A DNA stretch of 64,000 bases, taken from positions 186,001-250,000 of the forward strand of contig JAUFOQ010000017.1 in the NCBI GenBank assembly GCA_040285855.1. Direction: 5' to 3'. Source of the DNA: Eukaryota sp. GEM-RC1. Lineage: Eukaryota. The notes under the pieces are model-generated. The model saw nothing but the letters and a program-made list of their open reading frames with translations. It ran no database searches and was not told where the DNA came from. Position 1 is the stretch's first letter. Each line of letters opens with the position of its first letter. Below, one piece after another: positions 1-64,000 of the stretch. Made by a program: the position numbers and the translations under genes.

Positions 1-2330
1 TTACAATTCAATAACTGTGTAGGTGTTACAGATTGCCCACATTGGCATTTCAAATTACGTGGAAGGTTATCAGGCCAAATATATGACCGTAAACGCATGT
101 TTAATGACCAAGAGTTATCATCAAGAAGAAGACTGTAAACTTGAGGGATTTGTGTAATCAGACATGAAGCAGAGCTATTAGAAACATCCGTTTAGAAATT
201 TGCAAATGCGGGATTTTTTTCCTTGAGCGTGCCAAGCCGAACATTATAATCCAAGCTTTCAAAAATATTTGTGAGTTTCTGTCGTAATTTTTTCAGACAG
301 AACTGAAGATTAGTCAAACATCTTTCAGGTATTTCAGACACAGATTCTGGGAAACATTGGGACCAAACGGGAAAAGGTAATTTGATTAACGCTTTATTTA
401 AGTCAAATAAATATTTACATGAATTGGGGTTAATAAGTGAAATAACATTAGGAAATCGATTAACAAATTCAAAGACGAAATTTTTTCCACCGCCTAAAAA
501 AGCAGATTTGCAAAGAATTGAAGATTTGGTAAAACCAATACCACCAAAATGAGCAGAAGTAAACAAATGACTTCTAAGTAACGTTGAATCAACTTCTAAC
601 AATGAAGCTAAAAAATTAATCCTTAACTCGTTAAAAGATCTACAAAAGTTCAGAGCGATTGAAGGACCAGTAGATCTCAAAAGATGTGTGATTTTTTCGG
701 AGTAATAAATTTTTAAAATACAAAACTTGATATGTTTTTCAATATCATATGAAGAAATTGTGTTGAGTTCTGAACCAGTTTTTTCCAAACAATTAGATAA
801 TTCTTGAGAAGTTTTAGGAACATTCCCAAGACAACAACCTAGAAAACGAAAAGCGTCTTCAACATAATTGATAAATAGAATCTGAACTCCATTAATAAAT
901 AATTCTTGTGTAGATCTAACAATTAATAAACATTTGTTTGGGTTCAGAGACATAGTTGCAAAATACAAAATACAGTATTTTTTTGTATTCTGTATTTTTC
1001 TGTATTATGTATTGTATTTTTTCTGGAAAAGTGTATTATGTATTTGTATTTTTTGTATTTATTTATCAGCCCGAAAATCCCTTCAATTGACGAATATGAC
1101 TCAAATCAATGAGAGCAACACTCGACAGCGGATCTTTCTGATCAATTGTACTATTGTTTGGTACAATTGGGCCATGTATTATTTTCACTCGCAGAAATAC
1201 TAGTACAATTGTCTGCTGAATTTTCGGAACGTTCCAGTACAGTACGTCAACGGCGTGTGCTAGATGACTAAAAAGTGAAACACCGATCAAGTCAAGTAAC
1301 AAAAATTTGGAAACGCTTAATAACGTTCATTCCAAAGAATCGAAAAGTACCAAACCATGTGAAGTTGTGCAATCTAGTTTCACTACTGTCAGTCAGTGAT
1401 GAAGATCTAAATCCCTGATGAGACGAGCTACACGACACTCAGATTGATCCTGTTTTGAAGATCTACTTGTTGTCTTTGGAGACTATGATTTCGAGTTTAT
1501 ACATTTTTACCTACAATCGATATATTAAGACGATTTACAACTAATGTACAAGACAAAAAGTGTGCAAAGTCACATTGAATAACTGTATAACTCCACGACA
1601 GTTCTTTCCGTGGACCAAATGAACATTTGAACCCTCGGTGCATTTCAGAATCGAAATAACAATTGGGTTGATAAATGAAAAGAAGTTCAAGAGTGCGTAC
1701 CGAAGACGTGAACCATGATAACCCTGATGATCAATCACGTTTGCAGTCGTTGGACTCAATACACTTGGTTTAATACTTGCAATTACTAGAAAAGGAAATA
1801 CAATTAATACAGTATTCTGTATTGTATTTGTATTCTGTATCTGTATTGTATTTTTGTATTCTGTATTTTTTGTATTCTGTATTGGATTATTTTTTTTGTC
1901 CGTGTATTTTGCAACTATGTTCAGAGATAAACCTAATGTTTCATAAATATCAACTACTTCCACAGCAACCCTTTTTAACAATTCAATGGGACCAATAATA
2001 GAAATATCATTCATATAGCCAACTATCTTAAGGTCTGGGTATTTTTTTAAAATACACAAATGCGAATCATGAATAGTCAAACAAAACAAAAGAGGACCAA
2101 GAGGATCTCCTTGTTTAACACCAGACATAGACATAGATTTCAATGAATATGAATCATAAATTAAATCGCTTGGTTTACCATAAAATAAAGCAAAGTAGGA
2201 CGTCAACTCAGGAAAGTCTTTTCAATAGCAGCAAAAACAGATCTACGACTAACTGAATTAAACGCATTTTTGAAATCAAGATTAAAAATGAAATTATCAA
2301 CATGTGAATTGAAAAACAAATCTGATAGTT
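1..2330 (-). mobile_element. Degenerate non-LTR retrotransposon reverse transcriptase (RLE/CRE-R2-like), split by a DNA transposon
   Basis: RT motifs LDFKNAFNSVSR (~2240-2285), GVKQGDPLGPLLFCL, GYMNDISI (YxDD decayed) and GLSLN|PNKC, then FRFLG and GGIGF in ORF 192..968. The frame rejoins when 951..1919 and one TSD copy are removed. Confidence 0.85.
951..1919. mobile_element. Non-autonomous hAT-type element
   Basis: 17-bp perfect TIR CATAGTTGCAAAATACA; 8-bp TSD TTCAGAGA (943-950, 1920-1927); TGTATT-rich subterminal repeats. Confidence 0.92.
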
Positions 2331-3327
2331 TTTGATTGACAATTTGTTATCATTAAGATGAATAACTTTGTGAAAAGATCTGCAGCCCTTGGAATTAGGT
2401 CAGCCTTTAAGCAGCTCTTGAATCTGGTCGGTACTTATACAAATGACTTAATCCCCTTAGGACATACGAAGTTGTATTTGAGGCATTTTGTCATTTTTGT
2501 TCGTCAAGGGTATCTATCACTTTGTAATAAAACAGTTAATTCTGATGAAAAACTAGCTTAATCACTTTTACTTATTGTTTCACAAATTGTATTTTATGGT
2601 GCATTACTATAGAGAGAGACAGCGGTGAAACATTGAGGATGTTCTCAGATCTTGCGTTAAGTCGAGGATACTCAGTCCGTAGATTCAACTTAACAAATTG
2701 AAAACTCATTTTGTGTTACTACAATCAGATAATATGTATTGGGAATACATTATAGCATGCACGAAACAAAAGTTCTAACACCGGTATTTAAATTACGGTA
2801 GTTCTAGTCCAAAAACAGCGTTTTATTTACAATCTCAAATAAAGAATACAGTCAATAACGATAAAGACGGTTCTAGTTGTGAGTAAAATTTCCTCTATAT
2901 GTGCCTACAATTTCCACATCATTCTTCTCTGTCAAATTAATGTACTGTAACATCGATACATACTATTAAATGTTTTATGTTATACATTAACGAAATACAA
3001 ACTACAAGTAAATCATCAGTATATGTTTTATTATATACAAACCTCAAGACCCTTACCTATATAAACCAAATTACGACTCAAACAGAGATCCAACAATGTC
3101 TTCGTGAAGTCGTTGAAGAATTACTGGCTGTTTCAACAGTGTAGTTTTTGATCATATCAGCGGGGTTCAATTGCACATCCCAATTCACTTTCTAAATCGA
3201 AGTCCACTTGTTGGATTGATGTGTTATACACACGTATTTCACTTACCATTGATAAACTTTCGAAACTACAGTTTATGACGTTGATACCATTTAAAAATGA
3301 AATCATACCTTCTCAATGAGTACAGTC

Positions 3328-3446
3328 TAGAGCTGGGCACAGACTGACTAGACTAGACTAAGACTAAGTGAGTAGACTAAGATTTAGACTAAAAGCTTAG
3401 TCTAGTCCGTAGTCAGTAGACTAGTCTAGTCGAATGCCCAGCTCTA
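3328..3446. mobile_element. 119-bp hAT-type MITE
   Basis: TIR TAGAGCTGGGCA/TGCCCAGCTCTA; internal AGACT/AGTCT repeats; decayed 8-bp TSD GTACAGTC/ATACAATC. Confidence 0.75.
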
Positions 3447-3638
3447 ATACAATCGACTCGATTTGGAGAAAACTGAGTCTGTTTAAGTTTATTTAGAGTA
3501 TTGTAACAGGTGAAAAACTCAAACCAATACTGTATTGACTTGTTTGTGACTGCAACATATTGCATTACGTCTTTTGCAAACAAATTGGGACATTGAGATT
3601 GCCGATCATTCAACATTTTGATGAGATTAATTCCTCAC

Positions 3639-4153
3639 ATGAGAACTATCTTTGTTATCACTTTACTTATAGCACTGGCTTTTGCTGGTTGTCGATGTCC
3701 TGGTTCTTGTACACACGGGTACTCAGGAAATTCTCCCCAATGTTTCTGTTGGTGTCAACAAACTGCCAATTCCTTGAAAGCATCTTCTGATGCAAGGTGT
3801 TCTTTTTTCCCCGGGGTTCCTACAGTTCTGGTGGATGCTCTCTTTGTGCTTCTAACATCAACAGTCTCAGTAAAGACACCGCAGCAGTGGAAGTATTTGA
3901 AAAGAGTCTGTCAGAAGCCATAATGGGAATCGAGTCCAACAACGCCATGATCTTCCCTCTTCGTCGTTGTAGATGCAATGGAAGTTGTGATTGGGGTTAT
4001 TCTGGTAATTACGCTCAATGTTCTTCTTGGGCCCAATCTCAGGCTTCTAGTTTCTTGAATGGGCAATATACTGTGACTTATTTCCCTCGTGGAATGTATT
4101 CTTCTGGAGGATGTACTGTTTGTGGTCAGACTGATCCTTGTAAATACTTTTAG
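3639..4153 (+). CDS. Secreted two-domain cysteine-rich protein, copy 1 (1-bp homopolymer frameshift near 3810)
   Basis: Signal peptide MRTIFVITLLIALAFA; ORFs 3618..3923 and 3797..4153 join to match the intact copy at 31103. Confidence 0.85.
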
Positions 4154-4337
4154 ATCTGTTAATAGGTTACTTGACGCTCTTCAGTGGCAAAATATTACAA
4201 AAACAATATATATGGTCAACCATAGTGTAGTAACAGGTGATTGGTATGATAGCCCAAGTTTTAAGATGATATTCGCTCAAAATTTAGCCACTTCTGATGC
4301 TCCCCTGTCTTTTGTGTAGTAGGTATCTATTCCTTAA

Positions 4338-6179
4338 ATGTCTACTTCATTGGATGAGCTGTCTGCAGATCTTTGTCTCAATTTAAGTCAAGGAATCACC
4401 CCTTCTAATAACGTCGCTGTCATCATTTCATTCGGCCGATATATCCGTGATTCTTCACACCAACTCTCTCTTGAACTACCAATTCCTGATTCTTATGATC
4501 GTGTTGGTTTTCCATTACTTCCATCAGAAACCATTGACCAGAAAGGTCACTGGATAGACGATTCCCTTTTTGATGTACAAATTGGTGATCGCACAACCTC
4601 CGCTATTTTCACGTTTTCTCCTCTTCTTAATGAGTTGTTCTACAACCATAGACTAAGACCAGGAACCTGTGTCTCTGTCAATGGTATTCAAACTCTCCAC
4701 CATTACGTCATCATTTCTGAGGTTGAAGTTCTGGGATCACTAAATGGTTGTCCTTATCCTCCTATATTCCCTGCTCATCTGACTGATGTTTTCCCATCTC
4801 CCCAACTTCCAATCTCTTCTTTAATCGAAGTACAACCCAAATGCTCTCTAAGACATTTCTTCCTTCCGCTTCACGATAATACTCTTCCACTACCTTGCTT
4901 CTCTCCAACCATTACTCTTTCTCCAATTCCCCTCTTCACATCTTCTTCTCCTACTCCTTCTAGTCTAACATCATTCTTAAACCGTGGTCTTTCTCGATTC
5001 CCCTTTGCAGCCTGTGTCTTGGAATGTGGTCAACTTTCTCACACTGCCTCCTCCTCCCAAGTTCTCCCTTCTTTCACCTCCGCATCCTTCCACTACCCTT
5101 TCTCCTTCCTCTTTAAACTAGCTGACTCCCATTCTACTGTTAACTGTGTTGCTTCTGAAGATCAAGCATTCTACCTGTGGAATTCTCTCTCTCCTGGAAT
5201 GTTCATTGTCGTCTACGATGCTAAACTTACTAAGAATCAAGGGGAAGTTGAGATCAAGTTTTGCTGTAACGTGAGGAATCCCACATCAATCAGACTTCTT
5301 CCTCCTTCTTTACTTTCTACTATTCCCTCTCTTTCGTTAGTTCCACCACCTCTTACTCTGTCGTCTATGAGCTCGTTGACTAGACTTCCTTGGAAATCAA
5401 GTGTTAATTTGTTTGGTCGTGTTGATTTTGTATCTGCTGTTCTGACACGTCGAGTCTCGACAGGTGATTTCCAACTGTACAGAATCATGTCGTTGACTTT
5501 TCTAGATCAATCAGTTTTGATTCTCTTAACTTTATCTTCTAAACCAGAGTCATTTTTCTCGCTTTCGGCAGGTTTGAGAGTGATTATTACCCATTTACAG
5601 TTGAGATCATTCACTCCAAACAGTGTTAGAAATCATCGTAGTATAATGTTCTATTCAACTACTTTTACTACAGTAATTACTCCATCTTCTAATCATCCAT
5701 GGAAGAAACTATCAGTGTTTTCAAATATTCCACTGCCATCAGACCCAAAGTCTTTGTCTTTACTGCCAATGACTGTGCCTGGACTGTCTAAGTTATTTAC
5801 TGTTCTCAGGCTAGTTTCTGTAAAGGATTTGTACTCTCTTTGTAGAACGATGGCAGCTAGAGAAGGAATATTCACTTGCTGTGTTTGTAAGATCTTTCAT
5901 GAGGGTCACAATCACATCAAGTTGATGGCACTTGATGGATTGACATCTATTCATTGTGAGGCAGCTAAAACCAGGTTGTTTGGATATGATCACTTTAACA
6001 GTGTTATATCAAAATCTCTAATGAGAGAGGATTATAACAGTTTGTCCGAGGCTTTGTTGTCTGTTAGTGGGGATAAAGTTGTTGTCTTATGTTGGGTAGA
6101 GAACTGTGTCGAACGAGGTACGTTTGTAGAGGTTGTTGGTGTTTACAAATATTCACAGGGGTTTGTTTATGTGTCATGA
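4338..6179 (+). CDS. Multi-OB-fold ssDNA-binding protein, RADX-like
   Basis: 613-aa ORF with FDVQIGD..SPLLNELF, HFFLPL, YPF..KLADSHSTV...LWNSLSPG, NVRNP and LFGRVDFV..YR..SSKPE. These resemble, in the same order, OB-fold blocks I recall from RADX. Confidence 0.6.
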   Translation: MSTSLDELSADLCLNLSQGITPSNNVAVIISFGRYIRDSSHQLSLELPIPDSYDRVGFPLLPSETIDQKGHWIDDSLFDVQIGDRTTSAIFTFSPLLNELFYNHRLRPGTCVSVNGIQTLHHYVIISEVEVLGSLNGCPYPPIFPAHLTDVFPSPQLPISSLIEVQPKCSLRHFFLPLHDNTLPLPCFSPTITLSPIPLFTSSSPTPSSLTSFLNRGLSRFPFAACVLECGQLSHTASSSQVLPSFTSASFHYPFSFLFKLADSHSTVNCVASEDQAFYLWNSLSPGMFIVVYDAKLTKNQGEVEIKFCCNVRNPTSIRLLPPSLLSTIPSLSLVPPPLTLSSMSSLTRLPWKSSVNLFGRVDFVSAVLTRRVSTGDFQLYRIMSLTFLDQSVLILLTLSSKPESFFSLSAGLRVIITHLQLRSFTPNSVRNHRSIMFYSTTFTTVITPSSNHPWKKLSVFSNIPLPSDPKSLSLLPMTVPGLSKLFTVLRLVSVKDLYSLCRTMAAREGIFTCCVCKIFHEGHNHIKLMALDGLTSIHCEAAKTRLFGYDHFNSVISKSLMREDYNSLSEALLSVSGDKVVVLCWVENCVERGTFVEVVGVYKYSQGFVYVS

Positions 6180-6777
6180 CAGGTAATAAATCAATTCGTA
6201 TTCACTTTTTTAATGTTATTACACTGACTACCGGATGTTCCAGTAGAAACTTACAACGCAAAGCTGGTCAGAGTAAAAAGGAAATAGGACTAAAATGACA
6301 AGGAGCTCATGCTGGTACCACAGTAAGTCGTTTGAAGAAGCATCCGCAAGGGGGGATATGCAGTTGTTCTGAAGCAATATTTGATCGGAACGATGACGTG
6401 ATGGACCTGTTAAAAGGGGAACTTTGTTCTTTCGCTTTTTCTTTGCTTTAATGTAACTTTCTTTCCAAAGATCTGTTATTGCTTAAGAAACACTTCCCTC
6501 ACCTTTGAATCATCCAAAATGCTTCTTTACTGACTATTGTATGTTCAAAGTTCCTTGCTTTAAGTGATGAAATTTTCACGACGGTCTACCGATATACAAG
6601 ACGATAAACTGTGAAACTGAATCTCACCCTTTTTGGTTCTCTTACCCTAGATATTCTTTGTTATAGTATAATAGTTGCAATAAATTGCTTTTGTCATCCA
6701 TAGTTGTTTCTTCTTCATATGTATCGTTTCAAGGATGGGATTTAGATCCACTTTAGAGATTTCGTGATATCTTTTTG

Positions 6778-7101
6778 ATGTCACAACGCTTTCCATCAGG
6801 AGAAGTCCAAAAACGTTCCTTACATTCTGATCCTAACGAACACTTGGTCGCAGACCTGCAATCTGCCACTTCTACTCTTCGTGATGTTGTTCTTCAAATT
6901 GATGAGGAATTGGCTCACAACATGGCTGTACAAGACAGGCTCCAAACTTCATCACTAAGTGCTCAAGATCTCATCAAACAAGGAATCCGTGGTTTCAACT
7001 CATTAACCTCTGGAGTTCGTGGTAAACACTGGTCACTGGTCTGGTTATTCATTCTCATACTCGTCCTCTTCTTCATATTTAGAAGCAAAACCAAGAGGTG
7101 A
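6778..7101 (+). CDS. Small tail-anchored SNARE (Qc, Bet1/Sft1-like)
   Basis: Heptad coiled coil followed by one C-terminal TM helix (WSLVWLFILILVLFFIF) and a basic tail. Confidence 0.65.
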   Translation: MSQRFPSGEVQKRSLHSDPNEHLVADLQSATSTLRDVVLQIDEELAHNMAVQDRLQTSSLSAQDLIKQGIRGFNSLTSGVRGKHWSLVWLFILILVLFFIFRSKTKR

Positions 7102-7323
7102 TATCTAGAACCACCCGTCCAACACCTTTAATGTAGTTTCTTCTTGTTGTCTCTCTCTCTGTGTGTGTTTATCATTGGATATTCTTTGTTTGTTCCACGT
7201 CATTCTTTTCTTGTTTTCTTGTTGTACATGATTGAGATAAATCTGACTCATACCTTCTTTTCTTTATTATTGTTCCAGTATCTACACCTTTATTGAGACA
7301 CGTGAATAGAAGACAGTTCATAA

Positions 7324-7776
7324 TGGGGCTCCCAACTCGCCCCAACCCGGGTGATGTCACCCATCAAAGAGGGCTGGGTGAAACAATTTTTGTTCTAACT
7401 AAATTACAACACCTCTAGATCTTAGCTACAGTACTATAGAATATTATTGAATGATATCGAGAGATTGGATTAGATTTGCATGGATGTTGTAGTAACTTCT
7501 GGAGATACTAGTAAACATATCACAGGAAATTAACCCACTTTAAGCAAAAAATGCTATACACGTATGGTCGTATGGTCGTATGGCACATAACGCTGGTTAA
7601 TTCTACTACTGTAGTACTACTACATTGTATGTCATTTATTTTTGTACAAATGTAGACCTATAAATAACGCATACGTTGTGTTGTTGTTATTGAGGATATT
7701 GATAATTAGGAGCATATAGATCTCTTATTAGCTGTTTGAGTACATACTAGTAAATGAGGGTGAATTGGGAGCCCTA
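7324..7776. mobile_element. Old TIR element (hAT-like MITE)
   Basis: Imperfect inverted ends TGGGGCTCCCAACTCGCCC / GGGTGAATTGGGAGCCCTA; TSD not convincing. Confidence 0.45.
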
Positions 7777-8043
7777 GGTTTACAATCGAAGAAAACACTT
7801 TATTTCAGAAACACAAACCCAAGTCCAATTGAAATACATCACTACACCGTCTCATCTCTTTTAAGGAGAATGAAGGTCATCATAAATGTCCAAAAATAAT
7901 CAAACAAATAGAACAATCTGAGCTTGTCTACTAGTACAGTGAAACTTGTACACAATAGAAATAACTAAAAACAGATGGAAAAACGACAACAAAACAACTC
8001 CCAAAAACCCAGAAAAAGAGCCTCCAGAAAAGTTCAAGTAACT

Positions 8044-9160
8044 CTAACTATATTCCTCCCGTTGTTCTCCAGTTGGATAGGTAGCAGCAAAGCACTTCAA
8101 ATGATGATCATTCCCTCCAGAGATCAACACATTTCCCATTGGATGAAAATCTATAGACCAGACAATATTATCATGGGCTTTTTCCAAAAAGTACAAGGGG
8201 TGGTTCCTAGTAAGATCCCAATGGGATATTGAACCATCGCTTCCCCCAGTAACAAAATAATTCGGTATTACTGGATGGAATTGAAGTGAGGTAACGTCCT
8301 TATTATGACCTCTAAATGTCCTCAGAGCAGTGGTAAGATTGCGGATATCATAGGAAAACACAAGAGAATCGACTCCAATAGAACAAAAACTAAATTCATC
8401 ATGTGGGTTCCATTTAGCGTTATTGACTGCACTTCGATGTTGAAACAAGGTAATCAAATCACTTCCCCCCTGCCCTTGGGTCCCATAGTCTTACCGTACC
8501 ATCCTTACTACTAGAAACAATCAAAGAGTGTCGTCGATGCCACTGAGCTGATCTCACGTCAGCATTATGACCCTCCAACACTTGGTCAACGTGAGTAGTA
8601 CTAAAATCAATTACTTTCATTGTCTTGTCATCCGAGGCAGTAATCAACTTGGCGCTATTATGAGAAACTGATACGTCACGGACGGCTTCTTGATGTGCTT
8701 TGAATATCTTAAGATTGTTCATGTTGGACAACCAATATCGAATTTCACCATGGTTATCCCCACTAATGAGAAACATTCCATCTCGAGTCCAAGAAAGTGT
8801 TCTAATGGCAGCAGAGTGAGCAGAAAGGATGGTTTCAAAGTTGAACTGAGTACCATTCCACAGAGTAATCTCACCTGCATGTGTTCCACTGAAGATTCTG
8901 CGTGCATCGGGGGTGTAACAGACTGCAAATAGAGGAACTCTGTCCTTGTTAGTGCAAGTGTGGATGTATTTGTACATTACTCCGGCACAAGTGTATCGAG
9001 CATAAGAAGCACGAGTTTGCATGAATTTGAAAGCAGAAGAATTGGGTTTAAGAGAGGCCATTGAGCCAGGACCAAGTTCACCACGTCGATACCTCCAGAT
9101 CATCCTTAAGGCAGCAGAAGATGCATAATCGATCGCCTTTCTCTCAACAGGTTTTCTCAT
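8044..9160 (-). CDS. WDR33: Polyadenylation factor WDR33/Pfs2 (WD40); extra G near 8465-8470
   Basis: RKPVERKAIDY, TPDARR, LWNGTQFNFETILSAH, YWLSNMNN and AHDNIVWSIDFHPMG are characteristic. The two ORFs join at a G6 run. Confidence 0.92.
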
Positions 9161-9294
9161 TCTTTTCCATCAAAAACGTTCGGTTTCTGATGATGTTGAG
9201 CATAAATACTATCATAATCCTGTTGCATAACGAAAGATCCAAAGTGAAGTAAAGAGTTGAGTGAAATGAAGATCGGGCACTTTTTCAAGCTTCT

Positions 9295-12292
9295 ATGTCT
9301 AAACAAAAGACTGTCTCTAAACGCCTTCTTACTGTTATCGAAAAGCAGTCCTTTGAAGATAGCACTGTTCCTGGAGAGAAGAAAGACTTATCTCAACCCA
9401 TGCTGAGTGCATATCAACCCGATGCAGTTGAATCCAGTTGGTACGCTTGGTGGGAACAGCAGGGTTACTTTAAACCTTCAGACGATCCCGATAAACCTGT
9501 TTTCTCTATGGTCATTCCTCCTCCCAATGTTACCGGTTCTCTTCATCTTGGACACGCTCTTACCAACACTGTCCAAGACATCATTATACGATTCAAGCGC
9601 ATGACTGGTCACGCCGCCCTCTGGGTTCCTGGTACTGACCATGCTGGAATTGCCACTCAAACTGTTGTAGAAAGAATGATCAAGAAGAACGAGAACAAAA
9701 CACGCCATGACCTTGGCAGAGAAGCCTTTGTAGAGAAAGTTTGGGAGTGGAAGAACGACTATGGATCCCGCATCTTCAAACAACTTCGTCTCCTGGGTTC
9801 TTCTCTTGATTGGAGCAAGGAAGTATTCACCATGGACGAACCCCGTTCTCACGCTGTTCAAGAGTGTTTTGTTCGATTTGCTGAAGAAGGGCTCATCTAT
9901 CGTGATTCTAGACTTGTTAACTGGGATTGCACTCTGAGAACGGCAATCAGTGACATTGAGGTTGATTATATCACTATTGAGAAGCCTACTAAGATTGTTG
10001 TTCCTGGATATGAGAAGAAGATTGAGTTTGGAGTGTTAATTCACTTCGCATATCCTGTTGTGGACTCTAATGAAGAAGTTGTTGTTGCCACTACTCGTAT
10101 TGAGACAATGTTGGTGGACACTGCAGTAGCTGTTCATCCTAATGATGAGAGGTACAAGCATTTACATGGAAAGTCTGTCCTCCATCCATTCTCGGGTAAA
10201 CAACTGCCAATCATTTGTGATTCTGAGCTTGTCGACATGGAGTTTGGAACCGGTTGCGTTAAGATCACCCCTGCTCACGATCCTAATGATTTCGAAGTAG
10301 GAAAGAAACACGGCCTCCCAATGATCAACATGCTGAACAACGACGGCACCCTCAATGACGAATGTGGAGAGTTTAAAGGAATGAAGAGGTTCGACGCTAG
10401 GTATGCCGTAGTTGCTGCTCTTGAAGAAAAGGGTTTGTTTAGAGATAAATCGGCCAATCCAATGAGATTAGGAATCTGTTCTCGATCAAATGACGTGATT
10501 GAGCCTGTGATTAGACCCCAATGGTTCGTTGATTGTAAGGATATGGCTAATCAGGCTTTAGAAGCTGTTGCTCAAGGAGAACTTGAGGTTACTCCTGCTG
10601 AACATGTTAAGATCTGGAATCGTTGGCTTGGAAATATTCGTGATTGGTGCGTGTCACGTCAACTCTGGTGGGGTCATCGTATTCCTGCCTATTACGTCTC
10701 ACTCAAATCTGATGACGAGTTCGCTAATGAAGACCCCAAACGCTGGGTCATTGCCAAAACTCAAGAAGAAGCTGTCGTGAAAGCCAACAAGTTAGTTGTT
10801 GAACTTGGTCATTCTCTTGATGAGATCGCTTCTGTTAAACAAGATGAAGATGTACTAGACACTTGGTTCTCATCAGGTCTCTTCCCTTTCTCTGCCTTTG
10901 GATGGCCTAATCAAACTGAGGAGTTGGATAGGTTCTTTCCTACTTCGGTACTGGAAACTGGTCACGATATCCTCTTCTTTTGGGTAGCTAGGATGGTGAT
11001 GATGTCGTTGAAGTTGACTGGAAAACTTCCTTTTTCAAAGGTGTGGCTTCATGCAATGGTTAGAGATGCGCATGGAAGGAAAATGTCCAAAACTCTTGGT
11101 AATATTATCGATCCTGTTGATGTTATCTATGGAATCTCACTAGAAGATCTCCATAACAAACTCTATGAAGGCAACATTGACCCTAAAGAGATCCAAAAGG
11201 CAATCAAGGGTCAAAAAGCCGACTTCCCGACTGGCATCCCTGAGTGTGGAGCTGATGCCCTTAGATTAACTCTTTCCTCTTATATGTCTCAGGGAAGAGA
11301 TATTAACCTTGATGTTAATAGAGTAGTAACTTTTAGAAACTTTGGTAACAAGCTGTGGAACGCGACTAAGTTCGTCATGATGAATCTTAAAACTGATGAA
11401 GGCTCATTCACCTTCAATCAAGATTACATTTTTGACCCTCAAGGTCAATCACTTGCTGAGCGTTGGATTCTGTCCAAGCTTTCTTTTGCTCTAAAAGAAG
11501 TTCATGATAACATTAATAGATTTGAATTAGGACCTGCTGCTCTAGCTGCTCATAACTGGTGGTTACACGAGTTTTGTGATGTATTTATTGAGATTTCTAA
11601 GGGAAGTACTCAGCAGGACGTTCTCTTCTTTTGTTTAGAAGCTGGACTACGAATGTTACACCCCTTCATGCCTTTTATTACGGAAGAATTGTGGCAGAGA
11701 CTTCTTATGTTGACTTCTGAAGAGTTACGTCAGCAGCAACCAGAAAGTATCATGATTGCTGACTTTCCCATGCTCTTTGACTTTTTTAAATGAGGAAGTT
11801 GAAGAAAAGATGAAGATCATTGAAGAGATTGTCCATGGAGTTCGATCTCTTCGAGCTAGTTACTCTCTCCGTCCAAGTGCAAAGGCTGACGTTTACATTG
11901 TTGTGGGTGAAGGAAGTCCCGAGAAGTCAATAGAAGCTATTACTGAGGGAATTGATCCTCTTACTGTGTTGTCTAGTGCTCATAATGTTAAATGTTGTAG
12001 TGAAGATGAGGTTCCTCCAACGTGTGGTGTAAGTGTGGTATTGACAAATATTAAAATATTTGTTGATTTGAAAGGATTGATCGATGTCGATGTTGAACTT
12101 AAGAAGATCAACAAGAAACTTGGAATTGTTGAGAAATCTCTAGATTCTCTCAAAAAGAAAATGTCGATTCCTAATTATGAGACTAAAGTTCCCGAACAAG
12201 TGCGTGTTGCTAATGCCGAGAAATTCTCTAGAGTTGAGACTGAATATAAGACGTTGTTGAACTCTAAAGAAGATTTTGAAAAGATGAAGTAA
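9295..12292 (+). CDS. VARS: Valyl-tRNA synthetase; extra T near 11782-11787
   Basis: PPPNVTGSLHLGH, DHAGIATQ, DWCVSRQLWWGHRIP, KMSKT; C-terminal coiled-coil arm in 11756..12292. Confidence 0.97.
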
Positions 12293-12340
12293 TACTTCTA
12301 ATAAATAGTTTTGATTTTAAGTTTTACAAATATTTTACAT

Positions 12341-13071
12341 CTACAGTCGTTGTTTCAAAAGAGAACAAACATCAGAATACCTGAAACTACTGACCCCCCT
12401 CGCTACCTTCTCTTCAACTTTCTTCAGCAACATTGAAAGCTTTTCATATGAAGCACTACTAACCAAAGGTTTAAGCAGAGTCAAGGCAGTTACGAACTGT
12501 TCACTAGGAAAGAGATCTTCAGGAGGACCGTACACAGAGAAGAGATTGATGATGAGAGAATCAAATGACGAATCTTTAACTATTAAGCTACACAGCACAA
12601 ATTCCTGGGGTAAGAGGGAAAGGAACGTACCTCGTAGTCAACGCTGTGTTTGGAGTTGGATCGGCAAATGTCTATAATCTTAGTGGCAGAAGCCCTCGGA
12701 AGTCCACAGACTTCAGCTAAATCTAGTAGCTGACGTTTGTCTATAACTGTAAGACCAAATTCAGTTGTGTAAGACCGACGGAGATGTTGGTAGATCTCGG
12801 TGAGTATATCCAGGCGAAGTTCACAGGAAATGCCAGATTGAAGTAGGGACATGGAATATTTGCGAGTGAAATAAGACACAGTGTAAGCAAGAGCGTTCTC
12901 AGGAGGATTGAGAGAGGAAGTGAAGTCATCTACAAAGTCCGATAAAAGGTTGTAAAGTTCAGGAGGAATTTCCAAGGATCTGAAATCATGAGATGCAATG
13001 TTTCTAACTGGGATCGGAGATGGAGTGTAGTTGCCTTTAGATCTCGGGCTCGCTAATGGAGAGAATGACAT
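12341..13071 (-). CDS. RIIa dimerisation/docking-domain protein (ropporin/radial-spoke-like), one intron at 12605..12630
   Basis: LEIPPELYNLLSDF...ALAYTVSYF resembles the RIIa domain. Removing the 26-nt GTACGT...CCAG intron joins the two ORFs as VDYEEFVLCSL. Confidence 0.6.
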
Positions 13072-13120
13072 GTTGTGTGAACGAATTGTGTAATCTGGTA
13101 TTGTAAAACTTACATACTCT

Positions 13121-14557
13121 ATGTCTCGCAAACGACTTGCTCTTACAGTCGAGGATAATTCTCCTGCTTTAAAGCAGGATCGTCAAGAATCTGATTCCTT
13201 CAATGAATCTCTTTCTTGTTTCCGTTTGAATACTGCTATTTCTCGACTTATCCCTTCTACCTCCTCCAAAACTCCATCTATATCTTCCCCATCCATTCCA
13301 GATGAACATACCCTTCTTCATCAATTCCTAATTCAATCGGTTTGTGGACCTCCTTCTTTCGAACTTCCTCGTGCACTTGCTTCTCTAGACTACTTTACTC
13401 ACCAGCTTTACTCTGTCCTCTCCGTGATCTCTTCTCTTCAAGGTGTAGGTGTCGTTCTCACTGCCAAAGCTCCTGGTTTTGGAAGAAAGGAAGTTGTGGC
13501 TGAGGTTGCACGGCGATTGCTTAAACATTTAAATACTTTTACTGAATTTAAAGATTCGTTCTCTTTTTTGCATGTTGATGCTGCTAATACCAACACTTTT
13601 AGTAGTGTTATTGGGCTTTTATGTCATCAAGCTGGAGTTAATGTGGGTAAAAAAACTGCAGAAAAAATTATGAATATTTTAAATACTGTACGGATTAATC
13701 CAACTTTATTATTTATTGATAATGCTGATTTACTGTTGGAAAATGATGAGAACAATTTATTTTATTTTTTAACCAATATTTATTCACAAAATAGCCAGGG
13801 TGCTGTCGCTGTTGTTTTTTCTTCAAATATTTGGAATTTTGCCGAAAAATTAGAAATTAGAGTGAAAAGTCGAGTTAACCATTTTTTACGTGTGCCAGTT
13901 CCTGATTGCAAGTCACTTTGGGACTGTTTAGTCACTCGATTGACCCCTACTTTTGCTTCATTCAGTCCTTGGTTTGAATGTGAATATTCATCCAAGTTTA
14001 AAAATTCCGCCTCCTTTCAAAGCTTGTTAAAAAGACATAACAAGCAGATTAAACAAATCAAAAGTAAATGCAGGCAGGACTTTTATGATGCTTTCAAATT
14101 CTCCAACAATCCAAAAGTTTTGTTCTCAAGCATTGCTCATTGTATTCGACCAGAACCAGATTTTGGTGAAATTTCTAATGTATTTAAAAATTTTAATAAT
14201 TCAGACCATCTATCAGATTTGATTAAAACTGCTCACCCAGAAGTTATTGAAATGTTAATGGTTGTTTTAGCATTCACCAAGCTTCAATCTGAGTCTTTCT
14301 CTTTGATTCAAATTGAGAAATTTTTGAAAAATAATGCTGAAGTTGTTAAAACAAATTGGGTAAAGGATCGTGTTCATTTGGTTTTACAGCAAGTTTTATC
14401 ACTCAATTTAATAGAAATTGTGCCAAAAACTAAGACTGTTCTCGCTGATGACGTGATGTACAAATGCCACGTGTCACCTCTGTATTTGGCTAATGCAGTT
14501 AGATCATCACCTCATTTCAGTAAATTAAAAGGAAATATTTTGGGGTTGTCACGGTGA
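13121..14557 (+). CDS. Divergent ORC4/Cdc6-family AAA+ protein
   Basis: Degenerate Walker A (APGFGRKE), Walker B LLFIDNAD, LFYFLTN, and EKLEIRVKSR (compare ORC4 LEKRVKSRF); possible C-terminal winged helix. Confidence 0.7.
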   Translation: MSRKRLALTVEDNSPALKQDRQESDSFNESLSCFRLNTAISRLIPSTSSKTPSISSPSIPDEHTLLHQFLIQSVCGPPSFELPRALASLDYFTHQLYSVLSVISSLQGVGVVLTAKAPGFGRKEVVAEVARRLLKHLNTFTEFKDSFSFLHVDAANTNTFSSVIGLLCHQAGVNVGKKTAEKIMNILNTVRINPTLLFIDNADLLLENDENNLFYFLTNIYSQNSQGAVAVVFSSNIWNFAEKLEIRVKSRVNHFLRVPVPDCKSLWDCLVTRLTPTFASFSPWFECEYSSKFKNSASFQSLLKRHNKQIKQIKSKCRQDFYDAFKFSNNPKVLFSSIAHCIRPEPDFGEISNVFKNFNNSDHLSDLIKTAHPEVIEMLMVVLAFTKLQSESFSLIQIEKFLKNNAEVVKTNWVKDRVHLVLQQVLSLNLIEIVPKTKTVLADDVMYKCHVSPLYLANAVRSSPHFSKLKGNILGLSR

Positions 14558-15072
14558 CCTTATTCAAATATTGTTTAATTTTTTCTTCTATCACTTTTGC
14601 ACAAACTCCCTTTAGTGAATTTCACCTTCATAAATTATTCCATTTAGCAAAAGTTTCAAAAGTTTAATATCAATGGTATTATTTGGTTTTTTATCGATTA
14701 TGACGTGATCTAATACGATGGATGATGAGATGATTGTCATTCTATGTTCAAAGTACAGTAACTCAATCATTAATTGTTTACGATTGTGAATGTTTAGCCA
14801 AGTTTGGACTTAATTATTTAACAATAGCAAAAAATAATTAAAACACTACTGTAGTTGTATCATACAACTTGTATGTAGACCAGTGTTCGAAGACACGTGT
14901 GGACGCTGATGTGGTGTCTTTTTTTTAAGAACTCCGCAAAAGACACAACGTTCCCATCTGATTTCTCCTCCAGGTTTACTCCTCCGGACATGATGACGTG
15001 ATCATAGTTTACATATTTTAGTTAGTGTCTGTTAGTTATCATCTTTTGCAAAGCATTTATTTCAGTGATTGA

Positions 15073-15310
15073 TCATAACCCCCCCCCCCGATTTCTTATA
15101 AAATTAATTTTATTCGATACAAAAATACATTCATCAAATGGTTGGAGTACAAATTTGGAATACGGTTTTCCATTTAAATCTTGGACTTGGGAGTCATAGT
15201 TGGAATGTTTCAAGATTTCTACAGCTGTTAAACGATTAAAACAAGAATGCAATATCCTACAAGCACGAGACTTGTTACAAACATCAACTGTGGTAAAATC
15301 CATTCATGAT
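15073..15310 (-). mobile_element. 3' fragment of RLE-type non-LTR retrotransposon (endonuclease domain)
   Basis: DFTTVDVC...AVEILKHSNY...LQPF parallels the fragment at 51890. Confidence 0.5.
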
Positions 15311-15337
15311 TGACTCGTTTTAAACCGTGGTAGTCAA

Positions 15338-18300
15338 TCAACACGTGATACGATTATTAGAGTTTCTCTCAATGAGCTTTTTTGTTTCAGAGTCAATCGA
15401 GTTATTCTCGAGATTGATCTCAATAACGTTCTCATTCAATTGTAAAGCTGCTTCAATTGCCAATGCACCCTTACCTGTAATAGAATTATGTTCAAAATTG
15501 ACTTTGGTAAGTATTGAACTAGAGTTCAACTCAAGTGAATCAAGAATCCTCCATAAATTACTGTCAGAAAGCTCACAATTACTGAAGTCAACAGAAGTCA
15601 ATGATCCCTTCTTTCTAAGGAAGTCGTACAAAGTAATGATTGCCTTGTCTGAAAAGTCACACCATTGAACATCGAGCTCCTTCCTTGAGAAACTTTTGAA
15701 AAATGATTGTAGTAAAGAAACTTCACTGGTAGACATTTGGGTGGAACTTCTAGGAGAAAGGCAAAAATTCCATTATCAATGGCTATGAAGTGGGGGGAAA
15801 TATCAATAGCAATCACTGATTTGGATGAGGCAAGTATATTGAACAAAGCAATTCGTCCCTTGAGTGAAAGATTTCCCAGTAGGAAACACTCAACACGTTT
15901 AATTTCAGTATTTTTAAATATCTGAAGGGATACCAACAAATCTGTGTTTGTAACCTCATTTTCATATACAATCAATCCATTTTCAAAATCAATCAAATGG
16001 GGATCAATTTGAACGATTGGTCTCAATTTGGCAGTGGAAACCAGTTTAAAGATGGTCAACAAAGCAGGCAGATTAAGTTGGAGACTTGCCTTTTCCAAGG
16101 AAAAGTTGTGTTCTAGAGCATTGACTATTTTTGAAAAATTGATAATGGAAAGACCAGTAAAGTCAATAGAAGTCAAAGTATTATTGACCCTGATTAAATC
16201 ATACAAACAGTCAGATGCTTCACTAGTAAAACTACAACCTCCAAAAGTCAGCTCCTTGATATTGAAACACTCCAAAAAACACTTTAAGGATGAGACTTGT
16301 TCAGCAGTAAGTTGAGGAGAATTGGTGGGGCTGGAAACAAAAAACACCAGTTTGAGTATTAATTAAATGAGGAGAAATTTTAATATTTCGAATGGTTTTT
16401 GTTGATTGACTGGAAATTAATTTAAATATTTTGACAAGTTCAGAGAGTCCAATGAAATTATTTTCGAGAATAACGTTTCTTAAACAAGAATTAACCCCAA
16501 GTGCATTAATTATTGACCAAAAATCGGTTTTAGAAATCAGACAACCAATGAAGTCAATAGAAGTCAAAGTATTATTGACCCTGATCAAATCACACAAACT
16601 AGTGATTGCTGCTGAAGAAAAACGACATCCTGTAAGAGTTAGCTCTTTGATATTAAAAGAATGCAAAAAACACTTTAGAGATGAAACTTCTTCAGCAGTA
16701 AGTTGAGGAGAATTGGTGGGACTAAAACAAAAAACACCAGTTTGAGCGTTAATTAAATGAGGAGAAATTTTAATATTTCGAAAGGTTGTTGTTGTTTGGC
16801 TGGAAATTAATTTAAATATTTTTACAAGGCCAGAGAGTCCAATAAAAAATTTTTCGAGAATAACGTTTCTTAAACAAGAATTAAACCCAAGTGCATTAAT
16901 TATTGACCAAAAATCGGTTTCAGATATCAGACAACCTCTGAAGTCAATAGAAGTCAAAGTATTATTGACCCTGATTAAATCACATATACTACTGATTGCT
17001 TCACTAGTAAAACTACATTCTTCAAGAGTGAGTTTTTGATATTAAAAGAATCGAAAAAACACTTTAAGGATGAAATTTCTTCAGCAGTAATTTGGGGAGA
17101 ATTGGTGGGTCTAAAACAAAAAACACATGTTTGAGTATTAATTAAATGAGGAGAAATGTCAACACTAATCACTGAATTGTTAATGGAAAGAATTTCAAAT
17201 AGAGCAAAAAGATCTTCTAAATTTGGATATTTCAATCTACGACACTCAACATGTTTGATAGGAACTTCTGATTTTAAACCCTCTAAAAGTGAGATTAAAT
17301 CAGAATAATCAACCTCATTATTATAACGAATAGAACCATCATCAAAATTGATTGAATGATGAGAAATTTTAATATTTCGAATGGTTTTTGTTGATTGACT
17401 GGAAATTAATTTAAACATTTTGACAAGGTCAGATAGTTCAACGATAATATTTACGAGCATAAACTTTCTTAAACAAGAATTAAGCGCAAGTGCATAAATT
17501 ATTGACCAAAAATCGGTTTTAGAAAACAGACAACCACTGAAGTCAATAGAAGTCAAAGTATTATTGACTCTGATCAAATCATACAAATCACTGATTGCTT
17601 CACTAGTAAAACTACATCTTGTAAGAGTGAGCTTTTTGATATTAAAACACTGCAAAAAACACTTTAAGGATGAAACTTCTTCAGCAGTAATTTGAGGAGA
17701 ATTGACGGGATTAAAACAAAAAACACCTGTTTTAGTATTAATTAAATGAGGAAAAATTTTAACAGTAATGACTGAGTTGTTAATGGAAAGAATTTCAAAT
17801 AGAGCAAAAAGATCTTCTAAATTTGGATATTTTAATCTACGACACTCAACATGTTTGATAGGAACATCTGATTTTAAAGCCTCTACAAGTGAGATTAAAT
17901 CAGAATAATCAACCTCGTGATTATAATGAATATAACCATCATCAAAATTGATTGAATGAGGATCAACAATAATCATCGATGGTAATTTCCCAGCTAATAT
18001 CAGTTCAAATATAGTCAGAAGACTTTTGAGCGTAACGATTGTGTTACTGAGATTGATTTTTCTTAAGTTGGTACTGAATTGAAGTTCGGTGATAAGGTTG
18101 GAAAAGTCTTGGTTGACAGACGGTCGACAGTAACTGAAGTCAATAGAAGTCAAAGTATTATTGACCCTGATTAAATCATACAAACAGTCAGATGCTTCAC
18201 TAGTAAAACTACATCCTTTAAGTGTAAGTTTTTGATATTAAAAGAATCGAAAAAACACTTTAAGGATGAGACTTGCTCAGCAGTAAGTTGAGGAGAATTG

Positions 18301-20415
18301 GTGGGACTAAAACAAAAAACACATGTTTGAGTATTAATTAAATGAGGAGAAATGTCAAGACTAATCACTGAGTTGTTAATGGAAAGAATTTCAAATAAAG
18401 CAAAAAGATCCTCTAAGTTTGGATATTTTAATCCACGACATTCAACATGTTTGATAGGAACTTCTGATTTTAAAGCCTTTAAAAGTGAGATTAAATCAGA
18501 AGAATGAACCTCATGATTATAATGAATATAACCGTCATCAAAATTGACAGAATGAGGATCAATAATAATGATCGATGGTAATTTCCCACCTAATATCAGT
18601 TCAAATATAGTCAGAAGACTTTTGAGCGTAACGATTGTATTACTGAGATTGATTTTTCTTAAGCTAGTATTGAATTGAAGTGTGGTGATAAGGTTGGAAA
18701 AGTCTTGGTTGACAGATTGTCGACAGTAACTGAAGTCAATGGAAGTCAAAGTATTATTGACCCTGATTAAATCACACATACTACTGATTGCTTCACTAGT
18801 AAAACTACATCTATTAAGAGTAAGTTCTTTGATACTAAAACACTCCAAAAAGGACTTTATGGATGAAACTTCATTAGCAGTAATTTGAGGAGAATTGATG
18901 GGGCTGAAACAGAAAACACAACCATCGATGTCAATTAAATGAAAATCATTTCTGTTAGACAAGCTGTTTTCAATATTTAAACTAGTTTTAGAAATGTCTA
19001 AGCTCCAATTTAATCGCTTAGACTCAGTTGTCTTTAAGACTTCATACAGTTTCATCAACGTAACTAAATCGAAATTCCGACAACGAACACAGACTTTCTT
19101 TAATCGAGAATTAAATTGAACGCCAACAAGAAGATTTCGAAACACTTGAGAATTAAAATTAAGGTCTAGATTTAAAACAATCAGACCAGTATTGTGCCGT
19201 AACATTAATTCAATTGATTGGGCATCTAGATTATTTTGATTTGGATTATGAACAATTAACTCTAATAAAGAAGTATTTGACTCCAGTGATTTAAAAATTG
19301 GTGATAATGAATCATTAAAAGGGTGCCTGCTATTGGGAATAGAAATCTCAAGTTTTTTTAACGATGTATTGTTATCTAAAATACTTCCAAGAAGATCATA
19401 GTTAAATACATTAAGGAAAGTAACTTCTTGAATACAAGAATTATCTTTTAGAGCTTCAAGAACTGTAGAATCAAGAGGAAGAAAACTAGGAAACACTAGA
19501 CTTTTAAGAGTAGAAGAAGATAATAAAGGAAGAAGAACTATAAATTCGATGTGAACGATGTTAGATAAGTCAAGAACTTGAATCCCAGTACTTTTAGAGA
19601 GAGAATTGAAAAAAGAAGATGTAGGAATGAATGATGAATGTCGATTAGACAGAGAAACCTTTTTCAACGTGCTATTTTTTAAAAACACGTCTTCAAGGTT
19701 AGAGCTGGATAAAGATTCCTGTAAACAAACATCTAGTTCTTTAATACTAGAATTATCTTCAAGAAACTTACAAAATAAGGTAACCAAATTATCAGACATA
19801 CTGTTGAAATGGAGTCTTTGAAGATTTGGTAAAAAAATAGGGCGATAATGGATTGATGACGTTTACACTGGTCATATTCAAATCAAGTCCCAATCGAGTA
19901 ATCAAATGTCTGATCTGTTGAACGTGATTAGCATCAAAATAACCATCACAGATCAAATGCACAGATCGTATTTCAGCTCTAAAGAAAGAAGCCAAAGAAG
20001 AAAGAAGGAAGAAGTCCCTTGAAACAATTGGAAACGTGGTGGTTTCAAAGAAATGTTTACTTCCCAGTACAGCACTTGTAAAGAACCGTGAACCCAAGGA
20101 GCAGGCTTTAACAAAGAAGGTGAGAAGGTTTTTTCGGAAAAAACGCAGACGACGGGGATTGTCTAGGTTATCAAGGGAAGAGTTTAAGAGACATCTGATC
20201 CAATGAGAGTCAATGAGTACCCACAAAGACTGAGGAAAGAAGATGAAAGAACTAGAAGGAGGAGGATCATCAATGCAGGATAGGGAGTCGGAAAGAGAAG
20301 ACAGAATCAGTGGAGGTGAGGGTGAGCAGACTCTTGAAGGGGGATAATCCTGACAGGACTCATTGCTGCTAAGTAGGAACGAACGATTTTTCTTCAATGA
20401 CGGGAGTCTAGACAT
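15338..20415 (-). CDS. Giant RNI-type leucine-rich-repeat protein with tandemly duplicated modules; several frameshifts
   Basis: Six consecutive same-strand ORFs with a recurring IKELTLxxCSFTSEA..LxDLIRVNNTLTSIDF unit and a terminal NSITGKGALAI/NSIDSE cap. Confidence 0.85.
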
Positions 20416-22632
20416 TCCTTGGAATCGAAATTTTACAGTTTTTACTTTAATTTATTACTCCGTTGTTCTTCATACTTCAATAATTGAAATTCAATTATAT
20501 CACAGTGAGAGCTCAGGGATGTTAAATAACATAAATGAAATTCAATGTCGATTGTGATAGGAACATTTTCTGTTCTTACAAAGTGGTGCAACATTTGTTG
20601 ATAACAGAGTATGTCAGTAACAAAAGAAGAACAACCAGATTTGGTGTAGTTCAATTTGTTGGTGGGACTTCTAAGTGAGGAATATAAGAGCATTACCAAG
20701 ACAGGATGACGTTGAACAAGAGTAATTGAACAATTTATTCTAGAACAGTACATAGATTTGAAATACAACTTCATGCGTTTGTGTTAATACAAAAACAATG
20801 AATACATACACACCTTTTCTATTGCAAGAGTGTATTTCAGTCGAATTTCGGATGGCAACATGTGTGCTTCTTATCTAAGACCATGTAAAATAATCAAGTA
20901 TACTAGAAAGTGGTGTGACGACAAAGTTTCCATGGTTGGGAGTAGCTAATCTTTGTGTTTAGACAATAGAAACTCACCGAAAACCAAATATTGAGACGGA
21001 GAGTGGATGAGCACTCAAGACAATTATGAACCAAAAAGCTTATAGCTTCATCTACTGGTAGACTCAACTTCCAAATTCGTTAATGTGATTACAGTTGTTG
21101 TTAGTAAAGCAGTGCATTATATTTATTTCTCTTCAATTTCTTAGAAGGAACTTCATTTTGAGCGTCTAGGTCTTAAAATGCCCCTTGACTCTACACCCAC
21201 GAAGGGGTAGGCTAGAAAAATACCTAATACTAGCCCCCTATAGTGTTGTACATTATCAGTTCCTATTATTTTAATGGCTGAATCGAAAAACCGTATAGTG
21301 TTTTCCATATATCGCAATATGCCTTTCTTTTTCTCTAGATTGATTGAGAAATTGTACAAGTTTGGCGTGAAGATTAATGTTGATAAACGTAATCTTTTAC
21401 CGGGTGGTGATGAAGTCGTTTGGATTTAATCTTAGTATTGTTTGTTTGTTTTTACAATTTCATAGTTTGTAGGAAGGTTACCTTATCGGGTGCCGAATAA
21501 ACAGTACTATTATCAGTTCCAGAGTTGCAATTCTCCAACTTATAATTCTCTATTTTTGATCATCCGTAATGAAGTCAAATCCATCGATTTTTCTTTAGAT
21601 TAGTTGCACAATGTGATAACAACGGTTTCTAGAAGATCATCCATGGATGAATACGGAGTTGTTCATAAGGCTATTTGGTCTTTTGTCCAGTTTAGTTCTT
21701 TCAGACAAACATGAGTATATTTAGGATTGATTAACACGGCGTACTGGTACATGTAGTTTTGTAGTAAACAATTTCACTATACAGATTGTTTAATTACTAT
21801 GAAATTTGTATAATTGTTTATTGCTAACGTTTAAGTAAATTACTAGCCATAACACTGGCCAAGACAGGGTAGGCTAGTACAGGTAATGGAGTTGCGCAGG
21901 CTAGTATTAGTTAAATTAGCATGTCTCAATTGATCCATCAATTTTTATTCAAAACATGAACTTCATGAAATAGAACTGTATTCCAACCAGAGTTGTAGAT
22001 CACAAATGTTTGAGATGTGATTGTGTGATTTGTAATGATTGTTTACAAAGGCCCGAAATTTCTAAATATAGAAAAACGATTTTGGCTGATGGTATGCTGA
22101 TTTATCAGAAAATCTACCTTTTACAATGTGGACCATTAACCGCATCACCATAGCAAGTGATTCTGAACGAGTCAATGATTGTTCCTACCTCCGACACTGA
22201 CAACACTACAATAGACGATGTTGATTTAGATCTCAGCATTAATGAGCACTTTTAGAGGAAGTTATTGATGTAGATTTCGTAGAGTACAACGGAAGTCAGT
22301 GGGGACAAGCTAGACCTACCGTTGTTTTAGTTGAAAATGAGGATAGCACACTACACCTTCCGATACAGGATGTTTTCGTAATATGTATGCTCATAAAAAT
22401 TTGTTTTACATATATTTGTGATGACATTTATCACATAAATCACGGGTGATGTGAGTGCATCACAAAGTGCAGTACATGTAATATTTTCGTGATTTACAAC
22501 TATAATTCCAACTAACACAATATAAATCCTTGGATATAAATGAAAAGGAACAACTGGATGATATAAAGAGAAAAGTGAGAGATTCACCAATTGTATTAAC
22601 TACATTTTGAAACAGAGAGAAATGTAACAATA

Positions 22633-23996
22633 TCAACGTTTCTTAGATCTTCCTATCATCATTAATCCATCCTTGATTTCATCATGATCCGATCTCTGGT
22701 CTAAACTTGTTGACATTTCTAAATGAGCCATTAAATCCCTGTTTTCTGCCTTCAGTCTGGTTATAACATCTTTGAGCTCATTGGTTTTGTTCACATGTGA
22801 TGCCATCTTCTTGTTTTGGCGATCTACCAAAGTCTTGTTCAGTTTCTCCATTGCCAATGCCTTCCGTCTTTGTGTCGCAACTTCCTTCTCCAAATCAACA
22901 GCCTTTTGTCCAAGTCTATTATTTTCAGTCTCTAATTCCTGAACTTTTGACTGCAATGAACACATTTGTTTCTCCAACTCAGAAATCCGATCACACGAAT
23001 CCTCAGTTACTCTTGTTATCTCACCCTCATAGTACGCCCTTTGAGTTTCCAATTGGTCCTGCAACAGATCAGAGTACTCTTGAAACATTGACTCAATTTT
23101 GACATCGGAGCTCTTGGGTTCATCAAGGCTTATCACCTTACCTGCTTCATTTGTAATTAATCGATGTACATAGGCATCATCTAAATACGACCACACTCTT
23201 TGGCTGGTGATCTCTAAGCTAAAAGCATGACCTGTTGATTCGAAGTGTTGTAGAGCACATCTGTTAGAGTGCCTTCCGCAGCCCAAGTGTCCACATATAT
23301 AAAGTAAGAACTTATGAATCTACATACTAGACAACTCCATATATCACCATCAAGGGCACATTGACTGCAGCACAAGTGTTTATTGTTTATAGTGTACCGA
23401 CAGACAGCACATTTAGAATCTCCGAGATTGTAGAGGCAGTCCACGTGATATAGATGGTCACAAAAGATTGAAATGGTGGAAGTAATAGATTCATTGATGT
23501 GTATACGCTCAAGGCAACAAGGACAAGTGGGTAATTCAACGAGATCTGAATTCCTGTCCACGAGAAGAGTCGTTTGTACATCAGAAGAAGGTACGAATTC
23601 AACAGAGGAGACTAGGAAGCAACGGACAGGTTCTGGTTGTTCCAGAGAGATAGTAGGCAAAGCTGAACCATGACTGACATCAACAAACTCATTAGCGGCC
23701 ATACATGTAGAGAATCTCAAGAGAGCCAAATAACGCTCTTGAGCATCATGGGTTAACACACGGATATGTTTGATGTCGGTAAGTGCATTTTGAAGGAAAG
23801 CAAGAAGATCAATTACAGAAAAGGAGTATGGTAGACCTAGAAGGCAGACAAGTTGTGATGCTGGTGGTTTGGAACAGGTACGTTCAGTAAGAAGACTGAT
23901 TTTTCCATGTGATTTAAGGACCTTTGGGTTTCCAGAAGAAGCTTCCACTATTTCTTCCTGTAGTTCATCTTCAGCAACCTTGAGATGAAACGCCAT
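22633..23996 (-). CDS. BRAP: BRCA1-associated protein (BRAP2/IMP/Etp1): BRAP2 domain, RING, ZnF-UBP, coiled coil; intron 23299..23327
   Basis: ELPTCPCCLERI, CDHLYHVDCL, CAVCRY, WSCL|ICGHLGCGR, HAFSLEITSQRVWSYLDDAYVHRL, QLETQRAYYE. Confidence 0.92.
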
Positions 23997-24348
23997 TAGA
24001 CAAGTGACAAAATAGAACACGTGTTTTGAGGAAAATACAAATCTACAAATACAAATACGTCCCAGTTACTACTTACAGACCAGAGACCATCAGTTGCAGA
24101 GTTCCAATGATGTACAGAGCCTAAAACACCGAAACATAACAGAAGGATGATGAGAATCTTCCTTCCCATTCTTCCCTGTCACCCCCACTCTTCTCAAATC
24201 TCTTCAATCTATCCACTCAACAGATGAAGTCCACAAATGGACGACCATTGCTCTCTCTGAAAAAAACCTCTCTGTTATCGCGTTGTTTTACAACGATGTA
24301 CATCAATGGATTTCTACTTATTTATTCAAACTAAACTCAATAGATTGA

Positions 24349-27300
24349 CTATTTTTTAGTCTTTTTTTGTATAGTTGTAGGTGCAGACATCTTCTTAGGT
24401 CTTCTCAGCTTCTCAGGTCGTTGGTTTCCTTCGATGTGGGATTTGGTAATGTGCCAAATGTTCAACGCACTATTGGTGTCTCTGTTCCAAAAAACACCAC
24501 ACTCCTTGTTCTGACAATGAAGCAATCCATGGCAAGGAACCATTTTTGGAGAAGTTTTAATTCTGGTTTCCTCTTGAATTGTTTGCGACAGCTTTGCTTG
24601 AATTTCATCCTTTTCTTCTTCACTTAATGCAATGAGATTTTTTGCATTCATACGAATCTTATTTTTGAGCAATTTTTGTTTCCGCTTAAGTCTCTTCAAC
24701 TCATTCGGGTCTTTGACTTTTATGTCACTAACAGTGTCACCATCCCTGTTAGCAAACACACAAGCAGCACATTTTTTACTGGTACGGAATTCGTCCACCA
24801 AGTAAACATAAAATCCAGCTCTTCTCAAAATATTTCGTAAAAAAGCACCTCGAACTGTAGGTGCTTTTCCTTTCGATGCCTCTTTGCATCCCAATTTCCA
24901 AATCCAATGACGATATCACTGGTATTCTTGTGAGTATCGTCACATAACTCTGGATTTGAGACGATCAATCCAAGCAGCCTCAGATTTTTGATTGTTCATG
25001 TAGGCCAAAAGTTTGTTTCTTCGAAACAATTTAGAGTGATATACAGGGAACAGAAGTTCGTCGTGTTCAAGTTTGGCTTTGCAGTAAGATTGCAATTCGT
25101 TTAGAGTCAAACACTTAGCTGAAAATTGTGATAAGTACAAGATTAGATCTTCGACCGAGAAAGAGCTGACATTTCCAATGTCTGGGACAAATTGAAATGT
25201 TTTTATCAATATATCCACTTCATCAATTGTTTGCCACAGTGTTGTGGTGTTGGAGTTTCGATCCAAAACGAACGTAAATTGGTCTTTGAACTCTTGTGCA
25301 GACTTTTTCAAACTATCAGTCCTTCTTTCAAATTTTCGGCGCCCAGCAGTGTAAACATCAGTCACCCATTTGTTTTTTTGATTTCTTAAATGATGACTTT
25401 TACCAGTTTCATGAACTTCAGACTCATCAAAATTTGTTTCTTCTCTAATTCTGGACCGTTGATCTTCGGCATGCATTTTGGATTTTTCTGTTCTTATATC
25501 TTGCAATTTTAAAAGTTCTTTCTTTTTACTGTGAAGAGCTGGCCTTTTAGTTTTTAACTGATCCTTCAAGACATATGGGATCTGAGGTCCCGTACGTTCT
25601 GCGATCAAATACGCTAGATCGTATTCATTTGGATCTATACCAGCTATTTTTTTGTTTTTCAAATTCTCAAGCTCTAATTTAGACAACTCATCAATGTATT
25701 TTTTCTTCGAATTGCCTGGCAACGCCATCACAATATTTCAGGTCGTTTCTCTTGAGTTGGACGGAAACTCCAAAACCATCGGTTAAAATACCACAATCGA
25801 AGAAATAGTTGTTTGAATTTGATTGTATAGCCGTATGATTGTCATTAATAACGCGACTCCATTTTGCCGTTCTAGAATCAACATCATCAGAAACCACTTC
25901 ATCACCAATCACTTCATCAGAAACCACTTTATCACCAATCACTTCATCAGAAACCACTTTATCACCAAAGAGACCATAGTAGTTACCAATGACACCTAGA
26001 GTGGATGTATCGATTCGGATGTATCCCGGTATTAACTCTGTTCTTTGAGGGAATACGTTATATATGAACAGGGGCATCGGAACTTCTTCTTTTCAATAAT
26101 AGCTGAAGCAATACATGCATTTGAAATTTTTGAAATATCACACATCAGTATGTATGATCTTGAAATGTATTTTTGCCATTTTGACTTCAGTTCGGCAAGA
26201 GCATGTTGTTTTGGAAAGTCTAACATACTGAGCATGGAATTAATAGTATCAAATTCAAAGGGATAGATGGTATCATCCAACAGTTCATTTTCAAAAGCCA
26301 AACACTTGATTGACTTAAATCTTGTCATCAATTCATGTTTGATGAAGTGTTTTGCTTCATCAGTGACAAATTTGGAAAAACGAGTCCACAGTTCAGCAGT
26401 TACTTCTTCTCCATTTAGAACAAATTCAACCAGTTGTTGAATATATTTAGGGAAGCTTAATTCTTTCCATAAATCAATTCTTTTTTCTTGTGACATACTA
26501 AGCAAACTAATTAAACAGCTCCATTTTGTTGCAGATTTAGATCTCAGTAACTCATCGTCTTGAATTTCAGTGATGGTATCAGTATCCTTTAAGTGTTGGA
26601 TAGCAAGAGGTTTAGAAACAAACGAGTGGATTAAACGAAAGACATGAATTAAAGCATCATACGAAAGTAAGTCTATGGAGATTTGTTTAATTGATTCTTC
26701 AAATATTGTAAACTCCATTTTTTTGGCTGGATGAGTTTCAGGAGCATCAATGAATTCCTTGGTTCTAAGTGCAATATTTAGCCAGCGATTAAAGTGATCA
26801 GGAAAATGTGTTTGAATATTATTCATATATGAGGTAAATATTTCTGTGATCGAGTACTCGAGGATTCTAGAGCTTCTTTCGTATTTAGGACGAGTACCCG
26901 CATTTGGAAGGTTTGGAAAAATATTCAAGTGAAAGACATTGGCCATTTCAGAACGAAGACTCAATGTTTCTGCTCTTCTAGTCTTAAATGATACAATTTT
27001 TTGAAAGTCAGGGACTCCGTCTTCTGAAGAAAATCTCTCAAATTGTTTCTCAAACATAGCTGTGACCCAGATTGCCGCACGCACAACTTCCTCTGTGAAC
27101 TTGACTTCAATCGCCTTTTCACAATTTTCAAATTTTGTAACAAAAAGAATTTCAGCAAGAGATATGTTCTTCGAACAATTAAATCAACATCGAACACAAT
27201 CGTCTCGATTTCCATTTTGAGTTTGGTGGGATGTACAAAATTTTCCAAGCCGCATTTTATAATCTTGTAGTGATTGAGTTCTAAAAGGTGTTGAATTTTG

Positions 27301-28291
27301 GGATGCAAGAAATATCGGAAGAGTTCAGAGGTCATACTGTTTTCATGGCAACACTGAAGAATCAGTTGCTGGTCGTGGGAAGATTCAATTATTACCTGAT
27401 TGTAGTTTAGCCTGAGAAGCTGGGTGACTAAGATTTCTAAGCTATTCCTACCACCACAATTGTAAAATTTGGAAGCAACGCTGTGTGTATCAAATATGTT
27501 AAAAACTTCTTCACATTTTGATAGTTGTTGAAAAATAAAGAACGGGATATCAGTAAACCGTTGGTTGATATAGGAAGAGAAATTGAAATTTGGTTGATAA
27601 TGGAGAAACCGCTTCATCAAAGAAGGCATGTCAAAAGTCAAAGCATTGTGCCCAACAAAAAAGATAGGCAGATCCTCTCCTAAATAAGACCAAAATGCAT
27701 TTAGCATATCAAGCTCACCTTCAAATTGAATAGGAGTAATGGTGTCAAGTCTCTCAACAGAATAAGTAGTGAGAAGGCAAGAATCAGAAGGTTCAAATGT
27801 ATTTTGGTTTAAACAAAATGTATGAATGGCAATAATGGTTATTTCATCTTTTTCAAAAACTGGTTCAGGAGAACGCTCGAAATGTTTCTTCTTCAATTCT
27901 GCAACTTCAGCAGCATCCAGAAATTGCTCGGCTTCAGAGATGAGCTGTTGCACACAAGGAGCTTCCGAAATTTGATGGTCAATCGAAGATTTTTCTTTGG
28001 AATTAAGTCGTTTTTTGCCTAAGTTTTTCTTCATTGCTTTGCTTAAGATATCAGCAGCCCATGATAGATTCTGATTTAATTCAACATTTGGATTGGTCTT
28101 TATGGAAAGAAACCAGATTTTTGTGATTTCTCATAATGAGGAAGTTCTAAGGACTTTGACAGTTTAAAAGGTGGAGTCAGACATGATGACTGTTTACTCC
28201 CACGTTGAGTTGCTTGTTCTAGTGACATCATACAATGAACAAAATGGTATTTATTTAATAATGACTTAGTAAATGGCTTAGTAGATCTCAT
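24349..28291 (-). CDS. Fanzor1-type (TnpB-family) RNA-guided nuclease with N-terminal PolB-exonuclease-like domain, about 1,300 aa once ~6 single-base frameshifts are corrected
   Basis: YKIIKC..RTYLLLK, YMNNIQTHF, NVFPQRTELIPGYIRIDT, ILTDGFGVSV, RuvC-I IAGIDPN (~25635), LFRRNKLLAYMNNQKSE, IVIGFGNW, RuvC-II LVDEFRTSKKCAAC (~24790), HGLLHCQNKEC and RuvC-III WNRDTNSALNI (~24480). N-terminal part has ELDMLNAF...FVGHNALTFDMPSLMKR. Confidence 0.88.
25870..25968. repeat. In-frame 30-bp tandem repeat inside the Fanzor gene
   Basis: GDKVVSDEVI-type unit, about three copies. Confidence 0.9.
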
Positions 28292-28376
28292 GTTAGTTCT
28301 CAACTACTCACTATAATTGAATTGCCAACAGAACGAGTTTTTTCAGTGAACGCTACACGTTACAAAATTGAATCTA

Positions 28377-28478
28377 TGCACACAGATAAGAAAAAGTGCA
28401 CACAGATAACAAAATTTTGCACACAGATAACAAGTGCACACATATAGCAAAATTTTACACACGTATAACATTACCCTA
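28377..28478. repeat. Array of TGCACACAGATAA motifs upstream of the Fanzor gene (candidate transposon-end subterminal repeats)
   Basis: Perfect copies at 28377, 28397 and 28418; degenerate copies at 28435 and ~28456; array ends in TTACCCTA. Confidence 0.8.
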
Positions 28479-29078
28479 TTATTTATTAATTGGTAACAAA
28501 TCTGCTTTAGATCACCTTTAAACAGGACTTTAAAAGAATACCATGTTTACATGGTTTGAGAAAAGATCGATAAGACTTGTAAAGAATTCTACAGTATTGA
28601 AAATGTAGAGAAGTTGGTCCTTTAAATAAAGAATCTCTATCAGAGTGTAACAAGAAACCCTAAAGAAACACCATTAGGAAAGTCCTAAGATATCTACTAA
28701 CTAACATTAAACAGAAGTCAATGAAGACACCTTTGCTTTCTTTCCTTTACATAAGGAATGAAGCGTGAAGATTTTGTGCTGATTGGTTGGGTGGGTGGGC
28801 AGTTTTTTATGCAAACAGCAAATATGTTATCTTTTGTACTAACTGAAGGCAAGCAGAGGCTGATACGGGAACCTCACGCTGAAAAAGGGAAACCCCCAAG
28901 TGAGATCTTGCCGAATCACCCATTATGTTTATGTTGTATGCGAGGAGTAGAAGGAAGTAGCTTTATATAGCTGTTTAGGATGGATAGAAACATCCACTTT
29001 TTGAGTTATCACAGTACCTAAAATATATAGTATACAGAGGCTTCAACGAAAGCCTAGAACACAAGTATCGATACATAC

Positions 29079-29606
29079 TTAGGGTTTGTAGCCTTGAATA
29101 AGAAGAAAAAAGGAAGAAAACATACAATCTTTGACACACATAATGGGCAGACAACGAGCTCTTGATGGATCATCATTGTGTACAACCAACACCTCAACAT
29201 CATCATTGTTACAACGAGGAAAACAAGCCCCATCAGCTGTGGCATAAAGTCCCCCTTCGGCTTTACTCTTATCATCACAATCGTCGATAGCATCAGGTAT
29301 CCGAGAAACCATACCAACCAAGTAAACAGTGGTGCTGAGTAGAACACAAATGATCAATAGAAATGTTGCTAAATTGGCCAACTGCGGGTTGTAATTGTTT
29401 CGAAGTAGTGAAACTGTATAAAAGAAGCCAAACGTGGCTACAACCAGAGCAAAAACGAAGGCGTAATGATGCCATTTCAGAGTTAATATGGAGTTGATGA
29501 AACCCAGGCCTATAGTGACCGAGAAGAAAACAAAAAGAAGAACTAGAACTAGATTCCTATGTTGTGGCTTTTTTGGCAGTAAAGGAAGTTGAGGATCAGA
29601 AAACAT
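29079..29606 (-). CDS. Three-TM membrane protein with Cys-rich C-terminal domain, copy 1; probable intron 29093..29125
   Basis: Paralogue of 63064..63588 (PLLPK, GGL.AT.DGACFPRC, LVVHNDDP..RCLPI.C). Splicing gives ...CYKP* in both copies. Confidence 0.75.
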   Translation of the reverse strand: MFSDPQLPLLPKKPQHRNLVLVLLFVFFSVTIGLGFINSILTLKWHHYAFVFALVVATFGFFYTVSLLRNNYNPQLANLATFLLIICVLLSTTVYLVGMVSRIPDAIDDCDDKSKAEGGLYATADGACFPRCNNDDVEVLVVHNDDPSRARCLPIMCVKDCMFSSFFLLIQGYKP

Positions 29607-30297
29607 CTGCTATAAAGTAGTGATGAAGAAGAAATATTGACTACTACACATGCAGTAGGACAAAAACGTCTACCCACCCTAACCTTCACCACTATTTCAT
29701 AACAATGACATCATTGAACACTAGTCTACATGATTTTAAGCATACCTGGAAAAACAAGGGGTTGAACAAAATGCAAGTACAGAAAATACAAAACAACAAG
29801 TAATGTATAATACCAGTATTTTCAGTAGTGAATAAAGACAACAGTGATGTTCAATACTATACTAATAGGTTTCGTTTTCTTATAACAGTTAATTTAAGCT
29901 ATAAAACATTCAGTAAATATACTGTTTTCTGTTTTCATTTTCAGCAACCAAATACTACGGAGTTCATTCATTTTAGTATAGTAGATTAGATGTAGCAAAA
30001 GTCCATTAACTGTTTCAGATATTGATATCCGAAGATGGAATTCAATTCAACACAAATGCAATTTCCAGACGTAGTATCTTACGACTCACAGTAGTGACAA
30101 TAGTAATACATGTGTAAACTGCCGTTTGATCAATATGAGCAGCGAAACCATACAGATCGACATTGATTTAAAAGAAATACTACGAGTAGTGGGTGTTGAT
30201 AATAATACACACTAAATTACACTCCGGGTCAGTGCTAGAGGATTGGTTTGACTCCAGCATGAGTAGGACACGTGACTTCAATTCAACGGACTTCAAT

Positions 30298-31038
30298 CAT
30301 AGTTCGAAATGCGTACGGCACGTTCGGTAGCGTACTCCATACGCGCACGTGCGGAATACGTGCGGCTTCTTTTACCGTATTCCAACGTATTCTTCTTTTC
30401 ATATTCTTTTCTGTTAACCAGCACCTATTATATATTATACAATACTATTTATTGATGAAACAAAAACTACAACTTTTCATCAAGGTAGGGATTCAACAAT
30501 ATCTTCTGGTTCACCTTCAAGAATGTCACGGTCCTTATCTTGAGGTTCAGCAATACACTGATCAATTACCCAGGGGATCACAAAAACTTTTTTTCAGAGA
30601 TTTTAATAATCTGGTGTTTCCGTCTTTGATTGGCGTAAAGAAATACCAAATCGTGCAGGAGTGAAGCTTCCATCATATTGCGTTTCTTGGTTTTAATGAT
30701 GGAGTGCACAATCCAATTTCTCTCGACAGCTGGTTGACTTACAATTTTGATTGGTACTGAACGAAGAATACCATCTCGTGAGCCATTTTTTCCCACAAAG
30801 ATTTGGGTGAACATTTCTCCATGTCTTGCCATGATGGTTGTTTTTTGAAAAAGCTACGTTTGTTCTCGTAATCATAAAACTCATTTAAAGCATCAGTGTT
30901 ATGGACCATATGATAAAAGAAATGCGACACGTGTTTATGTAAGAATACGGTATTCTCGCACGTGTTCTGCCGTACTCCATACGCGCACGTGCGGAATACG
31001 TGCGGCAACTGAATAACACGTTCGCATTTCGAACTATG
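30298..31038. mobile_element. Internally deleted hAT element
   Basis: TIR CATAGTTCGAAATGCG; perfect 8-bp TSD ACTTCAAT (30290-30297, 31039-31046); minus-strand hAT dimerisation remnant VSQPAVERNW..IKTKKRN..LHDLVFLYAN. Confidence 0.92.
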
Positions 31039-31102
31039 ACTTCAATTGACCTTCCTATTCCAAGCTATTCCACATCTTCACTTCCATTTTCAGAACTCGT
31101 TT

Positions 31103-31621
31103 ATGAAACTCGTTTTAGTTATCACATTGTTTTTTGCTCTGGCCTTCGCCGGTTGCCGATGCCCCGGCTCTTGTGGATCTGGATATCGGGGTTCTATTGT
31201 TGATTGCTATTGTTGGTGTCAGCGAACTGCTAACTCCTTGAAAGCATCTTCTGATGCCAAATGTTCTCATTTCCCTAGTGGTTCATACAGCTCTGGTGGA
31301 TGCTCTCTTTGTGCTTCTAACATTAACAGTCTCACCGGCGAAACTTCTGCTGCTGAAGTCTTTGAAAAGAGCCTTTCGGATGCCTTAATTGGAGTCGAAA
31401 CCAATAGCGGAATGATCTTCCCTGTTCGTCGTTGCAGATGTCATGATGGAACCTGTGACTGGGGATATAGCGGCACTTCCAGTCAATGCTCCGCTTGGGC
31501 TAGATCTCAGTCCTCTCGCTTCATCAACGGACAATATACGGTCTCTTTCTTCCCTCGTGGAATGTACTCTTCAGGAGGATGTAGTGTTTGTGGACAGACT
31601 GATCCATGTAAATCCTTTTAA
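31103..31621 (+). CDS. Secreted two-domain cysteine-rich protein, copy 2 (intact, 172 aa)
   Basis: Signal peptide MKLVLVITLFFALAFA; two CRC.G.C..GY.G...C..W...FP.G.YSSGGCS.C domains. Confidence 0.9.
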   Translation: MKLVLVITLFFALAFAGCRCPGSCGSGYRGSIVDCYCWCQRTANSLKASSDAKCSHFPSGSYSSGGCSLCASNINSLTGETSAAEVFEKSLSDALIGVETNSGMIFPVRRCRCHDGTCDWGYSGTSSQCSAWARSQSSRFINGQYTVSFFPRGMYSSGGCSVCGQTDPCKSF

Positions 31622-32159
31622 ATTTGTGAATGTGATAAAGTCATTACATAGAATTGCTTTCACGAAACGACGTACACAAATATACTGTACCGAATCCGAT
31701 TTTAGTACAGAGTCCCTATAGTTGCTTTTGGAGTTGAATTTTCCAACTGCTAAACATGGAGCTAGTGTATGAGTCCACAAAAGAGGTGACTTCCTCAATT
31801 TTATCAGAGTGTACCTAGCGATTGAATGCGTAGGTACGCCACGTATCGTACGTATGGTATGTGTACCGGTACAGTATTTTTGACCGAATTAAACAAATCA
31901 TAGCAGAGTTCATGCAAATGACACAGTTGTCATTCTTCTTATCATAAGACAATACAATTTATATGCTTATAAATATTTATGATGAATTTGTTGAGCCAAA
32001 TATACAAACAAAGTCTATATAAATGATTTGGGATGCAAGTGATTACTTGATCTGGATGACTGTTGTAATAAATTCAATTTGTCCGCACAACAACTAGAAG
32101 TACTCGCAGATTTGTATGATCACAAAAAAACCCAAGTCACTATAATAGTTACTATAATA

Positions 32160-32327
32160 GGACAACTGGGCCGAATACATTCCCAACTCCAGCTTAACGC
32201 TACCAAGAACCGTTACACTAAACACACTCCCTATGAACCAATGTTTGGGTTCTTTGGTCGTAAAGCAGATCCCAGTCTCATAATCAAAGCTCTAGAAGCA
32301 TCCAATTTAAGTAAAGTAACTGCATAA
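32160..32327 (+). mobile_element. Possible retroviral-type integrase C-terminal remnant
   Basis: QLQLNATKNRYTKHTPYEPMFG resembles the N...TP.E..FG motif of Gypsy/Ginger integrases; short and isolated. Confidence 0.4.
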
Positions 32328-32331
32328 TGAT

Positions 32332-34522
32332 TTAAACACCAATTTTTCGTTTTCCAGCATCTGATTTCAATTGTTGTTTGACTTGATCTCCAATAGAGTT
32401 GTTTCCTAGATCGATCTTAATCAATCCCGAATTTACCTTTAAAGCTTCAGAAATGATAGTAGCTCCTTGATCTCCAATGGAGTTGTTTCCTAGATCGATC
32501 GAACTCAAAGTAGAATTTACCTTTAAGGCTTCAGCGATGGCAGTAGCTCCTTGAGCTCCAATGGAGTTTCTGTAGAGATTGATCTTAGCCAATGTCGAAT
32601 TTATCCTTAATGCAGCAAAAATGCCATTAGCTCCTTGGTCACTAATAGAGTTGAAGCGTAGATCGATCCCAGTCAATGTCGAATTTACCTTTAAAGCATC
32701 AGCAATAGCAATCGCTCCCTGGTCTCCAATAGAGTTCTTGCCCAGAAAGATCCCGGTCAATGCGGAATTTACCTTTAAAGCTTCAGCAAGGGCAGTAGCT
32801 CCTTGAGCTCCAATGGAGTTACTGTAGAGATTGATCTGATTCAATTTCGAATTTACCTTTAAAGCTTCAGCAATTGCAGTAACTCCTCGAACTCCAATGG
32901 AGTTGTCGTATAGATTGATCTGAGTCAATGCCGAATTTACCTTTAAAGCTTCGGCAATGACAGTAGCACCCTCATCATCTATGCCTTTTCCGCTAAAACT
33001 GACAGAACCAGAGCCACCCAAACAAGTTTCGTACAACTCCTTGTTTTGAGAATCAAGTGAAAATGGACTGAAAGTAGTAAGTTTACTTGTTAATCTGTCG
33101 AGTCTTTTCGTTAATTCAGAAATGTCGGAAACCTTTGATTGAAGTTGGTTTTGTAATGATTTCGATTCAGTTTTGACATATTGAAGTTCAGTTTTCAGTT
33201 TTTGACATTCAGAATTCAATCGTCCGGATTCTTCAGCGCTCCTCTTAAAATCTTGTTGAGACAGCAAAAGCTTTGACTTTAGCTCGGTTATTACCTTTTC
33301 ACTGTCAGCTTGGTGTTGAGACAATCTGTCCATTGATCTCTTTAAATCAAAAATTTGGGAATCAGTCAATGACTTCAATTCAGCGAGTTCACCCTCTTTT
33401 CATTAACAGCAGATTGCAAAGAAGACCTAAGTGAAATAGTTTCTTCTTTAGACTTAGCAAGGGCCTTTTCAGAAGTCATCAAGTCAGTCTCAATCTTAAC
33501 AAGGGTTTCATTGGCAGATGCTTCACGTTCAGAGATAGATTGAATAGATGTTTGTAGTTTAGCAATTTCAGCATTTAATTGGGCGATAACTATCTCAGGG
33601 GGGAGTACAGTCCGTCACGTCATCAACCACATCATCAACCACGGGTAATTCTCTCTCTTCACCAGCAGGGTTGATGGTACATTCAATTAGACGCTGAACA
33701 GTTCGTTTGTGAGTTGTCTTCACTGTTTGCTCAGTCATGTTGATCAACTTAGTGATTTCTTGGAAGCTACTTCTGAGAGTGGAATCAAATTTGGAATCAA
33801 TGGCTGGATTGAAGCTCACCTTTTACCAGTAATAACGTTGTTCATTATACCATTGGAATCAGTCATTGCAGAATTCAAAAAAGAGGAAAGCTCGACCTTG
33901 GATTGATCAAACAGTTCAGAAATTCTCTTACAAGTTGATTCTATATCTTCAGAAAGCTGCTTATCCATCAGTGATAGTTCCTGGTTAGATGAATTAATCT
34001 TTCCCTCAATTAGAGATCTTCCTTCTTTGAACGGCAGAAGAGATGGTTTATGGCCATCATGGTCTCCAAGTATGGCACATGTGGAGCAAAGTGAAGAAGA
34101 ACAGTGTGTACAGAATAGATCAAAGTCTTTTGGATGGTGCTTGGGACATTGTGGCGCTATGATTGTGTGCTTTTTGATCAAAGGAGTGACAACATGTTTC
34201 TTTAAGGTTTTAGGGCGGTGAATCATGACATTGCAATCTGAACACAAATCAGTTTTACAATCGGGACAATAAACAGTGGCATCGGTATCCTCACATTCAT
34301 CGCAGAGATGTGCTGTCTGTTCTTGTTTAAAGAAAGCTACTGCGTCCCTTAGCTTGATATTGACACAAAGACGGGTCTTCTCAACAGGAGAGCGACAACT
34401 TGGACAACCTTCATTCTGATCAAGCCATTCAAGCAAATGCGACAGACAAAAGTGTGTCCACACCATGTTGTAACAGGGTCTTGGAGGAGCTCTAGGCAAA
34501 TGTCACAGAGGTAGTGTGACAT
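32332..34522 (-). CDS. RING - B-box - B-box - coiled coil - LRR protein (TRIM-like N-terminus, NLRC3-like LRRs); frameshifted
   Basis: CDICLELLQDPVTTWCGHTF/CPSCR RING, CDECE..YCPDC..LCSDC..H, CPKH..LFCTHC..LCSTC..H, coiled coil, then 28-aa NSIGDQGATAIAEALKVNS repeats. Confidence 0.85.
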
Positions 34523-35857
34523 AGGAAGAGGGAAGTCAAAGTTAGATGGGAGATATCCACGTTAAGTGAATTTCACGAGTAGTAGCACCAAAAATTGTTG
34601 ACAACTACATGTAGAATTGTCTGAGCGGAACACCTTCCTTCTTTCACGTATAAACAATATCAACTCTTTTGATCTACCAAAAAGAAGCTACAAAAGATCT
34701 CTCAGGACGTCGTGAACATGTGTAACTATTTTTTGGATTGCCATCGATAAAGAAGAACATAATAAACACTTTTACAAAAGTGTCATTTTGCCATCTTAAC
34801 TAGAAGAGTCAAGACAGAGTTGTTAGGCAGTCCAGAGGCAACTTCAACACAGAACACCAACTTAAAATCTGCTGGGAAGTAGCTTGTACTTTGGCAAATA
34901 CAGTTGTTTTGAACTGAAAGTGAATCGTCGCTCTGCTTTGTACATGTAGTATAAACAGCATAGTATTTTTACCATTATATAAAGTTGCAAATGCCTTCAT
35001 TGAAAGAGTTTACAATAATTCGAAGAAATGATACTTCTTGGAGAATTAAGAATGATATTCGAATTCCAGGATACTGTATATGAAGAATAGACAAACAGCA
35101 AAGAGGAGCTAAAAATAGACAATCTATGAAATTAAAATTGTAACAATAAAAAAGTGGGAAGTCAGAGAATCTACTGTAGATGTGCGAAAATCAATTTGTT
35201 GGGTTGCTTTTTTTATGTGTCATGACTATAAGCCCCCAGAGTATAACTGGGTGTAAACCGTTTAGGCAAGCTAACGCAAAGCTTCTCTCAAAGTCAACTG
35301 AGTCCCCAAACCGATAAGTTTTACCGTTAGAAAATGTCCCCTCAACGCCATTCCTTTCAGAATACTCAACTAGATTTGACATGGAAAGTGGTAAGAATGC
35401 AGCATCTGCGAAGCTTTGACATCCCCAGGGGATGACTTACCTCAATTCTCTTGATAGCTCAAAGATCAAAGATGCCGTTCAGTCACATGGTTAGGTAAAT
35501 GGTTATATCAATAGTTAACCACCTTGAGACCGACCTGGTGAAGTATCTATCCCGATAGATATGTTTGTCAGATCAATTTAGATGGATTAAAGAAACTTTG
35601 TTCTGTGTAAGCAGTGTAAGCAGTCTGTCTATCTAAGTGATGTAGCCCGTTGATGAAGATCATGATTGTCTTTGTCAGATGATGCTATATGTCTCTTACA
35701 ACCAGTGAAAACAGGAGTGAATTTCATAACTGGGAGTAAGCAATAAAAGTGCAGTTTGAGTGAAATACTGTGAAATTCACACACTAGCACTAGCAGCAGC
35801 AGCAATGAGCACTACAAACAAACAGCAACCAAATCAATGCTATTATCTTCAATCTTG

Positions 35858-36389
35858 ATGATGAAAGTCCTCTTCACTATCACTTTGCTCATTGCACTAA
35901 CCTTTGCAGGCTGTCGCTGTCCTGGTACCTGTAATAGCTACTCTAGACCTGCCCCTGAATGTTTCTGCTGGTGCCAACGAACAGCTAATACCTTAAGAGC
36001 CTCCCCCTGATGCCAGGTGTACGTATTTTCCCAGTGGTTCCTTCAGCTCTGGTGGATGCTCTCTATGTGCTTCTAACATTAACAGCCTCGCCAGCGAAAC
36101 TTCTGCAATCGAAATCTTCGAAAAGAGTCTGTCGGAAGCCATTATGGGAATCGAAACCAACAGTGGTGTGGTCTTCCCTCTTCGCCGTTGTAAATGTCAT
36201 GATGGAACTTGCAAATGGGGTTTCACTGGTACGTACTCTCGCTGTGTTTCGTGGGCTAAAAGCCAGTCCAATCGCTTTTTGGATGGTCAGTATACCGTCT
36301 CCTACTTCCCTCGTGGTACATATTCTTCAGGAGGATGTAGCGTTTGTGGTGAAACAGATCCATGTAGGGCTTTTAAGAGTTATCAATAA
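35858..36389 (+). CDS. Secreted two-domain cysteine-rich protein, copy 3 (extra C near 36003-36007)
   Basis: MMKVLFTITLLIALTFAGCRCPGTC...FPSGSFSSGGCSLCASNINSL...FPLRRCKCHDGTC...ETDPC. Confidence 0.85.
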
Positions 36390-36618
36390 ATTCAAAGTAT
36401 ATTTTATGTAAGAAGTCAGTCAAATCGGAACATTTGAAGAGGTATGAGCGACAATCAGAGAATTCAGCAAACAAGAGTGAACTTTAAACATGGTTGAAGT
36501 GAAGAAACGCCGAAATATGGTGTGAATTACATGTCTTGATGAATGATACTTACAATGACGTGTCACTGTTGTTTTCTGAGATTTTCTTCAAATTGTTCAT
36601 ACTTTGATTGTTGTTGTA

Positions 36619-37161
36619 ATGAACGTTTCTGACGCTATTGATAAAAGACGATCTGTCCGCCAGTATCTTGATGAAGAAGTTGATGAAGCCACGATGGAGA
36701 AGATTCTTCATGCAGGACTCAGAGCACCTAGTGCCATGAACAAACAACAAACTTCGTTCGTCGTTTGCAGGAATCATGAAGTTCTTGATGAAATCTCCAA
36801 GATGTGTGTTGCCTCGTTTCCTGAAGCTCTTTCTGGTTACAAATCCCGCTTTGCTGACAAGTCCATCTTCTATAATGCCCCTATTGTTGTCTTTGTTCAC
36901 GCAGATCACGGATGTCCTGGATGGGAGATCGGTGATTCTTCGATTTCCATGGCACAAATGTGCTTACAAGCTACTGAACTCGGAATTGGTTCATGTATCA
37001 TTGGATTAGTGACCATGGGATCTGCTGAAGCTCAGACTAAGGTTAAGGAACTCCTCAGTATTCCTCAAGAGAATCAAATGGTTGCTGCTGTTATCTTTGG
37101 AAAGCCTAAGTATGATGGTAAAGCTCCTGCTATCAAAGAAGGACGTGTATCTTTTGTCTAA
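36619..37161 (+). CDS. Nitroreductase-family flavoprotein
   Basis: AIDKRRSVRQY, APSAMNKQ, FYNAP, LQATELGIGSCII. Confidence 0.92.
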   Translation: MNVSDAIDKRRSVRQYLDEEVDEATMEKILHAGLRAPSAMNKQQTSFVVCRNHEVLDEISKMCVASFPEALSGYKSRFADKSIFYNAPIVVFVHADHGCPGWEIGDSSISMAQMCLQATELGIGSCIIGLVTMGSAEAQTKVKELLSIPQENQMVAAVIFGKPKYDGKAPAIKEGRVSFV

Positions 37162-37455
37162 TTTTGTTATGTGTTTATGTGAATATATCTTCTGTGGTTT
37201 ATCATAGTGTACCTGAAATAATGTGCATTCAAATACGTAATTTGAAATTCTGGTTTTTCCACATGATTTCTACATAAGAGTACAGTCGACCCTCCCATTA
37301 GAATGAGAAGGTGGCCTGTTCTAAGAAATTAAATTAAAACAACTAAATACTATAACTGAACATGCTTCAAAGAAAAACACACAATATACAATCAAAAAAC
37401 AAACAGGACAGCAAGAACTGTAACAGCGACAACACTAACATCAATTAGACACCAA

Positions 37456-38961
37456 TCAATTGCGTCGTTGAGCAGATTTATATCCATCCATCCATTGCCT
37501 GGCGCGTTCAACTCGAGTCTGTTCTTCTGCTACGTTCTTCATCATAGCACGTCTCTGATTAAGCACTTTCCGTTGAAGATCAATCACCTTTTGTCGTTGT
37601 TGCTCTGCTGATTGCGATTGCTTTTTGATTGCCAATGACAAGAAATCACCTCCAACTTCTTCTTCTTCTTCCGAGAAAGTCTCAGAGTCGAGCTCATCAT
37701 CATGATTGTTATTCTCGTCACCTGAGTGAACCTTATTCTTGTCCATAGACCTCACAATATCATAAATCTCGGTCAATGCTTTCTTTGACTCACTAAACTC
37801 AGCAATACTTCGTTCAAGTACTGAGACAGTCAACAAATATCTTTTAAGTCCATCAACAGTGACAGTTTCAAGTGATGGTAACGTAGAAGGTTCTTGAGAA
37901 GACCAAAGAGTGGCAGGAATTGCAGTCACATCAACAACGTCACGCAATGCTGACTCATCGTTGTACTCATCAATCAAAAATCTATTCTGAGCCTTATGTC
38001 GAGCATAGATTTTCTTATACTCAGATAAAAGATTGTTGATTGTTACACCAACAACAAGATTAACAAAAACAAAAGCTCCAATAGTAATGAAAATAACAAA
38101 ATAAATAGCAGTAATCCCAAATAATCCTCGTTCTCTATGAATCTTTGTTATATCCCACCATCCATCCAAAGTTAACATGATAAAACAAGTAAACATTGCT
38201 TCTCCTACAGATCCAAAGTGCTCAGGAACTTCCTGTCCAAATAGAGAAACACCTAATACTGCCCAAATGAATAGGACAATCATTAGAAGACCAGCAATGT
38301 TAGCCATGTCAGGTAGAGACCGGAGGATTGTTTGAACTATTACTTGTAATCCTTGTAGAATGGAGATTGACCTTAGAGTTCTAAAGGCACGCAGAACTCT
38401 AAGAATACGCAAGACTCTCCCTGAAGCCATATAGGAAGCACCCGAGCCAAGAAGGGAAACAGCTACAATGGCAAAGTCAAAGTTGTTCCACCCAGTTTTC
38501 CAAAAGACCCAAAAGCCATTGTAGAACTTTAAAAGAAGCTCAATTACAAAGATTGTAAGAAAAACAGAGTCTACTGTTGACAGGAGAGAAGCAAAGCGTT
38601 CTTCAACACTAGAAGAGGTTTGAGCACCAACGAGAATGGAATTAACTAGAATAATGAAGAGGATGAAGCCACGGAAGGCTGCGGATTGAATAAGACGACC
38701 TACCAGGTCATCACTAATGTAGAGTTCATAAGCTTCTTGAACATCTTGGTCTACAATTTCGGAAAAAGCAAATGTTTTCTTAGTTGGTATTGTTGCTGAT
38801 GGTTTTTCAGAAGAGAATATTCGATGTTTGGTTGAAGAAGGAAGAAATATAGGACGGGTTTCGGGTACACTGAGTGAGTCAGGCTTAGATACCGGTGGAA
38901 GTCCAAAAGAAGAAGGGTCTATGAGATGAAAGTCAGGGAAGATCAGAGGAGAACTTGACAT
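37456..38961 (-). CDS. Single-domain 6TM voltage-gated cation channel, CatSper-alpha-like
   Basis: GWNNFDF, S4 RVLRILRVLRAFRTLR, pore MLTLDGWWD, NLVVGVTINNL, C-terminal coiled coil. Confidence 0.8.
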   Translation of the reverse strand: MSSSPLIFPDFHLIDPSSFGLPPVSKPDSLSVPETRPIFLPSSTKHRIFSSEKPSATIPTKKTFAFSEIVDQDVQEAYELYISDDLVGRLIQSAAFRGFILFIILVNSILVGAQTSSSVEERFASLLSTVDSVFLTIFVIELLLKFYNGFWVFWKTGWNNFDFAIVAVSLLGSGASYMASGRVLRILRVLRAFRTLRSISILQGLQVIVQTILRSLPDMANIAGLLMIVLFIWAVLGVSLFGQEVPEHFGSVGEAMFTCFIMLTLDGWWDITKIHRERGLFGITAIYFVIFITIGAFVFVNLVVGVTINNLLSEYKKIYARHKAQNRFLIDEYNDESALRDVVDVTAIPATLWSSQEPSTLPSLETVTVDGLKRYLLTVSVLERSIAEFSESKKALTEIYDIVRSMDKNKVHSGDENNNHDDELDSETFSEEEEEVGGDFLSLAIKKQSQSAEQQRQKVIDLQRKVLNQRRAMMKNVAEEQTRVERARQWMDGYKSAQRRN

Positions 38962-39113
38962 TAGGATGAACTTCTGGTTCAGAATCGCTATCTGTTATAT
39001 CATCAGTCATCTATATAAATGTACAGTATTGATTATTGTTAGTTGGATGAACTACTATTAGTAGTAGATGAGGAGATGAAAAACAAAACCTGGACAAATT
39101 CTCCAACATTACT

Positions 39114-39926
39114 ATGGGTGGCCACGATTTCAATCCCTATGTTAAAACTGTACAATCTACCAACGCATCTATTGTACGTTACTCCTTTGGGAAGTCAACT
39201 TTTGAAATATTGACCAAACCTGGATCAATTTCTCAATATCGCAAGGGCCAATTAGGTCTTTCTAACTGTCTTGTGGGCGATGAAGTCTTCAAAATGCCTC
39301 ATCAGGCGATCGCCCCAGTGATGCTGAACTCATTGAAGCCTTTGGCACCGCCGATCAGTTCAAAGTGATCGAAAAAATCGCTAGTGAAGGTGAAGTGCAA
39401 TTAACAGCAGCAGAGCGTCGCGAACTTGTAGAAGCCAAACGCAGAGCAATGATCGCTTACATTCATCGTAACTTCATTGACCCTAAATCCCGCCTGTATG
39501 TTCTTAGATTGTTTTCCTTATTGCAGTCCTATCCCTGTAACAAGGATCGAAAACGCCTTTGACCAGATTCATCTCCGCATTGACCCCTTCCAGCCAGCTG
39601 AACGACAGGTTCAAGAACAGGTAATGAAACACATTGTCTCTCTGATTCCAATGAAGAAGTCTGAAATCGAAGGAACGGTATTCCTTCCTCACTCTGTATT
39701 AGGTAAATGCTTATCCATCATTCATCAGTATTCTACTGTCAACAAGGAGAATTATTCCAGTGAAGGTTGTGAACTCCAAGTAACTCTGGCACCTGGAGAC
39801 TTTGACCAATTCAATAGAGCATTGTCTGATGCATCGAAAGGTGAAGTTTCAATTAATGTTGGTGGAACAGTGCAACCTGTAGAGGAATCTTCTCAATCCA
39901 AAAAGAAGGGCAGAGGAAAAAGGTAA
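39114..39926 (+). CDS. SBDS/Sdo1-family ribosome maturation factor; missing A near 39292, intron 39496..39526
   Basis: [58 protein letters not shown]. Confidence 0.88.
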
Positions 39927-40092
39927 TGTAATTTCTGGTAAATGTGTACATTATCTAACTTGTAAATAAAGTTTAAATACGCCTCTAACTTAATACTATG
40001 TACTGTGTACTAGCGGTGTTCAAATATTTGTTGTTTTTGAATAGTTTCCTTCTCTGCGGCTTTCACGGTGTAAAATCCACATCCGTGCCTAC

Positions 40093-40174
40093 TACTACTA
40101 CACTGGTTTGTCTAATTAGTCTCACTGAGACTAAATTGCTGATGAGACTAATCAGACAAACCAGTGTAGTAGTA
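40093..40174. repeat. Near-perfect 32-bp inverted repeat (probable tiny MITE CACTGG...CCAGTG flanked by TA)
   Basis: Arms 40093-40124 and 40143-40174 are reverse complements with one mismatch. Confidence 0.8.
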
Positions 40175-40587
40175 TATTCAGTTGAATATTCCCCCTCACC
40201 TCCACAACATTACCACATTCTAGTACTTCTGGTATTCTGACCTCATGCTCAACGATCTGATGATCCTTACATGATCTTTAAACAAATCGGAATAAATAGA
40301 ACAACTGTAGGCTGTGAATTGAAGTCACCATCAAAACTTTCACTTTCAGTTTTGTTTGAAAATGGCTACATCGACATATTGCAAAATCCTCCTATTTGCT
40401 ATGCATAATGGGATTGTATGTATTTTTCGGATTTCATCTGTCAAAAACTAGTTTGATTTTCTGAAAATTGCAAATGCTTAAACGAGATCAACAGCAGACA
40501 ATGAAGACTCAGAAGACTCTATATATGATTTACAAGAACGTGAACTGGACCGCCACCAATCACGGCATTCATGAACATAGTTGTATC

Positions 40588-42718
40588 TAGGGTTGGGCAA
40601 AACTCCACTCGAGTTCTATGAGTAGAATCCAAACTCCACTTCACTCCACTTCACTCCAAATTTCTACGAGTTGGAGTCGAGTTGGAGTTCTGTCAAAATT
40701 TTACGAGTAAGTCGAGTTGGAGTGAAACTTGTGATTTAATCAGTATTTTTGAGTAAGCTGTACATCGTGTACAATAGTTTTACCGCTGTAGAGTAACACC
40801 TATATGCTTTGTCACTAGAAACAAGGTAAACAAATAAAGGAAAGTCTAACAAGTTGTTTATCTTATTTATTAAACTAAGGCTATGAAGGGACGTTTAGAT
40901 TCATTGCATACCATGATTTAAGACAAAGAAGTTCTTCCAAAACTTCATCAGAGAGACGATTTCTTGTTTTGCTGAGCGTACGTCCACTTGCAGAAAAACA
41001 TCGTTCTGATGCAACTGATGATACCTGTACAGCAAGAAACTGACGAGCTATGGAAGAAAGAACAGGGTACTTATCTGTTCGGTGTTTCCAAAAATTTTAA
41101 AGGATTAGAAGTAAGGGGTTCCAATTAGGACTGTGCAGGTTTGGGTTTCAAAAAGTTTCAAACCCCAACCTGGTTTAGGTTTGGTTTGGTTTTCCAAAAA
41201 TGGGTTCAGGTTCCGCTAGGTCTTTAAGTTTTAGGTTCAGGTTCCGCTAGGTTTTTAAGATTTAGGTTTAGGTTCAGCTAGGTTTTGTAAAAAAAGGTTT
41301 AGGTTCAAACCTAGTAAACCCGATATGTACTATGAATTAAAAATACACTGTAGTTGAGTGGTACACTGTCAAAATAAAGTTGTTCTTACGGTAGTACTAG
41401 ATAAGCTTTATTATTAATGCTCGAATATCACAAACAACTACTAGTGGTGCTACTTTTCTTTTTGAGAAATTACCCTAAAACAAAGTTTTTGAAACCTGAG
41501 TTCCAAAAACAAAGTTTCTCAAACCTTTTTTCCCAAAAACAAAGTTTTTTTGGAGGATTGCCCCAAAACAAAGTTTCTCAAACCTCTACAAACTTTGTAG
41601 TGTTTCTGTATCGGCTATAAAGTTCAAAATGCAACAGTCTCAGGTTTGAAAAACTTTGTTTTTGGGCGAAGACTCTTTCTTTTCAAAAAATGTCTCCAAT
41701 CCTTAAGACTGACAATTGCTTGGATACTTTCATCGGACAGAGAAGCTCTATATTCTGTAACTGTGTGTCCAGCAGAAGAAAAAACCTGTTCGCAACAAAC
41801 AGAAGTTGCTTGGATACCGAGAAAATCTTTGGCCAAGCTGGCCAAAATAGGATAACGGTTGGAATTTGCGTTCCATTATGTGAGTGGATCTTTAGATTGA
41901 GACAAAATACTTTCACCCAAATAGTCCATCAACTAGGAATGTGCAGGTTTGGGTTTCAAAATAGTTTCAAACCCCAAACCTGATTTAGGTTTGGTTTGGT
42001 TTTATTAAAAACGGTTTAGGTTTGGTTTTATTAAAAACGGTTTAGGTTCAGCTAGGTTTAGTAAAAAAAGGTTTGGTTTGAAACCTAAACCCGAACCTGC
42101 ACAGTCCTAGTTCCAATGGACCTAGTTCAAACGAGTCAAGTTCGCCAATCGGCTCCTCATGTTGATCAACCAGATGTGAAACAGCCAAACGGAGAGAGCA
42201 TTCGGGTACGGGTTCAATATCAACGACTTCACCTTCAACGATTGCAGGTTCTGCAGGTTCTGCAGGTTGGACTTCTACTGATTCAATATCAAGAGAGGGT
42301 TGATGTGAAATAAAATATTCTTTGAACTGCTCTCTGAAGTTTTCAGTCTTCAACTTCAATGGCATCAATCTCGTCTTAAAACGAGGATCAAGAAGCATAT
42401 CAACATATGTTGTGAAGTTATAGATGTGATCATGCTTATCCTTCATCGATGAAATCATCCGCAACACCCATGGTCTGTGTCGGTCGCTGGAGGAAGGCGG
42501 TCGATATTGAACAAGAAGATTCCTTTCTTGTTTATAAGCATTCGGAGTAAAACTAAAATTCAGAAGTGGAGTGAAGTGTTCAAGTGACTTGAGTTTGGAG
42601 TGAAGTGAAGTTGGAGTGAAGTTCACTTGTAAAATTTATTGTTTGGAGTGAAGTCGAGTTGGAGTTCTAAAATTTCTACGAGTGGAGTAAAGTCGAGGTT
42701 GGAGTTTGCCCATCCCTT
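40588..42718 (-). mobile_element. Deleted hAT element (outer), interrupted by a second hAT element
   Basis: Ends TAGGGTTGGGCAAAACTCC / GGAGTTTGCCATCCCTT; GAGT/ACTC subterminal repeats; LLDPRFK and KYPVLSSIARQFLAVQVSSVASERCFS transposase remnants on either side of the insert. Confidence 0.85.
41126..42109 (-). mobile_element. Deleted hAT element (inner, nested)
   Basis: TIR TAGGACTGTGCAGGTT; perfect TSD GTTCCAAT (41118-41125, 42110-42117); GGTTT repeats; LAKDFLGIQATSVCCEQVFSSAG dimerisation domain. Confidence 0.93.
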
Positions 42719-42785
42719 GATACAACTTGTATCAAACACGGGCAAAATAATAACAAAATACAGAACACAAAAATGCAATAAAGAA

Positions 42786-43422
42786 TAGTGTTACACGAAA
42801 CGTGGAAACGTTTCCACGTTGTACTTTTTCAGAAACGTTTCCAAAACGTTCCTTTGCATTTGGAAACGGATTGCAAACGTGGAAGACGTTTCCGAAACGT
42901 CGATTAGAACATCATACTTATACAGTGTTACATAGTGTTTATTGTCATATTAACTCACCAAAAACTATAACCTTCAAGCATATCATACAGAGTGGGTGAA
43001 CACTCATTCTACTCTATAGATCGTCCTCAAGTATATCTAAAAGAGGATCAATGTGAGACTCTGATTCAGATTGAGGTTTTTACAAATTTTGTTCCCAGGA
43101 AGAGCATACAGATGTTGCCTCATCCGGTGGGTACTCTACAAAGGGTCTATGACCGCAAAGCTTACATATTACCTTGGGATCTTTTTCCTTCCACACTAGA
43201 AGATGAGTATCATCATCAACAATGATCACATCCTCATCAGTACAGTCAATGATGACTGTCGTGAAGTAATCTGACAGCTCCTTCATGAAACAAGTTAGAA
43301 GAGTGAGGGTGAGAGTGAGTGATAAGATCAGACACGTAAAAAACACGTTTCGGAAACGTGGAAACGTGGAAACGTTTCAAAAACGTTTCCAAATTGAAAT
43401 TCACTCGTTTCGTGTAACACTA
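42786..43422. mobile_element. Non-autonomous hAT-type element
   Basis: TIR TAGTGTTACACGAAACG; perfect TSD ATAAAGAA; GAAACG subterminal repeats; internal KVICKLC (possible BED-finger remnant). Confidence 0.92.
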
Positions 43423-43794
43423 ATAAAGAACACTGTATTAAGTATATTTTTCATCTTGTAATTACAAGTATTCAACTATGTGCACTGAGTCCAACGACTG
43501 TAAACGGGATTGATATTCAGGGTTATCATGCTTCACGTCTTCAGTACGCATTCTTGGACTTCTTTTTATTTATCAACCCAATAGTCCTTTCGAATCTAAA
43601 ATGCACCAAGGGTGAAAATGTTCGTTTGGTCCACAGAAATGATGTGGACTCCAAGTTCGTGACAGTGCTTCCACAATTTGACAGACTGACCTCCATTCTT
43701 CGGAAGGAAGTGAAGTCATGGATATATGCAAAGAGGAAACTAAACACGAATATTTATTACAAAAACTATTGAAAAGACGATTGAGATCAGGGCG

Positions 43795-44458
43795 CAGGCC
43801 CTCTCATAAGATAATTTAAAATAATCTGAACATCAAAAAGTGCCAAAAATAAATGTGAAATAAATATAATTAAAACAAAATAAAACACAAATATAAGCAA
43901 AATATTATTAAACAAGTCTTAGTTCAAGTCATGGTAAGGGAAACCAGTTCATTGGATAGTTTTTGGCTCATCTAATCATATCTGAGTCATAGATGTGATA
44001 GATAATCTGACCTTTTTCTTCTTATGATTGCTCCAATATTGTCATTTCATCGAGACCCATGAAGATCGAACAGCATTTTAGTTGCTATAAAGTTTCTTTC
44101 GTTCACTCCTAAAGAAAAGATGGATTGGATGAGAAAACCGCTTCATCAACTTCTACTAATCCGTTGTAGGAAATATTGAAAGTTTCATTGAAATGAGCAC
44201 AATGTTCGTTTATATTGAGGATTATGACAGCCAGTTGGCACGCGTTCATTTTGACTATGATGTAAAAGAGAGTTTTACACTTAGATTGAGTATAAAGGGC
44301 CTCAAGTGTATGGATAAACGAAAGAGATTTTATTTATATTTATTTATATTTTGTTTTATTTTGTTTTATTTGCATAATCGCCAAAAAGGCTCAAAAATAA
44401 ATATAAATAGAAATAAATAGAAATAAATAGAATTTATATTTATTTATGAGGAGCCCTG
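43795..44458. mobile_element. Older hAT-type MITE
   Basis: Imperfect TIR CAGGCCCTCTCATAA / TTATGAGGAGCCCTG; TSD TCAGGGCG/ACAGGGCG; AAATA repeats. Possibly inserted into the end of an AAAGT-repeat MITE that runs to ~44578. Confidence 0.7.
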
Positions 44459-44809
44459 ACAGGGCGTACTTTACTGGCCTTAAAGTAACTTTAAGTGAAA
44501 GTAAAGTAGCGCTTAAAGTAAAGTAAACTACTTTACTTTACTTTAATTTTGAATTTCGGACTACTTTAGTGAAGCCTGATGTGGAGTTATACAATGTAAC
44601 TTTTGACACTTTTGTTATCGTACGTAAATTTCTGTGTAGGGTAATTCTAGCCTACTACATGTAGTATGTCACTTCTCTTTTGACTCACAAGTTATGAACA
44701 CATACCGTCATCATTGCGCTTCTGATCTTGGTCTACAATGTATTTCTCGTGAACACTAATTAATATACATCAGATTTTTATCATAATTCTAATAAATTTC
44801 TAGTTATTC

Positions 44810-45916
44810 CTAAGCTTTAGACCACTTAAGAGCCGAAGCAAACACAGGCTCACTCTCTGGAATCTCCTCAATCACTTTCCTACTCTGAGAATAAAAGAGT
44901 TCATAATCAGCCCAATAATCCTTAGGATTCCACGGTGGATGAGTGACATAATGAATCAAGGCCTGATTGGGAACAGTTTTCCAAGGTAAAGCATTGAACT
45001 GAGCACCAATCTGAGTCCATTGGTTGCTGTAGAAACGAGATAGTACACTTTCATCTGGTCCTGCGTTGTCATTAGATGATTGTTCAAGATACTCGTGAGC
45101 AAACCTTCCTAATTTGATCAGATCAATGATTGAAGGTTTAAGAAGAAGCACATCACCACTGATTCCATAAGCCTTTTGCAGACTGTTCTCTAAGTGCCTT
45201 CGAAGAATAATCCTTCCATGTTTAATTGAGAAGTCCCCTGAGAGAGTGCCAGCAGGGCAATTGAGCTGAAAGACCTGATCCATGATATTAACGTTTAGAC
45301 AGAGAGTATCAGCATCAAGAAATAACACTTTATCATACTGTGTTAGTTCGAGAGCATTGAACTTAGTGAAAGCACATCCAATCCACTGGTAGAGTTTTCC
45401 GAAGCGTTTCCACTTCGTAGGTTGAATCCTGGCATCGTAATTGTAAGGGATATCAACAACGTGTGTGTAGATCTTTGAAATAAGTTCTTTGCTATTCTCA
45501 GAAACATCAGGTGTGCACAGACAGAATAGATCGTGGGATGAGTTCTTGAGAGTGTGACCAAGAGTAAGAATTCCTGGCAGATAACTATCTCCTCTCATTA
45601 GAAGTGTTACGTAACAACACTTTGAGGGAGATACAGGAGTTATGGTTGATAGAGGGCTGGGTGCTTTTGGAAGAGTGTTGGTGATGTTGGATGCAATGGT
45701 GTTCAATCGAGTGCTTACGGATAGAAACTTTTCGCAGAAGGGAAAGATCTTCATGTAATCGACATGGTGTTGCTTTGAGAACGGATGGTATCGAAGAATG
45801 TAGTTTTTGAGAACAGAAGAAAGTAACTCATCATCTAGAATAATAGGATCGCCGATAATGCGAGCAGTTTTTGGAGGGCGAGATTGTCCTCTAGATCGGC
45901 GTTTGCGATAGGACAT
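44810..45916 (-). CDS. Glycosyltransferase family 8 (glycogenin-like)
   Basis: YVTLL..SYLPG, FTKFNALELTQYDKVLFLDAD (DxD), IHY...PW. Confidence 0.88.
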   Translation of the reverse strand: MSYRKRRSRGQSRPPKTARIIGDPIILDDELLSSVLKNYILRYHPFSKQHHVDYMKIFPFCEKFLSVSTRLNTIASNITNTLPKAPSPLSTITPVSPSKCCYVTLLMRGDSYLPGILTLGHTLKNSSHDLFCLCTPDVSENSKELISKIYTHVVDIPYNYDARIQPTKWKRFGKLYQWIGCAFTKFNALELTQYDKVLFLDADTLCLNVNIMDQVFQLNCPAGTLSGDFSIKHGRIILRRHLENSLQKAYGISGDVLLLKPSIIDLIKLGRFAHEYLEQSSNDNAGPDESVLSRFYSNQWTQIGAQFNALPWKTVPNQALIHYVTHPPWNPKDYWADYELFYSQSRKVIEEIPESEPVFASALKWSKA

Positions 45917-46349
45917 GTGGAGGGGAAATTGATATTTTAAAAAATAACACTGTTTTTCCAGATTTGAAAGTTGAGCATGAAATCAATTTCACACAGACAC
46001 CTCATCTACTACTCATATTATAATGTAATTGAAAAAAACATGTTACCAACTCAAAAATACAGTGGTACAGAGAAATGTGTATTGAAGGAGAATTGTAGAC
46101 ACAGCTGCACATTACACTAACTACTTCATTGTCATTGCATCATTACAGCCATTTTTGAAAAATAGACGTGGGGGAAACAAACTACAAGTACATCTTGATA
46201 CAGCCCTAATCCAAAACAATTGGGGTACTGTTCAATGTTGTTCAGAAGCTTTTGTTGTGGATTTAATATAAAAGTGTTAAAAGCAATGGTTTCAACTAAT
46301 CAGTTCAAAAACAAACAATTCACACGACAGATATTTACAAATAAAAACA

Positions 46350-47268
46350 CTATATTTTAGATACTGTTGAATTATTACTTTTAAAAAAGGGATGACGTAG
46401 AGCATCTTTAGCGCTGATTCGTTTACTAGGATCATACTGCAACATTGACCTTAACAAGTGAATTCCAACAGCATCAAGACGAGGACAAACACTTTCAAGC
46501 GGTCTTCCAGGATGAAAAGGAAGAGGAGGTTTATACTCTGGAAGTTGTTCTAGTTCGGGGTAATCCTGAACAGAAGGAGTTCCAAGAATCTTGAAGATCT
46601 TCAAGACTTCATCACCGTCGTTTGCTCCAGGAAAGAGAGGGCGGCCATTGACCATTTCAGCAAAGATACATCCAATGGACCACATGTCAATGGCGGTATC
46701 GTATGTTCGAGAACCAAGAAGAACATCAAGAGATCTATACCAAAGGGTGACCACTTCATGAGTATAGAAGCGGACAGGGACGCCAAAAGCTCTGGCTAAG
46801 CCAAAGTCTGCGAGCTTGAGAGTACCCGACTTTGTGTCTATAAGTAGATTCTGTCTATAGTTAAGAAGGATGAAAAACAACAAACGGTTTAAGGTCCCGG
46901 TGCAGAACCTTTCGAGAATGTATATAAGCTGTACCTCGCAGTAGTTGATAGAGGAAGTTTCTAACTTCAGTCATGGAGAGTCCCCTTCGAGCTTCCATGT
47001 ACTTTCGAAGGTCAGCATCTACAAATTCAAATACAAGAGCTAACTTACGATGAGAGTATATGACTTCAAAGAGTTGGACAACATTATCATGTTGGAGTTC
47101 CTTTAGGAGGGAGATTTCTCTAAGAGCTGTACAAGGAACCCCCTCTTCCTCGGATTCTAAACGTATGCGCTTAATGGCGAATATTTCACCGGTTTGTTTG
47201 TTACGTACTTTCCACACAACACCATATGTGCCTTCTCCGACCTGAGCTAGTCGACTGAAACGTTCCAT
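46350..47268 (-). CDS. Cyclin-dependent kinase (PCTALRE; CDK5/CDK2-like); intron 46855..46885
   Basis: [55 protein letters not shown]. Confidence 0.95.
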
Positions 47269-47623
47269 TAGTAAAAACGAGAGTGAAAAGGATGTGAGAT
47301 GGTATAAAAGATATTCGCAGAAAGTTTCACACATGAAATTGCCTCATGAATAAGTTCGATCGGTATGTAAGGAGTAATCAGTGACATTGTACATAGTAAG
47401 ATGTTGTTCAATGAAGGAAGCGATTCCAATCAAAGATAACAGATTCATTTAAAGTAAGAAGATAGTACACAGTGTTGATCTGTATCGATATTTTGCGTTA
47501 CACAAGGAATATGATCGATAGAACAGATTACAACCGGACCATAGATGTTGAACGGTGACAGAAGATTTTCCTCAATTTCTGTCCCAACTTATTGGTCTAC
47601 TTCCTAAGTCCCTCATTTCTTCA

Positions 47624-48283
47624 ATGGAAAATCACAATTCCATGGATCCTTGGTTTACTGAAAGCGAAATCGAAGAACTTTGCTCTCAATTCTACTTATA
47701 TCTATCTCAGAAGTTTTGCGAACAGTTTGAAGCTCTAGAGAATGACCTTACACCAATTTGCGCCGATCTCTCTCTATCTTCTTCAGAAACAGACTCTCTG
47801 TTAAACCATATCTTCTCTCACCTGGAAGGTCTAATAATCCGTCTCTTGGACAACATTCAAACGCTGTACCTAAAATATGTCTTCTCCTCTCCCTCCTCTC
47901 TACCTCAATCACTTACATCACCTTCGCCTCTAATTCAGGAAATGACTTCTGATGATGAGTTAATCCAAGATCTCCTTCAGAAACATTCTGCTCTTTTGTC
48001 TGAAAATGCCAGTCTTAAGTTGAAGAAGCAAGCACTTTTAGATAAAGTCGAGGTTTACCATCCTCCTGAACTCAACCAAGAACTCTCTTCTATTCAATCT
48101 CATGTTTCTAGTTTTATATCTAAAGCTGATGAAATTGAATCACTGGTGTCCTCGAAGTTACCACTATTTAATGACATTCACAATTCAATGATATCAGAGC
48201 TTTCTCTCAATTCTGAATCGATTTTGTCAAGGATTGGACTATCGTTTGATGAGTTAAGAGCAGTTTCACAGTCGTTATCATGA
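47624..48283 (+). CDS. Coiled-coil hypothetical protein (possibly Mis12-like)
   Basis: About 220 aa, helical with a C-terminal coiled coil; only a weak recalled resemblance to Mis12. Confidence 0.45.
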   Translation: MENHNSMDPWFTESEIEELCSQFYLYLSQKFCEQFEALENDLTPICADLSLSSSETDSLLNHIFSHLEGLIIRLLDNIQTLYLKYVFSSPSSLPQSLTSPSPLIQEMTSDDELIQDLLQKHSALLSENASLKLKKQALLDKVEVYHPPELNQELSSIQSHVSSFISKADEIESLVSSKLPLFNDIHNSMISELSLNSESILSRIGLSFDELRAVSQSLS

Positions 48284-49082
48284 TGTTTCTTTTCAGTTTG
48301 TATATCTTTTATTTATTTTCTCTGTTTTGTAGTATTGTTTCTGTGAGGACTATGATGAGACTTTTGGTACTTTTGTTTGAATGGCAATCAAGAACGTTGT
48401 AGATCTTTCTATTCCCTCGAAAGATAATCACTCTTTGTAATATAATTTATCCTTGTAGATAGTCTTCTAAACATAATCAATATGGAAGGAATTATAGATA
48501 AAGAAACCAACAGATCTTAAACTTCATAATAGTTGTTGAACACAACAACACTGAAGCAACAAATCCATATTAAGAGCATAATCACCTCATAGAAGAGATG
48601 CAGGAGAGAGAAAGTATCAAAGTGATACACTGTTAGGTGATTTAGAACACCCCAAAACTCTCATTAGGACCAAAACGACGGAATTTCCCACACTTAAGAC
48701 AGTGTACAACAGTACAAGAAGCCTTTGACCTAACAGAACATGAAACTCCTGGAACAAGTGAAGTGGTACAAAACTGACAGATTTGTCTTTTGTAAGATGG
48801 ATCCACTTTCAGCACTGCTTTTTGGAAACCAGTCTCATAGTATTCATGTAGAAATAGGGGAATCTGTCATCTAAGGAAGACTGTAACAGATTAGATCCTT
48901 GCTGGAAAAGGAAGTTAACACGACGATAGGCTTCGAAATTGCGAATGGGTTTAACGGGTTTACTGGGTTTACTGGGTTTACCCATAAATAAAGTTCACCA
49001 ATGCTCAAACTATATTTGAGATTGCAACGAACAAGATTTCACAAAAAGTTTTCCATCCTTCCCAAACTAATGTCGCAAAACA

Positions 49083-51341
49083 ATGCCCCGACCTCATCAA
49101 GTCACTGAAGATCAACGCGAAGCTTCAATCAGCTATCGAATGGGACTTAAACTGTTCAAGGGCAATGATTATTCTAATGCTGTTACTTGTCTTTCTCGGT
49201 CTATCTCTCTTGTTCCTAGTTGCTCTAGATATTTCTTTGCTCGTGGCCATTGTTGGAGAATGATGGACGACCTTGTCAGAGCTCTTTTGATTACACTATG
49301 GCCATTAGAATAGATAAATCCAATCCTCACTACTACGCTTACCGTGGAGTCACCTTCCGTAAGCTTGATCGACTAATGGAAGCCATACAAGACCAAACAT
49401 TTGCCATTCAACTGGACCCTAGCATAGACATGTGTTTCCACAACAGAGGTCTTTGCCTAGCTCTCCCTCAGTCGCCACGAAGAAGCCATTGTTGACTTTA
49501 AGCAGGCACTAGTCCTCAACCAACACTCTTTCAAATCCCACTTCAACCTCTCCAACTCTTATTTCCTCCTCAGTCGTTACGAAGAGGCCGCATCTCATCT
49601 GAAGAAGGCCTCTGCCATAGAATCCTCTTCCCCTTCCGCTCACAACAACCTCGGCCTCTGTAATCTTCACATTGGCTCCTTCCACGATGCCATCACTTCC
49701 TTCTCTCTCGCTGTCAAACTCTCTCCAAAATCCACTTCCTTCCTCAACAACAGAGCTCTTGCTTACTATGCTATTGGAGACTACACCGCTTCCCTAGAAG
49801 ATCTCACCCAAGCCCTCTCACTAGATCCAAATGACAGTCAGCTGTACTTCAATCGCGGGAACACTCACAGGTCAGCTGGTCACGTGGAACTTGCTCTTTC
49901 TGATCTGACTACCGCCTCTCAAATGAAACCCAGCGATGGATTGATTGTGTACGCTATTGGCCTCGTTCATCGTTTAAAAAACCAAGAAGAAGTTGCAGTT
50001 AAGAAGTTCTTAAGATCTCTAGAATTAGAACCTCACTACCCACCAATCTACCACCAGTTAGGCCTAGTCTACCTCTGTCAATGTAGGTATGTGGCAGCTG
50101 CCGAGGCTTTCGGGAAGGCCATCTCTTTGGCTCCTGATGTGAAGGAATATAGGGTGTGTAGGGCAAAAGCAGCGTATGAGCTCTGTGATTGGACTGTCGT
50201 GATTGCTAATATCACGTCGGCGATTGAGATATTGCCGGCAACTCCTCTTGATTTGTTATTGCGGGGTACTGCCTATTTCAGGAGAAATCTGTTGACCGAA
50301 TCTCTTTCTGATCTTGAGCTCGCGTCATCATTAATCCACCAATCACAATCTCAATCAGATCAAAATTATGAAACTGCAACCTTTGCTTCTGATCCCTCCT
50401 CTGCTTGTTGCATCTCCCCTTACCTGTCCTACACAACTCTCCCCACCACTCACCACTCTCTTGACTTTAGTAAGTCTGTATCTTGCTCAGGACATGAGAG
50501 TTTGAAGCATTCCGCCTTCCAAAAGAAGAACTCGTTGGCAGAGAAAGATGCTAAACTGGGGGATTTGATTTTGACTGCACTTGCCAGAACTGAAAGAGCT
50601 CTTGGTAACTATGATTCAGCAATCACTCACCTTTCAGCTGCTCTCAACAGTCACGAACTCGAAAGCGATATCCTCTTCGCTCGAGCCCAATGTTATTTCG
50701 ATCTTGGTCGTTTTGCTGATTCTATTAACGACATCTCCGCCTCAATTGACATTGTTAAAACCCCTGTTTTGTACTATTGGAGAGGTCGTTATAGAAAGTC
50801 TCTTCATGACTACGAGGGAGCTGCTAGTGACTTTGAGGTTACCTTAGACCTCCAGGATCACCCAGAACTTATTACTGACGAAGAAGGGAATAACCTGGGA
50901 TTAAACTTGGTAACTGAAACCAGATCATTGTCAAGAGGTGATGTTTGTTATCAGTTGTCATTGGTTTATGCTCATTTAGGAAAGTTTAAAGAGGCCGAGA
51001 AGTTTTGTGGGTTAGCTATTTCTGATAGGAAGTCGAATGATTTACCTATTAAAATGTCAATGTTACATGAATACGCTAAGATGAGTCAGTGTACTGGAAA
51101 GCACAAGCAAGCAGTTGCTCTCTTTTCAGAAGTCTTGAGAAGTCAACCAGAGAATGATCGAGGGTATTTTAGAAGGGCTTTTTCGTTTAAATATTTAAAA
51201 AAGTATAAGGAAGCAGCTTTGGATTTCGAAAAGGCACGAAAACTTGATCCAAAAAATCCTGTATATGTTGTTGACTATCGAAATATCATTAATGTTGATT
51301 ATTTTGAGCTGTCCCCGCCAGGAATGGAAAGTGACGATTAA
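49083..51341 (+). CDS. Long tetratricopeptide-repeat protein; frameshifts near 49285 and 49465
   Basis: Continuous TPR motifs (YFFARG, YYAYRG, FHNRG, AHNNLG, YFNRG, YYWRG, YFRRA) across three frames. Confidence 0.88.
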
Positions 51342-51799
51342 GATGGAATTTATTTTGTATTTGGAGTTTATTATTAATTGTATTGTATTTATTTATGTTT
51401 GGCATTGTGAAAGTGTCCTACAAAAAGAGTCAGTGTAATTCTCAATCTGTATTTACCCTTTCAGAAAGTTGTCCTTTCTTTTTTGATGGGTTTTTTAATA
51501 TGCACACTTAGTCATTCTGATTTCTTATTCTGTTTGAGTGAATTGTCTAGATATAAAATCAGTATTTTAACTCAAAGAATATTTCTACAATTACTAGTGC
51601 AGGTCTATGCTCCCGTTAAGGTAAAAGTCCCATTAAGGTCTACCCAAAGGATTCCACTAATGGGAGGGTAGACTGCAGTTTGGTACATGTATGTTTTACG
51701 CTAATTTATGTTTGTTACATATTAAGTCTTTCTGTAGTGTCACATCTTGTGTTATTTGTTAAGATCACCAAAACGAATTCTTCAACTTTTGTGGGTCGA

Positions 51800-52200
51800 T
51801 GGATATATTAGTAAAATAATTGATGTACATCTGAAGAACCAAATCTGTGCAATTGCAATTCAATAAGCACACAAAAGTTCCAACCAAATTATTCTTGATG
51901 TTACAACAGTAGATCCATGTGCTCAAACTTATGTTAACAGCTCAACTTCAAAAGGTTTCAACCACCTAGTAACAGCCGAAAAACGTAACATTGATTTGTA
52001 TTCCAAAGATGTTGCTAAGGTCAATCAAAATTTATATTCGAAGATTGTATTTGATTCATTTGTTATTTCGATTTTTGGTAGTATTGGTGAAATGATTTCT
52101 AAGTTTTTAACTGATTTTGGATCTACTAGTATGTGCAAGTCTCAGAATAAGAGATTTAACTTATCAATTTTGGGATGATTTTTGTTCTATTCCATTCGAT
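51800..52200 (+). mobile_element. 3' fragment of RLE-type non-LTR retrotransposon
   Basis: IILDVTTVDPCAQTY...TAEKRN..LY...FVISIFGSIG fits the restriction-like endonuclease tail of CRE/R2-type elements. Confidence 0.6.
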
Positions 52201-52724
52201 GCCTAAGTGATTTAAATCAATTATCACAAAGTTCTACAAGTGGTACTGTTGACGAGGAATTGTCTGTGTCTAGTGTTTCTTAGCTTTTAATTTTTAATAT
52301 GTAGTAGATCAAACAACTAAAATTTGATATCATTAAAACAACACCCGTCGCTATCAAATCTTACAGCAGCTTTGTCCTCATAGAAGGAATTCACAGCTAA
52401 TATATCTTTTCAGATGATTAGGGGAATTGTTTTAAAAACAGAAGCCGTTAATTTGAAATCTATTTTTATCCCTTCATCTTTAAACGATATGAAAAGTTTT
52501 TTTTAAATCAATTTATTGGAGAGCAAGGTTGTCATTTTCCCCTTTAGGTATTTTGATTTGATTTTGAACCGTCTCTTTGCATTGAGATATGAATGTGAGA
52601 TGGTATCGTTATTTGTAATTGTAAATAAAAGGCGTTTTTTTACACTACACGTACATGAGTATACAATGTATAGTATTCGTTGATACACAAAATGCAAATA
52701 ACAGTTCTTAAGCGAAGCAAACAG

Positions 52725-53303
52725 CTACTGTTGCTCCCTACACTGCTTTTCGTATCGCACCAACTCAGCAAAGGGTTCCAATGTATTAACAGTGACAGAC
52801 ACCTTACCTTTCGACGCATTCACCAGATCTCCATTTAATTGATCATAATCTCCTGGATTCAGTGTTACTACGAGTTCACATCCGTTATCCGAAAAGGTTT
52901 CCGTATCTATAGTACAATACTGATGAATGATGGATAAACACTTTCCTATAGTAAGAAACATCAAAAATAAAGTACCAAGAACAGAATGAGGTAGGAATAT
53001 CGTTGCTTCGACTATTCGAGACTTCCTCATAGGAATGAGTGAGACAATGTGTTTCATAACCTTATCCCGGATTTCTAGTTGGGTATAGCGAAAGGGATCG
53101 ATCCGAAGGTGCATTTGGTTGAAAGCATTTTCTATCTGTGTTTCAGGAATAGGACTTTGTTTAGATTACATTAACAGAAGAACAAACAGGTTAGTTTGGG
53201 GGTTGATGTAGTTTCGGTGTATGTATTTGATCATATCTCTGCGTTTGGCTTCTACAAGTGCTCGATGCTGAGCCGCGGTTAATTGTTTATCACTGTCTTC
53301 CAT
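52725..53303 (-). CDS. N-terminally truncated SBDS paralogue; introns 53155..53187 and 52946..52975
   Basis: [60 protein letters not shown] aligns with 39114..39926. Confidence 0.8.
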
Positions 53304-53680
53304 TACAGTACATGTGTTCAACCAGTCCTGATCAAAGAACAAGAATTTTTATATCCCAAGTAGAAAGATGTTGGCCTTTTCGCCTTACTTTGCCTTCTAG
53401 GTGTCACTACATCGAGAGTAGTCTGGACTGACCTAAACGTTATCACATAAATGCAGATAATCTAGCTCATTAACTAGCATGGTTTTCAAATAATGTATAT
53501 TGTCATTAGATTAATACTAATCGCTGCCAAATAGAATACTTTCTCCCTCTTTCGTTGAAAGTGTTCTATGGTGTCACTAAGGAGCTTGAATAGATGTTAG
53601 CTAAAATATAGACCTACATCTATGTGATTGAAAACCAAACTTTACAACGGAGATTACCAAATTTAAAATGTACCTAAGAT

Positions 53681-53857
53681 CCGGGATTGTAAAATACATA
53701 TATATATATAGAAATATACATACAATATACATACAATATATGTATCTTCATTGTTCAGGTCCACCAACAATATGTATTGACATAATGTGATGTATTGTTA
53801 TTGTACATATTGCAGTACAGTATATTGCAATATCAATGTCTTTTTCTCCAATTCCTG
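53681..53857. mobile_element. Decayed hAT-type MITE
   Basis: Ends CCGGGATTG / CAATTCCTG; TSD CCTAAGAT/CCTAAGAC; CAATA/TATTG repeats. Confidence 0.55.
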
Positions 53858-54101
53858 CCTAAGACATCGGTTAAGTGAGAACTCATATAATCATTGGATA
53901 TTAGTTTTTGAGTCAAATTGTCAGGAACTGGATGATCAAGTCTCGACACTGGATTTCAACTAGACTTCACATCAAACAATATAAACCTATCGATGACACT
54001 GAAGTATGTCCGGGAAACCAGCGAAGGAATACCGACAATAGGTAGTCCTCAGAATTCCTCAAGACAAATAATCTTAATCACCATTACGAAACCGCTCACA
54101 A

Positions 54102-57100
54102 ATGGAACGCTCTGTTGATGTTGACTCATTGCCTCAGCGCTCGCTGAGGGTGTTTGACATCAACAACATCTTTCGTCGCTTTTGTTTGACTCTTGTGTTT
54201 AACTCGTGGTTTGATTGGGTAATCCTTGCGGTCATTCTAATGTCCCTGGCTCCTCTGATGTTTCTCTCTCATAGTCAGTCATCAGAGCTCGAGTCTACCC
54301 TGTTTTGGTTTGACTTCACCTTTACTGCTATCTTTACGATAGAACTGTTCCTACGAATGGTGGCTGTTGGACTAATCGCCTCTCCAAAGTCAATTTTGCG
54401 AGATCCTTTCGGATGCCTGGATCTCATCATTGTTGCCGCTTCCCTCCTCGCATTCACCCCCTTCTTTCAAGCCCGTCCCACCGCCTTCCGTCTCCTCAGA
54501 GTACTTCGGCCACTTCGCTCTCTCAGTAGTGTCCCTCAAATGAGAAATCTCGTCAAATCTCTCATCTTTATCTTTCCTGCTATTGGTCCAGTTCTTCTCT
54601 TCACGATGTTCTTTGTCTTTGTTGGAGGTACCTTTGGAGTCCACCTACTTCGAGGAACACTTGCTCACCGCTGCACTCCCCTTGGCTTCTCCCCTGAACA
54701 AATCATGGATCTGGATGATTGGGATGATCTCTATAACGTGTGTAGTCCTGTTGGTCTTGGTCCTGGTTGTCCCATCAATCACGATTGCCTTCCTGGATAT
54801 GAAAACCCTGAAGATGGCTGGGTTTCCTTTGATAACATTTGGTTGGCAGTTATTAACCTTTTCTGGGGTCTAACTCTGGAAGGTTGGGCTCACGTAGCTT
54901 CTTGGTGTTACCAAAGTCTGGGAGTTATTGGTTTTGGATATATGTTTTTAGTTTGTGTGACAGGAGCTTTCTACGTGCTGAATCTCTTCACTGCTGTTGT
55001 TGCTACAAAGTTTGGTGAGATCAGCGAGAAACACGAGTATATCGAACTAGATAACGACTTAACTGGAGAGAAGATCGTCATCAATGCTACTGAGTATTCC
55101 AAAAGGCTTTATGCTTCAACTGTTGAGACCCAGACTGAAGTTATTGACTATACTACTAGAGGTCGATCTTATAGCATTCAAGAACAAAGTCCTGGTAAGA
55201 TTAGGAAGTTGGTATCTAAACTAGTGTTAACAGTGGGGTTTGAAGTGTGGTCCACTGTGTTTGTTATTCTAAACGCTGGAGTTCTGTCAGTTTATCATTA
55301 TGGAATGTCGTCTAGTTTGGAGAAGAAGCTGGATATCATTAGTACGGTCATTACTGTTCTATTTGCTATTGAAGTGTTGTTACGTGTGATTTCCTCGGGG
55401 GGATTTAAGAAACACTTTTTAAAGTCTTTTTTCGATGGTTTTGATCTTGTAATTGTAGCATTTGCTTTACTTGAAATGATCGCTCTAATGCTCAAACTCA
55501 ACGTTGCCAAGTATAAATGGCTCTCGGTCCTGCGTGTTCTTCGTTTAGCACGTGTTCTACGTATTCTGTCCCTTTCAAGATCCTGGAAGAGTTTCCACCG
55601 ATTACTCCTTACTCTAGCCAAGAGTTTGAAGTCAATGATTCCATTTGTTATTCTAATTGTTGTGTTTCTCTTTATATTCGCTGCTGTTGGTGTGGAAGTG
55701 TTTGATGCGGAGAAGGTCAAGCTAGATTATGATCCTGATACGTGGTACTTTTCGACCTTCAAATACTCTTTGATTAACACGTGGCTGACCTCTACTGGAG
55801 AAGATTGGAATGATTTGGCTGCCGACACTTTGTCGTATGCTAAAAAGTCCCTTTGTGGGTGGAATTTTCTTTATTGCCATTATTGTTGTGTTTGCATTTC
55901 TATTAATGAACTTACTGGTGGGTATTATAGTTGATAGTTTTGTTAATGCTAGAGCTGAGGAACGTAGAAAACATGTCAGTTTAATGGTAACTGAGGAAGA
56001 TTTAGAGCTGTCGGACTCTCCCAAAGAAACTGCGATCAGGGACAATATCAAGCCGAAGATTCCTATTGATCCATCAGAAGTGGCGGAAGTTTCCTGTTTC
56101 GTTTTGAGAAAGGATCATTGGTTACGTAAGATTTGTATGAAAATATCTTATTCCACTGTGTTTACCGTTGTGATTTACATTCTCGTTTTCTTTTCTTGTC
56201 TTAACCTAGCTTTACAACAACCTTCCGTCAGCCTTGATCATTGGAGTAGAGCTCATTCCGACATAATATTTAATATTTTAACGGTAATCTTTCTACTGGA
56301 ATTGCTAATCAATATCATTGCCAGATCAGCATTTGGAGTTAATGGAATGTTTAGATCTTCATTTGTTGCATTTGATTCTTCCATTATTCTCTTGTCTGGC
56401 CTAGAGTTTCTAGTACCAGGAAGTTCTAACCTGGCTCTATTACGTTCCTTTAGAGCTCTGCGACCCCTACGACTACTATCACTTTCCACTTCTGGAAAAA
56501 TGGTGTTAAAAGCTTTAATGAACTCAGTCCCTGCTCTAGTGAATGCCACCCTCCTCTTCTTCATTTTTCTACTAGTATTTGGCATCATTGGAGTCTCAAT
56601 GCTAGGTCACGTGCAAGAGTCAGTCCAAGAAGACCCTGGATATGGGTATTTAATAGGGTTTGACAACGTCCCTAGAGCGGTGTACTCATTGTTTTCTTTC
56701 ACCACCCAAGAGTACCTCCCCGCTGCCTTCAGACTCTACGCATATGATGTTCCAACGACCATTTACTTTACTACTTACATGGTCATTGGTTTCTGGATCA
56801 TTACACAGGTCTTTATTTCTCTATTAACTGAAGAGTTTAGTGACTCGGCAGGGCAATTGAGATTTGCTATTGGGGAAACTGATGAAGTTAGACGAGCAAG
56901 GATGGTTTTGAGCACTATTAAAAAGTCTGTTTGTTCTCCAATACGACCAAGTCCGAATTCCTTTGTGTTGCGACGTTTCTGTTTCAGACTGTCACATCAT
57001 CCTTATTTCGACCAGTTAATAACTGTTTTGATTGTCATGAATTCAATTCTTTTGGCAATGTACACTGCGGACATGTCGGATTCACGTCTGGTTTTGTTTA

Positions 57101-58230
57101 GAAATATTGGACATGTCTTTACAATCATTTTTGCCTTGGAAATCATAATCAAAGTCACGTCGGATAAATGGACTTTCTTCAAGGACAATTGGAATAACTT
57201 TGATTTGTTTGTGGTACTTGGAACGTCATCTTCCTTCTTTATCACTAATGACTTTACAGTATTTATTATTCTACTTCGTCTTTTGCGTGTTTTTAGAATA
57301 ATTAGATTATCAAAAAGACTAGAATCAGTCAAGAAAATCTTTAGAACTACAGCAATTGCACTTCCAGCATTGTCCGGGATTGCCACTGTTTCAGTAGTTA
57401 TCTTTTTGTTTTTGCAATATTTGGAATGCAGTTATTTGGTGAAATTCCTGGAAATCAAGTTGATGACGGGCTTTATGATCCTATCGTCCACTTTAAATCT
57501 TTTTTTCCCTGCAATATTCACTCTCTTCATGTCTGCTTCTGGTGAGGAATGGCAAAGTATCATGGTGGAAGCTAGTGGCTGTCCTCCTAGTAATCCTGAC
57601 TGCAATGGAACTGTAGTCGCCACGGCTTTCTTCTTACCTCTAATCTACATTTGCAGATTTGTGTTTTTAAATCTGATCTCCGCAGCTATCGTTGATGCTT
57701 TTGTTACCGCATCACGTGATTTCCAAGCAGTTGTTGCTCCGACTGATGTCACTGATTTCGTAGAAGCTTGGAAGAAGGTTGACCCAGACGGTGTCGGTTT
57801 TACTGCAGTGTCTGATCTAGATACTTTGTTTACTTCCCTAAAGCCACCACTGTCACCTGGAGCCAATGCTGAGGTGGTTTCAACTGTGCTGAGAACTTTG
57901 GACGTTCCTGTATACAGTTGCAACGGCTCTGGACATTATGTTTGTATATACGATCTACTTCCCTCTGTAGTACTTCGGCTGTTAGGACCAACCATTCTGT
58001 TAATACCGAAGGATGTCGACCGCACCACGACTTACTGCCATTGGAGAGGTAGTAAATTGGCCAGGAATGGAAAGTTTACAAAGGTTCATCTTTCTGTTCG
58101 TGATTTGTATGCAGCACGATTTGTCAGTCGAAAGTGGAAAGAGTTAGAACAACGTAAGATCACGAGAGCTTCAGAGGATGCAGTAAATGCCACTGAGATG
58201 CAGTTTATGAGTGAATTACTCGATGTGTAA
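54102..58230 (+). CDS. Four-domain voltage-gated Ca/Na channel alpha subunit; frameshifts near 55845 and a compensating pair near 57410/57505
   Basis: Four S4 segments; pore loops TLEGW, TGEDW, TQEYL and SGEEW; C-terminal EF-hand-like FVEAWKKVDPDGVG and IQ-like segment. Confidence 0.92.
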
Positions 58231-58942
58231 CATCATCTTCTTCATTATAAAATTAATTTATTTTGATGAGACCTTTGCAATATAAATAATAGTTTGTGCG
58301 TCAGTCCATCATAACCACTAGTTCTTGTAAGTACTAGTAAAATATCATAACTACTAGTTTAGTAAAGTATTGGGTGAATGGTGGGCAATAATATTTTCCA
58401 CTCACTGTGGATTCCCAAGCTAACTGTTTTTCTCCCAAAAAAACAACATCCTTTATTGTTTTCGAGGTTGATGAGGGAAATATATTTTACTTTTACGAAG
58501 TTTGTGTGATCCGAACAATTTTAGCGAATAAACTGCAGATTTCAATGACTTTGCACTATCTAGAAGTCTGTATTTTGGTTTTGCCTCCAAATTCTGATGC
58601 AGATACAATTTTCTGATATAATGGTGATGTTACTGCAGTGAACGGTTTAAACTCTAACACTCAGAATATAGAGTTGGATCAGATCACGTTTATTGTAGAT
58701 TATCATCGTTTTGTCAACTTTAAGTATAGATATTTTGGTACATTCGTTTGATTAACATAACTGATTTTTCAAAACATCATATATATTTATGATTTGAATA
58801 TGGGATGAAGATTAGGATGATGGTGGCCCGAAACAAAGAAGAAAACGTTTAATCCCTAAATTCATTTTAAATCTGGAAAATTAATAAACAGAAACAGGAA
58901 ATTGAACGCTTTTCACCAACCTTGACAATCGATTTGTCGATT

Positions 58943-60315
58943 ATGCCCAACACTCCCAACCTAACGATCTTCAAACGTTCACGAATAGATCCACATCCTC
59001 AAAGCCACATTCCAAACGTCTTTCTTCCTACAATAAGATATTCTGTTCAAAAACGTAACCACTATTACTTTATTCAGAATCGTATTCTTCTGCTGAACTC
59101 CTCTGGATGGTCTAACATAAAAGTCACCAAGACTGGTCAACATAGTGTTACCAAGACTTTCAAATACTCCAATATTGAACTTCTAACGCTTACCAGTTGG
59201 AATGTCATCATTATTGAAGTAGATTGTGACCACTCATTCACCTATATCTCCCCTGAAGCTATTCAAATTGCAGTGGAACTTGTCCATCGACTTGACACGA
59301 TCAGATCCATCTACTCTTTGTCCAGAATTCCCCCTTCCTTCCAACCTCCACCTCCATCACCTCGTCGTATATGCTCTCCCATGAGGTTTCTAGCTTCCCC
59401 TTCTCCACGCAAACCTTCTCCTTCTAAAATCTCTCCTGCTCTTCTTAAACAATATCAGCAGAAATCAGATGAGTTTTTGCTATACCTAATCTTCAAGCAT
59501 GCTGGACTTCTACGAATGGTAAATGAATTCGTACAGAGAATTCCCACCATATTAAATTCCCTTTTTAAGTATTCACCTGAGCTTGTTCGAAAATCAAAAC
59601 AATCACGAGAAGAATGGGAGTCGGGAAATAGCTCTATTTGTTTTAATAGCAAAAAGAATTTTCAAATATCAGGAAATTTATGTCTGGGCTGCGAGAATTA
59701 ATTGTTCATGATTTTAGATATCTTTTAATAGATTCTGTTTTCGACAAAAATTTCCAGGATTCTCCTGATCTATTTCCAGTTATTTCCCGTCTTGTTGACA
59801 TTTCACTTCAAAAAATAATACTCACCCCAGTTTCAGAAGATTTATTCTTCTATTTTAGATCATTTTCATCCAATTTAGTTGATAACCAAATTCAAGAAGC
59901 ATATTCGTTTATTTCTGATTGGGATTTGCAATCATTTGACTCGTCGATTGCAGAAAAGATCACTGCTAAATCACTGATTACTGTGTTGTCGAATCTGACC
60001 TCTTTATCTAATCCCACGTCTTACTTACCTCATTGGTTTGTTGATACGATTACTGATTGTTGTCGTATAATTAATAGGATTGCACTTCAATCAAGTGATG
60101 ATTTTCTGAGTGCTGATGAGTTCCTTCCTCTTTTGATTTATTGTATTAAAGAGACTAAATTGGAAAGTCCGTTCTCTATTTGTCAAATGATTTATGAGTT
60201 TTCCGATTCTGAATTGTTGAAGGGGGAGGAAGGGTATTACTTAGCTTCCTTTAATAGCGCCTGTCTGTACTTGCAACAGTTATGTAATGATTGTAGTTTG
60301 ATTGGTCTTCCGTAA
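58943..60315 (+). CDS. VPS9-domain Rab GEF; frameshift near 59650
   Basis: LSADEFLPLLIY and GEEGYYLASFNSA are VPS9 signatures. Confidence 0.82.
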
Positions 60316-60895
60316 AGATTTTCTAGGTGTTTGGGTGAGTATTATTGGTTTGCTGTTGTTTATTTGTATGAGTATTTTACTGAATTTCAAGGAGGTTTTG
60401 ATCCTTTGTTGCATATGTGTATTGTTTAATTTATTTGTTAATTTATTTTGTATTGTACAGTCTTTTGTTGTATTGTATTCTGGGCTGCTGATGTATTGTT
60501 ATTTAATTACTTTTTGTCGAATCTGGAACCACCAAGGTTGGTCAAGGGCAAACCGATTCCTTGTCAAACAACAGTTTGACATATTTTGATTTAGAAAACT
60601 TTAATCCGAGAATTGTCATCTTCTTCAATCCTAGACATTCAATCCTAGACATTCAACATAGATCCCGAGAATTGTTGTTTACTATATAGTCTTAAAAAGT
60701 CAATACCAAGAGTAATCCAGTTCAAAGAAAAAACAATCATTTTGAGGTTGATGGATAGAAGGATCATAGTTTAGATGTTTTAGTTAGTATCTGTTAGTTA
60801 TTAACTTCTGCAAATGCGTTTATTTCACTGATTGATCCTAAACCCCGTTTTTGAGGTTTAATTTAAATCTCTTCACACAATGTCCACGTATTCCC

Positions 60896-62510
60896 ATGTT
60901 TACTTCCTCTCTAGTTAACCCTGAGTTTCTATCTAAACGGTCATCTTCCTCAAAATTTAATGTATATAAAACTGCACTTTCATCTTTTGAGTCTCTATCA
61001 TCTCAAGCCTTAGAACAGTTCCAGTCTAGAAACTTCCCATTGGCTTTTGATCTAGCTCAGAAATGTCTTACCTTTGCATCATCAAAGAACTTTCCCGATG
61101 GAAAAACAGTTAACATTCGTTTGATCTTGGTGACATCTGCTATTTATACATCCTCATTGTCAACACAAGAACTACAGTGTCACTTCTCCAATCTCAGTCG
61201 TCTGCTTTCCTTCATCTCTGCCAACAAACCTCTCTATATTCTTTACCTTCAGACTCTTGCTCTTTTCGAACGTCAATGCAACAACATAAACTCTGCTATT
61301 TCCTGCTATAAACAAGCCATTTCTGTCTACTCCTCCACCATTTCTACACTGCACCCACCACCTGCCTCCTCCCTCATATTCTCTCTTCACAAGGACTTAG
61401 CAATGACCCACCTCCTTTTCTCCTCTTCCGATCACATCTCATCTGCTGCTGGACATCTGCTTCAATGCACGGAAATGTCAGAGCCAGAATCAGAACTTGC
61501 TTCAATCTATTTATCTCTTTCTTACTGTTTTTCTTCCTTATCTCTTTTCTCCAAAGCATTAAGATATATTGATAAACTTCTTGATATTGATTCCCTTTCG
61601 AAAGAGGAGAAGCTATCTGCATTGGTGATTCAAGCCAAATGTCTTTTATACTTGAATAATCACGATGATTGCTTACGTGTTGCTGAGACAGGTATACAAC
61701 TAGCGGAAGCAGATGGAGATTATCTCAAATATTTAAATTTTTGCAATATTTCAGGGTGGATCCATCTGCATAATCAAAATGAACGACAGTGTTTGTTTTT
61801 CTTTAAGTCTGTACAACACTTTGAAAAGTGTGAAATTCAAAATTTTGAGTTGTATTCCGATGAATATTTTAATATTGTTAATGAAAGTTTGCTGGGATTG
61901 AGTTGGCTTTACTTTAGAAGCTCAGAATTTTTAAAAAGTTTGAATATTTTGAATCAATTTTCCATGTCAAACACTTCCAAGCAACTATTGATCAGCTTCT
62001 ACAAATGCAAAATTTTAAATTTGTTCAATCTACAACACTTCGAACAAGCTCAAGAAATTGCCCTCACTGCGACTTCTCTTTTCAAAGAATCTGAAGATAC
62101 CTTTCTAGCCTTTCTATATTCCATTCTGGGTTGCATCTACCAATGTACAAATGACACTATTGCCGCTCTTAATTCCTTTAGAAAGTCAATTGTTCTACTA
62201 AGGAAGTCTTCGGATTCCAATGAAAAGATTTGCTGGTGATTCAGTCACTAACTGCTGGTGTTTTAGCTTCACTTGGTCAAGTTGAAAAAGCTAAACATTT
62301 GTTATCACAAGTTCATGACCGTAGAATTGTTCTTTTGGATCTCAATCAGCGGAAGTTGCTTATTCTAAGAGGAATTTAGCAGTTTTAGGATACTCATTAG
62401 GGGAAAACTGTATTGGACGGGAATTGCGAATGACTTTGAAAATATTTGAAAAATTGAAAATGGCAAAAGAAGCGTCTGAAACGAGAACTCTACTTAGCCA
62501 ATTAAAATGA
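60896..62510 (+). CDS. TPR-like helical repeat protein; C-terminus frameshifted, end approximate
   Basis: AISCYKQAI, IYLSLSYCF..KALRY, LYSILGCIY..ALNSFRKS. Confidence 0.6.
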
Positions 62511-63063
62511 TTGATTTGATGACGCCTCTGATTTTTTTCAAAAATTTTCAATCTACTTCTCTATTATTTAATCTTGTCGAGTATTTGTTTCATTATTTAC
62601 AATTCCGTTACAATTTACTCAAAGATATAGGCAATCTGCGATATATATTAATAGTAAAATGTCAAACTGAAACAAAGAGCAAAAATACCGAATTTACTTT
62701 AGTCTATACTTAATTTGGCATTTGGAAACTTCCCGTAGTATCTTTACATTCAGATAAAATCTCATCTACCTCTATAATTCTTTTCCCCTCTTTAAAGAAG
62801 TACTTCTTCTTAGCAGCATCATAGGAAACCTTCTTCATTGACACTTTATCAGGATTCTCCATTCCCAGTTCTGTTCGTTGATTGCGATCTCTGGGTCTTT
62901 CATCTAATAAAAGAGCTCATCTCCTTTTTCAATGATGTGATATCGGAAAGAAGATTCGGGAGGAGGAAATACACTGTGAGACATTTGATTGGATAAGGAG
63001 ATGAAACAGCTGAATACAACTTAGCAGGTATCTGTAACTCTTCCTTTAGATAACGACTCAGAC

Positions 63064-63588
63064 CTACGGTTTGTAACCTAAAGTAAGTAAATGGAGGAAT
63101 AACAAACATTTGCTTGAGCATCGGATGGGTAAACATCGAGACAGTAGTGGATCATCATTATGGACAACTAAAATCTCTACTTCACTACTTTTGCACCGAG
63201 GGAAGCAGGCCCCATCTTTAGTTGCAAAGAGACCGCCACGTTTCTTATGGATCGAGTCACATGCATCCACGTCATCAGGGAGAGGACTGAAGAAGTTGGT
63301 CCATACAGCAGTGGTCACAAGAAGAAGTCCTATAATGATTAGAATGAGAGTGACTTTGGAGATTCGGGGATTAGGGTTCTGTTGAAGGGAGCTGATGGCA
63401 TAATAGAAGGCATATACACAAACTACAAGGGCCAAGAAATGGGGAATGTGATGGTAACGACCAGCGATGATTACACTGTGTAAAGCAATGAAAACTCCAA
63501 CAACAAAGATTGTTAGAAGGACTAGCAGGACGATATTACGTGTCTGGCGTCTTTTTGGTAACAAAGGAACGGTGTATTCTTCAAACAT
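63064..63588 (-). CDS. Three-TM membrane protein with Cys-rich C-terminal domain, copy 2; probable intron 63078..63107
   Basis: Paralogue of 29079..29606 with an intron at the same position. Confidence 0.75.
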   Translation of the reverse strand: MFEEYTVPLLPKRRQTRNIVLLVLLTIFVVGVFIALHSVIIAGRYHHIPHFLALVVCVYAFYYAISSLQQNPNPRISKVTLILIIIGLLLVTTAVWTNFFSPLPDDVDACDSIHKKRGGLFATKDGACFPRCKSSEVEILVVHNDDPLLSRCLPIRCSSKCLLFLHLLTLGYKP

Positions 63589-64000
63589 AGCTCGAGCTGA
63601 TGGTGGTGAAGTTGGAAAATTTGATGAACTTCATCTTCATGTTGTACTATAGTTCGAGTGTAGTTCTAGTTCATTGTTCTTCTACTCTCCATAAATATAC
63701 ACAATTTGGATACACAAATTGTGTGCAATTAGTGACGTAACTTAAATAGAGTCAAGTATCTTGTTACATCAACTAAGAAATACCAAAGAAGTGATTTACG
63801 TGGTATAGACTAGTACACCATAGTGTCGTTTTGAATGGACTAGCTGTGATGAAACCATGTGTAAGAATTGTTTTAAGATCAATATAGATCTCCTACTTAA
63901 GATAACACAACTTTCGTTGAACAAATTTGAAATCATTTATTCCGCAGCTTTTGGCTTTTCAGAACCTAGACGAGAGAGATCATCCATGAATTCCTTAGAA

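Follow-up and report, generated by a model that had tools for sequence, protein, structure and literature searches.

Described Fanzor1 nucleases include SpuFz1, GtFz1 and PpFz1 (Bao and Jurka 2013, PMC3627910; Saito 2023, PMC10432273; Yoon 2023, PMC10711439; Xu 2024, PMC11423790). Most Fanzor1 proteins have 600-700 aa (PMC11423790), and lengths reach about 800 aa (PMC10711439). They have been defined by the motif D-X(125,275)-[TS][TS]-X-X-C4 finger-X(5,50)-RD (PMC3627910), and TDG in WED and DPG in RuvC-I are further features (PMC10711439). Restorative homing of Fanzors has been described (PMC13565253). Exonuclease domains are known from other mobile elements: DEDDh exonucleases in P and piggyBac transposons are cited in PMC3627910, and a DnaQ-like domain is found in LTR retrotransposon polyproteins (PMC6338049).

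In the window, a 64,000-nt stretch of the Eukaryota sp. GEM-RC1 genome, a Fanzor1 nuclease had been predicted that is joined to the proofreading exonuclease-like domain of a family-B DNA polymerase (PolB). The fusion of the two domains is real, and the gene is present at at least two places in this genome. The features are listed in Table 1.

Table 1. Features of the exonuclease-Fanzor1 locus (window positions)
Feature	Position	Strand	Basis or remark
N-terminal leader (MMSLEQ...)	28115..28231	-	72% identical to P0002 residues 1-43
PolB-type 3'-5' exonuclease domain, predicted inactive	27273..28121	-	PF03104, ESM Atlas, PDB profiles, alignment A4, masked motif scan
Fanzor1 nuclease part, ~976 aa, six frame segments	24349..27272	-	Fanzor profile, PDB matches, PF07282
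Tandem repeat 15/30-nt, in-frame, DKVVSDEVIG units, within WED region	25876..25968	-
Frameshift common to both copies, in A-run (CAAAATTTG)	27130..27140	-	P0002 compared
Four short direct repeats (TGCACACAGATAA)	28377..28470	.	upstream of gene; all 4 window matches here
Candidate omegaRNA scaffold, long basal stem	24092..24322	-	between Fanzor stop and BRAP2-like host gene

The Fanzor1 part and its junction with the upstream domain

The predicted Fanzor1 identity was confirmed. A Fanzor profile made from 56 proteins was matched in order over positions 10-638 of 655 (E 3e-71, with the breaks read through as X). The quoted Fanzor motifs were all found on the minus strand, i.e., HYKIIKC at 27272, which is the WED/REC start, RRTYLLLK, TDG at 25783 in WED, GIDP at 25641, VDEFRTS at 24795, CAAC at 24771, CQNKEC at 24516, WNRD and the stop at 24349. 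The RuvC triad is kept as D868 (GIDP), E1150 (DEFRTS) and D1254 (WNRD) in the numbering with X read-through, at window positions 25635, 24792 and 24480, respectively. E1150 adjoins the zinc finger, 7 residues ahead of the first Cys (Ealt), and the triad was aligned to PpFz1 and SpuFz1; the C4 zinc finger of CAAC and CQNKEC is intact. RuvC-I reads DPN, with the DP retained and the G not. Every element of the published motif is present in order, and an insertion brings the D-to-TS spacing to 284, slightly above the published range. PF07282 was matched in the Fanzor part, the sole PDB matches of the C-terminal piece were PpFz1 and SpuFz1, and the identity of this piece to giant-virus Fanzor1s is 30-32%. 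The whole Fanzor part is considerably longer than its 55 complete giant-virus relatives (about 976 aa versus 641-705 aa); REC, the stretch following RuvC-I and the zinc-finger region all carry long insertions. In described Fanzor1s, REC, RuvC and the zinc finger are the places where insertions have enlarged the protein. The REC piece yielded only generic helical clusters in the ESM Atlas. The Fanzor part is predicted to be an RNA-guided DNA cutter.

It had been claimed that the fusion does not depend on any frameshift correction. This is true from the exonuclease to the first 45 Fanzor residues, while the length of about 1,300 aa (1,296 aa in the reconstruction) is obtained only after six read-throughs, at ~28113, ~27134, ~26085, ~25738, ~24945 and ~24870 on the minus strand. 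The minus-strand ORF 26961-28130 (stop-to-stop, first ATG at 28034) contains the PolB-type domain and then the first ~45 Fanzor1 residues with no intervening stop. With an N-terminal Fanzor1 profile of 48 distinct proteins, residues 286-333 of this ORF were the top match among 1,879 six-frame window segments; the match is weak by itself (9.4 bits, E 0.12) and was equalled by 0 of 1,000 ORF shuffles. Fanzor profile positions 10-200 align in one continuous stretch over the next break when it is read through as X (E 3e-17). With a GC3 of 0.335, the exonuclease part falls inside the range of the Fanzor segments (0.29-0.35). The leader is separated from the exonuclease ORF by one frameshift, and P0002, the second copy, is in frame there. 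The leader frame stays open to an additional ATG at 28291; P0002 is annotated from MMSLE, which corresponds to the window ATG 28231. The NCBI gene model P0001 was rejected as a protein guide: its intron across the second break deletes the conserved RRTYLLLK, and it ends out of frame.

The second copy lies on another contig, is 94% identical in the N-terminal half that was compared, and has the same in-frame junction. A chimeric join is therefore unlikely, and that an unrelated exonuclease gene was joined to the Fanzor in this indel-prone assembly has an almost negligible probability. It was also considered that two products are made, an ordinary-size Fanzor starting at the internal ATG 27335 and an exonuclease frame that is a stop-less remnant. 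This ATG is 21 codons ahead of HYKIIK, and viral Fanzor1s begin about 10-40 residues ahead of the equivalent motif. However, it is located inside the ExoIII-like helix, and the upstream frame is open for 280 codons in both copies despite their 5% divergence, and two products are regarded as unlikely.

Identity and catalytic residues of the exonuclease domain

Sequence comparisons supported the assignment of the upstream domain to the PolB/DnaQ type. The ORF matched PF03104 (DNA_pol_B_exo1) with 27.8 bits at a cut-off of 23 (E 2e-6), the top ESM Atlas clusters were all PF03104, and the PDB profile matches were family-B polymerases, all of them. The quoted exonuclease motifs are all in place on the minus strand: DEITIIAI at 27848, the ExoII motif GHNALTFD (27653-27630, N-x3-F-D retained), IFDT, NSLEILVTQLL and the ExoIII-like QCCHEN (27356-27339). 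In alignment A4 (28 rows, 25 of them from viral PolB cores) D93, E137, G158, N160, F164, D165 and R172 are invariant, and the core of the exonuclease fold is therefore considered to be kept. The Asn and Phe of ExoII touch the substrate in PolB enzymes. The domain has a helical, Lys-rich insertion of ~75 aa, which may be NLS-like, as judged by eye.

A sequence scan found no DxE motif upstream of the DEITII core in this gene or in P0002; the ExoI DxE is present in 79 of 79 extracted viral PolBs, the extraction itself having selected for the motif. The best-placed ExoI strand is KIWFLSIKT (28121-28095, minus strand), with S and K at the positions expected for D and E. It was the top ExoI match in both copies after masking of the acidic columns, in a scan that set the positive control, the relative P0004, two residues out of register. 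With the intact ExoI of P0004 as a probe it scored 11.0, compared with 4.0 for the runner-up. In the top ExoIII register, Q-C-C-H-E, the Tyr is lost and the Asp is replaced by Glu, so that an acid is kept; the adjacent register is C-C-H-E-N, and the Tyr is absent in both. The ExoI and ExoIII placements were obtained by sequence-based motif scans rather than from a structure, and whole-domain MAFFT and hhalign alignments left both motifs unplaced. An AlphaFold2 model from a three-row alignment reached a pLDDT of 45.8 and was too poor to inform: Foldseek returned no match at E 0.001, and VIA-align returned only generic helical matches with Z under 8.

Because key catalytic residues are replaced, the domain is probably catalytically dead. 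The ExoI strand reads S-I-K, and therefore the proofreading chemistry is likely lost; swapping both ExoI acids is the standard route to abolishing the proofreading of family-B polymerases. The earlier suggestion that the domain processes cut ends was thus not upheld, given the missing DxE in both copies and the ExoI acids replaced by S and K. It is possible that the domain holds DNA ends without cutting them. An active enzyme, in which a rearranged active site shortens the 3' ends left by the Fanzor and biases repair in the manner of engineered Cas9-exonuclease fusions, is distinctly improbable. The ExoII Asp is kept and Glu takes the place of Asp in the top ExoIII register, P0004 has an intact LFLDFET, and with a fold model of such low pLDDT substitute acids may serve; yet the absent DxE, the normally abolishing effect of ExoI acid replacement and the loss of the ExoIII Tyr in both candidate registers argue against activity.

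Copies, relatives and frameshifts

The exonuclease-Fanzor1 fusion is lineage-restricted. A search of 1.84 billion representatives yielded four matches, three of them from this genome, and no fusion-bearing relative outside it; such searches rely on shared words or annotated proteins and readily miss frameshifted genes. P0003 of the same genome is a 100-aa fragment with 49% identity, and the sole non-self relative found was P0004 (RCL1_007893, 28% identity) from another protist genome. Among 2,100 longer candidates the only match was the gene model of this locus itself. The REC piece had no relative in the representative search, and the C-terminus had one match, an ordinary Fanzor1. No matches were obtained in viral scans with window pieces, in a metagenome scan with the exonuclease alignment, or by phage tblastn. 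A second metagenome scan gave three loci, at which inspection by eye showed no exonuclease-like ORF, and the exonuclease domain was present in 0 of 80 viral Fanzor loci. The original prediction had not recognized the architecture as a described one, and in the papers covered by a keyword-level look no account of such a fusion was found.

The six frameshifts are probably assembly indels. This explanation is favored because in-frame stops are absent and the ValRS gene in the window is likewise shifted. The chosen frames contain 0 stops in 1,290 codons, where a neutral divergence of 1-1.5% would predict about 2-3 (P 0.14-0.05, a rough estimate). The breaks of the fusion gene lie within or beside A-runs, and intron-less homopolymer shifts in the window also disrupt the ValRS and an ion channel gene. 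The break density in the fusion gene exceeds that noted in single-copy host genes, with six breaks in 3.9 kb versus one in ~3 kb of ValRS and one in ~4 kb of the ion channel, at hand-picked junctions. At seven homologous sites of an LRR repeat gene both pure A-runs were shifted (2/2) and all interrupted runs were in frame (5/5). A shift that is common to copies could also be inherited, since one break of the fusion gene is shared and the two shifted LRR units are near-duplicates. Genome-wide stop-triggered +1 frameshifting was considered, as two +1 breaks adjoin TGA, and was rejected: the breaks in the ion channel and VPS9 genes are far from stops.

At the shared break P0002, too, goes out of the Fanzor frame, and the out-of-frame tail that follows is the same. 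At this break a programmed -1 ribosomal frameshift at A_AAU_UUG would yield a short exonuclease-only product and a rarer full fusion, and would limit the dose of the nuclease. In favor of it, 27135 has the heptamer in register, the shift is common to both copies, and the unshifted frame meets no stop for 57 codons (P about 0.03 per site). However, the loss of one A from AAA-AAA-TTT yields the heptamer automatically, ten such heptamers are present in ~1,300 codons, and a final G is disfavored. In addition, none of the 15 windows tried showed a stimulatory structure (best z -1.8), and the other five breaks would still need a separate explanation, making this mechanism very improbable.

The frameshifts could also be real. 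In that case a PolB-like piece would have been gained by chance, the chimera would have been copied, and the copies would now be pseudogenes with an exonuclease that never had a role. In agreement with such decay there are six breaks, one of them in both copies, the catalytic residues of the exonuclease are lost, P0003 is merely a fragment, and the fusion is unseen elsewhere among the representatives. Between the two copies there are 17 differences in 330 residues, from which purifying selection is not evident. Nevertheless, the lack of in-frame stops, the intact RuvC triad and zinc finger, the position of the breaks at A-runs, the host genes broken likewise and the invariant core residues of the exonuclease fold speak against decay, which is considered rather unlikely.

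Proposed function and comparison with known systems

The flanks of the gene were analyzed for a guide RNA and for element ends. The candidate scaffold has a z of -3.4 (1 of 200 shuffles), in a window picked around the stem and with 4 of 40 background windows as low; Rfam gave no match for it. A candidate pair of terminal inverted repeats (24254-24276 with 28327-28349) was rejected, because the best flank-to-flank inverted match does not exceed chance (82 of 300 shuffles). The direct repeats upstream of the gene are possibly subterminal or promoter repeats. No transposase was recognized by eye among the ORFs at 28150-31000, where a 176-aa ORF was scanned with Pfam.

The favored explanation, held with modest confidence, is an in-frame fusion of a Fanzor1 with a likely dead PolB proofreading domain, in which RuvC would cut under a predicted guide RNA and the added domain would be a non-cutting helper. 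In this ~1,300-aa protein, DNA cleavage by the RuvC site would be directed by that RNA. By analogy with other Fanzors, the RNA would comprise the 3' end of the unit and flanking DNA and would lead to cleavage of the empty site, after which repair off the occupied chromatid would restore the element, i.e., restorative homing. Since no transposase was recognized nearby, the element would need an enzyme provided in trans in order to move. The weakest step is that the dead domain may retain its pocket for single-stranded 3' ends and grip the displaced or cut strand. The Lys-rich insertion may supply a nuclear import signal, and the six frameshifts are mostly taken as assembly errors. It is tempting to speculate further that this is a live Fanzor1 of about twice the usual size, in which the proofreading domain is a clamp for 3' single-stranded DNA ends that retains the freshly cut ends and steers repair to recopying of the element; this extended version is doubtful.

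If the fusion is a real functional unit, eukaryotic RNA-guided nucleases would be modular and would tolerate a whole foreign enzyme fold as N-terminal cargo, which would be useful in editor design. It could offer a direct handle on the channelling of Fanzor breaks into homologous repair in eukaryotic cells. Should the domain indeed be a clamp, it would be a natural counterpart, in a eukaryotic RNA-guided nuclease, of engineered nuclease-accessory fusions. These considerations carry limited weight, because the fusion was seen in a single genome, its added domain is probably inactive and the copies are possibly in decay.

Taken together, the protein shares with Fanzor1s the TDG in WED, the RuvC-I Asp, the RuvC-II Glu by the zinc finger, the C4 finger and the RD, in order and spacing. 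It differs from them by its larger Fanzor part, by DPN instead of DPG, by the 320-aa N-terminal extension with a predicted exonuclease fold, and by a locus at which no transposase or terminal repeat was identified. The extension resembles the DEDDy domain of family B (PF03104; Pol delta, T4/RB69, giant-virus PolB) in the core from P-x-x-E-x-D-x-I to G-x-N-x-x-x-F-D, and its long insertion after ExoI is also found in the 79 giant-virus PolBs examined. Unlike family-B polymerases, it has no polymerase domain and no ExoI DxE, has lost the ExoIII Tyr, and is attached to a Fanzor. The domain layout of P0004 is the same, Lys-rich insertion included, but P0004 has kept D-F-E in ExoI, and no Fanzor N-terminus was detected in its annotated 330 aa. 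Like the elements with accessory exonucleases, this is a putative mobile element carrying a DnaQ-fold domain; in contrast to those exonucleases, none of which is attached to an RNA-guided nuclease, the domain described here is PolB-derived, predicted to be inactive and fused to a Fanzor1.

A fusion joined within one reading frame

The window is eukaryotic, because it contains host genes for ValRS, BRAP2, SBDS, an ion channel and a kinase as well as a 31-nt GT-AG intron. All motifs quoted in the original prediction were found on the minus strand, and the protein databases hold a gene model of the fusion locus (P0001) under Eukaryota sp. GEM-RC1. The predicted length of about 1,300 aa was recovered in a read-through with an X at each break: from the ATG at 28231 it comprised 1,296 residues without a stop in the chosen segments, 320 for the leader and the exonuclease domain and 976 for the Fanzor. 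The gene itself, however, is broken into seven frame segments.

Features of the fusion locus and its surroundings in the window
Feature	Position	Strand	Remarks
Six frame breaks	~28113, ~27134, ~26085, ~25738, ~24945, ~24870	-	Seven frame segments in the gene
Direct repeats	150-240 bases upstream of fusion-gene start		Four, short
Upstream neighbour			ORF for small membrane protein
Downstream neighbour	350 bases away		BRAP2-like host gene
Apparent intron, BRAP2-like gene	23298-23326	-	29 nt; GT start, AT end instead of AG
Intron-less frameshifts in host genes	11780-11795, 55840-55850, 59650-59700	+	ValRS, ion channel, VPS9; in/near homopolymer runs
Long LRR-like repeat gene	15598-19862	-	~390/600-nt units; same A-run shifted in two units; no Pfam match at E 0.001
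Reverse-transcriptase remnant	1544-2221	-	Weak; E 3e-4, under Pfam cut-off
hAT-like RNase H remnant	42051-42635	-	Weak; E 9e-4, under Pfam cut-off
Small cysteine-rich protein	31040-31621	+	Probably secreted; repeated CxCHDGTCxWG / YSSGGCSxC unit; no Pfam match at E 0.001
Related cysteine-rich protein	35997-36389	-	Probably secreted; same unit

The predicted join within one uninterrupted ORF was verified. ORF 26961-28130 (-) encodes the exonuclease domain and runs straight into Fanzor positions 7-55; it was the top match of an N-terminal Fanzor profile among 1,879 window segments, with an E value (0.12) that is weak alone, and its score exceeded 1,000 of 1,000 shuffles. Among 1.84 billion cluster representatives, four proteins were recovered: P0001; a second copy on another contig (P0002); P0003, a fragment of 100 aa that this genome also encodes; and P0004, the only one from another protist. 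P0002, of which the N-terminal half alone was examined, has the identical junction at 94% identity. A chimeric assembly, which had been named as a possible refutation, is unlikely because two independent loci share the join. The fusion is real, and so far it is limited to one genome.

A scan of viral contigs for Fanzor relatives gave 312 matches, of which the best 80 were retained; 55 of these had a complete ORF, starting about 10-40 residues ahead of the HYKIIKC-equivalent motif. A profile built from these 55 ORFs and the protein P0005 matched six window segments in collinear order, its nine top domain matches across the whole window all lay at the fusion locus, and it aligned to the read-through over positions 10-638 of 655 (E 3e-71). 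In the PDB, the C-terminal piece matched PpFz1 (E 5e-5) and SpuFz1 (E 0.007) and nothing else, and the search with the middle piece gave no relevant match. The Fanzor part retains an intact TDG motif, D-E-D triad and C4 finger, and judged by its sequence it is a bona fide Fanzor1.

No transposase was recognised beside the gene, and the best inverted match between its flanks was at chance level. A stem-rich stretch 3' of the Fanzor stop had a folding z of -3.4, a value for a region picked once the stem had been seen and equalled by 4 of 40 background windows; it had no Rfam match. The reverse-transcriptase and hAT-like remnants weakly suggest further mobile elements in the window, and the 29-nt intron of the BRAP2-like gene is either a miscall or a non-canonical site.

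Frame breaks in the fusion gene and in host genes

Indel errors of the assembly reach host genes: the essential ValRS gene changes frame at a T-run with no intron there, and the ion channel gene does so at an A-run. At seven homologous sites of the LRR repeat gene, a pure A-run was present at two, both shifted, and an interrupted run at five, all in frame; two copies could in this way share one false break, although the two shifted units are close duplicates. Each of the six breaks in the fusion gene falls within or next to a run of three to five A's.

The main rival explanation, that the gene is decaying and the exonuclease domain is a functionless passenger, is considered improbable. Nonsense codons were absent, versus roughly two to three expected at 1-1.5% neutral divergence, a rough value derived from 17 differences in 330 residues. 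Assembly error is disfavoured by the break density (six in 3.9 kb), which is several times that of the ValRS and ion channel genes, hand-picked and no sample; poor polishing of multi-copy sequence may account for it. A programmed -1 frameshift at the break common to both copies is possible in form, with A AAU UUG in register, but downstream structure is lacking there and heptamers of such form occur 10 times in the gene. Two +1 breaks lie directly at TGA, at 11790 (+) in ValRS (AAA TGA) and at 24940 (-) in the Fanzor (ATG TGA). Stop-triggered +1 frameshifting as in ciliates was rejected, because the remaining +1 breaks are not at TGA; the contact is probably due to chance.

The exonuclease domain

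By sequence, the N-terminal domain is of the predicted PolB/DnaQ type. It exceeds the Pfam cut-off for DNA_pol_B_exo1, every top ESM Atlas cluster carries this domain (scores of 0.90-0.91; 132-144 shared features, a low count by the tool's standard), and among PDB entries a three-row profile matched family-B polymerases, with a best E value of 3e-5. From DEITII through FDMPSLMKR, seven positions are invariant in an alignment with 25 viral PolB cores.

Automatic alignments failed to place the ExoI and ExoIII motifs. With the acidic columns masked, the top ExoI match was KIWFLSIKT, in a scan that misplaced P0004 itself by two residues; probing with the intact P0004 ExoI gave this match a score of 11.0, versus 4.0 for the second-best match, in which the Glu is missing too. 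KIWFLSIKT was also the sole strand in residues 1-130 of an AlphaFold2 model that was too poor for use (pLDDT 45.8). In the best register of ExoIII the Tyr is lost and Glu replaces Asp. Without the ExoI acids, proofreading is known to be abolished. Read from these motifs, the active site is not intact and the domain is most likely unable to hydrolyse DNA; the proposal that it processes cut DNA ends finds no support, given the absence of a DxE upstream of the core in both copies and the Ser and Lys that stand in place of D and E in the best-placed ExoI. It is thus likely a captured and dead PolB exonuclease domain. P0004 (RCL1_007893) carries an exonuclease domain of the PolB type but no polymerase domain; it may represent the captured gene in stand-alone form, or its gene model may be truncated.

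Proposed function and comparison with known systems

From its homology, the fusion protein is predicted to act as an endonuclease with an omegaRNA guide, cleaving the empty site and helping to restore the element (PMC13565253). Its N-terminal domain would be a non-catalytic helper that binds single-strand ends and possibly aids nuclear import; N-terminal import signals are described as frequent in Fanzors (PMC10530073). This predicted account, taken as a whole, is somewhat favoured.

The architecture is apparently undescribed, as the original prediction had supposed, as far as keyword and in-text searches reach. The word 'exonuclease' does not occur in the texts of PMC3627910, PMC10432273, PMC10711439, PMC11423790, PMC13565253, PMC10691335 and PMC10530073, and the Fanzor passages of bioRxiv 10.64898/2026.06.03.729735 do not mention the fusion. 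DnaQ-like domains are mentioned for LTR retrotransposons (PMC6338049). Among the best 80 of 312 viral loci, no Fanzor ORF contained or followed an exonuclease match; the single match, at viral locus L005, belonged to a PolB gene of its own on the opposite strand.

All 79 giant-virus PolBs extracted share with the exonuclease domain a long insertion after ExoI, which names no single donor group, because Pol delta and T4-type enzymes score on par as relatives. Published Fanzors mostly have 600-700 aa (PMC11423790) and reach about 800 aa (PMC10711439). In contrast to the 55 giant-virus relatives, whose whole ORFs have 641-705 aa, the Fanzor part described here has 976 residues, and the surplus of about 320 consists of insertions in REC, after RuvC-I and in the zinc-finger region, together with a short tandem repeat.
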